A stretch of 63,022 nucleotides of DNA, filler included, from Sluysia triapertura (taxonomy: Eukaryota): assembly GCA_046118255.1 (NCBI GenBank). It is 5 parts of 5 records of this genome, joined end to end, with 100 filler letters (N's around TTAATTAATTAA, not from the genome) between each part and the next. Parts side by side here need not be neighbours in the genome. Positions count along the whole stretch, not along the records: positions 1 to 13,394 come from JBJNIA010042576.1; positions 13,495 to 27,607 come from JBJNIA010005666.1; 3 more parts are not named here. The stretch is one strand, 5' to 3'. The position numbers were made by a program, and so were the translations under genes. The notes beneath the pieces were generated by a model. That model did no database searches and had not been told where the DNA came from. It saw only the letters and a list, made by a program, of their open reading frames with translations. Position 1 is the first letter of the stretch. Every line of letters begins with the position of its first letter. Below, in pieces: positions 1 to 63,022 of this stretch.

Positions 1-118
1 TTCTTATTTCAACAATGTTTATAATGTTCAATCCATCACTTGTACCAGTTTTTCCCTTATTTTATAATTTTACATATCTTCATTCATCTCCAGATCCTCA
101 GTTGGGTAATCCCAACAT
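1..118. repeat. Dispersed repeat, second copy at ~48591-48707
   Basis: ttcttatttcaacaatgtttataatgttcaatccatcacttgtaccagttttt...aatcccaaca aligns closely with ttctaatttcaacaatgtttataatcttcaatccatcacttgtatcagttttt...aatcccaaca. Confidence 0.85.
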
Positions 119-120
119 AG

Positions 121-800
121 TCAAGCAACAACAAAATTCCAGAAAATTTTTAAAAGTTTTAAAACAATTATCTTTGTGGTAAGATTGTAAAGAATTTAAA
201 ACCACGTACTAATGTAAGATTCTGTTATATTGGTAAAACTTGTAGTGCACAAGTAAAGCGAAGTTTAGAAATTCATTAAAGTTGCTGACGATTTGATTGT
301 AGTTTTACTAGAAAAGAAATAATGTCGGATAAACTGTTTTAGATTTAAGTAAATTAAGAATGTATCAATTTGAATATAAAGAATTGGAAAAATATCGTCA
401 GGAATTGTATTGTAAGATTGAAGTTACAACTGGTGATGCTGATAGTTTCTGTTTAAAATGCACAAATGTTAATTTAGATACTTTATTAAATGAAATGATT
501 GAATACGTCAAATCGCGATACAAACTATCCAATGTGTAGTACTAAATTTCAAGATATAATAGGTAAATTTAAAGACGAAAGTCAGGGTGAAGTAAAATAT
601 ACTGAATGGATATTCCTTATTATCTAGTTTTACTTAATACAATAAGGCCAAAGGAGTGACTTTGAAAGGTACCAACATGAGTCATCAAGAATATAAAGAA
701 TGTTTGGAAAATAGTATCATTTATTCTGTATGACAAATCAAAATTCACTCCCAAACCCATCAATTATATACAATCAAATCAAAGAAAATTGTGGCTTATT
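121..800 (+). mobile_element. Degenerate protein-primed family-B DNA polymerase (Polinton/Maverick- or adintovirus-like) C-terminal remnant
   Basis: Frameshifted translation gives, in the correct order, NNYLCGKIVKNLKPRTNVR (motif B, NNSxFGKTxEN), VG*TVLDLSKLRMYQFEY, GDADSF (DTDS motif C), IIGKFKDES, KAKGV, HQEYKECL and HQLYTIKSKKI, all typical of Polinton-type pPolB; multiple stops and frameshifts. Confidence 0.8.
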
Positions 801-2490
801 GAAACTATTTTCTTAAAAATGACAATGATGAATTTTATGATGACTGTTTATCTTTTTCTGATTTTGATGATGATTCTTAATAAATGTTTTTTTCTTGCCA
901 TTTAAGTTTTTAATATTACTAAATTTCTATACATGCGTTCAAGATTTGTAATTATATACTACAGCCATTGTCTATTATTCTTAAAATGTAATCATAATTA
1001 CGAATATATAAGTTTTGCAATGTTGATGTTTTTCTTTATTAATTTCAGATTTTAGTTTATTAAAATTTATTTTAAATTTGTGCAAAATTTAAGCAATGGA
1101 TCGAAAACGTTATAATAAGTTATATTTTAATTAATTTCCGAATTATGATTATTTTCTTTTAAATTATAAAATTTATTTCTCACTTATAACTGTTTTTACA
1201 GTTGTTTATAAATATTACTTGCTATATATATTAAATATATAAATCATTTAAAAATAGTAACTGAAAATAAAATATTGAAATACTTTTTATGATACTTTTT
1301 TATTTCAGAATAAATAAAATTTTAAATTAAATATTTCTTAATAATATGAATATTGCAATAATTAGCTATTTTTGAAAAAATACATTAATGTTGAAAACGT
1401 CAGACTAATTAAGTTTGTAATTGGATTTTGTAATTGCTTTATAATTTAGTTTACATATTCCTTTGTGGGTTCATTCAATTTAAAGCATTTAATTTGAAGT
1501 ATTTTAAAAATTACCCTTAAAAGAGTCATTTTTTTATTGTTTTTTTTGTTTCAAACATGTTCAAACTACTTTAAAAACAATATGTTTATTATTTATAGGA
1601 GAATAATTTTCATATTTATTATTTAAAATAAAATCAATATTATGTAATTTAAAAATAAAGTGAAATATTAAGATACCTTAGTAATTTTGATACATTCAAA
1701 AATAATGTGTTCAATTTTAGAAGTGAATGATGAAAATAAAAAGTGAAACTTCTCGGAATAAATTATCATGAAGAAAACATCGTAGAAACATAAGAAGCAT
1801 GTGATTTTAATTAAAAAAGATACGTAAATATAGATAAACCAATTCAAATTAACACCTAAGTAAATTGAATGTACATGAATGAATAAATAAATTAGAATAC
1901 GACCAAACTAATATTATAAGCAAAAAGTAACTACTATACAGAAGAAATTGGCCACTTAATTGAAAAATTAAAACAATAAATGAATATAATTATTGGTATT
2001 TTGGAAAAATTCTATTATAGTACTGACTTGTATGTTATTTTAATCACAAGTGTATCTAGTTTTAGAGAATTATGTGGTCCTAGACACAATTTTATTGTAC
2101 AATTAACATTAGAGTAAGCATATTATATAAATTGAAAATTAAATTAAATCTATAAAAATATTATTAAAATATGTAGAAAGTACGGCTGTATTCATATGTT
2201 ATTTTGTAAGCATTGATTATTTATCTTCTATGTATTTTAATAAATAAATGTTTTATTTTTTTTAGTCCAAATATTTACAGGGATTTGTAACTGGAACTAA
2301 TATTTTGCACTTCTATTTCTGGCAAGCTTGAGACGGGTTAGATGTATTCACGATAACTTATAATCATACGCCTAAATTCTGATAAATTTTTTCGTAAAAT
2401 AGCAATATTGAAAAATGTTACAAGAAGTAAAAACAATTGAAAATCAAATTTTTACTAAAATCGTAAAGTAAAACATAACTGATTATAATT

Positions 2491-2508
2491 TGGTGCCCAG
2501 AGTGAGGA
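2491..2508 (+). promoter_or_regulatory. LTR retrotransposon primer-binding site complementary to the tRNA-Met(elongator) 3' end
   Basis: TGGTGCCCAGAGTGAGGA resembles the reverse complement of the tRNA-Met 3' end (TGGTGCCCCGTGTGAGG); followed by a decayed gag-like stretch (~2600-2950). Confidence 0.5.
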
Positions 2509-4129
2509 CACCGTAATTTTTATAATGATTTTTTAATTATTTGCATTAAAAGCTTTTACATTTAGATAACATTTTTAATAGATAAAGGTGTCTGTTCAAA
2601 ATGGTGCCATTTATTAAAGTCTAAAGTGAAATAGAAATAATAGATGATAAAAAAGAGCAAAAAGAATGGATATAATAAAATTAAATATTCCAAAATCCCA
2701 AATGTAAGAATAGATATCGAAAATGAATCGTGCATTCATTAATCAAAATTTAAAATTGAAAAATATTCATGTAATGAATAAAAGATCTTAGGGTTTTTGT
2801 CAGAGTGTAACTAAAGAGCAAAATCTCTAGAACAAACTCAGAAAGAAAAGTGTCAGAAATTTGTGCCATATTTATCTGATCATGCTTCACATAATATTCG
2901 TTCCATTCAGCAACAATTATATTTGTAATTGACGTCTGTATAGTCGTACTATTAATATTTGTTAAATTTGAATAATTAAATATATCTGAGTAAGATACAT
3001 TCGATCATGAAATGGTCCCTATTATTCGATTTTCGAGTTCTATTACTATATAATTGAGCTCTTGGTACACGCACGACAAAGCAAAATATTCTCGGCAATT
3101 TATATTGAATGTATAATTCATAAGTTTAATTATAGTATTTTTTTCTCCTTGTTTAAGGAAAGGATTTAAAATATAACTCATAATATGATTAATATTTTTC
3201 TGGTAGTTTAAAGCTACTTTTGATTTAATATTAGGGAAACATAATTAAATTCTTATCTTTTAATGTATTTTTATATATCAGAAAAATGATTTTTTTGTAA
3301 CAAGTATTTAATAAATCTATATCTTCTAAACATCATTTTTATTAATAAAATCCGATTTATATCACAAAAAATTCATTTGTGAAAATGTAAAGCTGTAAGT
3401 CGTATTATGTATTACTTTTATCAGTACAAAATTGTTTAAGTAATATTATTATTAACAATTATTACAAAAGATGTTATAAAAATATTATAATCGTTACAAA
3501 TATTATTCGAAGTAATAAATTAATTAAAAATAAATTAAAAGCAAAACTATTAATTGATTACTTTAACATTGTATTAATTATTCTAATGGAAATTATTAAT
3601 GTAAACATTAATCGATTATTTTAAAAAGGCAAATTATTAATGGATTAATAAATAATGAAATTAATATTAACGGAACTAATGCATTTTAGCTAATGGAAAA
3701 TTATTTTTGAAATCATTTTAATGCATTTGTTTTTAATTGGATAAAAGTAATATAAATAGAGCAGCCAATTGTTAAGAGGTTAATAGTCGTTTCTAATTAG
3801 TTATTTCTATTCGTTTATAATTAGAAATAACTGTTTACGTTCATATAAAACGATTGTTGAAACAAATGCAAAAAAATTATTTACGTGATATCAAGTAGTA
3901 AGTTTAATTTATATAGCAGTGCAGACACTTAAATTATATAATAGTTAAAAAATCCTTATAAAATCCTACTTGTGGGGAGGGATTTTTTATTTTTAATTTT
4001 ACAACTTAAAATTAAACTTTGGCTTTTTCTTTTTTATGATAAAGAATTTATTAATAACGTTAAAATTTTCAATTAAAATGGAACAATTTACACAAAATAT
4101 AGTAACTATTAACAAAATAGGCTTACGGG

Positions 4130-5110
4130 ATTTTAAAAACAATAATTTGAATAATGAAATAACAAGATTGAATTTTGTTATATTAACAAGAACAAAAGTT
4201 ATGTAAATATAAATAATGTTAATAAATGGTAAATAAATAATGGTATATAAATAATGTTAATAAATGAAGCTGGATCAGAATTAATAATTTCTGATTCAAT
4301 AGAAACAGAGTTAGAAATTAAAGGACTGTTTCTTTGAATAATTCGATTGTCCTTTTAAAAATGTAATTATACGATAAATTTGTAACATAACTTATTAAAA
4401 AATGAAAATTTTGGTTTTATTAAACTAACAGGTTTAGTTATTGTAAAGTTTTTGTGACACTGATATAAACCATATTGTAGCATTGTAAGTACCACATATA
4501 CATCATCTATGATAGAGGTTTTTAACTTGCTTCATTCGTTATGAATGCATTTATCCATATCTTGATTCCAATAGAACAAGTAATAATATTTATAATACAT
4601 GATACAAAAATGTATTGACATAATGTTGCCACTATACTCACATCGAATTTTACACTAACTTTAGTTGTTGAAATTATATCAAAAAACAGATTCGAAAATA
4701 TAAACATAGTATTCTGCAAACTAGATATTAAACAGAAATTTCGAATAAAATGCATATAAGTAGTTTCTAAATCTAATTCAACTAATTTGTTTCTTAATAC
4801 AAAATCATGTTTATATTATAAGTAAAAAAAGTTTCCATATGAAATAATATCCTACCAAATTTTGAGCTATTACTGCCATTATTAAGCTAATATTTAAATA
4901 AAATTGAGCCATTAAATCATGTTGTACATCATTTTAAAAAAATCCATACTATATTGATAATAATATTTAATTATAATATTAACATTTTAATTTGAAATTA
5001 TTTTCTAAATTTAAAAATGTTTTCTCATCATATATTTTGACTTTCCGTATAATTGTTAAATTTATTTAGCGGTATAATTTTCTTTCAACTCATACTAGAT
5101 CTAAATATAC
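4130..5110 (-). pseudogene. Decayed intronless accessory gene (coiled-coil plus hydrophobic segments), paralogue of 6120-6880 and 39830-40240
   Basis: 4980-5105 aligns with 6750-6875 (ELKENYT...KSK); contains the hydrophobic ORF 4522-4755. Confidence 0.45.
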
Positions 5111-6119
5111 ATTTTTGGCAAAAATAGATATACACAAAAATCGTGGTAGAAATAGTGTTAAATTACAGTTAACATAATGATTCTCAATGTCATTCAATGA
5201 ATCTTCTCCAATAAATTTCCTTACTAGCATTTGATAAATTTGCTAGAGATTATAGTTGGATATACATATGAGAAAAGTCAAATACCAGCTGAACAATTAA
5301 AATGAAACAGGAGAAAAACAATCATAAAAATCCTTTTCTGGCAAATGTTAAATATACGACTCAGTAGTTACAGGCGCAACATCTTCCATAACTAATCAAA
5401 TTTTAAAAGAAGAGATTATACAGTGAATAATACCTCATTTTGGAACTCTAACATCCATGGTAGTAGATGAGGTAGACCTATTAGGAAAATTAAGACATAA
5501 ATTTACTATCACAGAAAGAAGTGTACGATGTAATCCAAGGATTTTGATAAATTTTCCATACGATATGATAAAAAGAATATGTCGACCTTAATGAACACTA
5601 CTTGAAAACTATTCTATAACGATGCGAAAGAACGCAATGTTAGACTATGGGAATATTAAAACCAATTCTAGAAAAGGCACTACCACAGAAAAATCTCAGA
5701 TGCATTTAAATCTCTAGAGAAAATTCCAAAAATTTGTTGTTCATTCAAAACAGATTAAAGCAACTTTTAAATAAATATTTAAAAGAATTCCTGTGACATT
5801 AGAAGCGCTTTAGTGACAAGACGTGCAATTTCACTAACGGAAAATAAGCGTATTAAATTATTGTCATATTCATTACCGTTCTATCATACTCAGATAATGT
5901 AGTAACAAGTACAAAAGGGCTTTGTGCGCTTTAAATTTCTTGATTTATTTAAACGATGATAGAAAGTTTTATTATATTTTTTAATTTTGAATAAATTACA
6001 GAGTTTAATTTTAAAAGAAAGTTAGCCAAAATTTTTATCATTGTTACATTGAAATTCTTAACATATTTAATTTGGCTTTATAAACAAAAACTTTAAGCTT
6101 AATGCCTTTAACAAACATT

Positions 6120-6880
6120 AACAAATTAACCGAATAAACAAATAATTTTGTATAACAATAAAAACTAAACAAAAATGTTAACAATAAACGTGCATAAAAC
6201 GATTAATATAAAATTGTATCTCAAGTACTCATTATACTCGACATATGATAAATACAATTTTGGTAAGTACAATTTTTACACTTAACAGTTTTATTATTAT
6301 TATTATTATTAAGCCATGGTCTATTATGTTGCAAACTTTCATAAATTATAACTTGTAAAATATGTATGAAAATTGGAATCAAATTAGTAATCCCTCCACT
6401 AGACAATTTTAGAATATGATACGTCACTTTTATTATAATGAATGTTATGTAATAAATCACTCCAAATGCAAATTCGTATTTACAACAAAAATTAGTGAAT
6501 TCTGTGAAATCTAAACCACATACAAGTATATAATGAATAAAATTGAAAAAGAATCCATTTATAATATATTAATTTTGAATTATTTAACTTGTTTGTTCTA
6601 TGCGGATAAAATTCATGTGGTCCAGAAGCAATAACTTTATTAGCATACATTTTACTACTAAGTTACCAATATTGGTTATTTTTACAAAGGTTTTAATTAA
6701 TATCAATTTATTATATTAATAAACATTATGAAATTATTATATAAGTAATTTTAATTTTTGAAATTACTTTCTACGTTTATCCAATTTCTCTTTTAATTCA
6801 TGTTTTGACTTTTCGTATAATAATTGTTAAATTTATAAAATGGTATAATTTTCCTTCAGTTCATCGTGGATCTAAACATA
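6120..6880 (-). pseudogene. Decayed accessory gene downstream of an LTR-like end (7248)
   Basis: Reads IHDELKENYT..QLLYEKSKHELKEKLDKRRK*FQKLK then hydrophobic ORF 6221-6460; the reverse complement of 6670-6815 matches 40095-40240. Confidence 0.5.
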
Positions 6881-7262
6881 ACTAACAGAAATAAAAATAA
6901 AAATAATAGATATACAAGAAACGATAAATAAACATATATACCAAAAGAAAGCAAATGAACAAAAACAATCGTAACAATAATAGTAATAGTTACAACAGGA
7001 ACAACACCGGTTATCACAATAAAGGCATTATTATAACAATTTAGTATTATTATGACAATAGTTATTATTATTGCGATAATAATTATGATTATAATAATTG
7101 CATAATTCTAGTAATTATAAATTATTACGACTGTGTTTATATTTTGAATTTATCGAGTAACTTATTTAGCAATTTGTTTATGTGAGAAGTGTTGATTTGT
7201 GATGAAATGTGTTTATGATTGTGATGTGTAGATTTAGAGTTCACTACACAAACTATAAAAAA

Positions 7263-8277
7263 GTTGGAGTTATTCGTCCAAGTTTCTCACGCTGTTCCCC
7301 TCTAGTAGTAAAAAGAAGGACGTCTCTCTGAGGTTTTGTATAAATTTCAGTAAATTAAAGAAAGAAAGCAGAGAAGACTAATATTTGTTACCTCGTATTA
7401 GTGACATGTTCAATAAACATGGAATTTCCAAATATTTTACGACATTCGATTTACGGAATAGATATTGTTAAATTGTTTTATCAGAAAGAGGTGAACATCA
7501 AACTAGATTTTCTACCGAAGAATGGTTATTTGAATGTAGAAAAAGTCTTTTGACCTCAAAGGTTCATTTTTTACATTTCAGCAATAAATTAATTTTGATT
7601 TATCATTATGTCCACATATAATGGTACAAATAAGCGACATTATTATGTACGCTATAGATCTAGATATTCACTTTAAAGACATTGAAGAAGTTTTTATTTG
7701 ATTAGAAATTAAACCAACTAAATATGAATTGGCAAGAGAAAAGATCATATTTCTAGGACATGTGGTACATAAACACAGAATTTTACCAGACTCGATGAAA
7801 ACTGAAAAAGTTAAATTATTTTCAACACATACTAAAGAAAATTCATAAAAAATTCGCGATTATAGCAAAATCTCTAATCTACTTAACAAAGAAAGAATAC
7901 AATAATATTAATTAAAAATTTCATTTGGCATGATACGCATGAAAAGGCTGTTCAATCATTAAAAATAACGCTTACTATAACTCCCATTTTATGATTTTCA
8001 GATGTAAAAAACCTTCGTACTTATGACGGAAACCAGTGACCTTATCAGTGGTACTAACTACATTTAGAGGAATCGATAATGTTTTTTCGGATTATCAAAC
8101 AAGGTGGTCTGAAACTTTTCCTATGCAAGATCAAATAGCAGAAACTGTTACTTAATTACTTGAAGAAATTATACGTCAATATAGAACTCTTAAAAAATTA
8201 TTTAAGTATTAAAATTCTTAAGTATTATCAGAATACACACATCACCTTATCACCAATGCAGATGAGCTTGTGGAAAG
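7263..8277 (+). mobile_element. Degenerate, internally deleted Ty3/Gypsy pol (RT-RNaseH-integrase pieces)
   Basis: GVIRPSFS..SPLVV, KKDVSLRFCINFSKL, LPRISDMF, KYFTTFDLR, ISDIIMY (YLDD site), FLGHVV, WHDTHEKAVQSLK.TL, and an integrase remnant (TSPYH...DELVE) at the end. Confidence 0.85.
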
Positions 8278-9130
8278 TGTATTGACCAACCCAATAATTA
8301 AGAATTTTATTGCAATAACTTATAACAAAATCACTATCTAAAATCTTATCACAACGTCTTAAATCATTTCCATTTCATACTCTATGACATTAAAATTACA
8401 TAACATCAAATTCACATTCAATATCGAAAATCACCAAAGACCTACTTATGAAATTTTACTCAAAACACCGCAAACAAATTCACATTCCATAACTCTCCAT
8501 TCACCTTTCATTAAAACCTTTCCACATTTTATCTCTTCATACTCACTAGAACTATTCTCATTTTTATACATCTTGAAGTACAAATTTATTTTATCAAAAT
8601 AACCTTTACATCCAAAATCATCAATATATTTAAAATGCAGTTAAAACATTTTATTCATAGTCACATAACATTACAGTCATAAGAACATCCGTTAATATTC
8701 TATAACTATTTTTTAATATATCATAAGTGTTGCTATACTTTACTCATTTCATATCCACCAAATTAGTCTCATTTCTAAACCATCAATATACATTCATAAA
8801 TAAATTGTCAATATTCAAATTAGAATTCCTTACAAAACCTTTAACGCATATTTTAAAGTTAGTTTTAAAAGAAACATTTTATTTTACTTTCTCACATTAC
8901 TAGAATTTTAACTACACAAATTTATCAATCTTCAACATTGTATCCACATTTAGACCTCGTACCAACTTACTAACATTTTAAAATATGTTAAAAAAATATC
9001 TAAAATTTAAAGAAAGATTGTATTTTTCTTATTCATAAAAAGATTTATGCTTTCCTTTTTTATTCTCCGTATATTATCATTGGTTTATTTTATTCATCAT
9101 TATCATTATTATTTTGTTGTAATTAACATT
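8278..9130 (+). mobile_element. LTR-like sequence of the strand-biased TGTRGTGRCCAA family
   Basis: Starts TGTATTGACCAACC, ~700 bp strongly A/C-rich, conserved AAGATTTATGC motif at 9040 then an (ATT)-rich tract; relatives end at 7248, 14855, 17445, 33051 and 51939. Confidence 0.6.
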
Positions 9131-9543
9131 GTTTATTGCTAATTGTCAAATGGTAGTAGCTACCCTCATTATTCTTTATTATAGCTATTTAATGTGCCAT
9201 CAGTCGACAGACATTTAAAATCATTTTTTTTGTGTTACTTCATTAACAATCGACTGATGACAGTTAACCATGTTTTCATGTCATTCTATTGTGTTCAATA
9301 CTTCCACACTATCTGTTCTGATTGGTTAGCCAGTGACAGTACACAAATACAATTACAAAATTATTGCTAATTAATAAAAATAGTTTACGAAACTTAGTTT
9401 TTTAATAAACACAGTAAAAGGTATCTCATTGAAAAATATTCATCATGTTTTTATAAAAGAAGTTTATAAGGAGACGTAACATTTACTTAGCATAAAAAAT
9501 TTATCAATACTATTTTAACTTCTGTAATATTAAACAATCAAAA

Positions 9544-10744
9544 ATGTCGAATGATGCACTTGAAGAGAATGATGCACTTGAAGAATGTGGAAATTTTAAC
9601 GTTGACTCTTATGTAAAACTAACTAAAACGAAATATAAATGTCATGAGCTTGCTACAATTTTCAACTTGATTAATTCTGATAAGATTCTCAATAAAGTAA
9701 TTGTTGTTTTACCCATTATGTATACTGAAATGGAATATTTGCCAAAAGCAACTCATGTTGAGTTTATATCAGCTTCGTCGTTTTATGGTAAATGTAAAGA
9801 ATTCAAAAATGCCATGATCGTTACTTCTATGCCTACGTTGAGGAATATAATGAGTTACATTAATCACGTGAATGTAGTTATTAAAAATATGACACAACTT
9901 GCTGGACTGTACACCAAATCAAGTGATGGGTCTTTCTTTAGTGATGCATCTAATTTAAGTTTCGAGGTTATACATAAATCAACTTCATCTTTGTTTTTTT
10001 TCTGAGATCAATTGATGCTATTTTTACAAATCCTACTATGTTTTTATGTGACTGGTAATCATCTAAGAGGATTGTTAACTATGCTAAACAAGATACAAAA
10101 AGATATGGTTAAATATAGAAAAGATTCAACCTTTTGAGATTTTATTGATAGATTTGGAAGTAAAACTAATGCAAAATAAAATTGTACTAACTCTAGCATC
10201 TGAATCAAGCAGTGATGATAAAGATAAACATAAAATAAGTTTTAGGAATTCTCAAGTATTTCATTATACCAAATTAAGAAACAAATGAAGTACAAAAATT
10301 ATGTTTAGCAATTTGATTTTGGATCAATCAAGAAATATCAATTCACTTCGTCTAGAACAAGACTACAGTTCATCGAATTTCGAAGAGTGTTATAAATTGG
10401 CTCTCTGCTCTTATGAAGCTAATCAAGAAAACAAATGCTCAAAGTTTGGAACCAAATGCAAGGATTTATATACAATCAATGAACTACAAGAATGTAACAT
10501 CGACTATATGATCCGATCGTGACATTACATTAGACTAAACGATTTGTTTGCGAGTATTGGTAGTCAAATTACAAAGACTGCTGATGGCGCTACTACAACG
10601 CTACTTCAAGGCATTAATGCTGTCAGTAACAATAAAGTAATAGTTCATAGTGTTTGCATTGAACATATTTTATTTTTATATTTTTATTTAGACGAAGAAA
10701 CATGTTCTCAAACAAGGTGGCATAAATCGGGATCAATATTTTAA
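9544..10744 (+). pseudogene. Frameshifted intronless accessory gene with CCCH-like zinc finger (paralogue of 15245-16220)
   Basis: ORFs 9544-10005, 10301-10522 and 10544-10744 are collinear pieces; C-x9-C-x6-C-x3-(Y) at 10406-10471; AATAAA near 10758. Confidence 0.55.
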
Positions 10745-10949
10745 ATTTAAATTTTATAAATAAAACTAGTAAAACTAGATGTTATAATGCCTTATTTTTT
10801 AATTTGTTAAAAGTAATGATGATTCTCATAATTAACTTAATAAAGAAATGTTGTAATTACAATAAGTTTTTATAACGAATTTTAAAGAATCAAATTTAAC
10901 AATCACTTTTAGTTTAATAATTTCAAATGATTATAATTACTTTCTTATT

Positions 10950-12360
10950 GATAAAACATTACAGAAAGTTTTAACAATACTTTGTTAAATATAGTGAAAA
11001 TGTATGTCAAGTGGATACAAAGATATTAAACATTATCAATTTTCATATAAAAAATGCTTTTCGTTCCAAAAAGACACATTTTTATGTAATGTCCAAAAGC
11101 CATAACAGTGTGCCAATTGACTTAGATCGGTCAGAATCGCAATGCATGGATAGTCTAGATCAGGGATCGCAACATATGGCCCACGAAGGGATTTTGACAA
11201 GCTTATGAAGGTATTTGGCGGGTCTGTCAAATAACGATAATAAATTTAATAAACAAAAATTGTTTTAATATTCATTAAAATTCAATATTTAAATTAACCC
11301 ATGAATTCAAATATCAAAATGAAAATAAATATCAAAAATAAAAAATACAGAAATATTTATGAATATGATCAAAGATATGGATAATGAGTTCTCATCTCGT
11401 TTTATTGACTTTCGCTTGCACGATGATGAATTCAAGCTTCTTGCTATTTCTTTTGATGTGGAAGCGTGTACTGTATCAAAATGCTTTCAAATGGAGTTGA
11501 TTGAAATGCAATGTGACGACTTATTGAAATTAAAATTTCACTCCGACGATGTCTCTTTGCTTGATTTATTCTAATGGAAAGTATCCTAACCTAGTGAAAT
11601 TCGCAAAAAAAGATGACACATTTGTTTCGAAGTACTTACCAATGTGAGCAATTATTTTCAAAATTGAAATATACTAAAAACAATTTGAGAACAAGATTAA
11701 CCAATAGTAATTTGAATAATGTTTTGTTGATTGATACCAAATATTGAAAAGCTTTCAGGTGACAAAGAACATCAAGCTTCCAATTAATTATTCAAATTTT
11801 GGATTTTTGAATAGAAAGGATTTTTAAAATATCTTGTTTATTGTCAAATTACTTGCTTATTATTTGTAGAACTAAAATATTTTAAAGAATCTTCATTGCT
11901 TTATTCATTTTAAAAATGCTTTAGAAAAAAAGCTTTTTGATAAGCTTTTTCTTATAATATTTTTAAGAACCCTTCGGCTTGACACTCTCTCAAAAAACGA
12001 AATCCAGCCCCACTTAGCCAAATGTTGCCAATCCCTGGTCTAGATTATTCTGAAATATTAAAATCTCGATTAAACAATGCATGGATTAAAGCCGAATTAA
12101 ATATAAAACAAATACATGTAAGAAAACATAAATGGTACTATGGTAAGAAAACTAAAGCTCACAATTTTAGTAGGAGACAATTTTAATTTATAATTCAATT
12201 TCTTAAACTGATGGGACCATTTAAAGTACAATTTGAAGTGATCGATGTTACTATTCTATAAATACTTTCTATAAATTTAGAAATAAGGTTAAATAAAAAT
12301 AATACGAAAACTAAAATCATTCATAAAATTAGATATAAAATGACGGTAAAAATTACTATT
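10950..12360 (+). mobile_element. Gypsy integrase C-terminal remnant, interrupted by a hAT element
   Basis: TESFNNTLLNIVKMYV (ERFNRTL-like) before the hAT; LKSRLNNAWIKAELNIKQ..KWYY..KLMGPFKV (GPY/F motif) after it. Confidence 0.65.
11161..12037 (+). mobile_element. Non-autonomous hAT transposon (Buster/Charlie/SPIN, GTF2IRD2-like transposase C-terminus)
   Basis: TIRs CAGGGATCGCAACAT / ATGTTGCCAATCCCTG; perfect 8-bp TSD GTCTAGAT (11153-11160 and 12038-12045, central TA); remnant EFSSRFIDF..FQMELIEMQCDD..KYPNL..STYQCEQLFSKLKYTKNNLRTRLT (hAT dimerisation domain). Confidence 0.93.
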
Positions 12361-13394
12361 TATAATCTACAATCTCAAATAAACAGCAATAAAATATGTT
12401 TATTGCAAACAAACATTTCAATTTTATCATTTCGTATTATTTGGAATTAGCTAGTGCATATAAGAATCCCGGTAAAACTTTGTAGAACTAGCTTTGCGTA
12501 TTCTGTTCATTAAAGAATAATTTTCACATGTATTGCATTATTGTAAACTCTCGTGCATACATAACTTTAAAGTCGAATTTTGCCATAATAATATAGTTAT
12601 TAATTCTCATAAATGAAGTTTTTAAATACTTAAATTGTGATAAAAATGTAACCATCGCATCAGTAGTATATTATACTATGGTAACCCCATTTCTTTAATT
12701 TCTTACTCTTTTAGTGATTTTCTTGCTACTACTTTAAAAACAGTTTGACATTTTACGCATAACGAAAAAGAAAACAAACGATTACGATGGCGCCCACTAC
12801 ACAAGAAACAATTTTACTCTTGAGAAAACATAAAATTTTTCAAAACCATTCATTACATAAAACATCCAAAAAATCTAAACCATTGGTATAAATGAATTAC
12901 AACCTAAAGTCATTGCACATAGACACACTTTACAATTTTTCATTTCATATCCTTCTCACTTTTATACATTCAAGATAATGACATTCTTTGTGAATTTCTT
13001 TCAATCCGACTATTCGGAACAATAAAACCATTAATGAATAGAAAATCATTTTGCACTCAGAAAAATCAAAACCTACGCAAAATAAGTATATGTGACTTCT
13101 AGTATTCAAAACAGCTTAAATTAAAATATTTCTGAGGTAGAAAGAAGTTTACCATTTTCTTAAATATATTAATCTTTTGTAAACTAATAGCGTTTACAAC
13201 TAATAACAATTACAAACAAACTTCAACACAAATTATTAAACAAACTACTCAATATATATAAAACATAAACACAGTCATAATAATTTCATAATCATTAAAA
13301 TTTTGTTTATTATTATATTCGTTATATTATTATATTATAACGAATCTGTTATATATTATCGTTGTAACAATATCTCATTTATTGTTCTTCTGCT

Positions 13395-13494
13395 NNNNNN
13401 NNNNNNNNNNNNNNNNNNNNNNNNNNNNNNNNNNNNNNTTAATTAATTAANNNNNNNNNNNNNNNNNNNNNNNNNNNNNNNNNNNNNNNNNNNN
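13395..13494. other. Assembly gap with TTAATTAATTAA six-frame-stop spacer (also 27608-27707, 40573-40672, 51531-51630; plain N gap 52103-52273)
   Basis: Identical 100-bp N44-TTAATTAATTAA-N44 blocks. Confidence 0.97.
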
Positions 13495-14855
13495 TTGCAT
13501 CATAAATCACATATTCATCCACATCTTCCATTTTATTTAAATATCTTGGACATGATTTCTTAACTGATTTACTTACTAGATTTTCATGATTTTGGATCAT
13601 TATTAGTCTGGTTGTGAGCATCGTAACTTGTAAATAATTAACTGATAATTGTCTAGACGTTTTGTCTGGAATTTGTTTAATTTTGTCTAATTTTTAATTG
13701 AAAATTGTCTGAACTGCTAATTATCTGAAATTTGTTTTTTGAGTATAACAATCTATTGAGAATTGAGTCTAGACAGGAATTTTTAAATTGTGACTAAACA
13801 TATAATTTTTTAAGTGTGCTGAACAAAATCTTTTTTAATTGAGTTGCTAATTTTAACTAGTCTGCCAAATCAGAGTGTTTTAACGTTAATGAGAATAATT
13901 TGGACTCTGATTGGGCGATAATGAATTGATTTATATTTAACTGCAAACCATCATCAGTAGTGAGGTGCAAATGACTGAGATGAATGAGATGTCACTAATG
14001 ATGATGGTGACAACAAATTTTAATTTAAATCAATTTTTACAAAAATGATTAATAATAATAATAATACTAAAAACACTGTAATAATAATGATAATAATAAT
14101 AATAATGATGAAATTACTGTTATTATTATTATTACAAAACTTTTAATAAAAATAAAAGAAAAACGCATAAATCTTGCAAATCTTAGACATGAACTTTCTG
14201 TTATTCTTTATCTTTCTACATATATGAAATAAAAGGAATAAGACAAATGTTGTACTGTGAAGGAACAACAACTAAGTGTATGATGTATCGTTTGTGGTTG
14301 TTGCTTCACAGTATAATAATGAAATCTTTAAAGTTATTTGAAATTTAATTTGAAAATGTGAAATGGTTAAGGTTGCAAATGAAATGAAGAGTGTTAGAAT
14401 AATTTATTGAAACTTATTGAAACTTTATAATTTGAAACAAGATTTATACATTAAATTGAATGGTTTTAAATGCTTGTTGAAAGATTGAAGTTATTTTAAT
14501 TTTGAATGATGATTACAAAATAAGTCCTAGTATATTATAATGTTGTTACTGATAAGTATTAACGGTGAATATGTGTATGTGAAATGGGTTTGAGTTGGTG
14601 TGGTTGATTAAGGGTTTAGATGTAAATAACCTATGTTTCTGAAATAGTTGTTAGCGTTGTTTGAATGCTATTATATTTGTGAAATTTATACCGTGATTGT
14701 GATTATCGAATGTTGTATTTTGATGTTTGTGTTGGTGTATTTCGGAGGTAAAAGAAAATATGATTATTGTAAAGATTACGTTTTAGTGAAATTTGGTTTA
14801 TGTATATTAGATATGGTATTTTGATTGGGTTTGATTACGAGTGCTGATCACTACA
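13495..14855 (-). mobile_element. LTR-like end plus hairpin/CCAAT module plus start of a decayed orphan ORF, truncated by a gap
   Basis: Minus strand starts TGTAGTGATCAG, A/C-rich, AAGATTTATGCGTTT motif at ~14162-14176, hairpin 13947-14008, CCAAT inverted repeat 13864-13915, ORF remnant 13439-13621. Confidence 0.55.
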
Positions 14856-15244
14856 ATAAAAAATATAATTTATTAATGATTATACCCTTTAATTTGATTA
14901 TGACAAAAATATTTAATTATCACAAACGACATTTAATTTAAACAAAGTAATTTTAGGATATGACAGAAATATAACAACACTTAGTTTAATAATGAATTAA
15001 CTTTAAAATTATAACTTTTTAATAGCTAATAAAGTCACCATTCTTTACGATTTCAATAAATCTTAACTTTTGGTATAGTTATAGTTGAAAGATATGTTAT
15101 TTGTATTTTTATTTATAAAATGTTATAATTTTAATAAAGTTGTGATTAAAAACTTCCTTTATTGTATTTATATTATTATTAAATATTAACTCAAAATTTA
15201 AAATTTCATTATAAGCTATATTAACCATAAAACACATTGATGAA

Positions 15245-16220
15245 TTAAAGTTTTGGTATATAAACGTCTACTAGCCATGTTTTACTATCTGAAAAGATTT
15301 TAATAAAATCATTATCATTATCTAATATTAAATTAAATTTTACTTTATTAGAGTTTACATTATGATTGTTAGTTATAACTTCAGGAGTCGCCAACTTGAT
15401 GCTTTTAAATAGTTCCATGATTTGTCCATTGTTCATTCCGTTTTAGTATTCACATTTATTTCCATATTTTAAACAAACTCCTAAATCATTTGAAGAAAAT
15501 GGTCAGAAAGCAATGTCACTGATTGAATAATTCATTTTTATTTTAGCATTCTTGGACTTTATAATCTTTTTCATACACATGTAATTTATGGTCATTGTTA
15601 ATGACATTGGATCACTTTTAAATTTTTAATTTCTTTATTCATATTATCTTGATCACAGTTCATGTTTATCTGATGATCAAGAATCCAACTAATGTAAATT
15701 TTATAATATTTATAAAAATTATCAATTTTAATTTCTTTATAAACTTTTAAAATCATATTATTATATAATAATTTCACAATAAACATAGTATTATTTAGAA
15801 GAAGTTTTAGAAACATACTAATACTGTTTAAGTACTTATTGCCTTCAACATGACAATCAAAATAATGATTAACATGGTTACTATGTCTCAAGACTAGGCA
15901 TTCATTGGCTTGATAAAATTGCAGAAGAATGTTTTTACTTCTGCTGAGAGCATCCGAATTTCCTTGTTCGGCTTGAGGCGAGACTCCATCACCAAAAGAA
16001 TCTCTATCGATCATTGGTGACACTTCTTTAAGCACCATCATTAAAATTTTATCGGTTGCTAATTCTAATCCTAAATGTCTCAAAAATTCAACACGATGTT
16101 GATAAACCATTACTGATGATAATACATCAGTTATATTAGTTGAGCCAACAATATTTTCATCAGTATACAAGCCAACAAAATCCTCTTCAGCTAGACTCAA
16201 CACGATTTTGCATAATTTTG
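15245..16220 (-). pseudogene. Decayed intronless accessory gene with CCCH-like zinc finger (paralogue of 9544-10744)
   Basis: ORFs 15598-16203 and 15245-15436; between them *-x9-C-x6-C-x3-(N) at 15440-15505; shares DKIL, NHVN, E(K/Q)DY and NKV motifs in the same order as the 9544 gene. Confidence 0.55.
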
Positions 16221-16599
16221 ATCATAATTAATTACAAATTATTTTACCACGTTCAAATTTTTCCACTTTTATTTTTATTCTTTTTTGAGAAATATATATT
16301 TTTTGAATTATAAATTATTAATTTTTTGGCAACTTTTGTTATTACTCACTTTACTGATTGGTTATCCAACCAAATTTTCGAAATAATATTTTTGCACAAA
16401 TGATTTTGGTTGGATAACCAATGCAATCTGAGTATTAATTTTATCAAGCCAAAATAATCCAATTGAAGTAATCAACTGTGATGACTACCACCATCACCAG
16501 TGACTGCATAATTGTAAATGTAAAACAAAGTGTCACTGCTGATGATGCCGATAACACGACTGATTTTAGTCTACATGATTTTAATTTCATTTATACATG

Positions 16600-16810
16600 A
16601 TGATAATGATAATGATTAAATAGTAATAATAACAACAATAATAATATTATTATTATTAAAAATGAAAACGCATAATTTCTTGATTTATAGATCTTTATAT
16701 GTTACACATGATCTTTTCTTTATCTTGACTCTTTTCTCGACATATTTGGCCTACTCTAAATCTAAGATCTGTACTTAACTTCTTAAAAATTGCCTTGAAA
16801 AAGTGATTAC

Positions 16811-16856
<46 letters not shown>

Positions 16857-17445
16857 TAATAGAAGTGTAATCATTATTATTATTTCAATAAAATTGCATG
16901 ATTTTCTTGCTTTTAAACGTTATACAAGACCTTTCTTTGTTTGTTTTATGTTACTTAACATATCTAGGTTGTAGAAATGAAGAGATTTTTCGGTTTTGTG
17001 AATTTAAAGCGATAAGGTTTTTCTTTGTGACTTTACCTTCTTTTATATAATTGTTACTGGTATTCTGGCTGAAATAATTTTATTGTCTGAAGAATTATTA
17101 ATGCATAGATAGTTTTAAAACGAAAGCCTAGAATAAGGTTGATGTTAGAATGAGTAATGATGGTGTTTCGTTGTGAATGTTGATGTAATTAGGTTTTTTG
17201 GAATGGAAAGATGGAGAAATAAAATATTTTGAATTAAGATTTAATATGTTTTGATGGTTTGGAGCATTACTTTAGTTGGATATTGTGAGGTGTTGTGTAA
17301 GTGTTCTAGATGTATTTCTAGTTATGAGTTGATGGTGTTTTTTTATGAATTGACAGATTTGCGGTATATTAAGAAATAAATTTTTGTTTTGTGAATTTAT
17401 GATATTTTAATATATTTTGTTAAAGTTATATGTTTGGCCACCACA
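16600..17445 (-). mobile_element. LTR-like sequence of the strand-biased family
   Basis: Minus strand starts TGTGGTGGCCAAAC, A/C-rich, AAGAAA(T/A)T(T/C)ATGC-like motifs at ~16670 and ~16896, (AAT)n tracts. Confidence 0.55.
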
Positions 17446-18719
17446 TTACTAACTACTAAGTTTTAGCTAAATAGATTTTTCATCTTCTCAGGCTGATTTC
17501 TTTCCAAGCAGAAAGAATGACTGCTTTCAAATCCTTTACATTCGATAAACCTTCCGAACGAGTAAACCCAGGGTTTCTCAATGGGATGGCCAACTCAAAA
17601 CCCGAATTTGGTTATCTTAAAACCATTTTGTTGTCTCTTCGGAACAATGGATTGAACAATTGTCTTGTTGGAAGATCCAGTTTCGGCCTCTAATTTGACC
17701 TGCGACGAGGATGAGGAAGTCATTGAGTGTTTGAATATACTTCTGTGAGTTTTGTTTACTGTCTAAGAACACAGTTTCTTTTTTCCCATTCCAACCAAAG
17801 CCTGCCCAGACTATCACCGAAACACTTCCAAATCCATGTTTTTTGAAGTACTCCGGACTCTTCTTCAGGTCATGCCAGTAAAACTGACATCCATCGGGGC
17901 CATCAAGATTAAATTTTTTCTCGTCTCTGAATATAATTTGGTGTCATTTTAAAATTCATGATATGTACAATTGTGCCCATGTGACCCGTGCAGACTTTTG
18001 CACTGCTGTGAGTTTTGGTTTGGGCTTCCTCTTCTCATATCTTAAGTATTGGCAGTTGCCTACAACCCTTTGGACAGTTCTTATTGAACAAAGAAGCTGA
18101 TGGACCAATTTAATATGTTTTGGAGACATTTTTATCAGTGACGTCACGAAGAATGATCCTTTTGTCTCTCGATGTCAACTTTGGTTTCCGCCATCTTATT
18201 TTCTTGCCATAATTCTCGGGATCTTGAAGAAAGTGAGTGATTGTGCTTGCATCTCTGTTAATGCGACATCAACTTTCTCTTATTCCCAAATTTGTATCTC
18301 TATAGGCCGAAATTGGTCCAATTTCAATAGGTAATAATTGTTTCCCCTTTGGCAATTTAAAACAATTTTATTTGTCAAAATTTTTTAATTAAATATAAAA
18401 TAACTAACAAAAAATTATTTAAATAGAATATATTAAATAAAATTAATTACCTTTATTGACTAAAATTGACTAATTAATTAATGTATTAGTTAATTTTGTT
18501 ATAATTTTGTTATAATTAATGGTGTTATAATTTTGTCACATGTAAAAATCACATTTTAATTTTTAATTCAAATATGGCGCAGTAATTAGGTATTTATTTT
18601 AATAATATTTTACTTGTTTTCATACATGCTTCTAATAATAACATCAGAAATAAATATCATTAATAATTAATTAAAATAAAACAAAAAAACCACCGTTGTT
18701 ATATACCTGTTGTCCACTG
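17446..18719 (-). mobile_element. Tc1/mariner (Tc3-like) DNA transposon, degenerate
   Basis: TA-CAGTGG terminus at 18719-18721; transposase remnants LPKGKQL.., KPKLTAVQKSARVTWA, IFRDEKKFNLDGPDG, MIVWAGF, WIFQQDNCSIH. Confidence 0.9.
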
Positions 18720-19702
18720 TAATAGTTCAACAATCGTATGTAAAATGAAAGCTATAAACAAATTCATAAAACAATTTAAGTAGAAGAATACATTTATATC
18801 TTATAATAAATTTACGATACTTTCATTCTATCACACAAAAAACAACTAATTCAAGTATATTAGTAAATAGTTTTCAAGTGGGAAAACTATTTAGTCTTAT
18901 TATTCAGAGTTAAACTTCTAGAAATTTAAAGTATGTTTAGCTATGTTTGAGATTTTGTCATGAAGATCTTATCTCAAGTTACGAACTCATCGAAGTTGTA
19001 TTATACCCGGTCAAATAGCATTTTCTCGTTCAATTTTCATCTCAGTTATGTTTTACTATACGGCTTCAAGTTCTGACACAATAGATTATATCAGTGGTAA
19101 CCGAAAAATAAGGAGATGAATCTTTCATTTTTATATTATTTGTCATCTCAGTGTTTATTAGTATGTGTTTAATAAAAGGGTTTTATAATTATGTTAATTT
19201 TGTTAACTTAACATTTGATCAAATATATAAATTGTTTATATAAAATAATTTTTATAACTTAATCAGTATCATTTTCGTTAATTATATATCACAATTACAC
19301 TCGTTCAATGTCAACCTTTCATAACATCCCTTAACAGAATATTAAAATCAATATCACAAAATAAATTTTCCATTAAGTATAAAACATTAACCCCAAAAAA
19401 ATAACGAAGTATATTTTAAAATTAAAGCCTTTTGGGCCTTTGATTTTTTTACTGAAGAATGATTTTAAAAATGATTTTGATCCTTATTAAATCGGAGTTA
19501 AACGATTTTCAGTGTTTTAACTTCAAAAGTTAAAACGCCCTTAACAAAAAATAACTTACTGTTCAATAAAAACATTCCAGATAACATAATTGCTTGAAAC
19601 CGAGAATAACAAAATTATAAGTTACGTCCTTTGTTGTCTTTTGTTATTCACGAAAATTTCTAATTATTAATTGTGCTTTGTGATTCAACTACAGCAAATA
19701 AA

Positions 19703-19732
19703 ATTCTAGAATTTTCTAGATTATTCTAGAAA
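19703..19732. promoter_or_regulatory. Heat-shock-element-like array (6 alternating nTTCn/nGAAn units) inside a repeat homologous to 58680-59200
   Basis: TTC-TA-GAA-TT-TTC-TA-GAT-TA-TTC-TA-GAA. Confidence 0.6.
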
Positions 19733-20816
19733 ATTATTTTTCATAAAATTTTATTTTCTTTTTTCGAAAATTAACTTAATTTTAAAGAATTTAAAGGGCT
19801 TTGATGACAAACTAAAAATATTTACTTTTATTTTAAAATTATTTTGAATGGATTTTACTTTTCAAGACCAAAACATACACAATCATAGGCAAACATCTAC
19901 ACAATCCAACGCATTCCTTATAAATAAAATCTTAAACAAACTGAAACTCAATCTTTCACAAAATATCAAATCAACAACAATATGCATAAAACACAAACAC
20001 AATTTTTTATAATGTTACACACTTTAACAACTGTACGTTACTTTACAATCAAAATTTAATAGTGTTCAATTTAATGTCATTATTAAAAATATTGTTTCAA
20101 TATCATTATTGTTATTTGTGAACTTCTTGCAAATCTGTATGTGCATATATCTTTATTTTTTGCCCTTTTATATTGTCCATCGTTATATCGATTTTTATAA
20201 CTTAATTTCGCGCATTATTTTCGTTTTACAATGTTATTCTACGAGGTTTTAATTTTATTTTTAATTGTAAAATTATAAAATTCTACTAACAATAATGATG
20301 TTAAATAATAATAGTAATATTATTATTATTATTATGTATTTAATATTAGAATTTTAATTTCTTTTTATTATATTTTTATTTGCATTTTAGAAAATATGCA
20401 CAAATAATATTTTTACAGCTTTACAAATGGTTTTACAAATAATAGCATTACAGTTTCTTACAAAAATTATAATGTAGAAAATGTATCTAAGTTTACATTT
20501 TAAAATTGAATTTTATTTTTTTTTAGATATTGTGGAAAAACTCAAAAAGAATTATTGGAATTTGTAAGAGAAAATTATAGTACTAGACGTGAAAATTTTG
20601 TGAGGTAATTTATTTGTTAATGTTTAATGTTAACTTATTTCGTATAATGTTTTTTCTGCTTATTTATCTCTTTGTTTATGACATCGTTTTAGTTTTATTA
20701 TTCTCATTGATAATAATTACATATTTTATTATAGTAGTTAATAGATAGTTATCGAAGTGAATGTTTAGTTTAATATTGCTTTGTTTTTAATAATTTACAT
20801 CAAGATACAATCAGAT

Positions 20817-21079
20817 TGTGGTGATTCAAACCCTCATATATTACAATCACAAAAGAAATAAAGCTACTAAATAAACAACAAACTTGCATTTTAAAATTAC
20901 TTTTGCTTACTACTATCACTAATGCTATTTAATTATTTAATTATTATTAATTTCTATTATATTTTATTGTTAATCATATCATTAATATTATTATTGTTAT
21001 TACTACCATTATTATTATTATCATTATTATTATTAACTTAAATATTATTTATTTATATTATTATCACTATTATCAATAC

Positions 21080-21118
<39 letters not shown>

Positions 21119-24100
21119 TACTATTATATTTATTTATAATAAAAATACAAAATAAATTAATTAAAATAAACTTAAATTGGTTTCAGGACAAAATAATTTT
21201 TGGTTACTCAAATCAATTTTTATGCTATGTTTGTATGATTAGTCATAATGACCGTCGACATGGTACTAATAATAATTACACGATACTCTTAATATTAATT
21301 CACTTAAATTTATAAACTATTTTCGAAACTCTTCAATATCTAGAGATTACCGTTAGTCTGACACCATAAAACTTTTGCTTATTAAAGTTTTCCACTTTAC
21401 TTAGCTTTATGCCTCCTGCTTCTACAAATATTCATAATAACTGTAAAATATGTAAAATATTTTAAAAACTTTTTAAAATTAAATGACACAATTCAACAAA
21501 TCACCAAATTTCCATTTCAACATACGTAATCACCTTTAATCTTTTCAAAATCTCTAACCAACCTCTCAAACATTATTATCCACAATTGTAATAACCTCAC
21601 CTTCATATTCACTCAAACCACATCAGTCACATATATAAACTAAACGTACAATATAAAACACATTCCAAAACCACCTAATAAAATCCTCATTCATACTATG
21701 ACAACTAAATTCCAAATAAGTTCCATTAATAATAAGCACAAATTCAACACCACACGCAACAAAACTACATTTTACTTCAGATGAAGGTCCAGAATTTCCA
21801 AAATAGATACCTTTCCACCTACAGCATCAATGAAGAAACAAATTCTCGTGATACAAAATCCTAAAAATCACCTCTAAAATTAAAAATACCAACATTAACG
21901 TCTTTCACACTATCCAAACGACAAAACCGGCATCCTCCATTTATCTTTTCACAAGAATGTTTGGTTCTTGCATAATTCTCAACCTCTTCGTAGCAGTCGC
22001 ACCTTCCACAACATTTTCTACCCGGTAGTAGTAGAAACCCTACAGACATTAACATAGAGAATAAACTAGATAATGCACAATCTTAAATTAATGCCACAAT
22101 ACTCTTACCATTTTTTCCTCGATAATAGTAGTACTCCCAACACTTGGTGTATCGTTGAAGCAGATCTTAAAACACGTGAAATAAAGGAATTCTGCAGCGT
22201 ACTTTTTCCATTTAGGCCACAAATCCTTAAGAAAAAAGATGGTTCTATCAGGACATGCGGTGACTGTCGAATGCTAAATAATCCGTGCTGCTTCTTACCG
22301 ATATTTTACACCGTTTTCGCGACTACGTATATCGACGCCATCATAGTCGCGTCAAAAAATGTAACATATAGTGATCATCTGAACAAAATTTCCCAAAGAC
22401 TTGCGGACAATAAACATACTAAAACCGAAGAAATAAACATACAGGCGAAGATTGCATCTCTAGACCTAACATCTCTGCTGACGACACTGAACCTTTGCCA
22501 AGCCGCATAGAGTCCATAAGGAACTTTTCGCAACCTCTAACTGATATCCAAATGTTAAGCTATTTACCCAGACTTTTTCAAACGCTATCTCAAGTAATTA
22601 AATGGACCGAAACCTCATTACAAGCTTTCCAAGAGATTAAGGGTTCTATTGCCCAGATGCAAGATTTGGCCTTTCCATTTCCAGACATTCATCCATAACT
22701 AACTATTAACGCATCAAACACGGCATTAGATGTTGTTCACATCAAATCAAAATGACGTTCCCATACCCACAAAATTATATTCCTATAAGATACTCTGCTT
22801 TTGTTTGCGAACTCTTGTATATTTTCAATAATACACTACAGATATTTACTGATACCAGCGAAGTTTATCTTCAGGACTAACCGCAAGCCCTTGTTCACTT
22901 TTTCCATCGCCACAATAAGGGCACATTAGTTTTGATATTTAACACACCTGGGACACGAAAACGTGGTTGCCGACATGGTTATCACGGGTAAAGATTAATA
23001 GCATTAAGGTTTCACAATGGAAGATCTTCCTGGTAATCCCACTTCTGCCGAATATATTAACGTTTTAGAATAACAGCATTACTACGTGAAAGTATCTACA
23101 TCGATCATCAGCTTTTAGGAATTTCATGTCCAACCTCAGCTTTCGAATACATACATAACACAACACACCGTGGAGCTAAAGCTACGTATCAATTACTGCA
23201 TTTCAAGATCGTGTGGCCTTTTATGCACAAAGACTGCTTAACTTGTTAGTTCGTCAAGATTGTACGACATACAACATTGTCATTTACCCACAGGCCATTT
23301 ATATGGATATCTTTGATATCCTTCCATAGCATAGATTTTGAGTCTGAACTATTTAACAGTTTATTAAAACATCTGGGAAGTTATAGACTCAGAGCTACCG
23401 CCTATTACTCACAATCTAGCGGGATTATAAAACGATTCCTTAGAACGCGAGAAACCTCTCTGCGTTCCATTTCTTTTAAATTCTACCATTAATATTACTG
23501 GTATGGAGAAATATCAACAGTATCAACACTAAGATGTCCAACGAGGTATTTTCTCCGCATCTTCGAGAATATTTCTTCAACCTTGATGCGGTGCCAGCTC
23601 ATAACGATTCCTTACGTCTTTTTTGTCCTAAAGGAATTGCCGACAAAAGAATATGTTTGATTAACGCACGAAAATCCAACTTCTTTACAACTACGTTACT
23701 CGGGTCCCAATAAGGTTCTTAAAATATATTCCGACAACCAAACAGCAACTATTTCTGTCATAGGGCACTCGTGGACGGTAAACTGGTGCAAATTAAAGCC
23801 AGCACGACAACCAACTCACTCATTCACGTCTGTTTATCACATCGGCTTCATTCAATGATGCCCAACAATAATAAAATACAAGTTACAACAACAGATCAAA
23901 TTCATAGTAAACATTCAAGTTACAGTCCCATATTAATCATTTTGTCCTGCGTTTCAAAGGGGGTTGTGTGACGATTCAATAGAAATAAATAAATAACTAC
24001 TAAATAAACAACAAACTTACATTCAATTATCCATCATCTTACTTATTACAACTTTTACTATTACTATTTTTACTTACTAATATATTACTGCTATAACTAT

Positions 24101-24180
24101 TTCTAATTATTATAATTAGAATAATTATATTAATTATAATAATAATTATTAATTTCTCTTGTATTCTATTATCAATATTA
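20817..24180 (+). mobile_element. Two-LTR Ty3/Gypsy retrotransposon, heavily deleted and degenerate
   Basis: 5' LTR ~20817-21247 (TGTGGTGATTCAA...GTCATA) and 3' LTR from ~23968 (TGTGACGATTCAA) share CTACTAAATAAACAACAAACTT; PPT AAAGGGGG before the 3' LTR; pol motifs KKDGSIRTCGDCRMLN, YIDAIIVAS, WTETSLQAFQEIK, INASNTA, YSAF..ELL, GHENVVAD, H..HRGAKAT..VWP..C..C, FESELF..TAYYSQSSGIIKRF. Confidence 0.88.
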
Positions 24181-24185
24181 TTATT

Positions 24186-24250
<65 letters not shown>
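24180..24250. repeat. (CAT)n microsatellite; (AAT)n tracts also at ~16812, 21080, 27538, 45232, 52470, 53739, 59232
   Basis: Directly visible trinucleotide runs. Confidence 0.95.
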
Positions 24251-24252
<2 letters not shown>

Positions 24253-24309
24253 ATTTCAGGTCTGGATAGTGGATCCATACAATATTTAATATTAATGTTA
24301 TTATTTAGC

Positions 24310-24835
24310 TATGTGATATTTGTTATGCGGATGACTATTTCATATCTAAATATCGAAAATTCAATTTAATTATTCAGTAAAAACGTTAGTAATTATTGAT
24401 ATCTTACAACTGTTTAATATCATTGTATATCTAATGTAAATTTAGCGATGAAATACATTGAATTTAGTAATTATTTATAGACCAAAAATTAGTACAAATA
24501 TGAGGTAAAGTTTATAAAGTTTACTATAACGAAGCTTTGTTACTATTTGGTGAAGATTTAATAAAGAAGATTTGCTATCATCTAGTTGAACACAAAAACT
24601 GAAACGTCATTATATAAGGTAACTTATTAATTTTTGGTCTATAATATATATTTTCTTTTAAACTTTTTATTATTATATTATCTAACCTTAATCTAGTTAA
24701 TCGATTTAATTGAATTGCTGTCATAAAATTAGTGTATTTGATCTCACTTATTTTTTCTTTGCATAAAAATTGAAAGGGAATGAGAATAAAGTTCCACAGG
24801 TAGAATAAAGTAGAATAAGTTTTATAAAATTTCAT
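24310..24835 (-). pseudogene. Decayed secreted LRR-like gene
   Basis: Hydrophobic N-terminus then LNRLTRLRLDNIIIKSLKENIY (LxxLxxLxLxN), downstream KLYKLYL and FRYLDM repeats in broken frames. Confidence 0.4.
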
Positions 24836-26589
24836 AAAGCGAAATAATAAAGACTAAATCAAATAAAATATGTCAAAGTATAGTCATATAAAAACATGAA
24901 TTTAAACAAACAAAATTTATAGGATCTTTCAAGAACATAGTGTAAATTGTCTATTAAGCATTTCCATCTCGAAAAACCGATACGAGTATAAGACTCACGT
25001 TATTTACATATAAATTAACAGAAATAAATATAAATACTGAGCAGGAAGTGAAGATTGCTAAATTGGTATCTCTGGAACATTTCAGATATTTTATATCATT
25101 TTTTCTTATGTATTTTAAATTTTATACACTAACTGGACAATCCCAACGTTATCTCTGGAAAATTTATGCACTTCTTGAATCTAATCTAGTTTGTAGAAAG
25201 TTTTGTCATGAATATTGAAAATTATTTCTTCAATACAACCTATCTGTCAACATTACCGGAATGTGATCACGTTTCAGTTGTACATAGTATGCATTTATCA
25301 ATTATGACAAAAATATGCAGATATTGTGCGAAAATTTCAAGTCAAAGTACATATCAGAAGATAGTAATCGCCACATTATTAGCATTTATCTTCAACTTGA
25401 AATTACATGTCACAATTTAGGTTTAAAACTCTATTGTTGTTTTAAGTTGTCGCGCTTGAACCTTAAGCCGGCAGCAAATTTTGTATTTCAAAATTCTTTT
25501 TAGTCATCATTATTTACCTGTGATTCATTTTGTGATAAATAATACTCATTTAAAACCGATAAGTAAAATATTGGTATATCTGGTAAATAAATATTATCAT
25601 GTCCCATTTTCGAGATTCGATGTTATTGATAGTGAGTTTATTACTTGTATTAAATGACGTATCAATCGCATTAGCTGTAAATTCATTCGAATTCAAATTG
25701 TATATTCACTAAATATACAATTTAGTGAATCTAATTCACTAAATACACGAAATCCAGATAAATTCATTGTAAAAATAATAAGATTTAATTTATTATTAAT
25801 TGACCAATCCAATCCATTCAATAAAATTGATAGTAATATTAATTTAACTTGAAATGTATATTGTAAAAATGACACAAAAAACAATAACATTTTAATTCAT
25901 ATTTGTGTGCTTCGTTATAATAATCTGTAGTATTTCCACATTTTTATTACATTTGCATAATTGACAAAGTAAAATAGAGCACTTCAGATATTTTAAAATT
26001 ATTAGTCAATTTTTTGTTTTGTTAAAATTTACAAAATTTATCATAAAAATAAATAAAATTACATTATTATCATAATAGTTCCAAATTGTTAATATAAATT
26101 ATATTATTAATTATAAAAATTTATAAATAACATAAAATGTGTGTTAAAACCAAAATAGCATAAAATGTACATACAATTATCACAAATATAAAATGTAAAT
26201 GTGTGTTGTTTGACAGATATAAATTCGTTATTCTTGTACAAAGCACTGAAAATGCTTTATTATATCTGTTAGGTTCACACCTCTTAACCCCGTTTAGAGA
26301 AATGTTAATAAAATAATTAATTTTATAAACAAATTACTTAATTACTAAAGTAAGTAAATGAAATAATTTTAATAATGTAATGATATACGCGCAATTGTAA
26401 TAATATGTTGATTCAATTTCAACCACAATAACAGGTATTCATTTTATAAATTTAGAAGTACAATTTTTCATTAGAGTTACAAACTAACTATATCAATATC
26501 AAGTTAATAACGCTATTTTGTAAAAGATTTTTATAAATAATTTAGTATTTGAAAAAAAGACTTCTATTACTAAGTTTTTTTTATTAAAT

Positions 26590-26950
26590 AACCCTTTCGC
26601 TTATCTACACGTATATATTCGTAAAAATAATGTGTCTCGTGTGCTCCAAGCGAGTATTTTCTCATCATGTTTTAAAATGGTTTCCTGCTCAACACGACTA
26701 AGTGTGTGCTGTCCTACATATTTGATATTTTGCAACTTTTTTGGCTTAACCATGCATCGTGCTTGTAGAACTCTTCAAAGATATCAACATATTTGTTATA
26801 AGTGTATATTTACGTGAGGACAGCGGTCTCAAAATTTCAAAACGTGTTGCGCAGCGAATAGTTAAGGTTGTTTTGTGTTTTTTGAGTCAAAGTATTAAAA
26901 TACACTTAATTTATTCGATAATGTTATTTTTTCAACTCGATATATTTGAT
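26590..26950 (-). pseudogene. Decayed gene with a helix-hairpin-helix-like motif
   Basis: TYNKYVDIFEEF...(frameshift) KKLQNIKYVGQHTLSRVEQ resembles the HhH of PolX/Mus81 N-termini. Confidence 0.35.
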
Positions 26951-27537
26951 TCACTCAAATGTTGAAAAAGTTTAATTGTAAAATGTTGGAGTTTGATTTT
27001 ATTTTTCTCCTTCTTGTAATCTAATTCTCTGAATTTCTAACTTTGAAGTTTGATAAAATATTAATTACCGATGTTTATAGCTACGAGTTTAAGAAAAAAG
27101 TATTAAATCAGAATTATAGATTATATTAGATATAAAGCGAGTTAAAAGCACTTAGACCTTAGAGTTTAGCTTTATAGATAGCATTATAACAAATTTAGTT
27201 ACAGACACGCCTACTACATGTTTTAAGCCGTCACTGCAGCTGAATCCTGCCAAAATTTATTTTGCTGTTTGATAAGAATAAGAAAAATAGTAGATTCAAC
27301 ATGCAATTAACAATTACGTATAATTTTATCATAATCCAAAATAACTAAGGAATCGATTGGTTTCTTAGGTGCAAATAAATAAAGTCCACATAAAATACGA
27401 AAATTCAAATTGTTTCAATTCAAATCGCATAATATAATATAATTGGTCCAAATTAAATAATGTGTTTGGATGGTATTACTCTCATGAAACTGTTGGACAT
27501 AGGGCTTTTCTTAAAAATATACACTTTGATATTGTAA

Positions 27538-27607
<70 letters not shown>

Positions 27608-28099
27608 NNNNNNNNNNNNNNNNNNNNNNNNNNNNNNNNNNNNNNNNNNNNTTAATTAATTAANNNNNNNNNNNNNNNNNNNNNNNNNNNNNNNNNNNNN
27701 NNNNNNNTAAATTTCATATCAACATCAACAATTCAGCATTAATAAACATAATAACCACGTTATTGTTATCATTATTATTTCTTTATCCTTATCAATCTTT
27801 CCTTCTATTCTTTTGTTTTTCCCCAATACTACACAATATATTGACCTCTTATAATTTATAAAACAATATTGATTGATAAATAATGGAAGAATTATATTAC
27901 AATAAGAAATCATCATAACGAAACGTAACCTTAATTGATTATCAAATGAAACTTAATGATGGGCTTTATTCAACACAATCACCAAAAATAGATAAAAATA
28001 CTGATTCAAAACACACAGAAATCATACTTATTTAGAATGTGACAATACAATTTACTACAATTTACAATTTAATACATTTGCAACTGTTATGATACAACA

Positions 28100-28440
28100 A
28101 AAACCATTTAATAATTCTGGACGAGCCGTTGTGGTGCAAATCTTATAGCCATCCTTATATTAACTACAAAATTAAAGAAGTGTTATAAAACTTGTCATTC
28201 AACTATTACTGGATCAATTACTCCATCTCTAAAAAATTCAGTTATTACTGTGTCAACCACTTCATTTGTAAAAAATGAATCTGTTTGGTGTAAATCTAAA
28301 ATTATGTGATGTTATTATGGAAAGTAGTAGTTGAAGATATGATTGTACAGTTAAAAATAAGCGGAATTTATCTCTAAAATCTTTGAAATGTCGTGAATCG
28401 CCATCAAATGGAAAGAAAACACAAATATCCATTAGTGGAT
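28100..28440 (-). mobile_element. Retrotransposon gag-like remnant
   Basis: FPFDGDSRHFKDFRDKFRLFL and FFRDGVIDPVI resemble LTR-retrotransposon gag motifs. Confidence 0.4.
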
Positions 28441-29811
28441 TAATAACGATTTACTTGAGTGGATGTCAATTGATAAATGTGTCTGGCTAAACAGCATTCA
28501 TTTTCCTAATTTCTCAGTTTATTTTGCATTAACAATTTTCCTTATTAATTCAATATTTGTCTTAACAGAATTTTTGATCGTAACACTTAGATTGAAACTA
28601 ATCGATCTAGTTTTATTATTAAATTCGTTGATATTTACTATTTGTTGTTTTTTTATTGTTTATAAATAATAAGATAGCAAATTTTGTTACTGTTTTAAAT
28701 TTATTAATTTTTACAGGCCTTAAGCTTATTTTGTTATGGATAATTAAATTAAAGTTAAAATGTTTTTATTTAATTAACGTTTTAAATATTTTCGATGAAA
28801 AATTAAATGAAAATATTAACGGTTTGTTTAAATTCAATTATACTTTGCCTTCCACAATCACAAAGTATAAGAATTAGTAAAATAGTAGCAAAAGAATAAA
28901 GCAATTCATTTACCAAAATAATGCGACTATTAGCGAAGCATCTGGAGAAAATATTTATCAATAATTTAAAATTAGATCATAAGTTTGCTATTATTTAGGG
29001 AAACTTCTCACTTTGAGGAGATATAAAATATCACAAAAATTGATTAAAATTTAAAGTCATAACTAAAATATTCTTGATAATTCTGAATAAAGCTTTATTC
29101 TTTAATTAGTATTGTTATTGTTTAATTGACATTTTTGAATAATATTAAAAAACATTAAAAAAATATTAGTTTTTTCAAGAGAATTTTTATTAATAAACAC
29201 TTGCGTTGTTAATTGTCATTTTTTCTAATGTTTACTAATTTTTATTTAATAGTTATTAATAATAGGATTTTTAAAACCTTATCAAATCTTATTCACGTTC
29301 TTGATTTTTTTTGCAGATACGCCTTCATAAGTCGTAGACTACAAGCGAACCCGTCAATTTATCTTATTTTGCGAATGAAGTTTTTAAAAGAAAAAACAAC
29401 AATAATTAAGTAACTTTAAATTAATTTTATTAACTTTAATCCTACTAATTAAACTTTACTTTTATTCATGGTACAATGTTTTCGAAAAGTAGATATGGAA
29501 CCTTTTTCCAGATCAATTCAATTAACTCGTTTTCGGTTTAAAACAAAATTTAAAACGGAAATTTAATAAAACGAACGAATTAATAAACAATTGTTATTAG
29601 CATTATTACCTAGTTTACAAACGATACTTTAAACTAACTATGATCTTTTTCATTCACAATACTAATATTATCATTACTATCATTATCATAATATATGGTT
29701 TATGATATTTTAACTGAAATAGTAAAAAAGCTGTTAAATGATAAGAGATAAATGATTAATAATTTAATACTAAAATTATAAATTTATTAATTGTTTAGAA
29801 CTGAAAGATCC

Positions 29812-30618
29812 ATGGACTTTACTAAGGAACCCAAAACTTTGGAAACTGAATATGTTCATAAAGTTTATGATTCTATTGCAGAACATTTTAGTGAAACTCG
29901 ACATTCAATGTGGCCCAAAGTACGGCAATTTATTGAACATCAGTTCTTCTCTGATGACGATTCTAGGAAATACTTGATTTGTGCTGATTTTGGTTGCGGG
30001 AATGGAAAATATTTGGCCGGTAATTGGAGTAAATATTGCTTATGGTTAACAAGTGATCCTTGTTTTGGATTTTGTGATATAGTTCGTCAAAAATATGATC
30101 AATTTCCTTTTATTGACCCAGTTCAAACTTCATTGTTACAATTACCTTATTGTAAAAAAGGAATTTGTGATTTCTGGATTAATATTGCAGTGTTACATCA
30201 TCTTAGTACCGAACAAAGGCGATTAAAAGCATTGAAAAATATGGTAGAGATGCTTAAGATTGGTGGATGTGGATTAATATATGTTTGGGCTAAAGAGCAA
30301 AAAAGAGGCAATGAAAAATCACACTACATATCGATTAATAAAAATGAAACAAAATTTGAGTGTGTTACTGGACTTGCAAATTCAATAGATCAGTTACAAA
30401 TTCATCAAAATAGAACAGAATTTGCTGCAACTGATATGTTAGTGCCTTGGAATAAAAAATGTAGCGATGAACTATTTGTAAGATACTATCATTTGTTTAT
30501 CGAAGGTGAATTAGAAAATCTATGTCGACAAGTTAATGGCGTGCAAGTTTGTGACTCATGGTATGATTCCGGTAATTGGGCAGTAATTATTAAACGAATG
30601 GAAGTATTAAATATTTAA
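29812..30618 (+). CDS. ALKBH8: tRNA wobble-uridine (mcm5U) methyltransferase, ALKBH8/Trm9-type methyltransferase domain
   Basis: LETEYVHKVYDSIAEHFSETRHSMWP, ADFGCGNGKY (SAM motif I), IAVLHHLST..RRLKAL, LIYVWAKEQ, IHQNRTEF..DMLVPW, RYYHLFIEGELE, GNWAVI; ATG at 29812, TTTAG acceptor at 29794-29798. Confidence 0.9.
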   Translation: MDFTKEPKTLETEYVHKVYDSIAEHFSETRHSMWPKVRQFIEHQFFSDDDSRKYLICADFGCGNGKYLAGNWSKYCLWLTSDPCFGFCDIVRQKYDQFPFIDPVQTSLLQLPYCKKGICDFWINIAVLHHLSTEQRRLKALKNMVEMLKIGGCGLIYVWAKEQKRGNEKSHYISINKNETKFECVTGLANSIDQLQIHQNRTEFAATDMLVPWNKKCSDELFVRYYHLFIEGELENLCRQVNGVQVCDSWYDSGNWAVIIKRMEVLNI

Positions 30619-31449
30619 ATAAATATAATTTTTACTATGTTTTGTTTTGCCTAATTTTTTATAATAATTTTACGAGCTAAATTTTAAAAAATTAATTGAT
30701 ATTTATTTTTTTTTGTATCTAGTGATTTTTGTTTTTTTATTAATTAGCGTGCTAAATTTAAATTAAATTATCTGAAAAATGCAAGTAATAATATTTTACA
30801 TATTTTGTAATAATTAGGAAGACATTCATGTTACAAAGGAAGATCAAGAACGTATTAATACTTTTGCTAAACATTCAATAAAGATTAAAGAGTATAAAGA
30901 AGAATTTAATTTTTTGTTTTAATATTATAAATTATTTCAATGATGTATGAATTTTGAATCTTGACAAAATTTTCTTTTAAAAATGTTGATAATTAGTGAT
31001 GCAAAAGTCGGAAAGACATTAATTGTAACCCATTATATCCACGACACATTTCAAGATCATCCACGCACATGGAATGACTAAAGAAACTCTAAAAATCGTT
31101 GCAGTCTTAATCGAAGATCCTACAAGCCATATTTGGGGATCAACTTTAAATGTAGCCAGTTCTACTTTCGCAATCAAGAAAACCTCAGATTTAAATTTTA
31201 AAAATCAAATGCTGAACTCTGTTTATGATGAATTGGATGTTACTAGAGCCTTGCAGAATGGAGAAGTGTTCAATTTCTCTGATATCGTATTGAAATTATT
31301 ATATTTTGATATTGTTATCCACTTTATCATTAAGTTGAAGATAATTCAACACCTAGTACTGAGCAATGATAGCTCTAGTCCAAAGAGATGTTTACGCTAC
31401 TTAATTTTTAAAGTTAATCGAATGTATAAGCTTATTCATTTTAGTTATG

Positions 31450-33051
31450 TGGGCGATTTGGACAGGAATATTGTTTGCTCAGTACCAAGAGCGAGTTCGT
31501 AGGGTTAAAAACTAGCGATGTGAAATTTTGTTCGAATTTTTGGTTTTTGATTGTCACCGAAGTATGTTTGTTTATGTCGCGTATGTTGAGAGTATGATGC
31601 GTTACTGCCTTGACAAATTTATTCGTATGATGTATTTTCATGTCAGCCTAGAATTTTGGAATGATTCTCTTATTGTTATGCCTTGTCGTGCATGTGCAAG
31701 ATTCACTTGCGAATTCAAAATTGAGGCACAATTTAAGGTTGGAAGTTTAGATACAATGGATAATTATAACACGCGTATCCATAATTTGGTACATCGACAT
31801 GAAAGTTTTCATAATTTTGAAATCTGTTCCGCGTACGTTGTTGTATATGCTTGGTTAGAAGTTTTTATCGTGTTTGAGCCTGGTGAGATAACTTTTGTCG
31901 TTCAAAATGCTGGAAAGAGTGGAAGCTTAAGAGCGATATTCTATAGTCTCACGGTTGATAGTGAATGTAAGTTTTGTACTATTATACATGTTCAATGTTT
32001 TAATGTGTTAACAATCCTTGCCGGTCTTTTTTTATGTGCGTATAATACAAATTTTTCATGTGCCTTAAGCACCGATTTTGTCATAATTATAGATTTTATG
32101 TAGATCAAACCCGTTGTAACAGTGCGTGTAACAAAAATAACAACGGTAAACTTAAACTCCTAAACGATAAGATTTAACCACAATAATTATTATATACGCA
32201 TACATTTCTTCGTTTCTTCTGAATCCACAAAATCTTTCCTTCTTTCTCTTGAACAATTCTTAACATATTTGGCACTGAATGCAATAACAATAATAAGATG
32301 AGCAATATTAAAGTTATTGTTGTTATTACATTGAATAAACTTTTGGACTCTTTAAAAACTGTACACAATCTTCCTTTAACTCAAAATAATTTCTGAACAT
32401 ATTGAGCTGCATATAAATATGTTTAAGGCTAAAATCTTCATGTACAGATTAATCTAAGTAAATTTTGCATGTGGCTTAACATTTCAAGGTGTGGTAATGA
32501 TTTTTGCAGTATAAAGAATTGGTGAATGCTAGAATGAATGTTTTGATGGTGATTTAAGTTCATAATTGTGAGTAATATTTGAATGTTGGAAGATTGTGAC
32601 TGTAAGATGTGTGGTGTGATTTAGAAAATGTGGAAAGATAAATTATAGTGCGACTCCTATTATATTTGGAAAGTTATTGTGCAATGTTTTATGTGATTTG
32701 TTTTCTTGTTGTTTTTAAGTGTTATGGCCTTTTGTTTTGATGATTATGTGATGACAAATGATGAATTTAATGTGTTATAATTGATTCGAAGGTGTAAAGT
32801 GGATAACTACAAAAATGGTTATTATTTGATTGTTGAGAATGTCAGATGACATGATTTTTTGATGCCTTAGTTGATGTAAATTTGTGGTATTAAATGTAAT
32901 TGTGATTTGATGTTGTGGAATTGTGGATATGAATGATTTGGGTAGGTGAAGTGTTTTGTGAGTACGGTAAAGATATATATGTGTAAATATTAAAGTGTTT
33001 AAGAATTATTTTTTATATGAAATTTGATAATATTAAAGGTTGGTCACCACA
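31450..33051 (-). mobile_element. LTR (~32128-33051) followed by a strongly decayed Gypsy RNaseH/integrase remnant
   Basis: LTR starts TGTGGTGACCAACC and aligns with 51780-51939; minus-strand fragments KFVLY.HK, PARI, IEYR, DTRVII, LAHARQGI, PYELALG occur in pol order. Confidence 0.5.
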
Positions 33052-36000
33052 ATAATAATAATAATGATAATAATAATAATATGTTCCATATTGCGCAGGT
33101 CACTATCCAGATTAAAATCAACATGGCACAAAACATTATTAAGCATATATATGTGAATTATTTTCATATGGTAAAACATTCATGCGAATAAATTTACTGT
33201 CATAGCTGACCTATTAGGACAACTAGACACTGTATTGAGAAATTAAGCCTAGTATTATGTATGCTTATATACAGCCTAATTCTGCATCTTGTTTTGAACC
33301 GGAATCAACTTTTGTTGAATATCCAGCGGCTGTAATAGCAAAAATGTATTAATCACTAATTCTTAAAATCTTCACCCGAAGACAATGTAAATAAACGATT
33401 TTATTTATTGCCTCTTTATTGCCTTTCAGAAGGATTGCTCTTCGTTATCATTAGCCATAGTAGAATTTACAGGAATAACTGGAACATGGCCTGGAGCAGG
33501 AACTAGATCAACAGGCAGAGCAATTGTTGGCTGACGGATTTCTGGGTACCGAAACAATATATGATTCTGTTGGGATTGGTGAAGGATGAGGCTTGAGGTA
33601 AGAGTCAATACTAAGGATAACAGAATGAGTTTAACATTATTAAAGAATTAAAATGAAGCATTATGATGAACACTAATGGTAGAATAAGCATATAAATATT
33701 TAAATCGAAATAATATAATGAGAAATACGAAGAAATAACCCTTTAAAAGGTTTTATTTGTTAAAATATTAAAGTACATTTGTTAATTAATTTAATTAATA
33801 TTCATTTAATTTGATAACTCAATAAAAATGTTTGCTCATTATAAAATGATATTGGATTTAGTGTATAATATTGAGTTTTATTAGTGTTGCGAAGCACGTC
33901 AACGTAGGTAACGTAAAAATTAGTTATTTTAATTAATTTGTATAATTTAAAATTAAAGATGAATATGTTCCAATGTCTAAGCATTAATAAAGTATATATC
34001 AAATTGATGCTTAGAGAGAGATCAATTGAAATATGTTATTGAACTTGACGTGCAACGTAGACTTGACGTACAACGTATTAATGCAGAATACTCCTGTGAG
34101 AAATAAATTTATTATTTCATTGATTTTATCGTTAAATTAAATTGATAAATGGTGTTATTATTATAAAAGCATTGTAACAATGATTTTAAATTTTAATTAG
34201 ATGATGTTAAGAAAATAAGGGGATTGTTTGCCACAAATCCCCCTATCTTTAAATAATTGGAATGATAGTGAAGTTGAACATAGACGAAATTGCTGCCGAC
34301 ATTTAATCGGCTTATTGTTCGATTTGTAAATATTATATTTGTATCATATTTGTATCATATCATAATTTTTATGCGTATATTTTTACTTGTTATCAAAAAT
34401 TAAATAATCATTTATTGGAATTCTTAATAAAATAATTTTCATATAACAAATTAGAAAATTTAAACATTATAATTTTTATGCTATTTATTAAAACAATTAA
34501 CAAATTAGAAAAGAAATAATTGAAAGTTTTAATATTAAATAATTATTATGAATAATATTAATATTTATGAATGATTATTGAAAAACGAATGAATATTTAT
34601 ATATGATTGACATTCTTAATATATTTTGTGAGAATAAATGAACAATTAAAACATATGCGTGATTAATATTCTAGGAATAATCATTAGAAATTATATATAA
34701 ATAACGTTCTAAAACTATTCACTCCACCACAAAAAGAGATTTACAAGCAAGATATTCAACTTGAGACCATTACCGTTCTTCGAGTTTGGAAACTTTATTC
34801 TCTGTCTAGAGGCCATTACCGTTATACAAGAGCCATAATTATTTAAATTCTCTGTCAGATATTTCTCGTTGGAAGCGACATTTACTGGGGTTCATATTGC
34901 AGAGATCATTCTTTGAGGAATCTACTTTCAAGAGTTAACATTTAAAAATAAGTAAGCTAATTTGTGTAGCTGCATTTTTAATATTTGCGTCAAACTCGTT
35001 ACTTAAAATTCGTTTCATTTACAACCCAAGAATTAATCCTGGGTCAAAATCATAATTAAAATTTTATTAAATTATTCATTTATTTATTATAACTATTTAT
35101 TATTAGTTTCTTTTTATTTTAATCTTAAACACGATCTGCACATTTGTTTAATCATTTTTGTTAATTAATAAAAGATTTTCTGTTTGTTAAATTCTTTGAA
35201 AGGGAAAAATATATAAAGAAAGATTGTTAAATTGTGAAAGTAACATTATCGTTATTAAATAAAATATAGTAATATTTGCTAATGTTGGATTAGATAGCAG
35301 TTATATCGTTTATTAAAGTTGTATTCGATAGAGGTTAAGTTGCTTAAAGTCGTATTAAATAGAAGTTTAAGTTCATAACGTAACACGAGTATAGGATTAA
35401 GCAATTGATCATAAAAATATAAAAGATATAAATAACAGTAATTAATAAATTATAAGAGAATAGTTCCAAAGTTATTCTATTAATAGCAGATATATTTTAA
35501 GAATTTGACTCTCTTACTCGTCAGGTTTTTACGTTGTAGAAATTAAACCTTGTGAACACGTCCTTCCTAATATAAACCGTGTTACACATGCGAACCCATT
35601 TCAAAGTAAATTTTTATGATTATTTCAAGCTAGAAAGCGAACACATTTCTGATTTTAAATTTCACTAATTTCCATAAAACGGAGTAAAGAAGAATCAAAT
35701 TAACTTTACAACTGTAGGGAAGCTGCTTTAGTTCATTTGTGGATAACGGTGACAATTTCTTTAGTAATTGACTAAAATAAATCATTTTCTTTTTAGAACA
35801 AGGGTTAGTAATGTTTTTCTTACCGTTTCTATCTTGCGTCAATACGGGTGCGAAAATTTAATCAATTTGTGTCATTGACATTGAAGAGTGATTTATATTG
35901 TTATAAAGAATAATTTGCACGATTATTGTTATAAAGTATAATTTGTATTTTCATTGTTATAAAGAGTTATTTATATATTTTGATTGTAATCTTGTGATAA

Positions 36001-39000
36001 TATAGAAAATAGATTTTGAATTATATACTATTGAATTATAATTTAATAATTTGGAAGAATAAAAGTATTGAAAGACACACAATAGTAAAGAATATATCAA
36101 ATCAATAAATTTATAAAATTTGTTAGTACCTAAAAATATATTGTTAAATAACACACATAGAAATAGTAATGCTAGTACCTAAAAATATATTGTAAATGTT
36201 ATCTATAAATAGAATTTTTATTGATTGTTTAGTACAAACTATGTATAAATCTATATTATTTTATATATATCTTATTTTATTTTATTTTATAAATCTAATA
36301 ATTATCGATTAATTTTTAGAACTAAGAATTAATTTTGATTTAAATTTTTAAAGGAATTATTATTTAATTTTAAAAGTGAGTATAGTATAATCTAATAATT
36401 ATGTAATCTAATTTAATAGAGAAATTCAAAAGATAAAAACCTTTAAAACCCACAACAATTTTTTGATTATAAACTTTTAAACAAAGATTTCACCAAATAA
36501 TTTCATTTAACTGATTATTTCCCTTGGACAATAACTTAATCTCGCAGGAAAATTTTATCTCTTAGAAGACATGAATATTTGATTAAAGATTTAAAAATAT
36601 CTTTATTTATTTCTTGATAAGCTTTTAAGCAGACATTAATTTTGCCAAGTAAATTACACGTAAAATCATATTTAATGCTATCCGATAAAATGATAGTTAA
36701 GTAAAATCCATTTAACATTATATTATTATAGATTTTCATTGATATAAAATCTTATAAATTTTGTAATCATTTTGTATTTATTATTTTATTTTTTATTATT
36801 GATTGTATCGAACTAACATTTACTTAATAAATATTTCATTAAGTTAAAACGGTGTTTTGATTACTCTAAAAAGTTTTAAATTTTTTTAGATTGACACGGT
36901 TCTATTTAAATTCAGAACCTGAGAAAATTATAAATTAAAAAATTAAGAATTTTGGAACCGCAGTAAAATATAGTAATGTATATAAATCTAAAATCTTAAT
37001 CAAGATGATATACTAAGAAAACCTCCAGTAGTTATAAAATATCCTTCTAAGAAATCTAACGGCTAGCCTTAACAGGTAAGACTAAATACGTTGGTGAACT
37101 CACTATAAACATTCTTTTATTCATAAGACTAAGTTAAGAAAAACCTTAGCAAATTTTATATATTTTATTGAAATAGACTTGTGACATACCATTGATATGT
37201 GACGCATTGTATCAGAAGTTATTATTGGAAATAAGTTTTGATTAATTTGATATTTAATTTAAAATGATTTATTATTCCAATAGTACGTATTATGATTATG
37301 TTTAATTTCGATTTTACTCTTATAGTCACAAAATTATCCTAAAATGAGAATTAATAATAACAATATGAAATCAAATTTTAAGAGCATAAAGCTCCATCAG
37401 AATTAATTTAAATTAAGATTGGGTAGGGTAGAAAAAATAATAATCAGTAAAAATTAAATTATATTAATATAGAATTCAGACAAAAATGATAATTATATGA
37501 TTGTTATTATTAGTGCAGAATAATATTATTAAAGAAAATCATTATTTAACCATTTATATTGAATTGTATTATTATTAGTTATTGACAATTTATGTTGAAC
37601 TGGATTATTATTCGCAATTTATATTCAATCATTTATATGCGACAAAATTATAACTACGGCTATAAAAATAAACACTTATCACAAGTAAGAACATTAATAT
37701 TAACATTACACAAAAGAACAAAGGATTTTGATTTTGGAAGATTAACACCTTCAAATTCATCGGAAAATCGTCTACAATAATTCAATTAAATTTAAAATTT
37801 ATTCAACAGGTAATTATAATTGTTATTTTATTTGTTTGAATTCTAAAATTAATTTATTAATAAATTTTTTAAAAATTGTGTTTTACTTTTAATCATTTAG
37901 TTGAAATTAAAGTCTCAAGAATAAAGAATTAAAATTAAGTGTTAAAAAAATTAATTTATTATTGTAAACATATTAATTATATTTGTAAAATTATAATTAA
38001 AGAAATTAATCACTAACTTCTTTGATTTAATAAAATTAACTTAAATATTTTAAATTCCTCTTGAATTTAACAACTGTTATACATTTTTTTAAAATAAAGT
38101 TAATTAAAGGGGTTGATGGTAGAGACATTTTAAACAAGGAAAAACAATTATTAAAGGATTTAATAAAGTTCAGAATTAATTAATATTTAAAGAATTAAAA
38201 AATTTTTCATTAATAACTGATATTTTGAACAACAAGGACGAGTGTATTAATTCATACTTCCAGTTAAGTTTAATATAAAGTGACAATAATAATAGAGAAG
38301 TTCAGAATATTATAAGAATTCATAAAGGTAGTTAAATTAATAGTAAAGAACAAGAGTTTTTCAAGTGCGTACAAAATTTATAAAGTATAAAATAGTATTC
38401 AGACATATTTAAATTTGACGAAAGTTTAATAAAGTAAAACCAAAGAAATAACGCATAAATTTTTAAAGACTTAGTAGAAGCAGAAATTTAAAATTTACGA
38501 TATAATATCCATTAAAACTAATTTACAATAGTATTAAATTATTAAATTAATAGGAAGAATTATATGAATATATTTCGTACATTTTAGTCTTTATAACTTA
38601 AAAATTATAAGCTTACATCTTACGATGCAGTTCGATTTTTTGGGATCAGAACTTGTTTTTCCATAGAGATATCGATCACTTCTTTTCAGGATTGGATGAG
38701 ATTATTCGGTTTCTTTTTTCATCAGATGAATTCAGTATGATTCGTAAACCAGAATACTGATCTAATACCTTGAAAGTCTTTGATAAATACATCGAAAAAT
38801 TCGATTTTCTATTAACTTTAAAATGTCAAAATTATTAATTTTTATTTCAAAATTAAAATTAATAAAACTATTTGAAAAATATTTATTTTTTACAATTAAT
38901 TAGTTTTTAGCATTGCGACCTTTAAATTGCGACTATTTTATTGCAATTGGGTGTTGGCCTTAACTAAGATTCATGCAATCAAAACTATATTGTGCCCCAA

Positions 39001-39829
39001 AAATTCAAAATAATCAGTTCAAAATAATATAATGACTTTAGACGAAAACAATTCTTGGTTCATGATCTCAATAATTTTGTTGTGAAATTAGAAGCGAAAT
39101 GAAGTAGCTTATATAGTAAATTTTTAATCACATTTAACTCTAAAATCAATAATTAACAAATATCACACAATCTACACATAGATAGTTCTTTTGTTGGCAC
39201 GAAACCGACACTCATTAGTCAAACCACTTTGTATTAATTCTGACAAATATTGTCAAGTTCCCATTCTTCTAAAAATATATGATTTAACTAATTAAATTTA
39301 TATCATAAGTTCATTTATATTTTTCAATAAGCACATCTCACTTTAAAATAATATATTTGTAACATATTTCCTCATGTCAAAAATTTATTTAACTTTTGAT
39401 ACGACTTTGTCACGCGTGAAAATAATTTAGATTAAATAAATAAATAGATTTACTCTCTATAGATTTTTAGCTTATTCGATTATATCTACTAATAATATGC
39501 TGTCTTTCATTCAATATATAGATTTTCCAAAAATATCACTATGGTTGCCCAAACCATCGCTGACAACTTCATCCACTGCATAAACACTTAATAAAATACA
39601 TTCATCACATAATAAATATACATTAAACATTCAAAACATCTATTGTAACACAACACCTATATCATATTCCTAATTTTATATTCATCCCAACAATTTTCAC
39701 TATAGTCATAAAATACATTTGATAATGATATAGAATTTTATTATTTGAATATTACAACTCAACTTGTGTTGTCACCGTTATCGTTACTATCATCATTAGT
39801 ACGATTGTTATTAATATCTTTTTATTTTT

Positions 39830-40240
39830 TAAAATACTTTTCCATTCTTTTGGTGAAAATGTACATTTATAAAATTTGCTTATTTTGTAAGATTGTTCAA
39901 AAGGAAATATAAAAGATGCATTATAAAAGTACATTATTGAGAATAATCCAGATTTTTTGAAAAATATCTAAAATTATGGATGGTGAATATAAGTATCGAC
40001 TAATGCTACCGTAGGAGCATCGTATTTGGAGCAGAGAGATCTTGCAAAGTGGTTGATATATAATAATGCTGATGTCAATTCAACTTCTGATAAAGTTAAA
40101 ACATGAATTAAAAGAAAAATTGGTTAAACTTAGAAAATTTCAAAAATTAAAATTACTCATATAATAATTTCATAATGGTTATTAAATATATTAAATTAAT
40201 ATTAACTACAATCTTTGTAAAAATTAATCAATATTTATTA
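39830..40240 (+). pseudogene. Decayed ankyrin-repeat plus coiled-coil accessory gene following an A/C-rich LTR-like stretch (39540-39720)
   Basis: CSKGNIKDAL*KYIIENNPD and GASYLEQRDLAKWLIYNNADVNS are ankyrin-like; then KHELKEKL..FQKLK shared with 6670-6815. Confidence 0.55.
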
Positions 40241-40979
40241 TGTAAGGTTGTCAATTTAAATTTTTGTATAAAATTTATATTTTATATTTTGTGCATTTAT
40301 TAAAAATTATAAATATTATAAATATTAAAATTATTAATAATATTAAAAAAATTATAGATATTATTAAAAATTATAAAAATTATTATTAATTAAATAAAAA
40401 TTAAAATTATATCAACAATTATAAATAAAATTTAATTAATTTAAATTATAAAGAAAAAAGAAAACAGACAATTTTGTTTTAAATAACTAAATTTTTAATA
40501 TGGTTTCTTTATAGTATATAAGAAAAAATAATAATAATCACAAGTAACAGACAAGTAACAACACAAGAAGAANNNNNNNNNNNNNNNNNNNNNNNNNNNN
40601 NNNNNNNNNNNNNNNNTTAATTAATTAANNNNNNNNNNNNNNNNNNNNNNNNNNNNNNNNNNNNNNNNNNNNAGAAAATTTGTGGTAAATAGTATTTGTT
40701 AATTAAATTTCGAAGGATTTTAATGTAAGTTAGAATTTTCATTTATTCTGTAAATATATTGAAATTTAGAGGATTTAAATACTCAAGAAAATTTACATTA
40801 TAAAATTTGTTTCAAACAATTGTTTATCTGTTTAGGATCCACTACTTTAAATTGAGTTACCAAATATTATATGATGTTATGCTTGTAATTGGGTAACTTT
40901 TTTAAAAATTTGTTTTTATTTGTAATTCGTATACTAAAATTGATCAAATCGGTATTACTAATAATAAAACACGATTTAA

Positions 40980-41135
40980 CCTTCTGTCTACCATGTGGAG
41001 CCATAAAATAACAAAGTTTAAACCAACTATATAAATAAACTCATTGGTCTGTTATATAAAAAGCCAGAAGTCAAAAAAATTTTCATGTAACATATTACTA
41101 GAAAATAACTAGTAACCTGACTGGTAGGTGGACGG
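40980..41135. mobile_element. piggyBac-like MITE
   Basis: TTAA on both sides; imperfect TIRs CCTTCTGTCTACCA / TGGTAGGTGGACGG. Confidence 0.45.
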
Positions 41136-41338
41136 TTAAACATTAAATTATTTCATATTCATTTTCACTTGTACCTTTAATATGAATGAAGTTGTATTTG
41201 GACACTTTTCGATTTTATCCTTATCTCATGTCATTTATATATGTTTTATATATGTTTTGTAATGTTTATCATTCAGTGTAACTATGTCAATAAAAAAATA
41301 CAATTATGCTATACTTGATTTGTACAATTATAATTCAG

Positions 41339-44300
41339 AAATCAATGGGTCCTATGGTTGCAATCGGTGCTGCTTTTACTGCTACTCTTTATCCTATTAG
41401 ATATGTAACGAACGAGATTGGTGCCAAGGCTATGTTACTGATTTGGTTATCAGTAATGATGTTAACAGTCTGTGGTACTTTTTCTCTGTTACCATCAGCA
41501 GCAAGTCGAGTATTTGGAACTAAGAATATTGCCACTATTTATGGAATTATGTTCATGTTCAATGTTGGTTCAATTTCGATAATTATGTTTATATAACATA
41601 ACGTATTTAATCAATTAAATGCAGTCTATTTTGGAAGATTATTCCAATGTAACATGCAAAAAATAATAAATAAAACTTTTTTAATTAGAAAATTATTTGT
41701 TTCCAAATTGGTACATTGTTACTGAATGGATTAAATATTGAATTGTGTTCAGTAATAATCTCAAAACAGTGTTTATTTAGTTGAGATTTTAATATTTATT
41801 ATTCTTTTATTTTAGTAGTTAAAATATTGTTTAAGTCTAAATTGTCATGCATATTGTTCTACTTTTGTTTTTCAAGCTTTTCTGTTGATTGGAATATCTG
41901 ACCCAGAAAGAGCTACGTGTTATCTTTTTAATATTAATTAAACATTAATATTAATTCGACAGAAAAAACATTTCTAGTCAAAACATGTGTACTCCTTGTA
42001 TAAATATTTCCTGAAAAAGCATCTTTGTAGAAGTATAAAACTTAAAACAAAATCGGTGACCATTTTCTTGTAAGTGTGTTCCAGTTGTGCATATTTTTGT
42101 AGAATCACACTGAAACATTTTTTCTGCATATTAGCATTTGTTTTTTTGTAATAGTGTTAATTGTTTTTAATTACTTTATCATAGAGGGGATGTTTTGAAA
42201 TATATATTATTTTAATTTGCTAGAGACTGCATAAATTTTATTTATTTTCAGTTATTAAAATTACAAACTTTACTAAGGTTGTGATATTTTATCGTTATAC
42301 TATAATTGATTGAATTGGAAGTATTACACAAACGCTTAACTTTAGAATACTATGGGTAATTTTCTGTCAGTAGACTGCGCTTATAATTAGTGCAAATTAT
42401 ATCAATTTAAATAAATTAGTCTTAACTTTCTATGTTCCGAAATAAATCAACGCTTACTACACTACTAAAGAATATTCGGTAACAATAAAATTGTTGCTAT
42501 ACGTTAACGTAATTGTAATTGAAATTATGGCGTGTAGTTACCGCGATAATTATTGATTTTAATTAAATTTACGTACAATACTTACTGAAAAATAGTCTAA
42601 ATTCAAAATGTCAAACAATAAAATATCTACTTATGATTAAAATATTACTTTTATTTTATGAGTAATATATTCTACTGTTATAAATTACGAATAATAGCCA
42701 TAACGTACAAATTACTGACCAATAAATATCTCGATTATATTCCATAATAACTATTTTAGAATTAATGTTATGTAAATTATTCTAATAAATGGCTCATTTT
42801 ATCTATATATTAGTTAATTTCCTTCTATTGGTTTGGGTGTTGTGATTCATTTACACACACACACATGTACTCGCTAGTCGTTTTTTTTTTATTTTTGTTC
42901 TTCCATAACGCTATCAATTTGTTAATTAAGTACGGTAATTTACATCTATGTTTAATGCATTTTATTTCGTTTTCTTTGATTTCGATATATTCGATGATTT
43001 TTTTCTGAGATATCAGATTAAATTTTATATGAAATTATATATTTTATTGTAATTCATTACTTTATAATTATTAATTCAATTTTACAGTATTAATTACTCT
43101 CTAGTATAATCTATAAACAAGAATTATAAACATGGCTTTCAGTATTTCTCTTAGAACCAGATCATAATAAATATAATAAGGATTTATAAGTTGCTTTTTA
43201 ACTAATAGTTATTCAAAAAATTAATATTATTATTATAAATTGTATTGTTATTCAAGGCCTTTGCTGGAGTACTAAGTTCCTTGATATCCTCAATTGCAAT
43301 ACTTAGAATTGGTTATTTGGGAATATATGAAATCGGTGCTGGATTTCTTGTATCAAGTAAGTGAAGTAATTTCAAATATGCCTATTCTTCGTTTTACATG
43401 GTACTTTTTTACACGTTTTCGCTTTTAAATGGTTCAAAAAATATTTAAAATGAAATAATTTGCAATGGTGCTTAAGGCACTTTTAAAATTATCTTTTTAA
43501 CTTTATTATATTCGAAGAATCTAAAACAATGCTTAAGGTACTTTAAATTGTATTTAAAATTTTGTCGTACGTTATTATTATTACCAAAAAGAAATAACAA
43601 GATACTTTAATTTATTCGCAAAGATAATAGGGTCATTACTCGTATGTATATTCTTTTCAATAAAAGAACATAAACAAAAGGTTCTAAATATTTATATATG
43701 ACATTGTGGAAAACAATTTTAAAACCTTTTAACATCTGTTTGTTATTGTCTTTTTCATCAGTCAATCCTTTTGTAGAGTTCATTATATTCATTGGCATAC
43801 TCGTTTAATAGTATTATTCGAATATAATTGAGAATTTTGAATTTTTAAAATTAATTCAAAGTTAAATTAAGTTAAATTTTCTAAAAGACAAAACTATAAA
43901 CAATATAAATTTTATTGCTTAACAAATATAAATACAGATTATATTTATTTATATTTAAAAAATTTACTTAGACAGATACGACTAAACTAATTGTTCGTTC
44001 ATTGATAACCAATAATGTGAATTTTAATACTGATATTTTGAATAATTTTTCCAATAATAAAAATAGCTTAAATTATTTTAACTCGTACTATTTTAACTTC
44101 GTAATATTAATATTGTTTTTTTTAAGTGCGACGTTATTTTAATTATTATATTCTGCGTAAAGAATTTTTTATTTAATTTCAGAATAGCATAACTAAATTT
44201 ACAGTTTGTTTGTTCTTTTATTTGTAAAATGTTATCAAAAGCTTGAACTAGTCTTAACCTTAACATTTAACCATTTCATAATATTGTATTGAATATAAAG

Positions 44301-45230
44301 TTGAGAATATTAAGGTGGAATCGGTTTTGTAAATTGTAGTAATGTGAGCAAACGATATTCAAACATCAAAATTTTTAAATATAAAGGTATTTTTTTATAT
44401 TACACAATAATTGATGGCTATAATGTGTGAATCCTTTTGAACTTTATAGATGGAAGATCGTAAAACTATTTATTCAGTTTTAATTCACCATCCTCAGCCT
44501 AAAATCAAAGTAAGAAAATTTATAAACAAATGTGTTTATATCAAAATAATAATTTAATAATATTATTTAATTCATGTTTTACTTAATTAAAAATAATCTT
44601 AATTTGACAATTGCGCTTTTTACAAATTTATAAATAATAGTCGAGAATCCAAGTCGGATACAAATTTTTACTGGCCGAAGATTGTAATTGATTATTGTAC
44701 TCTGAAATGTGCATACACTAATCGTTGTGCGTCTCTGTAATGTTGTAATATTATTTATATAGTGTTTTATTTATACTACGATATGACCAACCAATGAGTG
44801 ATTTTCTTTACATTAGCTAATTTTTCTTTATAGTTAATTTCATTACATGGTCAATTTCGTTCTGTAGTAATTCATGTGTATTTGGTTTGCGTACTTCTGT
44901 GATTTTATGACCAATTTCTTCTATTATAATCACGTGCTTTAATGTAGTTTCAAGCATAAACTTTTATTCACTTATATCGACTTATATTCACTTATTGGCG
45001 TTTACATTTAATTTTCAGTTTTTATATTGTTTAAGAAATGTTCTAAAAGAATTTTTATGTTCATAAAAGGATTTATTGAAGCTTTTAACATTTTTTGAAG
45101 ATGTTTTAATTTTCTCTGATTTTCTGATATGTAAATTAGTTTGATATAGTTCTTTTATTTTATAGTTTATGGATTTTTAGCATTTATTTTTGAATTTTTA
45201 ATTTATTTATATAATTTTGTGGGTCTTAAT

Positions 45231-45264
<34 letters not shown>

Positions 45265-45411
45265 CAATTATTATTATTGTTACTACGGATAAAATACATT
45301 AACTTCATTACCTTTTCAATATAATAACGGTTAAAAATTACAAATGCTTATAATATAATTTTTCATTTAGGTTTCATTCTTACACTATTTATCAGAAGTC
45401 CAAATTTGTAA
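41339..45411 (+). CDS. MFS transporter (OxlT/MCT-like), last three exons: 41339-41563, 43257-43356, 45371-45411
   Basis: GTFSLLPSAASRVFGTKNIATIYGIMF is a typical MFS C-terminal-half motif; AG/GT sites give phase-consistent splicing (0,0,1) to AFAGVLSSLIS..GYLGIYEIGAGFLVS and SFILTLFIRSPNL*. Upstream exons not identified (gap at 40573). Confidence 0.8.
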
Positions 45412-46863
45412 AAACAATTAATACATAGATTTTAGACGATTTAAATATATTCTTTATTGTTTTACAATCAAAAGTATGATTCATATTAATATAGTATTAT
45501 TTAATGCCAATTGCGAGAGTTTTAGGTCAAATTTTAAAATATCTATTCAATATTTATACTTAAACAAGTAAAAATAAACAATATTTGTTTTAACATCTGA
45601 CATTTGAATTAACCAGTTAATTGTACATTCCATAACTAAAATATGTATTAAAATATGAATATGCTAAGTTTAAATATTTTATTTATTTTTTATAATTAAA
45701 ATTACTATGTTTTTTTACTTTTTTTGTACTCTATAAATTAAGCTACAGAAATAAACTAAATTATTATAAATTTTCTTTATATTAATAATATATTGTTATT
45801 GCTATTGACAAACAAACCATAATTCAAATTTATATAAAATAAAATTTTATTTTTGTTTTAATAATTTTACGGTTTTGATTTTAAAAAAGTAGATAAACTA
45901 ATTTAATATTATACTTGCGTTATAAATAAAAATAAAATCATAAAACAATTAAATGTTAATAAAATGATTAAATGTTATATATTACTTATAAGTGTTAATA
46001 ATTAAAATAAAACAATCAAACGTTTAAATGTTATGTTATATTACTTATGAAATAATTAAATATTAATCTCGTGAAAATTTTAGTTAGAAAATTATATATT
46101 GAATTAATAATTTAAATTACTAAATAGACTAAATATTACACAAATTAAAATTATATGTATTGAAAAATTGAATAGATTATAAATTACAGAATAATTATGG
46201 AATTGAATTTAAAGTTTAATAAATTAATATTGGAATTATTGAAGTGAATTTAGTAAACAACCACTATAAAAAGAGAGATGTTTCAAGAATTTATTCATAA
46301 TTGAATTACAACTTTTGATAATTAAGTTATGTTGAAGGTAAACGTGTAAAGTAATGTAATATTTAATATTCAATTTATTGAGTAAATAAAATAGATTTTA
46401 AGAATATTAGCGAAAATTGCATGTGACATTTATGCTTACATATATCGTGTTTTAGTTATTTTCACTTAATCAAAAGTGTATAAAATTTGCAATTTTAAAT
46501 TTGAAAATTTACAGCACTTCCGTCTCTTACATCAGAGACAAGTAAAGATTCTAACCTTTAGAACAAACCGAAATATTTAGTTAAGACTTAATATAAAATT
46601 AATTATGTAAATTTACTTAATAAGACTGGTATTAATAAGAGTTAAATTTTAATAACAGTTGTTATAAAAAATAGTTAATAATTTTACTAAAAAGTATTAT
46701 ATTTATTGATAAAAAAATCTTTAGCCGTGAAACAAGTTGTGTTAATATGGATAAACCTCAGGTTATAAAGAGCGCAATATCTGGGGGATTAGTTTCAAAT
46801 GCATTGATTGTTGAACCTATGCTAAAATAATACTAACAAAGTAGATATGCAAATATTGTGTCA

Positions 46864-46995
46864 TGTTTAGGATATAGGCCCAAGCTGCTATTTGGTGTAA
46901 TTGAATAAAGTAATATAAAAATTGTTAGCTCAGTGGGTACAGCATCGAGAGGTCCCGGGTTGATTCTCGGTCAGTCCATTTTATGAAGTCTAACA
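46864..46995 (+). mobile_element. tRNA-containing short LTR-like unit (copy A)
   Basis: TGTT...TAGCTCAGTGG (A box)...GAGGTCCCGGGTTGATTCTCGG (B box)...CCATTTTATGAAGTCTAACA. Confidence 0.7.
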
Positions 46996-47644
46996 ATATA
47001 ACTGAAATTTTATTAAAAGCTTAAATTTGCTGATTTTTTGAGCTTACGAAATGGGTTCACGTTAGTCCATAACTTATCACGTCTAAAATCTAGATTTGCA
47101 AAGTAAACTAAATGTTTTACCTTTAAAATCTTATTAAGTAAGTATATTTTGAAAGAGAAATAACTACCACCTTAAATTATAAAGAAAAATATTAAATATA
47201 AAACAATAGATAATATCTTCAACAAATTTGTTGATTTTACTTGAAGAATCTCAATTATTTAAGTATTCGCTAGATCAAATATAAATTTTCAATAATTCTC
47301 TTATTAAATATCAATAATTATTCACCCCAAAATTAAGCTCTTGGAAATCAAATCAATATCAACAACACAACAATTTACTGGCTAAATAAAAATTAACTAC
47401 AAATTAGTATTATTATAAATCTCTATTAAGCAGTACTAAAAATGATTAAAATGAAGAGATTAGCAATAACGTTTATAATAATCTCAAGGATATAACAATC
47501 TATCAAAAGAAACCAGAGGTGACGCAACACTAAGAAAAATATTAACTATTACTAAATATAAATTTTTCAACATAATCGGACAATAATAACTTTGACAGTT
47601 ACATGGTATAGACTGTCAAACTTTATTAGATACAAAATACAAAA

Positions 47645-48060
47645 ATTGATTATCTATTATTTTCTTTTGTTCTACTCAATCTACTTTTACTTACATTAAT
47701 TCTCACATTAAAATAACACTTATTATTATTGTTAACATACATTAAAAATGAGTAATTTAATTTTAGTTTTCACAATTTAATTGATTTCTGGTTTTAAGCT
47801 TCTTATTCTCAAACAAGCCACTCTACACACATTTCAAACTCACTTCTTGGTCCTCCTCTTCCATAGCAATCATCTTACATTCATTTCATTACATTTGCAT
47901 CACTCTAAGTATAAAAAATTAAACATTCCATAATTAAAAATTAATTAAAATTTGACTTTGCTCAATAATAAGGCTTTCCCTGCATGAACTCGGTCAAACC
48001 ATACCTTCATCGAAAGGTCTTTTTAAAGCAAATGCATACACAGTTTCAAATTTAACATAG
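47645..48060 (-). mobile_element. Repeat with gag-like remnant; second copy at 51288-51530 (+)
   Basis: The reverse complement of 47645-47870 aligns with 51288-51530 (gaagtgagttt...gtaaaagtagattgagtag..aaaagaaaat); LKDLSMKVWFDRV is gag-like. Confidence 0.6.
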
Positions 48061-51000
48061 CATTCCGCATTCAAAAGTTATTTACAAAAACGCAATTTTT
48101 GTAAAGATTTTAAATATTTTATTAAAATTTTAAAGATTTTAATTAATTAATCTATTTTTAGACTTAATTTTATTTTAAATTTAAAGGTTTTATTAAAGTT
48201 CTAAAGTTATTTAGTAATTTATAAGGCATTTTATGTTTTCACCTTCACCTCTCTGATTCCTTTTTCTACTTCACGTTAATTATTACTATATTAGATTTAT
48301 TCTTAGTACCAGTAACAATGATTTTATTTCTCAAATATTTCAAAGATTTTAAATACTTTATAAGATTACTAAAGGATCTCAAATGCTTATAGATGCTTCA
48401 AGAATATTTAAAAGTTAATAAGATCTTAAATGATCTAACGTTTTACAAGTTCAAAGGTATCTTAATGCTTCTAAAGTTTTTTCAAGTCCATCTCAAGCTT
48501 CCACAAGATCTCAAACCCTTATATAGGTCTTTGGAAATCCAAGGTATTCTTTAACTGTTAAAATTATTATAGATGTTTTCTTTATCATGATTCTAATTTC
48601 AACAATGTTTATAATCTTCAATCCATCACTTGTATCAGTTTTTCCTCATTTTATGATTTTATATATCTTCATTCATTTCCAGGTCCATAGTTGGACAATC
48701 CCAACAATACGATTGTAACAATAGAAATAAAAATAGTTTTTGTAAGTTTAATATACCCAGAATTTACATAATCAATATATAAAATCGATCTTTATATTTT
48801 TTAAACCGATTCTACGAATCGGTAGATCCTGATTAATGAGGATTGAATGTGCAAGACTAGGATTGTAGGCGAACAAATAAAATTATTAATTATTTATTGG
48901 TAGGTTAAGTAAGTAATTTTCAAAACATCACCATATATGTAAATACACACAAATTATTCAATTGATTTTAATTGTAAATACACAAAAAATAAAAATTATC
49001 GATTTTTATGCACAAATTATTGATTAATGTTTAAGAATTTTTAATACAAATTATGAATTAATGAAAATTATTTTGATTAATTAAGTAATAGATTATATTA
49101 TCTTAAATTTTAATAAATTATATTTGAATAACGTAAAGAATAATAAATTATTTAAATTGTAATAATAAATTATATTTTAGAAATGCAATGAAAAGTATAT
49201 AAATATTTATTTATATTTATCTTTTGTTTAAATTTCGGCCTTCAAGGTCATGTTTGTAATATAATAGACTTTTCACACAAAAACATTTATGATAACATTT
49301 CTAAATCTTTAATACGTCTTGACAAAAACTTTGAGTGCAACATAATCAATTCTTCGACGAAAATATTCAATTGAAATTACTTCACTTTATATATTGCATC
49401 GTTAGTTTAATTTACATAAGTTTTCGCAATACTTAAGATTGTATCTATAAAATATATGACAAATCAATATCTTATATTTTTTCAGCTACTATTTAAGTAA
49501 AGTAGTTAAGTAAACTATTATTAAAATAATCCACTTAAATTGTTCATCCATGATTTATATTTATTATTTTGGTATAAATTTTTTATTGAATTGTTTTTTT
49601 TTGTATAATAAAACTTCATGACTTAAAGTCGTTCTTAATCAAGACAAGGAGAAAAGACAAAATATAATTAAAAACTAACCCTCATAATTAACTTAAGATC
49701 CGATATTTTTCGGTTTCTTATAAAACGAAACCTAAGTAAAATCTTCACTAAAATCTTTTTTAATTAATTTCTAGTTAAAACTACCTTTTTAACGGTTTCA
49801 TTTAAACTCGAAACCGAAGTAAAATCCAATTATATTAAAATCTCCTTTAGGATCACTATACCAAAGATCCATAGTAAAATATTAACATCAATAATAAGAG
49901 CACATAGTTTCATGGAACATAAACATTAAACTTGCTTTTATCTTGCTTTTAAATCCAACCGCTAGCCCTAACTGGTAAGACTAGATATGTTGGTGAACTC
50001 ACGTTTACTTTTATTCTCGTCTAGCAAAGCGAAACAATTATATATATGTATCATACCTGTAAGGTTGTAAAGTAACATTTTATTTAAGATTGTTGTTTGT
50101 ATTTATTTATATGTTATTATAATTTATTATTTATTTTATATATATTTATTAAAAAATTTTAAAATTGTAAATATTATTAAAATTGCTAAAAATTATTATT
50201 CTTCTTTAAAAAATTGTAATTACAATAAAAATTATAAATAAAGTTTAATTATTAAAATTTAAAAGAATCTTCTAGATTAAATTGTTTTAATAAATTAAAT
50301 TTATAAATGTGACTCTATAGTCATAAGACGAATCGCCATTACGATTAATTGATTAAATGATTAATTTTTAATTTTATCAAACAATGTAATCACAAATATG
50401 TGATATAAAAGGATAGCCAATTTAATTGCACAAATAAAAGTATTAGTTTCATCAATCCAAGTATCCACAACAACATTTCGATTCAAGATATTCGATTTAA
50501 ATCATAGAGACAGCATTTTTACCAAATTTTAGATTAAGTAGTAAGTTTATTTTAAATAATTTGTAGACTGGTAAGAGTTCAAATATCTACTTAAAATACT
50601 TGATTTTCCGTTGGTAATTCAGGCCAAATATAAAATATTACTAAAATCTAAAATCATTATCCTTTCGTTGGTTCGTAAGGCCAATTACAAAATAAGACAA
50701 GGTAGAGCGAGTCTTCCTGTTAGGTCATTTGATTGAGGAATAAATATTATTATTATCATTATTTATTAAATTGAGTCATAATTTGTAAAGTTTTAATATA
50801 TTTAGTCTTATATTTTAGCTTTTAGTTAATACATTTTCAATAACGATTGTTAATTTTGATTTGTATTAATATTTAACGATTTTTTAAGATAAGTTAATTG
50901 TAACAATATTCTATTAAAATATATTGGTACTCTTTAGGATAATTAATTACTTTCCTTGATAAAGTATTCACATAAAGTTCTACTTAAACTTAGATACAAA

Positions 51001-51639
51001 CGCACGCGTTGGTCACTGTTATTATTGCATCTTAACACTTAAGTTACATACGATATTTGTCTAATAACATTACCTACGATTTGTCCTTTATAGTTTACAT
51101 TGAAGTAAAAAGTAGTTTTATATCGTTATTCTTTAGGAATACCTTCACGTTACTTAAAGATACGCCATTGGTAAGTCGTATACTGTATGCGGACTCTAAA
51201 TATTAGTTTATTTTGCTTTTAGGTAAGTTTTAGAGTTTAAAAGTAAAAAACCCAGCACACCCAAAAGGAAAACATCCTATGAAATGACTGCTATGAAAGA
51301 AGAGAATCTGGAAGTGAGTTTACATGTTTGTAAAGTGGTTTGTTTAATAGTAAACATTTTTCATTAGAAAATTGGATGTGAAAAATCGAAAATCAATTAA
51401 ATTCTAAGAAGTGAAATTAATTCATTTTTTTATGTATGTTAGCAATATTGTTGATTGTTATTTTAATGTGAGAAGTAATTTAAGTAAAAGTAGATTGAGT
51501 AGAGTAAAAGAAAATGATGGTTGATAATAANNNNNNNNNNNNNNNNNNNNNNNNNNNNNNNNNNNNNNNNNNNNTTAATTAATTAANNNNNNNNNNNNNN
51601 NNNNNNNNNNNNNNNNNNNNNNNNNNNNNNGTTTAAGCA

Positions 51640-51939
51640 AATAAACTATTGAATAAATATTATTAAATATTAGGTATTAATTGTTACAGTGTAGTGTAAA
51701 ATAAAGGGTTCGAGAGTATTGAATAGATTATTTCGAATGTCTTTGTTATTGGGTAACCGCGAAAATCGAGTACATTTTTTGGTGGATTAGTTGATGTAAA
51801 TTGGTAGTGTTGAATATAATTGTGATTTAGATGTTGTGGAACTGAATGTATGATTGTTAGGTATGATGACGAGAGAAAGGAAGAAAAAGAGGTATTAGTT
51901 TGTAATAAAATTTAGTGTTTATCAAGGTTGGCCACTACA
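51640..51939 (-). mobile_element. LTR end of the strand-biased family, truncated by a gap
   Basis: Minus strand TGTAGTGGCCAACC...ccacaacatctaaatcacaatta...aatttacatcaactaa, matching the 33051 copy. Confidence 0.7.
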
Positions 51940-52327
51940 CCGTTGCTATCTCCCTACACGTAATCCTTACTACTTGCTATTTCGTAGGTTCATGAATTCC
52001 GCATTCATTTTCCTTTATATTCCTACTAAATTTAGAGCATTTTAAGATATTTATTTTAAAGGTACTGAGATCTTTCTGATATATATTAGATTGTTTTATT
52101 TANNNNNNNNNNNNNNNNNNNNNNNNNNNNNNNNNNNNNNNNNNNNNNNNNNNNNNNNNNNNNNNNNNNNNNNNNNNNNNNNNNNNNNNNNNNNNNNNNN
52201 NNNNNNNNNNNNNNNNNNNNNNNNNNNNNNNNNNNNNNNNNNNNNNNNNNNNNNNNNNNNNNNNNNNNNNNNNTAATATCAATAATAATAATCATAATCA
52301 TAATAATGATAATAATAACAATAATAA

Positions 52328-52468
52328 TATTAGACTTCATAAAATGGACTGACCGGGGATCGAACCCGGAACCTCTACCTGGGCAGTTCGATGCTCTAGC
52401 ACTGAGCTATTTTTATTTTTTTATAGTCAATTTTAGCAAATGGCACTTTAGGCCTTCTTACCCCAACA
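52328..52468 (-). mobile_element. tRNA-containing short LTR-like unit (copy B, best-preserved tRNA part)
   Basis: Minus: TGTTGGGGTAAGAAGGCCTAAAGTGCC...TAGCTCAGTGCTAGAGCATCGAACTGCCCAGGTAGAGGTTCCGGGTTCGATCCCCGGTCAGTCCATTTTATGAAGTCTAATA; inside (AAT)n, ATAA on both sides. Confidence 0.8.
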
Positions 52469-52500
52469 ATAATAATAACATTAATAATAATAATAATAAC

Positions 52501-52543
<43 letters not shown>

Positions 52544-53624
52544 TTAATTTGTCACAATTATAACAAATGAAAATCATCAAACAAAAAATTTAGTGATACA
52601 AAGTTTATTTGATCTACATAATTGTTTTGAAGGCAACTTTTGAACTACACGAATACTTTAGATAATAATAATAATGATAATAATAATAATATATTAAAAT
52701 ATTTCTTTAATAATTCAGTCTTAAATTGTTTATCTTTCTTCTTGATTTGTATATGTTTATTTTACTAATTACATAAATAACTCTATTTTGTTTAAATTTA
52801 TCTAAATTCATCTAGTTTGGCAGATAAAGCAGCGCTTTTATCAAAACTCATTATATTAAGTTAATTAATAACTTCAATAAAATGTTCGATCAATGGAATG
52901 TACCGTGATTTTCTTAGATCATTGAGCTAAGATGTTTCGTTTGTTTTGAAGTGTCAATCAAGCGCATTATTGATTTATAGAACGTAGTTTCTTTCGACTT
53001 CCCGGTGTTGAATCATAATAAAAATAAAATTATAATAAATATATTAATTGATTGTACATTACTGTTTACAATAAAATGAGTAGTCAGTAGCAGATAGAAC
53101 ATTTTTTGATATTTAAATATTTTTGTAAATACTTCATAATGATTGGATAACATTATTCAATATTTGATTGTTTTATTTTTGAAACAAACCATCTATAATT
53201 TTATTATCACTGCGTATTCAGTATAGAATATTATATATTAAATTCATATTCAAATATTTATTATTCTTGCATTTTTATTTTTGCAATTGTACATACAGTT
53301 GCATCATTTATAACACTGTGGTGTCTTGTGTTGTATGAGTCATGCATTTTTATGTTGTAGTTGAGTAGGGTTATTATAGTACTTAAATATGTAAATATAC
53401 ATAGATAATAAAGGATAAAAAATGACATTTAGATTCAAAATATAATTTCTAATGATTTTGTTACATTTTTTATACCATAATATAATATAAAGAAAATTTT
53501 AAATTCATTTGATAATACGAATGTACTTTTCTTAACAATTCATTGTTGTTCTTAATACTGTTTGTAAATTATTCACAAGATTTTACAATAATCATTGCTT
53601 TCAATGTTTAAGGTGTTCACACTA

Positions 53625-53693
53625 ATCCGGTACATTTCCGGGACAAAAGTAAATCGGAACAGTGTACTGGAACCCGGGACGTCTGGTCACCCT
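53625..53693 (+). mobile_element. 3' end of a hAT (Blackjack/Tip100-like) element
   Basis: CCGGGAC subterminal repeats ending CGGGACGTCTGGTCACCCTA, the reverse complement of the TAGGGTGACCAGACGTCCCG-type terminus. Confidence 0.65.
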
Positions 53694-53738
53694 ATAGCTG
53701 AATATCCCTGCAAAATTTTTATAAATCCAATAGGCTAA

Positions 53739-53801
<63 letters not shown>

Positions 53802-54204
53802 TATTTCAAATTTAAGAACAATTACAAAAACAATAATCAATAATCATTAAAATTGTTTATACATTTAAATTTAGACTTAATCCGATATATAATGGCAATA
53901 ATTGAAAATGCTAATTAATAAATATTAATAATTAAAAATTATTTGAATAATATTGCAATAGTTTTGAAAAATAAATAATAAATCTAATAAATAAATAATA
54001 AAAATAATAATATTTAATTATGTGGAATGTTTTTTTTAATTTATCTAACAATTTTAGTATAGGAATTCATATATATTACAAGGGGTAATGGAAACCTTGC
54101 CTACTTAAACTATTGTTATGAACAATCTTATGGGACGAATTTTTTATTCATAAAAAATAATTCTATAGTGTGATTCATGAAAAATTTCATAAATATTAGA
54201 TGTA

Positions 54205-54628
54205 CAGTGGTGGCCAAATTAGTAGACGGAAACAGGGAAAATATGTTTTTAATTTGTTGGTTCATTAAAAATTGGTCGTTTGGGAAAATATGGCAGAATG
54301 AAGAAAATATCAGTGAGAAATGATAGATATTTGGTGACACTTTCTAGGATGAATCGTAAAGCTACCATTACGACTTTGCAGAAGCAGTTAGAGACTTATG
54401 AACGACCCAGAAGAAAGCTTAAGTCGATACCAGGGATGTTGGCATGGAGTCAAGTGTGTTTTACTGACAAATCATCCTTTCAAGGATTGGATGTCATGAG
54501 TTTAATTCTGATTGTGTCTTAGAAACTGTGAAACATCCAACTTTTGATTAATAGTTTCATAGTATCCTTGAAAAATGTTGAATTTTATCACAAACATGGC
54601 CTTTAGACTAATAATTTGACCACCACTA
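54205..54628 (+). mobile_element. Internally deleted Tc1/mariner element
   Basis: TIRs TA-CAGTGGTGGCCAAATTAGTAGAC / AGACTAATAATTTGACCACCACT; remnants RNDRYLVTLSRMNRKAT..LQKQL and WSQVCFTDKSSF. Confidence 0.8.
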
Positions 54629-57600
54629 AGGTTAAACTATTATCATAAAACTATATTGAAGTTTATTCACGAGCTTCATTGAGGTTAAATAATTTTACCT
54701 AGGGATATATAAGTTTACTTAGGATCCCTTTAAATAGATCTTTTTACTAAAAAACACTAAATTAATCATTTAATTATACTCCGTTAAAATAAATTTAAAA
54801 GTTAAACACACAAGGATAATTTCTTGATGAGTATATGAAACAAAATTTAATACTTTTTATAAATAGTGTCTGATAATTTTAGTTGTTATTAATTTTACAA
54901 AAGGTTTTACTACGCAACTAATTTAAACAGTGTTTAAACTGTATAGTTTACCTGGATTTTATCCCCACTAAATTAAAATTGTGGAAAAATCTTTAATAAA
55001 ACAAAACTAAGATTCAATTATAAGAATTACAAGATTTAGTATCTATTAATGCCAAAAAACGAAGTTTTAAATCTGGTTTTTATCTTGTAAAAATTATTTA
55101 TGTCTTAGCTCTTATGAAGTTTTTTTATGGCCTTGAAAATGTACTTAAACAAAAGTTATTATTATATTATTAAATATTATTATACTCATCAATTATACGT
55201 ACTTTCAAATCCAAAAGTATATAATCCTAAAAATCAATATGTTTTAAATACAAGTCATGTTGAAATAAGATTTGGAAACATACTGACCAATCACTTTTTA
55301 TAATACTATCTAGGAATCGTTAACGTGATGATTTATTTAACATTTTCTGTATATTTAATAGAGAGATCATCTTCTTCCAAATTTGACCAATTTGTTTTTC
55401 TATTTATAGTAAACATTCACAATAAACTTCTGTGTGTAAATAACTACAAATTTTAATAAAATATTATAGAGTTAAGAGATCAATCGTAGTACAAAATAAT
55501 TTGCATAATAAATTTAGATGTAATCCACACAATGAAATAATAACGAAGTGTCAACTGTAAATTGTAACTTAGAGTTTGTATATCCTTATTATTATACATC
55601 TAAATTATTTGAGTTTGTGCTTGTTTAAATTTAGTTTCCTTGACGAAATTATTGTATTTAATTAATTAATTTATCAGGATATAAAATTTGTTTATGAAAT
55701 TTACTAACGCTAACGTTAGATTAAGTAATAACATTATAATAATTATAATAATAATAATAAAAGTCTTGATTAATCTAAAAATAAAAAGTACTTTAGCAAG
55801 TACCTATCAAACAAAACGTTAAGAAGAAATTTAAGGTTATATTGTTATATTGAATTAAATTGTTAATTAATTCCTAAAAAACTAATTTTTATCGTCCTAT
55901 TTTAAACAAGTACTTAAAATAAGAAAATACTAATTTATATAGTTATAAACTAATTAAAATCCATCGAATTTATTTATTTTTTGAGCGTCATTTTAAAAAG
56001 GCGTTAAACTTTTATTATTATCACGTGCTATTTTAAAGAAGAACTTAAAATCTTTTGTTAATTAACATAGTAAATTATAATCTTGTTTTAGCAAATATTG
56101 CAAGCACAGATATTTAAACTTGGTGCGCATAATTACACATTTGAACTCCATGAGTTGATTTTGATTTTTTTTATTCTATAACCTATTGACAAGCTCTTAA
56201 GCATGTGAGACTTGGATCACATGTGAACTTAATTGTGATTGGTGGCTTTTATCTTATTAATATCAAATAAGATTTTGCATCGAAATTATGGTTCCTTTAA
56301 GAAGGCTTACTAATGAGGAATAAAAATATAATCAACTGAATTCAACGAATAAAACTCATGAAAATGTATTCAATTAAATAATTGTAATTGAAAAGAAATT
56401 GATTGGACAAAATTATTATAATTGGCTTTAGAAACGAATATCTATTTCAAATATATTATTATTATTATTGTGCATTGGGTTTTGATTAACTTCGATCTTT
56501 AAATGTGATATGTTACTCCGGGTTCGCCTACGTTCTACTATTTACATTTAACATGACGCATTCGTAGGGTTTTGTATAAGATTTAAGGGTTTATACGTAT
56601 TCTGTGGATCTTTTTATGAAACGTCCTGGGAAATATCGATTACTGTAACTCGTAGTTGTCAAACTCAAGTTACTTCTTAATTATAATTTTTTACTAATAA
56701 AATTAATTTTTTTACTTAAACGAGTAGCTTTATTTTGACTCTAACTCATCCTTGAACATTTTAATATTTCTTAATTTAATTCGTTTGAGAACAACTTTTT
56801 TATTTTGTTTTACGTCTTTAAAAAATGTATAATTTGTAATTATTTAGTCTTTAACATTCCTTTTGGACTGTACTCATCGAATTTAAAGAATTTATATATT
56901 TTTTGACAACTTGTGGCTACTCACTATTAAACTTAATATCTTTTACAACAAAAATGAAATTTCTTCTTTTAAAAATAACTACAAAAGTTTATGCTAAAAA
57001 TTTAAGTTTACAGAACTGAACTATAATATAAGTATATAAAAATATTATTTAGAAGGTTTACTTCTAAAGTATCGTTTAATCGTTTATGAATAAATTGTCT
57101 CCAGCTGAAACTAGAGAGTAGAATAATTAATGAATTCACTTAGATTTTATGTCAGAACTTATAACAATAAACTTACAAAAAATTTGGAAAGGTTTTTTAT
57201 TTATTAAGAATCATTTCGTGGCAATTGACGACATTTGTTTAAAATTATGTTTGAAATTATCGATTTATCAATAATATATATGACTATTGAAGAATCACCA
57301 ATGCAGTATTCAGAATATATCAAAAAAAATTGTAATCTAATTTGTCCAAGAACGGAACTTTAACCAAATTGATGGCGTAATAACTTTATCCGACTAGAAA
57401 TGTATATTTTTGTGTGTTATTGGCTATTTTTTCATCTATTTATACACTGAATTTAATTTAATTTAAAATTATATTTTATAAATTTATTTTATATTTTATA
57501 AATTATATTTTATAATTTTTTATTGTAAATAACACGTTTTCTTTATTATCTTTATTTAGATAATCCATGTATTATTAATAATACTTATTATTAATAGTAC

Positions 57601-57992
57601 TTATTAATAATTATTATTAAATTCGTCTTTACTATTTATTATTATTATTATTATCATTATTTTATATTTTCAGACAGTTTTTTTGGATCATTTCTCACAA
57701 TTTAAAAGTCTTATTATTTCCCTTTAAACCTAATGACACGTTTTTGAATATATATAAAAATAAAATACATTTTCGTTATTAAATGTATAAAATAATTTTT
57801 TTATTGTTTAAAATATTGTTTTAAATCGCATTTTCAAAATTTGTACATCAATTTTGAATGTGTGTAAATTAATTTTATAATGAAATAATTATTAATTCTT
57901 ATTTAAACGGTTTATCACAAAAGAAATAGTTATAATTGATGAATAAAATATTAATTTTTTAGTTTAATACTATTTTTATGTTTCTACATCTT

Positions 57993-58224
57993 TGTTAGAC
58001 TTCATAAAACCTTTCTGTTTTGTTTTATTATAATCACTTATACTATCATTATTCTTTAGATCTGTACCCCCAACATATCTCACTTAACTCAATTGTGTTT
58101 GTCCTCAAACAACTTGTAAATCATTTAATTCGATATGTAGGTTCATCGAACCTGGGCGCAGTTCGATTCTCTGACAATTATACTATCATTATTTTAAATG
58201 GCACTTTAGGCCTTTATCCCAAAA
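57993..58224 (-). mobile_element. Decayed two-LTR TRIM-like copy of the tRNA-LTR family
   Basis: Minus strand: LTR piece 58224-58135 (GGGATAAAGGCCTAAAGTGCC...GAATCGAACTGCGCCCAGGTTCGA), ~60-bp spacer ending in purine-rich AAGTGAGA, second LTR TGTTGGGGGTA...TTTTATGAAGTCTAACA (58075-57993); TATACTATCATTATT is present in both pieces. Confidence 0.55.
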
Positions 58225-58263
58225 AATTTATTTTTTCAAAACGATTAATAGTGAAAAGTGCTT

Positions 58264-58410
58264 TGTTGGGGGGTAAGAGGCCTAAAGTGCCTTTTGGTAT
58301 ATTTTGAATATAGTAATATAAATTGCTATACGGGGCTGATAGAGCATCGAACTGCGCAATGAGAGGTCCCAGGTTCGTTCCCCGATCAGTCCATTTTATG
58401 AAGCCTAACA
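58264..58410 (+). mobile_element. tRNA-containing solo-LTR-like unit (copy E) with 4-bp TSD
   Basis: TGTTGGGGGGTAAGAGGCCTAAAGTGCC...AGAGCATCGAACTGC...GAGGTCCCAGGTTCGTTCCCCG..CCATTTTATGAAGCCTAACA flanked by GCTT (58260-58263 and 58411-58414). Confidence 0.8.
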
Positions 58411-58959
58411 GCTTCTTTATCGATCATAACACTCAAAGTCGATGCAGTTAATCCTATTACGAGACTTTAACTCTACGAACACAGCAAATATTGAAAGAAA
58501 ACAACAATGAACTTCAAAAGAAGAATAAAAATATAATTAAATCATTAAAAAATTCAAAAATCAATGCAAAACTTTCCCTATACATTTTATTTGTTACTTA
58601 TTCTAGAATAACAATAATATTGAATATTGAAAAATTAATCATATATAATCCTATTGGGATGTTCGATCTGGTGGTGTGTTTAAATTTAAGTGAAAATTTC
58701 TCCTCAATATTTCGGGGTCCTTTACTAAAAATTGATAATACAAGTGATTTTAAGTGGAAATCAAAATCGCCTTAATAATACAACAATTGACTTTTTCATG
58801 GAACCAAAATCCGATGATTAAATCCTTTGATGAACTTGCTCGATCCAAATTGTAATAGCAGAATTTTCCAAAATGGCTGACTGATAAATGTGGTATTAAG
58901 ATGACTGAAAAATTAAATGGCTGACTAAATTAAATGGCGATTTTCATTAAACTGATGAA

Positions 58960-59025
58960 TCAGCCAATGAAAATCGATGGAGTGCTCTAGAACATTCTAG
59001 AAGCTTCTATTCTATTTATATAAGC
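58960..59025 (+). promoter_or_regulatory. CCAAT + heat-shock element + TATA promoter module in a repeat
   Basis: CCAAT 58964; CTC-TA-GAA-CA-TTC-TA-GAA-GC-TTC 58985-59007; TATATAAG 59017. Confidence 0.65.
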
Positions 59026-59108
59026 AAATTTTCTTTTTTGGATAATAAATTTCTTTTTAGAAAATAAATTTCTTTTTGGAAAATAAATTTCTTTTCTGGA
59101 AAATTAAT
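59026..59108 (+). repeat. Four tandem ~19-bp repeats (AAATTTCTTTTTRGAAAAT)
   Basis: Directly visible just downstream of the TATA box. Confidence 0.8.
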
Positions 59109-59233
59109 ATTTTTAGGTGTTTTTGACACTTATAAATAATTTTAAAACATTTTGTGAGATTTTAAAGGATCGTGATGGCAGACCTAACAAAAATTAAGTC
59201 AAAAAGTAATAGTATAATAGTAAACGTGAATAA

Positions 59234-59285
<52 letters not shown>

Positions 59286-60420
59286 TATATATTATAAAAA
59301 ATAACAAACAATAGTGCGAATAAAATAGTATCAAAAAGTAATTCTATTATATTTTATTGTATTACAAAAACTTTAAAATGTCGTTATTATGGAAAAAATC
59401 GAATATAGATATTTACTATTTCAATCTATTTATTGAAAGAATTTGGTGTTCAATTATTGTTCAAGTTATTTATTTAAGAAGAAGGAATTTATAATTTGGA
59501 ATTTGGTATTGTTATTTGAATAACTGACATTTCATTATCATAATTTAAATACATTAATATTTAACTTTGAATGTTTATCAGAATAACTTAACAGAAATTT
59601 ACGAGCATCCAAAAATAACTACGTGTGGTACATTTTACATTGAGAATATTATTCGAATTAATTCGTTTTAAATTTATTACTAACGTTTGATAAATAAATT
59701 ATAGGCAGTTTAGCTTATATAATTTAAAATCTTGAATTTTGACATTAATCAAACAAAGTTTCACTTCCATCTCTTACACCAGAGACGAATGAACAGTAAC
59801 CTCTAGTTTATTATTATAAGTGTTAGAAAACAATTACTTTAAGCTCGAGCCAAATAGTAATATTAGAAGATAAATTCAAGTTGTAGCTTTAGTCAAACAA
59901 AAGGTTATTAAAACAACAAAATAATTTTTCTAATAAGATTTTTTAAATTAATTAGAATATATTAAAAAAATAATAATTGAATTATTAAACATCAATTTTA
60001 ATGTTGGATTTGCATTAATTTTTTTAATTAAATTCTTTTAAGAGACTTTACTGAATTAAGTTTTGCATTTTGTATTTTTTAAGAGTTTTATTTTTGGTAA
60101 TATAATAAAAATATTTTTAAAATACTCAATCTCGTAAAGTACATTTGGGGTATTCATCCATAAATGTTTTTAAATGATATTTTAAGTTTTCTCTGCATGG
60201 ATTACATCTCATCTATATTTATTTTAGATTTTAGTTTCTCAATTTTTTATTATTCTTTGATTTAATATATCATTACTTCAACTTATTTTTGTAATTAAAT
60301 ATAAAATCCATGTTTTTAATTGGTCGATTGATATCCAATGTATTAACAAACAATTATTTTATTTATCAGTAAATATTTTTAATAGTTTTATTTATTAAAT
60401 TGAAATTTAACAATATTATA

Positions 60421-62181
60421 ATGTTCATATTACCATTACTAATTTCTTTACTAATAAATATTAAATCAATAATGGCAGTTAGTGGCTGTACTGTTATGTT
60501 GAAAAATCCAAATTCAATATTTAAACATGCAATTTGTCAATTTCAGACGTCACATTTAACTAAAATACCGACAGATTTGCCGCCAACATTAATCAGTCTT
60601 GACATTTCGAATCAAAACATCAATTCTATTGATCAGTCACAATTTCAACACATTTATCAATTAGAATATTTGAAAATTACGTCTTGTGGATTATCAGTTA
60701 TCGAATCAGCCACGTTTACTCCTTTATCGATGCTATCTAGTTTAATTTTACACAACAATTCTTTAGTAATACATTTAAACTATAACATTCAATCATATAT
60801 ATTTGAACCGTTAGTTAATCTGAAATTACTGGATTTATCATACAACTATCTTCAAGTAATACCGAAGCGATTTTTTTACAATCTCGGTAATACTTTGCTT
60901 CATTTAAATTTAGCTCATTCAAAAGCACCGATCAGTTTTACTCCAGAAACCTTTGATAATTTACGAAAACTACAAACATTAGATTTATCATCCAACAATT
61001 TACTGACATTAGATCGCAAATTCGAATATCAATTTGAAAATATGTTGAAATTACAAAATTTATTACTCTATAATAATCCATGGCGTTGTGATTGTGATTT
61101 AAAATGGCTGGTTTTATGGAAACAAAATACTATGGTATCATTAGCTTCTGATCCTAGTAAAATCAATTATGATAGATTTCCAGCACCAAAATGTCATTCG
61201 CCGTTATCAATGAAAGGTATCAATTTATTTAAACCATTAACTGAATCTATTGGACCATTTGAATTTCCGTGTGCACCTGTTTGCTTAACTGCATCAAAAT
61301 CATATCAAATTTCATTAGGTACTAATTTAACTTTGTCGTGTACTTTTAAAATTTATGGTCAACAATTGCAAATACAATGGCTATTTAATGACTCATATAT
61401 CGGTGACGATAATATCAAATATTATATTGATGAATATAAACAAAAATTACATACAATATTAACTATATATAATTTTACCGATAAATTAATAGGTATTTGG
61501 AAATGTAATGCTTTATTTGATGGTTTATTTATTGGTACTAATTTTACAATTATATTGAAATCAAATTCTGATCAAACCAATATTAGAAATAATTTGTTTT
61601 ATCAAACAACAAATTCAACTGGATCTACAAAAATAATTGCATTTACAATTATTGGATCTATGACTTTATTTATTTTAATAATTCTATTTATAGCTATAGT
61701 ATATAGATATTTTCATTCGAAATCATCAGTATTTAAAACTGAATACGGTAATCACATACGATTAGATGATAAAGCATTATTTATAGAATTATCACCGAGT
61801 AAACTGTTTTCATTTGATGATTTTAGTAATTATCAAAGTAATAGTAATTTGTATGCTAATAATAATACTATTAATTCAGAACATGGTGGCGGAATATTAT
61901 GGTCATTTATGAATGACTTAGATTCTAACATTGAACCGTCAATTTTATCTAATATTCCTACACCATCATTGGATCATTCTCATGTAATTTTAAATCCATA
62001 TTTAAATAATCATAATAATGATGCTTTATCTAATACAATAATAACACGAATGCCAACATCTAAACCTTGCCCAATTCATAGTGATTTAGAATCTGAAACT
62101 GTTTCTTTAACTAATTCATTGTTACGGCCTTGTCCAGTTCACGGAGATTTGTTGACTAATATTTCTAATTCTGATAATTAA
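60421..62181 (+). CDS. Single-exon LRR + Ig-domain type I membrane protein (LIG family, Kekkon/LRFN/LINGO-like)
   Basis: Signal peptide, LRRNT (LTKIPTDLPP), ~6 LRRs, LRRCT (NNPWRCDCDLKW..C..P), Ig domain (LTLSC..IQW..GIWKC), TM (IIAFTIIGSMTLFILIILFIAIVY), cytoplasmic tail; first ATG at 60421. Confidence 0.92.
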   Translation: MFILPLLISLLINIKSIMAVSGCTVMLKNPNSIFKHAICQFQTSHLTKIPTDLPPTLISLDISNQNINSIDQSQFQHIYQLEYLKITSCGLSVIESATFTPLSMLSSLILHNNSLVIHLNYNIQSYIFEPLVNLKLLDLSYNYLQVIPKRFFYNLGNTLLHLNLAHSKAPISFTPETFDNLRKLQTLDLSSNNLLTLDRKFEYQFENMLKLQNLLLYNNPWRCDCDLKWLVLWKQNTMVSLASDPSKINYDRFPAPKCHSPLSMKGINLFKPLTESIGPFEFPCAPVCLTASKSYQISLGTNLTLSCTFKIYGQQLQIQWLFNDSYIGDDNIKYYIDEYKQKLHTILTIYNFTDKLIGIWKCNALFDGLFIGTNFTIILKSNSDQTNIRNNLFYQTTNSTGSTKIIAFTIIGSMTLFILIILFIAIVYRYFHSKSSVFKTEYGNHIRLDDKALFIELSPSKLFSFDDFSNYQSNSNLYANNNTINSEHGGGILWSFMNDLDSNIEPSILSNIPTPSLDHSHVILNPYLNNHNNDALSNTIITRMPTSKPCPIHSDLESETVSLTNSLLRPCPVHGDLLTNISNSDN

Positions 62182-62269
62182 TATAATTTTTGTTGTTATT
62201 TTTCCTTGTGGTTTTGGGCTCGGAATAAACGATGTGCTCGATTTTTTTGTGATGGTTTTTAAGAGATGA

Positions 62270-62833
62270 TTATTGACTAATCTGAAATTCTGATTGATTT
62301 GTATTTTCTTGTTCTGTATTTACATTATCTTTTACTCTTTTCTGTGCTAATTTTGCCTGATGTTTCCAATCTTGAATAAAATTTGTAAAAATAAATCCAA
62401 TTGTTGTTATTATTACCATAGATATCAAAAGACCAATCCAAATTCCTTTTATATCTAAAGATGTCGCAAAACCTAAAGAAATACCAATTGGTTGTCCAAG
62501 AACATAATAAGCAAGTAAAACAAATGCTATAGTAGGTATTTGTCTTCCACAACCTCTTAGTGCACCTGAATTGATAGTAGAGAAAAAATCAAACAGTGAT
62601 TTAAATATCATATATGGAAAAGTTTCAGTAGCCAGATTCTGAATATCCTTATCATTAGTGAACAACTTAGCCGCATAGTTACTAAGACCTAGCAGCAGAG
62701 AGCAACATATAATTCCATAAAGTAATGTTAAGATCATGCCGCATCGGTAGGACAGTAATGCGCGTTTCCAATTGTAAGCACTTAATGCTTCTCCTACACG
62801 AATATTCACAGCTACACCTAATGCAAAACAGAC
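62270..62833 (-). CDS. MATE (SLC47-like) multidrug/toxin extrusion transporter, C-terminal part
   Basis: LGVAVNIRVGEAL, LFTNDKDI, SGALRGCGRQ, AYYVLGQPIGISL, GIWIGL, DWKHQAKLAQKRV; 5' boundary uncertain. Confidence 0.88.
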   Translation of the reverse strand, partial: VCFALGVAVNIRVGEALSAYNWKRALLSYRCGMILTLLYGIICCSLLLGLSNYAAKLFTNDKDIQNLATETFPYMIFKSLFDFFSTINSGALRGCGRQIPTIAFVLLAYYVLGQPIGISLGFATSLDIKGIWIGLLISMVIITTIGFIFTNFIQDWKHQAKLAQKRVKDNVNTEQENTNQSEFQISQ

Positions 62834-62949
62834 TTGAATTAAATCATCTCTACTAAATTGGGTTTTGAAATCGGAATAATTCGTTCTACATTTTTCTAAC
62901 GATTGTAACTGCTTCTTTGCTTCAATACTTTCATCATCAAATGATAAAA

Positions 62950-63022
62950 ATGAAAATAAACAAAAAAATAGAAGGATAGATTAGTGATAAGGATAAAAGG
63001 AATAGTAATAATGATAACAATT
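62950..63022 (-). repeat. Dispersed repeat fragment matching 27760-27820
   Basis: Reverse complement attgttatcattatta...tttatccttatca...tccttctatt...ttgttt aligns with 27760-27820. Confidence 0.6.

Follow-up and report, generated by a model that had tools for sequence, protein, structure and literature searches.

We found that unit 1 (Table 1) is likely the solo LTR of a retrotransposon family acquiring host genes, and not the virus-like accessory gene of a giant element. The window, i.e. the whole stretch of DNA analyzed (63,022 nt including filler), comes from a gapped draft assembly of the AT-rich animal genome of Sluysia triapertura (GCA_046118255.1). An earlier, sequence-only reading had described three units of shared architecture as fragments of a giant Gypsy lineage. 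The common layout is real, but its interpretation had to be altered: on balance, we favor the view that the units are solo LTRs of a Gypsy family whose long LTRs hold a promoter and a captured, exchangeable host cDNA. Because unit 1 retains both of its ends and its target duplication and can be dated by its nesting, the family, so far a leader of uncertain type, becomes a bounded element that is open to searches and tests.

Table 1. Position of the units and associated features in the window
Feature	Position	Strand	Description and evidence
Unit 4	5898..7248	-	separate high-copy TGTAGT...ACTACA repeat, about 1351 bp
Decayed Gypsy pol	7249..8277	+	RT, RNase H linker, integrase; target of units 1 and 4; Ty3 RT E 2e-7; RT_RNaseH_2 E 0.04; tblastn with L002
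Left TSD	8273..8277	+	GAAAG
Unit 1	8278..10963	+	2686-bp TGT...ACA insertion, both ends intact, solo-LTR-like
Unit 1 leader	8278..8970	+	G-poor, C-rich
Unit 1 block	8978..9063	+	copy of ~80-nt purine-rich block ending TTATGC
Unit 1 CATCA inverted repeat	9195..9262	+	13-bp arms, 42-nt spacer; folding z -2.4
Unit 1 CCAAT box	9320..9334	+	inverted, with degenerate partner; sequence, motif scan
Unit 1 cargo front	9544..10186	+	intron-free WASHC4 (WASH complex subunit 4), residues ~1-256
Unit 1 cargo rear	10190..10741	+	in frame of last WASHC4 piece, two stops
Right TSD	10964..10968	+	GAAAG
Remainder of interrupted integrase	10964..11030	+	tblastn with L002
Unit 2	13496..14855	-	terminus, leader, block 14230-14152, (ATT)n, ATG at 13531; ended by assembly gap
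Unit 3	15248..17445	-	terminus, leader, two blocks (16965-16888, 16753-16658), (ATT)n, two inverted repeats, cargo
Unit 3 finger-like stretch	15440..15510	-	broken, partial; resembles unit 1 finger
Unit 3 cargo	15598..16221	-	207-codon open frame, host-like codon pattern
Tc1/mariner transposase remnant	17446..18545	-	Pfam DDE_3 E 0.0015; HTH_Tnp_Tc3_2 E 1e-4; translation
Compact decayed Gypsy	20817..24250	+	paired LTRs (starts 20817, 23967), purine tract before 3' LTR, pol
Unit 6	32150..33051	-	absent from the sequence-only reading; exact terminus, leader, two blocks
Unit 5	39540..40240	+	decayed terminus
Unit 7	51631..51939	-	exact terminus, leader related to unit 6; ended by gap

Unit 1 has TG...CA ends with six of seven terminal bases inverted and is bordered on both sides by the 5-bp duplication GAAAG. 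Alone, the duplication test is weak (86 of 2323 TGT starts, i.e. 3.7%, pass by chance, and 15 starts were tried for unit 1); the duplication was confirmed by the continuity of the integrase across the insertion. A decayed Gypsy integrase is split by unit 1 at one codon and resumes exactly at 10964. In this comparison, which is based on the single reference integrase L002, the right flank ranked first among 125,950 positions (score 37, the next 26) and the left flank 17th among 125,992. Both junctions were spanned by contigs of run X1, possibly the source of the window itself. Duplication and integrase continuity place the end at 10963 instead of 10760 and show that unit 1, earlier read as a fragment of an element end, is an entire insertion bounded by TSDs. 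Of the paired LTRs and TSDs previously suggested as a check, unit 1 has the duplication but no LTR pair.

Neither gag nor pol was found inside unit 1, and its terminal inverted repeats do not extend beyond the seven bases. Unit 1 also lacks the terminal direct repeats, paired around a non-coding interior, that would define a TRIM or LARD element. The two halves of unit 1 showed no direct or inverted match to each other (24 and 14 of 100 shuffles equaled the score); the LTR pair at 20817/23967, used as positive control, beat 100 of 100 shuffles. These data bear on the very unlikely case of a collapsed classical LTR retrocopy, in which a host cDNA, flanked by a 5' and a 3' LTR, would have replaced the internal region and the repeats would have been deleted later. 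Although this is a documented animal mechanism, two-gene chimeras included (PMC5131818), no direct-repeat trace lies between the halves despite the perfect 5-bp duplication, and units 1 and 3 display near-equal spacing of block, hairpin, CCAAT box, and cargo start, which independent deletions would not produce. For the other units, no TSD was found, and the far ends of units 2, 3, 5, 6, and 7 were not located.

The interrupted pol had been regarded as an interleaved part of the elements. It is instead an insertion target, as unit 4 interrupts the same pol in the opposite orientation. With units 1 and 4 inserted into this pol and not derived from it, there is no support for a connection to a giant Burro-like element. 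The inverted termini of unit 4 comprise the first 6 bases, no target duplication is preserved, and 121 contigs with unlike flanks were found for its 7248 boundary; its far end (5898) was placed by motif and translation only, and a database search gave no support. Units 4 and 5 have 147 bp in common (88%). Both had been listed as relatives of the other units; they represent a different repeat, lacking the shared block and hairpins at 7248 as well as at 39540, and their G-poor, C-rich leader spans just 100-200 nt.

That the units are fragments of a giant Burro-like Gypsy element, its end driving virus-like accessory genes and the nearby pol being part of it, is quite unlikely. Here, the splitting of pol by units 1 and 4, and the completeness of unit 1 with its host WASHC4 cargo, have to be weighed against the LTR length of at least 2.5 kb that a total of >30 kb and an internal region of up to 25 kb imply for Burro (PMC6431247). 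Host-like domains including ankyrin are described for Burro (PMC6431247), and unit 5 contains an ankyrin-like scrap (Ank E 0.15, not significant), but the Burro extras described there lie in an internal polyprotein or ORF and not in the LTR. The open frame of unit 3, assigned to no family, would fit such an element; 181 stop-free and 51 read-through frames, however, gave no match to gag, env, BIR, BCL2, or MATH. For the Burro set (>30 kb, giant polyprotein gag, MATH, BCL2, BIR, ankyrin, env, pol) there was no significant match in the gapped window, which contains no sign of a giant element. The solo-LTR explanation could accommodate a giant parent as such, but neither virus-like cargo nor the pol link.

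The claim of common termini was confirmed: TGTRKTGRCCAA, a terminus pattern widened at one letter so as to include unit 1, occurs at exactly four sites (8278+, 17445-, 33051-, and 51939-; 0.05 expected), among them units 1 and 3. The start of unit 2 (14855-) has two mismatches to the motif as first proposed, a level at which 14 matches were seen versus 8.3 expected. Units 1, 2, 3, 6, and 7 have a leader in common. Its reported A/C bias holds in units 1, 2, 3, and 6 (G 5-7%, C 20-23% over 600 nt from the start), but the reported length does not hold for unit 3, where the leader covers ~400 nt (~600-700 nt in units 1, 2, and 6). Similarity of unit 6 to units 1-3 reached z 3.2-5.4; that between units 1 and 2 was weak (z 2.0). 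The 5' LTR at 20817 of the pol-bearing Gypsy opens with TGTGGTGA, as unit 6 does, and this LTR pair and the cassette units have only the first bases in common.

The 11-mer AAGAWWTATGC, proposed as a shared motif, is by itself at chance level (12 seen versus 12.4 expected, one mismatch allowed) but forms the tail of the ~80-nt block common to several units. A block profile built from units 1 and 2 detected unit 3 (E 0.003), and one from units 1 and 3 detected unit 2 (E 0.21); with units 2 and 3, unit 1 was not detected. In its next three matches, the three-unit profile hit unit 3 a second time and unit 6 twice, each in sense orientation. The block may act as an enhancer-like repeat. Tandem enhancer repeats occur in retroviral U3, and the tandem block duplication in units 3 and 6 is similar.

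The CATCA inverted repeats were recovered in all three units for which they had been reported, with those of unit 2 at 14008-13947 (folding z -3.4) and unit 3 at 16547-16489 (z -3.6); unit 6 has none. Second inverted repeats with CCAAT boxes as arms were located at 13916-13864 (z -3.8) and 16422-16357 (z -7.9), and unit 2 has a third at 14313-14253; unit 1 shows no significant second hairpin (z +0.3). Rfam yielded 0 matches to the hairpins in 5900-17800 at E up to 1. These repeats are probably paired factor-binding sites on DNA; that they form RNA hairpins is less probable, and that they are by-products still less so.

The front of the unit 1 cargo matches Pfam WASH-4_N (E 1.4e-10 / 7e-11; 41.8 bits versus a curated cut-off of 25), and all three of its library matches were WASH-4_N proteins. 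It is open at 9544-10002 and thereafter contains two frameshifts and one stop. By tblastn, WASHC4 homology extends over ~216 codons of DNA for ~222 reference residues, and this WASHC4 piece therefore contains no intron. The supposed intronless orphan ORF is thus intron-free but no orphan, nor is it a single-copy spliced host gene with TE insertions merely adjacent. In the cargo rear, 2 stops were seen versus 15 expected. A weak match to zf-CCCH_UNK at ~10390-10470 (E 0.006 / 0.0014; 19 bits, below the curated cut-off of 31.1) suggests a resemblance to an Unkempt-type CCCH finger; a comparison with PDB gave no support for it.

Related copies of this cargo, amplified as a unit, exist. Two cargo positions were covered with another letter by 18-19 contigs, and one contig that spans the WASHC4/finger join differs at 76 of 422 bases and has 1 gap. 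Summed contig depth, which is not a copy number, was 311-425 over 9650-10649 versus 30-47 over 12150-12899. Two of the best-supported indels in the cargo are 3-base and in-frame, and there are signs of frame constraint between the copies. Such constraint, together with host-like codon use, would agree with a non-mobile host zinc-finger gene family, segmentally duplicated with its promoter and with retrocopies landing inside. This possibility is remote, being contradicted for unit 1 by integrase-type ends and a target duplication inside an integrase gene, and the start of unit 3 lies within a Tc1 transposase, the remnant of which is truncated by the unit 3 terminus.

The chance of the unit 3 frame being open is 3e-9. 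Its best matches were weak (P2RX7_C, E 0.04-0.05; DUF7832, E 0.018, on a part), and searches of PHROGs and IMG/VR gave no virus match. The unit 1 cargo likewise had no virus match in PHROGs or metagenome contigs, and the sole nameable cargo, WASHC4 plus the weak finger, is host-derived, contrary to the virus-like cargo postulated before. The finger-like stretch of unit 3 is the sole other window match to a post-hoc pattern (pairwise E 0.002), and Pfam gave no match to it; a finger in this unit is only weakly suggested. An ORF had also been assigned to unit 2, of which just 12 codons are visible past the ATG before the assembly gap. Of the sequence-only reading, two points stand: the units are mobile and of LTR type, and a promoter-like block precedes a variable cargo.

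Under the solo-LTR explanation, the first ~1.2 kb of a unit would be U3, comprising the G-poor leader, the ~80-nt block once or twice, inverted repeats, and CCAAT boxes. During minus-strand synthesis on the LTR portion of the element RNA, reverse transcriptase would jump to a host mRNA and then return, putting host cDNA in sense inside the LTR, upstream of a segment already there that encodes the finger. This modified LTR would be copied to both element ends and spread with the element, and LTR-LTR recombination would leave a self-contained promoter-plus-chimeric-gene cassette. Distinct capture events would produce distinct front halves, as in unit 3; the copies in the window are now dead.

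A paired parent element with primer-binding site and internal region was not seen for the cassette units in the window, and unit 1 is complete and TSD-bounded without an LTR pair. Both points would suit non-autonomous DNA-moving elements with short TGT...ACA ends, a Gypsy-integrase-like transposase (Ginger2/Tdd-like or undescribed), and Pack-style host capture. Ginger ends resemble Gypsy ends and TDD-4/5 duplicate 5 bp, but Ginger inverted repeats measure 40-270 bp (PMC2836005), longer than anything in unit 1. As a transposase was not seen either, and the strongly asymmetric promoter-like layout with intron-free sense cargo is better fit by an LTR, we consider such elements unlikely.

More tentatively, the solo-LTR explanation can be extended to an undescribed Gypsy lineage that may use its LTR as an exon-shuffling expression cassette. 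Pieces of different host mRNAs would be swapped into one slot, in frame before a resident, putative Unkempt-type RNA-binding finger, and placed under control of the LTR's own enhancer and paired CCAAT boxes. Captures would be copied with the element, pass through temporary reading-frame selection, and be scattered as ready-made chimeric-gene solo LTRs. The chimeras might benefit the element as altered host proteins, e.g. WASHC4, with dominant-negative or RNA-tethering action. Most boldly, the cassette itself might be mobile, without any internal region. If true, a capture slot inside the LTR would have a new gene duplicated in every round with its promoter kept, the gene would outlive the solo-LTR recombination that normally deletes element genes, and the slot would be an efficient route to new chimeric genes.

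Ty3/Gypsy solo LTRs have TG...CA ends, inverted termini of a few bases, a 5-bp duplication, no gag or pol, and occur nested. Unit 1 agrees in its ends, a TSD within 4-6 bp, the lack of gag/pol and of a second repeat, and its nesting, but is unusually long (2.7 kb) and about half protein-coding. Genes or RNA cassettes in retroviral U3 include MMTV sag, the lentiviral nef overlap, and foamy-virus miRNA hairpins. By analogy, the units may likewise hold an expression unit within the LTR that is duplicated with it, with tandem enhancer blocks and paired hairpins; here, however, the element would be an invertebrate one and no retrovirus, with a host fragment as exchangeable cargo.

Ginger1 and Ginger2/Tdd elements (PMC2836005) resemble unit 1 in TGT ends and host-like extra domains, and perhaps in their duplications of 4-5 bp, but have long inverted repeats and a transposase, both missing in unit 1. 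Ginger1/Ginger2 duplications are described as 4 bp (CCGG/CCGT or within RTATAY) and those of TDD-4/5 as 5 bp (PMC2836005); GAAAG agrees with the TDD length only. Planarian Burro/GYPSM1 and plant Ogre, whose LTRs measure 1.9-6.5 kb in the latter, have long LTRs and host-like domains on a Gypsy element in common with the units, and the LTR size implied for Burro is that of unit 1; the extra domains described there are internal, and neither WASHC4 nor an Unkempt finger is among them (PMC6431247). Animal LTR elements are documented to switch template onto mRNA, to form two-gene chimeras, and to amplify these further; the cDNA then lies where the internal region would be, flanked by two LTRs, and not inside one LTR (Tan et al. 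2016, PMC5131818). Unit 1 is like these retrocopies in its two-source chimera and in having more than one genomic copy, and may be so in carrying a partial, sense, intron-free host piece in LTR-type DNA, but differs as a single TSD-bounded unit with its own CCAAT block and no flanking 5' and 3' LTRs. Gene capture by LTR elements is known with the cargo between two LTRs.

Unit 1, one of seven candidate repeat units in the window (see table), is a bounded insertion. Among 15 candidate starts tried, 8278 could be paired with an end at 10963 that shows six of seven bases inverted and is flanked by a 5-bp duplication (GAAAG). As the duplication test was passed by chance at 86 of 2323 TGT starts, continuity of the interrupted gene was used as an independent test. 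A decayed Ty3-like pol (RT, E = 2e-7) lies to the left of unit 1, and its integrase is split by the unit. A motif scan of IMG/VR yielded 20 loci, four of them with long frames; one of these, L002, the single reference used, is by our reading a Gypsy pol. The 15 L002 residues expected past the break gave their top score exactly at 10964 (37 vs. 26 for the next) among 125,950 positions, and the eight residues ahead of the break ranked 17 of 125,992, at 8252. Both junctions were spanned by contigs of the DNA run X1, which contains 71% of the words sampled from 7249-13390 and is possibly the window's own source sample. Comparison of the halves of unit 1 with each other gave no match, direct or inverted; as a control, the two LTRs of a compact Gypsy (20817/23967) matched each other better than 100 of 100 shuffles.

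Duplication, integrase continuity, bridged junctions, and the lack of a half-to-half match together establish unit 1 as a TSD-bounded TG...CA unit of 2686 bp, without long inverted repeats or gag/pol. A sequence-only reading of this DNA had suggested checking whether cargo ORFs lie within elements having both paired LTRs and TSDs; unit 1 has the TSD and lacks the paired LTRs. Next to such a bounded insertion, a non-mobile gene family is a highly improbable description of the units. Self-moving DNA cassettes with a Ginger-like enzyme are unlikely as well, although less so: according to PMC2836005, Ginger requires inverted repeats of 40-270 bp. For units 2, 3, 5, 6, and 7, no far end combining an inverted terminus with a duplication was found. 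For unit 3, a far end near 14890 was rejected (alignment score 103 vs. a shuffle maximum of 112). An extent of 6.7 kb for unit 6 was discarded because its 4-bp match at 26376 is expected by chance, and nothing supported the idea that the stretch behind this unit encodes a primase.

Position of the units and neighboring features, with offsets from the terminus
Feature	Position (strand)	Block	First repeat	CCAAT	Cargo
Unit 1	8278-10963 (+)	700	917	1043	1266
Unit 2	13496-14855 (-)	625	847	939	1324
Unit 3	15248-17445 (-)	692	898	1023	about 1224
Unit 4	most likely 5898-7248 (-)				
Unit 5	39540-40240 (+)				
Unit 6	32150-33051 (-)				
Unit 7	51631-51939 (-)				
Third inverted repeat, unit 2	14313-14253 (-)				
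GTCTAGAC palindromes	13651-13658; 13767-13774				
hAT-like remnant	11260-11960				
Two more G-poor leaders, near 12783 and near 13178	12783-13394 (+)				
High-copy ~150-bp segment	4947-5109; 6668-6880 (unit 4); 40092-40235 (unit 5)				
Short tRNA-like repeat (three copies at 70-79%)	46876-47013; 52309-52469; 58263-58410				
Tc1/mariner-like miniature, ~420 bp	54205-54628				
Chained host-type pieces	29812-32100 (+)				
LRR-Ig membrane protein	60421-62181 (+)				
MatE transporter exon	62273-62980 (-)				
100-base gaps with TTAATTAATTAA spacer	13395-13494; 27608-27707; 40573-40672; 51531-51630				

The pol split by unit 1 is also interrupted by unit 4, which starts within its RT; 121 contigs depart there with dissimilar flanks. 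The far end of unit 4 is most likely an inverted TGTAGT end adjoining sequence that resembles pol. No duplication is preserved for this unit, and database support was lacking for the left piece of pol. A word-based homolog search with a pol piece returned nothing, and the unit 4 ORF had no atlas match. The terminus of unit 3 truncates a Tc1 transposase, for which a second terminal repeat was not found. Since pol is broken by units 1 and 4 and Tc1 by unit 3, the proposed link between the modules and the interleaved pol fragments falls; pol is the insertion target of units 1 and 4.

Several further repeats were observed. The high-copy hAT-like remnant (Dimer_Tnp_hAT, E = 0.036; depth 1200-2000) sits in the tail of unit 1's target integrase as a third nested insertion. 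Of the two additional leaders, the second is homologous to the start of unit 4 (z = 11) and continues into the gap; near the first, TGGCGCCCA at 12788, behind a purine-rich run, may represent either a primer-binding site or a terminus that has decayed. The ~150-bp segment recurs in units 4 and 5 and at one more site, each time between different flanks, and 64 contigs depart from unit 4 at 6795 into one common alternative continuation; we read this as a second LTR-like family of mosaic structure. The Tc1/mariner-like miniature has inverted ends CAGTGGTGG(C/T)CAAA, and the resemblance of its end to the units' terminus is due to chance.

The layout described earlier for the units is real, including termini, leaders, a common block, and inverted repeats beginning with CATCA. 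The terminus TGTRKTGRCCAA, its pattern loosened by one letter so as to include unit 1, occurs four times in the window vs. 0.05 expected, and it revealed two members absent from the earlier list, at 33051 (-) and 51939 (-). All that is left of the link to pol is that the 5′ LTR of the pol-bearing compact Gypsy starts with TGTGGTGA, as does unit 6. A leader poor in G and rich in C is present in units 1, 2, 3, and 6, and the offsets of block, first repeat, CCAAT box, and cargo are similar across units 1, 2, and 3. Local alignments (55 pairs, 12 composition-keeping shuffles each) gave rough z values of 6.2 for units 1 and 3, 9.6 for units 2 and 3, only 2.0 for units 1 and 2, and 3.2-5.4 for unit 6 against units 1-3. 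The 11-mer singled out previously is not above chance alone; it does terminate the ~80-nt purine-rich block, of which units 1 and 2 have one copy and units 3 and 6 have two. In leave-one-out searches the block was recovered at E = 0.003 once and at E = 0.21 once, with one failure. A role as the purine tract ahead of a hidden 3′ LTR was rejected, as the downstream sequence is unlike the terminus. Units 4 and 5, formerly regarded as a related layout, have neither block nor hairpins.

A second inverted repeat in units 2 and 3 uses CCAAT boxes as arms. Spacers measure 27-30 nt in four of the six repeats, arms vary between units, and no repeat matched Rfam. RNA-level selection on the hairpins was rejected: of the 97 pairs in the stems, 90 follow Watson-Crick pairing, one is G-U and one A-C, with neither G-U excess nor strand asymmetry. 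The third, upstream inverted repeat of unit 2 (20-bp arms, z = -4.2) was missing from the previous list. In the unit 2 spacer ahead of the ATG, amid several AGAC repeats, lie the window's only two GTCTAGAC palindromes, 116 bp apart, which we take to be SMAD-binding palindromes (0.21 expected in the window; a count of two was reached in 4 of 100 shuffles).

The unit 1 ORF, formerly called an orphan, matches host WASHC4 in its front part. The frame at 9544-10002 hit WASH-4_N above cut-off (E = 1.4e-10 and 7e-11), and its sole three matches among 1.84 billion representatives were WASHC4 proteins (28-32% identity); a word-based homolog search among longer proteins returned nothing. The homology crosses two frameshifts but no intron and reaches as far as about 10186 (residue ~256 of the reference), and the last WASHC4 frame runs on into a weak, below-cut-off match to an Unkempt-type finger (E = 0.0014-0.006). 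The rear cargo frame holds two stops vs. 15 expected. Judged by homology, the unit 1 cargo is host-derived. Burro-like fragments with virus-like genes (for Burro, a planarian giant Gypsy, see PMC6431247) are quite improbable, and a collapsed classical retrocopy is more doubtful still.

Related copies of the unit 1 cargo exist: two cargo positions read differently from the window in 18 and 19 X1 contigs. Summed depth, which is not a copy number, was 311-425 over 9650-10649 vs. 30-47 over 12150-12899. One contig across the WASHC4/finger join showed 76 differences but a single gap over 422 bases. Of 81 indels, the 12 best supported include two of 3 bases. These patterns hint at frame constraint between cargo copies, on a basis other than a dN/dS test. 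Depths of 3425 in the leader (8400-8649) and 567 in the hairpin exceeded that of the cargo, although low complexity may inflate them; higher leader depth is as expected if subfamilies with other cargo share the leader. In unit 3, a 207-codon frame is real (chance 3e-9). Its product had no match in a word-based homolog search, PDB, PHROGs, or IMG/VR, a best atlas match of 0.79, and an unusable single-sequence fold (pLDDT 33); behind it lies a broken finger-like stretch, a weak, post-hoc match. Unit 2 retains 12 codons before the gap.

Solo LTRs have TG...CA ends in which a few bases are inverted, are flanked by a 5-bp duplication, and encode no enzyme. As this is the simplest class with these features, unit 1 is, on balance, probably a solo LTR with captured host cDNA inside the LTR. 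The leader would then be U3, the block, in one or two copies, an enhancer repeat, and the cargo part of the LTR. Reverse transcriptase would have switched template to a host mRNA and back, placing a sense cDNA in the LTR; the altered LTR would have been copied to both element ends, and recombination would have left the solo LTR. For this model we infer a paired parent, intron loss, a start site, and expression. For LTR elements of animals, template switching onto host mRNA is shown in PMC5131818, which also covers chimeras of two genes and their subsequent amplification. More tentatively, the LTR may carry a swappable gene slot preceding a resident RNA-binding finger.

The window (GC ~24%) is gapped, and host-type genes are interspersed with decayed transposons. 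Gaps cut units 2, 5, and 7, and neither the order nor the spacing of the sequence on their two sides is certain. Exact look-up of eight window proteins found none. The chained host-type pieces converge on unit 6 and comprise (i) an intact, intron-free methyltransferase (268 aa; Methyltransf_11, E = 3e-8); (ii) an exon near 30824, presumably prefoldin-4-like; (iii) a scrap of a Ras/Roc P-loop (~30980-31060; E = 0.0008-0.001); and (iv) two open frames, 157 and 195 codons long, whose codon use is host-like. The LRR-Ig protein (586 aa, intact, intron-free) and the MatE exon belong to ordinary host genes.

In the literature searched (subscription journals and Repbase reports lay outside), host-gene cargo inside an invertebrate solo LTR was not described, and an earlier description is possible. 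The available parts of PMC8532177 and PMC11410931 added nothing on LTR structure. Membership of unit 1 in Burro, Ogre, Ginger, or TRIM is not shown. LTR-mediated chimeric retrocopies work alike, but differ from unit 1 in having two LTRs. With solo LTRs, unit 1 shares three of four features.

Follow-up and report, generated by a model that had tools for sequence, protein, structure and literature searches.

A decayed WASHC4/SWIP–zinc-finger fusion gene and its likely distant paralogue, possible cargo of an LTR-type retroelement in Sluysia triapertura

The window analysed here, a stretch of 63,022 nucleotides of Sluysia triapertura DNA (GCA_046118255.1) joined from five parts with filler, holds two decayed genes on opposite strands, A and B. 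Gene A appears to be a dead, multicopy fusion of a WASHC4/SWIP fragment to a zinc finger. Gene B is probably a distant paralogue of it, at least in its back half, and both genes are likely to have travelled as accessory cargo just behind the LTR-like head of an LTR-type retroelement; as a whole, this reading is given about an even chance of being correct. The features on which it rests are collected in Table 1.

Table 1. Features of the two genes and their surroundings (positions counted from the first letter of the window)
Feature	Position	Strand	Description
Ty3/gypsy pol remnant	7250..8317	+	decayed, internally deleted; directly upstream of the head of A
LTR-like head of A	8391..9340	+	C-rich tract, box, ATT-rich stretch, hairpin, CCAAT word; 5' end missing
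Gene A, front	9544..10195	+	N-terminal fragment of WASHC4/SWIP (about residues 50-265), diverged and without introns
Gene A, back	10196..10744	+	acidic linker, EQDY, single putative tristetraprolin-type finger, tail
55-nt GT..AG intron-like block of A	10637..10691	+	right behind the N-K codons of the NNKV motif
DNA-transposon insertion behind A	11161..12037	.	later insertion; terminal inverted repeats and 8-bp target duplication
66-codon open frame behind head C	13496..13693	-	runs into assembly gap; possible third gene
Third LTR-like head (C)	13840..14855	-	TGTAGTG start, C-rich tract, box, ATT stretch, hairpin, CCAAT inverted pair
Gene B, back	15245..15597	-	EKDY, finger remnant, tail; aligns with back of A
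55-nt GT..AG intron-like block of B	15289..15343	-	place and phase equal to those of A
Gene B, front	15598..16221	-	207-codon open frame without in-frame start
LTR-like head of B	16330..17445	-	TGTGGTG start, C-rich tract, box, ATT stretch, hairpin, long CCAAT inverted repeat

Profile comparisons identify the front of gene A as a diverged, intronless N-terminal fragment of WASHC4/SWIP. It matches the Pfam family WASH-4_N (PF14745) with an E value of 7e-11 and 41.8 bits, against a gathering cut-off of 25; each half of the front matches the family alone, and the other five frames give no match. By using a profile built in-house from 13 fetched WASHC4 sequences, three colinear pieces in three frames were found, with scores of 51.0, 10.6 and 12.3 bits that were reached by 0 of 1000, 0 of 2000 and 0 of 2000 shuffles, respectively. 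Gene A can be aligned with each of the 13 proteins at 24-30% identity; in a column-wise comparison it is 19-27% identical to them (27-65% among the WASHC4s themselves) and retains six of their eight invariant columns. The WASHC4 part is contiguous and free of introns across 650 nt; it takes up the first ~215 codons of A and covers under a fifth of a protein of ~1150-1170 residues. All 13 reference WASHC4 reading frames have the architecture WASH-4_N, WASH-7_mid and WASH-7_C, and the latter two domains are absent from the whole window, where a full-length profile run on 2526 chunks returned N-terminal pieces only. Protein searches by word index, in which the front of A served as query, returned nothing among 59 (219-699 aa), 319 (269-2000 aa) or 74 (550-1750 aa) candidates, and these searches are weak because WASHC4 itself was missed by them too. 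No locus related to A was found in viral or metagenome contigs. An assignment to the Ulp1/C48 type, suggested by atlas clusters at 0.86-0.88 of low recognition and below threshold, is contradicted by the WASH-4_N and WASHC4 matches, and a proposed link of the WASHC4 fragment to the Rac-binding domain of CYFIP/CYRI found no support in PDB, Pfam or the literature.

All the motifs quoted in an earlier, sequence-only reading of this DNA were located on the strands that it gave. In the translated sense frames of gene A they start at 9676 (SDKILNKV), 9694 (KVIVVLP), 9811 (AMIVTSMPTL), 9859 (INHVN), 10355 (EQDY) and 10625 (SNNKV), with the stop at 10742; in gene B they start at 16056 (TDKILMMV), 15882 (SNHVN), 15572 (EKDY) and 15355 (NSNKV), with the stop at 15247. 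In both genes the motifs are spread over several frames and neither is one open reading frame. The front of A changes frame at about 10000 and again at about 10110, with a stop between them at 10056, and its back has internal stops at 10286 and 10520; gene B is broken by stops at 15505 and 15445 and by frame changes at about 15600 and 15545. Gene A retains an open frame of 153 codons. To judge by their sequence, the copies of the fusion and of gene B at these loci are dead and make no protein.

The finger of A has cysteines at 10406, 10436 and 10457 and a tyrosine in the fourth ligand place (three of four ligands), and that of B has cysteines at 15475 and 15454, a stop in the first place (15505) and an asparagine in the fourth (two of four). 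The x9/x6/x3 spacing is identical in the two genes, and a reading of the codons confirmed that the lost ligands, namely the His place and the TGA of B, lie one base away, both as described in the sequence-only reading. Its CCCH-type finger was weakly upheld as a putative one of the tristetraprolin kind, with scores under every cut-off: finger A reaches E 0.003 and 17.8 bits against Pfam zf-CCCH_UNK (cut-off 31.1), with weak PDB matches to 6nzl (E 0.08) and tristetraprolin 1m9o (E 0.43), and the best PDB matches of finger B, also weak, include TIS11d 1rgo (E 0.34) and the C3H1 protein 9y10 (E 0.55). The core C-x2-[YF]G-x-KC, a pattern picked after the data had been seen, occurs twice in the six frames of the window, once in each gene, against 0.025 expected. 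PDB matches of A to dTor entries, which are designed repeat proteins, were set aside as sums of tiny matches.

Gene A is multicopy. In one sequencing run (X1), which may itself be the source of the window, depth along A ranges from 121 to 413 in six bins, and unique contigs have 10-20; the mapping covered the A side, and contig depth is not copy number. Three listed variants of A are carried by 12, 20 and 18 contigs of this run, and a separate contig is 82% like A over 422 nt. Among the copies there are 3-nt, frame-keeping indels at 9679 and 9701, and in one of them a 10-nt insertion lies close to the end of the gene. The end branch of A amounts to 4.2 changes per column, against a median of 0.58 in the WASHC4 set, and A was probably under coding constraint for long enough to drift far from WASHC4. 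Part of this divergence may belong to the host's own WASHC4, the comparison having been made with those of other organisms.

The strongest alternative, which we consider unlikely, is that of a passenger: a CCCH exon and part of a WASHC4 copy would have been captured and then spread passively and without function, in the style of Bs1 or Pack elements, and the divergence would reflect a fast-evolving host WASHC4 and decay. Such a passenger would suit two broken copies that both lack the fourth ligand, as well as the failure to find an intact relative in the protein collections searched, and captured partial mRNAs are common according to the accessible part of one account (PMC5131818). However, open frames of 153 and 207 codons and about five breaks per gene are a misfit with neutral drift to about 25% identity, the indels among A copies keep the frame, and A and B lie beyond DNA alignment yet have kept a colinear protein chain.

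With regard to the surroundings, the cargo status proposed by the sequence-only reading is likely, and the identity of the element is a matter of conjecture. Within the pol remnant, the piece at 7310-7552, on the same strand as A, matches Ty3 reverse transcriptase (4ol8, E 1.5e-8); the later pieces, presumably RNase H and integrase by their motifs, have no Pfam match. Sequence comparison finds the heads of A and B related, and their LTR status is suggested by their layout. In the head of A, the shared box lies at about 8978-9066 by alignment and the hairpin at about 9194-9262 by folding; 34 contigs have a loose end at 8391, and the depth is 830-2600 in most bins. Heads B and C, which flank gene B, share 62% identity over 288 nt only (E 3e-12; 0 of 60 shuffles), and both combine a TGT(A/G)GTG start with a C-rich sense strand, like the paired LTRs of the window, their 3' ends being undefined. 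The start word of head B is that of the paired LTRs of a gypsy remnant at 20817 and 23967, and it recurs at position 7248, a repeat end that is also the breaking point of 121 contigs. The C-rich tracts of the three heads do not align with one another, and alignment of their hairpin/CCAAT parts is poor, its scores being reached by 84, 62 and 2 of 100 shuffles. Related heads, an LTR-type start word and an adjoining Ty3 reverse transcriptase speak for an LTR vehicle, and an intron-like block in the sense strand fits poorly with transposition through RNA. Around A and B, close to an assembly gap at 13395-13495, neither an LTR pair with target duplication nor a clear primer-binding site was found; no purine tract directly precedes the start of head B or C, and no gag or pol was found following A or B, the contigs being too short for linkage in other copies. 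Hammerhead ribozymes, a trait of Penelope-like elements and Terminons, were sought in 6000-19000, and Rfam gave nothing with an E value of 1 or below. The insertion behind A, which we take to be of hAT type by its ends, has no Pfam match.

The same surroundings could be read, rather less plausibly still, as those of a DNA-based element (Maverick/Polinton, Helitron or Pack-TIR) carrying the fusion genes as cargo, with the LTR-like heads as unrelated insertions or promoters. The intron-like block shared in sense orientation would be expected there, each gene has its own CCAAT-bearing upstream region, and Mavericks are reported to be expanded in some planarians (10.64898/2025.12.11.693146). Against this, no terminal inverted repeats were found around A or B, the heads open with the start word of the window's paired gypsy LTRs, and the 650 nt of the WASHC4 part form one continuous stretch without introns.

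Gene B is likely a distant paralogue of A, at least in its back half. Paralogy had been proposed on shared motifs for the two genes entire, and it is upheld as probable for the back halves (p about 0.002-0.02); it may or may not extend to the fronts, whose alignments fail and whose shared words exceed chance. For the back halves, BLASTP gives an E value of 0.002; scores as high were reached by 5 of 2000 shuffles, by 2 of 300 with a frameshift-tolerant aligner and, under three matrices, by 17, 56 and 68 of 3000. The front halves are not alignable (E 0.89; 1224 of 2000 shuffles; 16 of 200 with the frameshift-tolerant aligner), the profile-profile probability from hhalign is 0.1%, and alignment fails under 15 or more settings. 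They nevertheless have five separate tetrapeptides in common, three of them in the same order, against 0.66 expected (1 of 3000 shuffles), and unrelated open frames of the window, as a control, gave 18 observed against 17.7 expected. A whole-gene alignment with cheap long gaps, a setting adopted after the data had been seen, was equalled by 0, 3 and 5 of 500 shuffles. At the DNA level the genes cannot be aligned (77 of 100 shuffles as high). The A+T content of the 55-nt block is 82% in A, against 62% upstream, and 87% in B, against 70% upstream, and of the 1130 GT[AG]A sites of the window, 13 are followed by a T-rich YAG at a distance of exactly 55 nt; the status of the block as an intron is ambiguous because it is also readable in both genes as open coding sequence. 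A second shared intron, placed by eye before the ILD block, was rejected, as its splicing gives no coding frame in B.

The front of B had 0 matches among 1.84 billion protein representatives, a best atlas score of only 0.79, and no match in viral contigs or PDB; a weak match to P2RX7_C (E 0.04) was set aside. Derivation of B from WASHC4 was rejected: the profile scores -2.1 bits, with 1834 of 2000 shuffles as high, the mean z over the 13 WASHC4s is 0.3, and WASH-4_N has no match above the gathering score. This missing WASHC4 signal would agree with a separate origin of A and B, either by two captures each ending on a tristetraprolin-type finger or as a decayed host multigene family in repeat-rich DNA. 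Any two fingers of the tristetraprolin class would have the core in common, and the p values of the back halves are modest; however, the aligned chain of A and B is colinear and extends well past the finger on both sides, and the equal 55-nt blocks, the like heads and the excess of shared words argue for common descent, which makes separate origins improbable. The proposal of a dead DEAD-box helicase joined to a CCCH finger, as a TDRD12-like piRNA mimic, retains next to no credence: beside the finger, it had a loose echo of motifs Ia/Ib/II seen by eye, residues that fall within the above-cut-off WASH-4_N match and align to WASHC4, and it is refuted for A by these comparisons. Searches of Pfam (E up to 10), NCBIfam and PDB brought up no helicase family, and neither gene has a Walker A or DExD/H word in its sense frames. 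Single-sequence structure models (mean pLDDT 39.8 and 32.7) were too poor for fold comparison.

Returning to the retroelement-cargo reading, an LTR-type element would have captured part of a host WASHC4 message, and the partial, intronless fragment fits this prediction of LTR-mediated capture. The piece would then have been shuffled onto a CCCH module, the fusion carried under coding constraint while drifting far from WASHC4, and subfamilies would have diverged into A and B. In the ancestral protein, AU-rich RNA would be bound by the finger, while the helical WASH piece would attach to endosomal WASH partners or compete for them, so that the element ribonucleoprotein would be steered to endosomal membranes. 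Such an RNA-to-endosome adaptor or decoy is, on its own, a doubtful proposal. The fuller claim, that an animal LTR-element family took the SWIP N-terminal domain, joined it to a finger that binds AU-rich RNA, and retained and diversified the product as an accessory protein linking element RNA to the endosomal actin machinery or poisoning WASH, is rather unlikely.

If true, this would be the first mobile-element-encoded mimic of a WASH subunit within the literature searched, SWIP residues ~50-265 would form a separable domain, and the union of a WASH piece with an RNA-binding-type finger would mark endosomal sorting as a step that retroelements exploit. The significance of the fusion is limited because both copies are dead, the vehicle is conjectural and the function is only proposed. 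Our literature search, with most subscription papers beyond its reach, found no report of WASHC4 in a retrotransposon or of a CCCH extra reading frame in an LTR retrotransposon. Capture of host genes by LTR elements is already known, with cargo that mostly comprises env-like, nuclease, esterase, apoptosis and ubiquitin domains.

Structures of the tristetraprolin/TIS11 family rank among the top natural PDB matches for the fingers of both genes, and the YKxxLC lead-in of A resembles the family consensus. Family fingers are spaced x8/x5, whereas A and B have x9/x6, a single finger core each in place of a tandem pair, a missing fourth ligand and no finger score significant alone. SWIP is described as the subunit, largely helical, by which the WASH complex is anchored on endosomes (10.1101/2022.08.16.504073); the front of A is colinear with its residues ~50-265, but A lacks WASH-7_mid and WASH-7_C, has a much longer branch, and is finger-fused, multicopy and broken.

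Extra reading frames with their own transcripts occur in bdelloid LTR elements (ORF3) and as sORFs of the Drosophila MDG1 group, one being tied to actin-rich transfer sites, in the portions of these reports accessible to us (PMC5408684; 10.1101/2025.03.14.642691). They encode other protein types (GDSL, DEDDy, env-like, FAST-like), and their likeness to A and B is one of description, with no sequence relation implied. Burro/GYPSM1, giant gypsy elements of planarians, are compared by description only: they are LTR elements with host-derived domains (MATH, BIR, BCL2-like and ankyrin), some on an accessory reading frame upstream of gag, and the accessible part of that account names no WASH or CCCH domain for them (PMC6431247). 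In LTR-mediated retrocopies and maize Bs1, partial host messages, sometimes of several genes, are fused between LTR sequences, as given in the part of the source consulted (PMC5131818); those copies are young and close to their parents, whereas the capture in gene A appears old, A showing signs of coding constraint and having a likely paralogue that has diverged.

The feature described in the sequence-only reading, two distant paralogous genes for a CCCH zinc-finger protein, perhaps with a dead helicase-like domain, is real, and its label is wrong. The DNA of the window is AT-rich and of animal type, with scaffold gaps and abundant transposon debris. Gene A (9544-10744, + strand) stays open for 153 codons from its ATG; its frame changes near 10000 and again near 10110, and stop codons lie at 10056, 10286 and 10520. 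In gene B (16221-15245, - strand), 207 codons are open without an in-frame start; the frame changes near 15600 and again near 15545, and the stop codons are at 15505 and 15445. All the motifs quoted for the pair were found at the expected positions, scattered over several frames.

By its sequence matches, the front of gene A is WASHC4 (SWIP, a WASH complex subunit) and not a helicase. The Pfam family WASH-4_N matches it with an E value of 7e-11 and a score of 41.8 bits, the cut-off being 25; either half of the front alone matches in register, and the other five frames gave zero Pfam matches. As an independent set, 117 metagenome loci were retrieved with a degenerate search pattern based on a WASHC4 motif, and their 13 ORFs of more than 900 residues, 13/13 being full WASHC4 by Pfam, served as references. 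The profile of these proteins matches A in three colinear pieces lying in three frames, jointly spanning WASHC4 residues ~50-265 with no gap big enough for an intron; a profile search found the remaining WASHC4 nowhere in the window. Gene A keeps 6 of the 8 invariant WASHC4 columns, and its identity to the references is 19-27%, against 27-65% among themselves; its position in the tree is unsure because its branch, with a length of 4.2, is much longer than the median one (0.58). The helicase model is close to untenable, since the residues proposed as DEAD-box motifs Ia, Ib and II fall within the WASH-4_N/WASHC4 match, and no helicase family or motif was found in either gene (Pfam, NCBIfam, PDB, motif scan).

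The identical finger spacing claimed for A and B was confirmed, with 3/4 ligands kept in A and 2/4 in B. The A finger matches zf-CCCH_UNK (E 0.003, under the Pfam cut-off), and the eight PDB matches listed for it include a cytoplasmic zinc-finger protein (E 0.08), tristetraprolin (E 0.43), two trypsin inhibitors and three designed repeats, the last set aside as artefact. The four matches listed for B include TIS11d (E 0.34) as well as a C3H1 protein (E 0.55). The putative finger class rests on both genes retrieving it, no single match being significant. The core C-x1-2-[YF]G-x-[KR]C, a pattern picked post hoc, occurs twice in the six frames of the window, once per gene, against 0.025 in shuffles. 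Whereas tristetraprolin/TIS11 carry fingers in tandem, A and B have one each, degenerate and outside the tandem family.

Paralogy of A and B is quite probable for the back halves, whose local alignment scores as high in 5/2000, 2/300 and 17-68/3000 shuffles; a whole-gene chain with cheap long gaps, a setting picked post hoc, starts near residue 145 of A and reaches the tail of that gene (0-5/500 shuffles). Immediately behind the N-K codons in the last quoted motif, each gene carries a GT..AG block that measures exactly 55 nt (background for this spacing, 13/1130), intron-like in look yet open as coding sequence too, which marks homology whether intron or coding. For the front halves, paralogy is a tentative reading, slightly short of even: they have five tetrapeptides in common against 0.66 expected, three of them colinear, with no excess in 16 control pairs; no setting tried gave a significant alignment, hhalign gave 0.1%, and the WASHC4 profile gives B a score of -2.1 bits (1834/2000 shuffles equally high). 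Gene B had no relative in the collections searched (protein representatives, atlas, viral contigs, PDB). A less likely rival explanation is that A and B have independent origins.

Several distinct copies of A exist. Contigs of the one sequencing run that contains the stretch, and that may be its source, were compared with 6900-13390 at 80% likeness. Their depth, which is not copy number, was 121-413 across A and 23-57 at 12108-12975; contigs specific to this locus reached 10-20. Within A, at least three variants among the 40 listed occur in 12, 20 and 18 contigs, and at least three indels are found among the 12 listed: two, each 3 nt long, in the WASHC4 part, and a third, 10 nt long, close to the end. 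Over 422 nt, one separate contig shows 82% likeness.

Features located in the window, with the supporting values
Feature	Position	Strand	Evidence
WASHC4 piece 1 of gene A	9544-9996	+	51.0 bits, 0/1000 shuffles
WASHC4 piece 2 of gene A	9999-10121	+	10.6 bits, 0/2000 shuffles
WASHC4 piece 3 of gene A	10103-10195	+	12.3 bits, 0/2000 shuffles
Further TGT(A/G)GTG-started C-rich head	32128-33051	-	158/225 alike to 51640-51939
Further TGT(A/G)GTG-started C-rich head	51640-51939	-	158/225 alike to 32128-33051
Very high-copy short LTR-like repeat	6900-7248	-	depth 3800-16000; 121 contigs end at 7248
Very high-copy short LTR-like repeat	13228-13390	+	72% alike to 6900-7248
Old gypsy-like element	20817-24255	+	LTR pair 67% alike over 273 nt; purine tract before second LTR
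Tc1/mariner remnant adjoining head of gene B	17450-18600	-	DDE_3 E 0.0015
Decayed Rab32/38/29-like start, 30 residues	30968-31300	+	PDB Rab38 E 0.004; Pfam Ras E 0.02
Host gene, SAM methyltransferase	29791-30618	+	
Host gene, LRR + Ig membrane protein	60373-62181	+	
Host gene, MatE transporter exon	62270-62980	-	

The LTR-like heads before A, B and a third unit (head C, 13840..14855, - strand) have a common layout of ~600-nt C-rich tract, box, ATT-rich stretch, hairpin and CCAAT words. A 288-nt alignment of heads B and C shows 62% likeness, and the box alignments exceed 100/100 shuffles for A-C and B-C and 95/100 for A-B; the C-rich tracts gave no alignment with one another. TGT(A/G)GTG starts heads B and C, as it does the first LTR in the gypsy pair (20817) and the repeat whose end is at 7248, and the further head at 32128 holds two copies of the box (0/300 shuffles). 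Box and ATT stretch can alternatively be translated into a hydrophobic segment followed by a basic tail, which makes decayed coding sequence a possible reading of the C-rich tracts. Upstream of B (16339-16438) lies an inverted repeat of 100 nt, both arms of which contain CCAAT words, and a shorter one lies behind head C (13876-13915). Our best guess, moderately favoured, is an LTR-type carrier with the gene in a slot behind the head; a Ty3-type RT remnant precedes A on the same strand. A less likely rival is a DNA-element carrier. Around A and B, an LTR pair with target duplication, a clear PBS, TIRs and a ribozyme were looked for and none was found.

The Rab-like start is next to a fourth LTR-like head, in antisense orientation, and the two open frames after it (157 and 195 codons) gave no match; it is possibly a second captured trafficking gene, and possibly an ordinary processed pseudogene. 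By eye, a motif in the stretch 340-810 (+) resembles the C-terminal end of DNA polymerase B from a Maverick/Polinton; Pfam gave zero matches there. The methyltransferase, LRR + Ig protein and MatE exon are ordinary host genes.

Beyond the observed composition, breaks, multiple copies and related heads, part of a WASHC4 message would have been captured and joined by shuffling to a CCCH module, a route described in LTR-mediated retrocopies (PMC5131818). The fusion would have been long carried under coding constraint before the present copies died, because open frames of this kind would not outlast neutral drift to ~25% identity; a less likely rival is a passenger without function. Speculatively, the ancestral finger might bind AU-rich RNA, and the SWIP piece might dock on, or compete with, endosomal WASH, which is anchored on endosomes by SWIP (10.1101/2022.08.16.504073).

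WASHC4 as element cargo was not reported in the titles and abstract starts of the literature searched, and the Burro supplements may list such domains. Burro elements bear domains of host origin, in some cases on an accessory ORF upstream of gag (PMC6431247), and accessory ORFs of other types are described in bdelloid and Drosophila LTR elements (PMC5408684; 10.1101/2025.03.14.642691; PMC7264820).

What the first reader, a model, noticed from the sequence alone, without database searches (positions are those of the whole stretch)
46864..58410. Short LTRs carrying a tRNA-derived Pol III unit (tRNA-TRIM family)
Seen: five related pieces (46864-46995, 52328-52468, 57993-58075, 58135-58224, 58264-58410). 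The complete units are ~130-147 bp, bounded by TGTT...AACA. They contain an A box (TAGCTCAGTGG/CTAGAGC), a B box (GGTTCGATCCCC), a tRNA-Ala/Cys-like T arm ending CCA and an immediate TTTT terminator, but lack the 5' acceptor strand. Copy E has a 4-bp TSD (GCTT). Established: TG...CA ends and 4-bp TSDs are LTR/Gypsy-integrase hallmarks, not SINE ones; small-RNA-bearing TRIMs are known (plant Cassandra with 5S; Helenus-type with tRNA-like LTRs). Inference: an uncharacterised tRNA-LTR family here, probably Pol III-transcribed and mobilised in trans by Gypsy elements.
Basis: partly seen in the sequence, partly recalled or inferred. Interest (0 to 1): 0.78.

Follow-up and report, generated by a model that had tools for sequence, protein, structure and literature searches.

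The report
Helenus-type tRNA-bearing miniature retrotransposon
These are pieces of an abundant, very small non-coding jumping element whose end repeats carry a tRNA look-alike; this kind (Helenus) was described in 2024, so it is a new family, probably in a flatworm, and not a new kind of element.

Summary
The five pieces are real and related. A, B and E are solo LTRs. Contigs of public run X1 show the spacer is itself highly repeated and joined to LTR ends at both sides. LTR ends are fixed at TG…CA, with unrelated flanks and no tail, so this is not a SINE. Copy E has a 4-bp TSD (1 of 3 informative sites). Correction: the 5' acceptor strand is present in E and in the family, and the 'CCA' is not an encoded tail. 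The layout matches Helenus/TRIMp3 (Kojima 2024): tRNA-like unit near the LTR 3' end, then a T run, and a 60-bp internal part as in Lingula. Two host proteins point to a flatworm, a phylum absent from that paper. Copies probably number in the tens of thousands (rough). Open: the primer-binding site (no TGG in the window copy), the helper element, and Pol III transcription, which needs read-through of a T4. Verdict: new member of a known kind.

The parts
46864..46995 (+). Solo LTR, copy A. A box at 46926; 5' acceptor strand and most of the anticodon region deleted; altered B box at 46958; T4; TG…CA ends; no TSD
52328..52468 (-). Solo LTR, copy B, inside an ATT microsatellite. Best-kept A box (52409) and B box (52366); Rfam tRNA 24.8 bits (gathering 29) at 52352-52410; ends TG…TA
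58136..58224 (-). 5' LTR (piece D) of a decayed two-LTR element; internal deletions, decayed 5' TG, 3' end CTACA
58076..58135 (-). 60-bp internal part between the two LTRs. Highly repeated in run X1 and joined to LTR ends in other contigs; no TGG at its start; purine-leaning 3' end; no T4 on the sense strand
   Evidence: (tables 2, 5, 5c)
57993..58075 (-). 3' LTR (piece C) of the same element; both termini intact, tRNA-like part deleted, T4 kept
58264..58410 (+). Solo LTR, copy E. Acceptor 5' strand 58333-58339, D loop deleted, T arm, acceptor 3' strand 58386-58392, T4 at 58394-58397, 13-nt tail to CA; head-to-head with D, 39 bp apart
58260..58263 (+). Left copy of the 4-bp target-site duplication (GCTT) of E
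58411..58414 (+). Right copy of the 4-bp target-site duplication (GCTT) of E

Best explanation
[quoted passage not shown] SHOWN: each LTR is TG, then about 70 nt of A-rich upstream sequence, a tRNA-shaped unit (paired acceptor stem, A box, B box), TTTT, 9 nt more, ending CA. Two LTRs flank a 60-bp non-coding internal part. The window holds three solo LTRs and one decayed two-LTR copy, and the family is highly repeated with fixed ends. INFERRED from LTR biology: solo LTRs arose by LTR-LTR recombination; copying is by reverse transcription with the RT and integrase of an autonomous LTR element in trans. INFERRED and less sure: Pol III starts at the tRNA-like unit of the 5' LTR. Most transcripts stop at the T4 as ~75-nt RNAs. 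A minority reads through U5, the internal part and the 3' LTR's U3 and stops at the second T4, giving a ~300-nt RNA in which the tRNA-like unit is the terminal redundancy (R). Helper most likely Gypsy-type (about 55%; Copia about 30%). Confidence: two-LTR TRIM about 0.9; Helenus-type about 0.85; Pol III-made template about 0.55.
For:: 3,825 of 6,252,256 contigs of run X1 were laid on 57950-58489 at 80% likeness. Summed depth is 0-18 in the flank bins, 31 in the D-E gap, 485,331 at E's 3' end and 144,122 in the spacer (ratio 3.4). Kojima's Table S3 has LTR:internal counts such as 5575:2618, 1124:402 and 529:144. Loose ends: 142 contigs stop matching at 58410 with flank agreement 0.43 (no shared tail); 112 contigs run on past 58222 with CA (TG on the sense strand) and then agreement 0.45. 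Joints: LTR 3' end to spacer start (58131/58408, 2 contigs); spacer end to an LTR 5' start (58222/58089, 58219/58072, 58215/58071), one with a G-rich tract GGGGTGAGATG before the TG. The 4-bp TSD at E (chance 1.1% per site) fits animal Helenus. Helenus consensus LTRs in the supplement have the same order, and many have a T4+ run just after the tRNA-like unit. Lingula families have 58-60-bp internal parts and 127-132-bp LTRs. A Gypsy-order remnant lies in the same window. On the sense strand the spacer has no T4, and A, B and C have none before the terminator.
Against: No primer-binding site could be shown. The window's internal part begins without TGG, while the animal Helenus PBSs of Fig. S2 almost all contain TGG. 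The contigs crossing this junction stop matching at 58129-58131 and their junction letters were not printed. Only 1 of 3 informative sites has a TSD; the two-LTR copy has none. The window copy's PPT is poor. T4 terminated human Pol III very efficiently in vitro (PMC3141230), which argues against much full-length Pol III RNA, though the same paper finds leakiness in vivo. The lack of T4 is weak evidence: 870 of 2,072 60-nt and 148 of 912 135-nt window segments also lack it; E has two extra T4 runs and D one at its decayed 5' end. Ends TGTTG…TAACA look more like the fungal, Copia-mobilised Helenus than most animal ones (by eye, same supplement calls). Run X1 may be the window's own source, so it is not independent. 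Tables were cut: 6 of 234 loose-end places, 15 of 21 joints and 8 of 3,936 pieces were shown. Contig depth is not a copy number.
Confidence: 0.82

Rival explanations
1. A two-LTR TRIM whose replication template is made by Pol II (from U3 or from flanking promoters). The tRNA-like unit is a captured passenger or yields only short, separate Pol III RNAs ending at the T4.
For: T4 was a very efficient terminator in vitro (PMC3141230 passages). The T4 lies 1 nt after the tRNA-like unit, before the internal part. The only flatworm TRIM found in the literature searches, ta-TRIM, is not described as tRNA-bearing in the passages read.
Against: Acceptor pairing, A box and B box are kept in the family. 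The same layout with a T run recurs across Helenus families of several phyla, which suggests selection on the cassette. In vivo read-through of Pol III terminators is common.
Confidence: 0.1
2. An ordinary tRNA-derived SINE, with TG…CA and the TSD as chance.
For: tRNA-like A and B boxes, a terminator and high copy number; tRNA-derived SINEs exist in flatworms (Sm-alpha, PMC2770079 passages). 2 of 3 informative sites have no TSD.
Against: About 70 nt of conserved sequence lie upstream of the tRNA-like start, with a fixed TG boundary (112 contigs). The 3' end is fixed with no poly-A or simple-repeat tail (142 contigs, agreement 0.43). A repeated spacer is joined to the unit on both sides.
Confidence: 0.03
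3. A dispersed tandem repeat or MITE-like DNA element that contains a tRNA-like piece.
For: The termini are short imperfect inverted repeats (TGTTGG / CTAACA). C keeps both ends around an internal deletion. One contig joins an LTR 3' end closely to an LTR 5' start (58229/58410).
Against: Direct repeats flanking a short spacer, solo units with a TSD, and a G-rich tract before the second repeat are LTR features. Tandem arrays are known for Cassandra and LTR-11_DR.
Confidence: 0.03
4. Functional tRNA genes or their plain pseudogenes.
For: Complete acceptor stem with a G3:U70-type pair (alanine identity mark; recalled). 28 nt of B are identical to an ARAGORN-called tRNA-Ala(GGC) in metagenome locus L017 (1 of 17 loci, selected by that very motif).
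Against: ARAGORN finds 0 genes in the window. The Rfam score is 24.8, below the gathering score of 29. No canonical anticodon arm forms in B or E. The unit is embedded in fixed TG…CA repeats.
Confidence: 0.02

Closest known systems
Helenus (TRIMp3), Kojima 2024, PMC10886601. Read: main text parts 1-5 of 6; supplement parts 1 and 5-11 of 11, plus one motif search; parts 2-4 (fungal sequences) not read
   Same: Two short TG…CA LTRs with a tRNA-like unit (TRGCY A box, GGTTC B box) close to the LTR 3' end, often followed by a T run; short non-coding internal part (43-621 bp in animals, 58-60 bp in Lingula); many solo LTRs; 4-bp TSD in animals; unit unlikely to be a working tRNA.
   Different: Host probably a flatworm: Table S1 lists six animal phyla and 'Platyhelminth', 'flatworm' and 'planarian' occur 0 times in the text. 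No shared sequence beyond the B-box region: 5 of 6 motifs had 0 hits in the supplement (line breaks can hide hits). No TGG-type PBS in the window copy (Helenus-1_MLe also shows none). TGTTG…TAACA ends resemble the fungal families. Rough copy number above the paper's largest (5,575 LTRs, counted at a stricter 90% rule, so not directly comparable).
Cassandra (plant TRIM with 5S in the LTR); PMC7215508, passages only, and the summary in PMC10886601
   Same: Pol III promoter and terminator inside each LTR; transcript from the 5' LTR unit to the 3' LTR unit; tandem arrays.
   Different: 5S-derived rather than tRNA-derived; plants only; R of 18 nt there versus the whole ~75-nt unit inferred here.
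ta-TRIM of taeniid cestodes; PMC4558846, passages only
   Same: Flatworm TRIM; TG…CA LTRs; mostly 4-bp TSDs (52 of 57).
   Different: 198-bp LTRs, ~590-bp internal part, tRNA-Leu PBS; no tRNA-like LTR unit in the passages read.
tRNA-derived SINEs (SINE2), e.g. Sm-alpha of Schistosoma; PMC2770079, passages only
   Same: tRNA-derived A/B boxes, high copy number.
   Different: SINEs begin at the tRNA head and end in a variable tail; here the head is internal and both ends are fixed.

Membership tests
Helenus (TRIMp3) | Two LTRs around a short non-coding internal part, whole element about 1 kb or less | tested here: met
   D-spacer-C spans 232 bp (decayed). The spacer is repeated and joined to LTR ends on both sides in other contigs.
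Helenus (TRIMp3) | tRNA-like sequence with A box (TRGCY…YGG) and B box (GGTTC) inside the LTR | tested here: met
   A box in A and B; B box in B; acceptor stem in E; Rfam tRNA 24.8 bits; family loose ends carry acceptor plus A box.
Helenus (TRIMp3) | Fixed TG…CA LTR termini | tested here: met
   A, C and E have both; B has TG…TA; D has a decayed 5' end. Family: 142 and 112 contigs end sharply at the two termini.
Helenus (TRIMp3) | Primer-binding site just after the 5' LTR | tested here: inconclusive
   No TGG in the one, decayed window copy. Contigs over the junction stop matching at 58129-58131 and their letters were not printed. Host tRNA set not available.
Helenus (TRIMp3) | Polypurine tract just before the 3' LTR | tested here: inconclusive
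   Window copy only purine-leaning; one contig has GGGGTGAGATG before the TG (table 5c).
Helenus (TRIMp3) | 4-bp TSD (animal families) | tested here: inconclusive
   1 of 3 informative sites (E, GCTT); chance 1.1% per site; B uninformative.
Helenus (TRIMp3) | Pol III transcription (expected; not validated for any Helenus, per the paper) | not testable with these tools
   No RNA run was available to lay.
SINE2 | 5' end at the tRNA head | tested here: not met
   About 70 nt of conserved sequence with a fixed TG start precede the unit.
SINE2 | 3' poly-A or simple-repeat tail of variable length | tested here: not met
   Fixed end at 58410, flank agreement 0.43 over 142 contigs.
Functional tRNA gene | Complete cloverleaf with anticodon arm, passing tRNA finders | tested here: not met
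   ARAGORN 0; Rfam below gathering; folds of B and E lack a canonical anticodon arm.

The most novel reading that the evidence does not exclude
An independently born flatworm TRIMp3 that reached tens of thousands of copies and does not use a normal 3'-CCA tRNA primer. It would prime from a half-tRNA (Copia style) or from its own tRNA-like unit, while still making 4-bp TSDs. Its LTR also appears to have grown outward from a shorter one: an inner TGTTAGAC, the exact reverse complement of the LTR's last 8 nt, sits just before the tRNA-like unit in family contigs. This would be a new variant of Helenus. It would also be the easiest case for testing how a Pol III transcript gets past its own terminator.
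Probability: 0.15. Interest if true: 0.62.

Novelty: new member of a known kind. Interest (0 to 1): 0.38.

Why it matters
It probably extends Helenus/TRIMp3 to a seventh animal phylum and supports repeated independent birth of tRNA-bearing TRIMs. No Helenus has been shown to be Pol III-transcribed (PMC10886601). A family this abundant, with a T4 right after the tRNA-like unit in both LTRs, gives a sharp prediction: short ~75-nt RNAs plus rare ~300-nt read-through RNAs ending at the second T4. In practice such repeats are easily mislabelled as SINEs or tRNA pseudogenes. The kind of element and its likely mechanism are already in print, so the surprise is moderate.

Tried and rejected
No whole genome is held, so no genome-wide table of termini and TSDs was possible. 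No RNA holder was listed. A 25-nt pattern of the LTR 3' end gave 0 hits in metagenome contigs. A 17-nt pattern gave 2 viral contigs that match only the pattern. A 22-nt B-box/acceptor pattern gave 17 metagenome loci; none shares the upstream LTR part or the spacer, and 1 of 17 is an ARAGORN tRNA-Ala. Self-priming test: the start of the spacer can pair with B's B box over 8 nt with 2 G·U pairs, but copy A gives 8-nt pairings elsewhere by chance, so it is not significant. Folding energies are unremarkable (z from -1.48 to +0.62 over 6 sequences). Absence of sense-strand T4 is only suggestive. The LRR-Ig protein was useless for host placement (best hits 25-35% identity). The careful tree did not finish; only the quick tree is reported. 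The RT-like ORF at 22070 alone had no Pfam or PDB match. Earlier notes: none for this genome, this sequence, or flatworm plus TRIM words. Literature: no paper held all of flatworm/TRIM/LTR retrotransposon/tRNA-like (0 papers); 'Helenus' plus 'retrotransposon' from 2024 listed 4 papers (listing only for three of them); searches showed no flatworm tRNA-LTR element in their listings. Repbase, Dfam and subscription journals were not searchable, so a deposited consensus cannot be excluded.
Full report
Observation. The five pieces are at the stated places. BLASTN inside the window links A (46864-46995 +), B (52328-52468 -) and E (58264-58410 +) at 70-79% identity, E-values 5e-11 to 1e-26, and picks up C and D as shorter matches. 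A, C and E run TGTT…AACA; B ends AATA; D has lost its 5' TG. E is flanked by GCTT on both sides, exactly 4 bp. Such a match occurs at 671 of 61,735 random positions (1.1%). A has none, and B's TTAT match lies in an ATT microsatellite. ARAGORN finds no tRNA. Rfam gives one tRNA match, on B, at 24.8 bits against a cut-off of 29.

Corrections. Each copy has its own deletion in the tRNA-like unit. A and B lack the 5' acceptor strand, but E keeps it (58333-58339) and it pairs with 58386-58392 in the fold. So the 'CCA' is two paired C's plus the discriminator base. The T4 begins 1 nt later and is followed by 13 nt to the end of the repeat.

More copies. No genome was held. One public run, X1, holds the stretch; it may be the window's own source. 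Laying its contigs on 57950-58489 at 80% likeness placed 3,825 of 6,252,256 contigs. Summed depth is 0-18 in flank bins and 31 in the gap between D and E, but 485,331 at E's 3' end, about 80,000 over the upstream parts of C and of D, and 79,000-144,000 over the 60 bp between D and C. The contig of this locus has depth 14.9. Dividing by single-contig depths of 13-31 gives very roughly 16,000-37,000 LTR ends and 4,600-11,000 spacers, ratio 3.4. The tool warns that this is no copy number, and the figures depend on how diverged the window copy is. Five pieces in 63 kb is of the same order.

Ends and joints (6 of 234 loose-end places and 15 of 21 joints were shown). At 58410, 142 contigs stop matching and go on into unrelated sequence (agreement 0.43): a fixed 3' end with no tail. 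At D's decayed start, 112 contigs supply the TG and then diverge (0.45): a fixed 5' end. Loose ends in 84 and 115 contigs carry the acceptor strand and A box that the window copies have lost. Two contigs join an LTR 3' end to the start of the spacer. Three listed contigs join the end of the spacer to an LTR start, one with a G-rich tract just before the TG. It has no TSD left.

Host. The window is animal DNA, mostly 19-30% GC per 2 kb with one 38% bin. An ALKBH8-type methyltransferase (29812-30615) has best hits of only 41-43%. In a quick tree of 81 rows it is sister to the cestode-plus-trematode clade (SH-aLRT 96, but on a long branch of 1.52; the careful search did not finish). Its top Atlas cluster is mostly Platyhelminthes (same protein, so not independent). 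A MATE fragment has a single hit under 1e-15 among 978 longer candidates, a Schmidtea protein at 45%. A flatworm is likely (my estimate about 0.8) but not proven.

How it most likely works. Shown: structure, fixed ends, abundance, solo LTRs. From established LTR biology: solo LTRs come from LTR-LTR recombination, and a 60-bp internal part cannot code, so RT and integrase come in trans. Inferred: Pol III starts at the tRNA-like unit in the 5' LTR and mostly stops at the T4. Rare read-through to the second T4 would yield a template whose terminal redundancy is the tRNA-like unit. Against this, T4 was very efficient in vitro for human Pol III; for it, leakiness is common in vivo (PMC3141230, passages). 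The spacer and the upstream parts of A, B and C have no other sense-strand T4, but 870 of 2,072 background 60-mers have none either and E has two, so this is weak. A helper candidate class is present: a decayed element at about 20817-24250 shows RNase H-like and integrase zinc-finger matches in Gypsy order (E 0.0012 and 0.001, both below cut-off), but its LTR starts (TGTGG, TGTGA) differ from this family's. The single 4-bp TSD favours Gypsy by Kojima's rule; the TGTTG…TAACA ends look more like the Copia-mobilised fungal families. The primer site is unresolved: no TGG in the window copy, junction letters not printed, and a self-pairing of 8 nt that chance also gives.

Comparison. Kojima 2024 (PMC10886601) defines Helenus as TRIMs with a tRNA-like sequence in the LTR, with PBS and PPT, 4-bp TSDs in animals, found in six animal phyla without flatworms. 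Its consensus LTRs show the same order of parts, often with a T run after the unit, and Lingula families have nearly the same dimensions. Three defining features are met here, three are inconclusive, one is untestable and none failed. The paper itself holds Helenus to be born several times, so membership is structural, and no sequence kinship beyond the B-box region was found. SINE and tRNA-gene tests failed. Earlier AI notes record Helenus-like LTRs in fungi and a diatom; they are leads only and show that new hosts turn up often.

Verdict. A real, abundant, two-LTR tRNA-bearing TRIM: a new member of a known kind, probably the first noted in a flatworm within the searches made (Repbase and Dfam not searchable). 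Interest 0.38. It would rise to about 0.6 if the family proves to lack a normal tRNA primer site.

Noticed in passing
window 20817-~24250 (+): Decayed LTR retroelement: direct repeats 67% alike (20852-21112 / 23987-24244), TGG at 21178 just after the left repeat, G run at 23956 before the right one; RNase H-like and integrase zinc-finger matches in Gypsy order, below cut-off; many stops and frameshifts.
   Followed up: partly
family contigs; loose ends at window 58018 and 58175: An inner TGTTAGAC just before the tRNA-like unit is the exact reverse complement of the LTR's last 8 nt. It may be the relic 5' end of a shorter ancestral LTR; whether copies start there was not testable.
   Followed up: partly
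window 58224-58264: Solo LTR E sits head-to-head 39 bp upstream of the two-LTR copy. Three LTRs within 420 bp could hint at insertion near existing Pol III boxes, as with Ty3 (recalled); one case only.
   Followed up: no
joints 58229/58410 and 58221/58390: Single contigs join an LTR 3' part closely to an LTR 5' start, possibly tandem or nested copies.
   Followed up: no
window 17617-18174 (-): Tc1/mariner transposase remnant in two frames (DDE_3 E 0.0015, HTH_Tnp_Tc3_2 E 0.00012; below cut-offs).
   Followed up: partly
window 9496-10744 (+): WASH complex subunit 4 N-terminal match (E 1.4e-10) followed by ORFs separated by in-frame stops; pseudogene or short introns.
   Followed up: partly
window 29812-30615 (+), 60421-62178 (+), 62270-62980 (-): Uninterrupted ORFs for a stand-alone ALKBH8-type methyltransferase, an LRR-Ig membrane protein and the 3' part of a MATE transporter; all are highly diverged from database proteins.
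   Followed up: partly
window 13395-13494, 27608-27707, 40573-40672, 51531-51630: Scaffold gaps written as 44 N, a 12-nt all-frame-stop linker, 44 N: assembly artefacts, not biology.
   Followed up: yes
window 6668-6812 / 40092-40235 / 4947-5109; 1-117 / 48591-48706; 47656-47873 / 51284-51518: Three other AT-rich dispersed repeat families (73-89% alike), not related to this element.
   Followed up: no
L017 551-623 (+): ARAGORN tRNA-Ala(GGC) whose acceptor stem and T arm equal those of this family; selected by the search motif, so probably coincidence.
   Followed up: partly
L003, L005, L006, L009, L010, L015, L016, L019: Metagenome loci with the same B-box motif followed by a shared downstream stretch; they look like an unrelated SINE-type repeat.
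   Followed up: no
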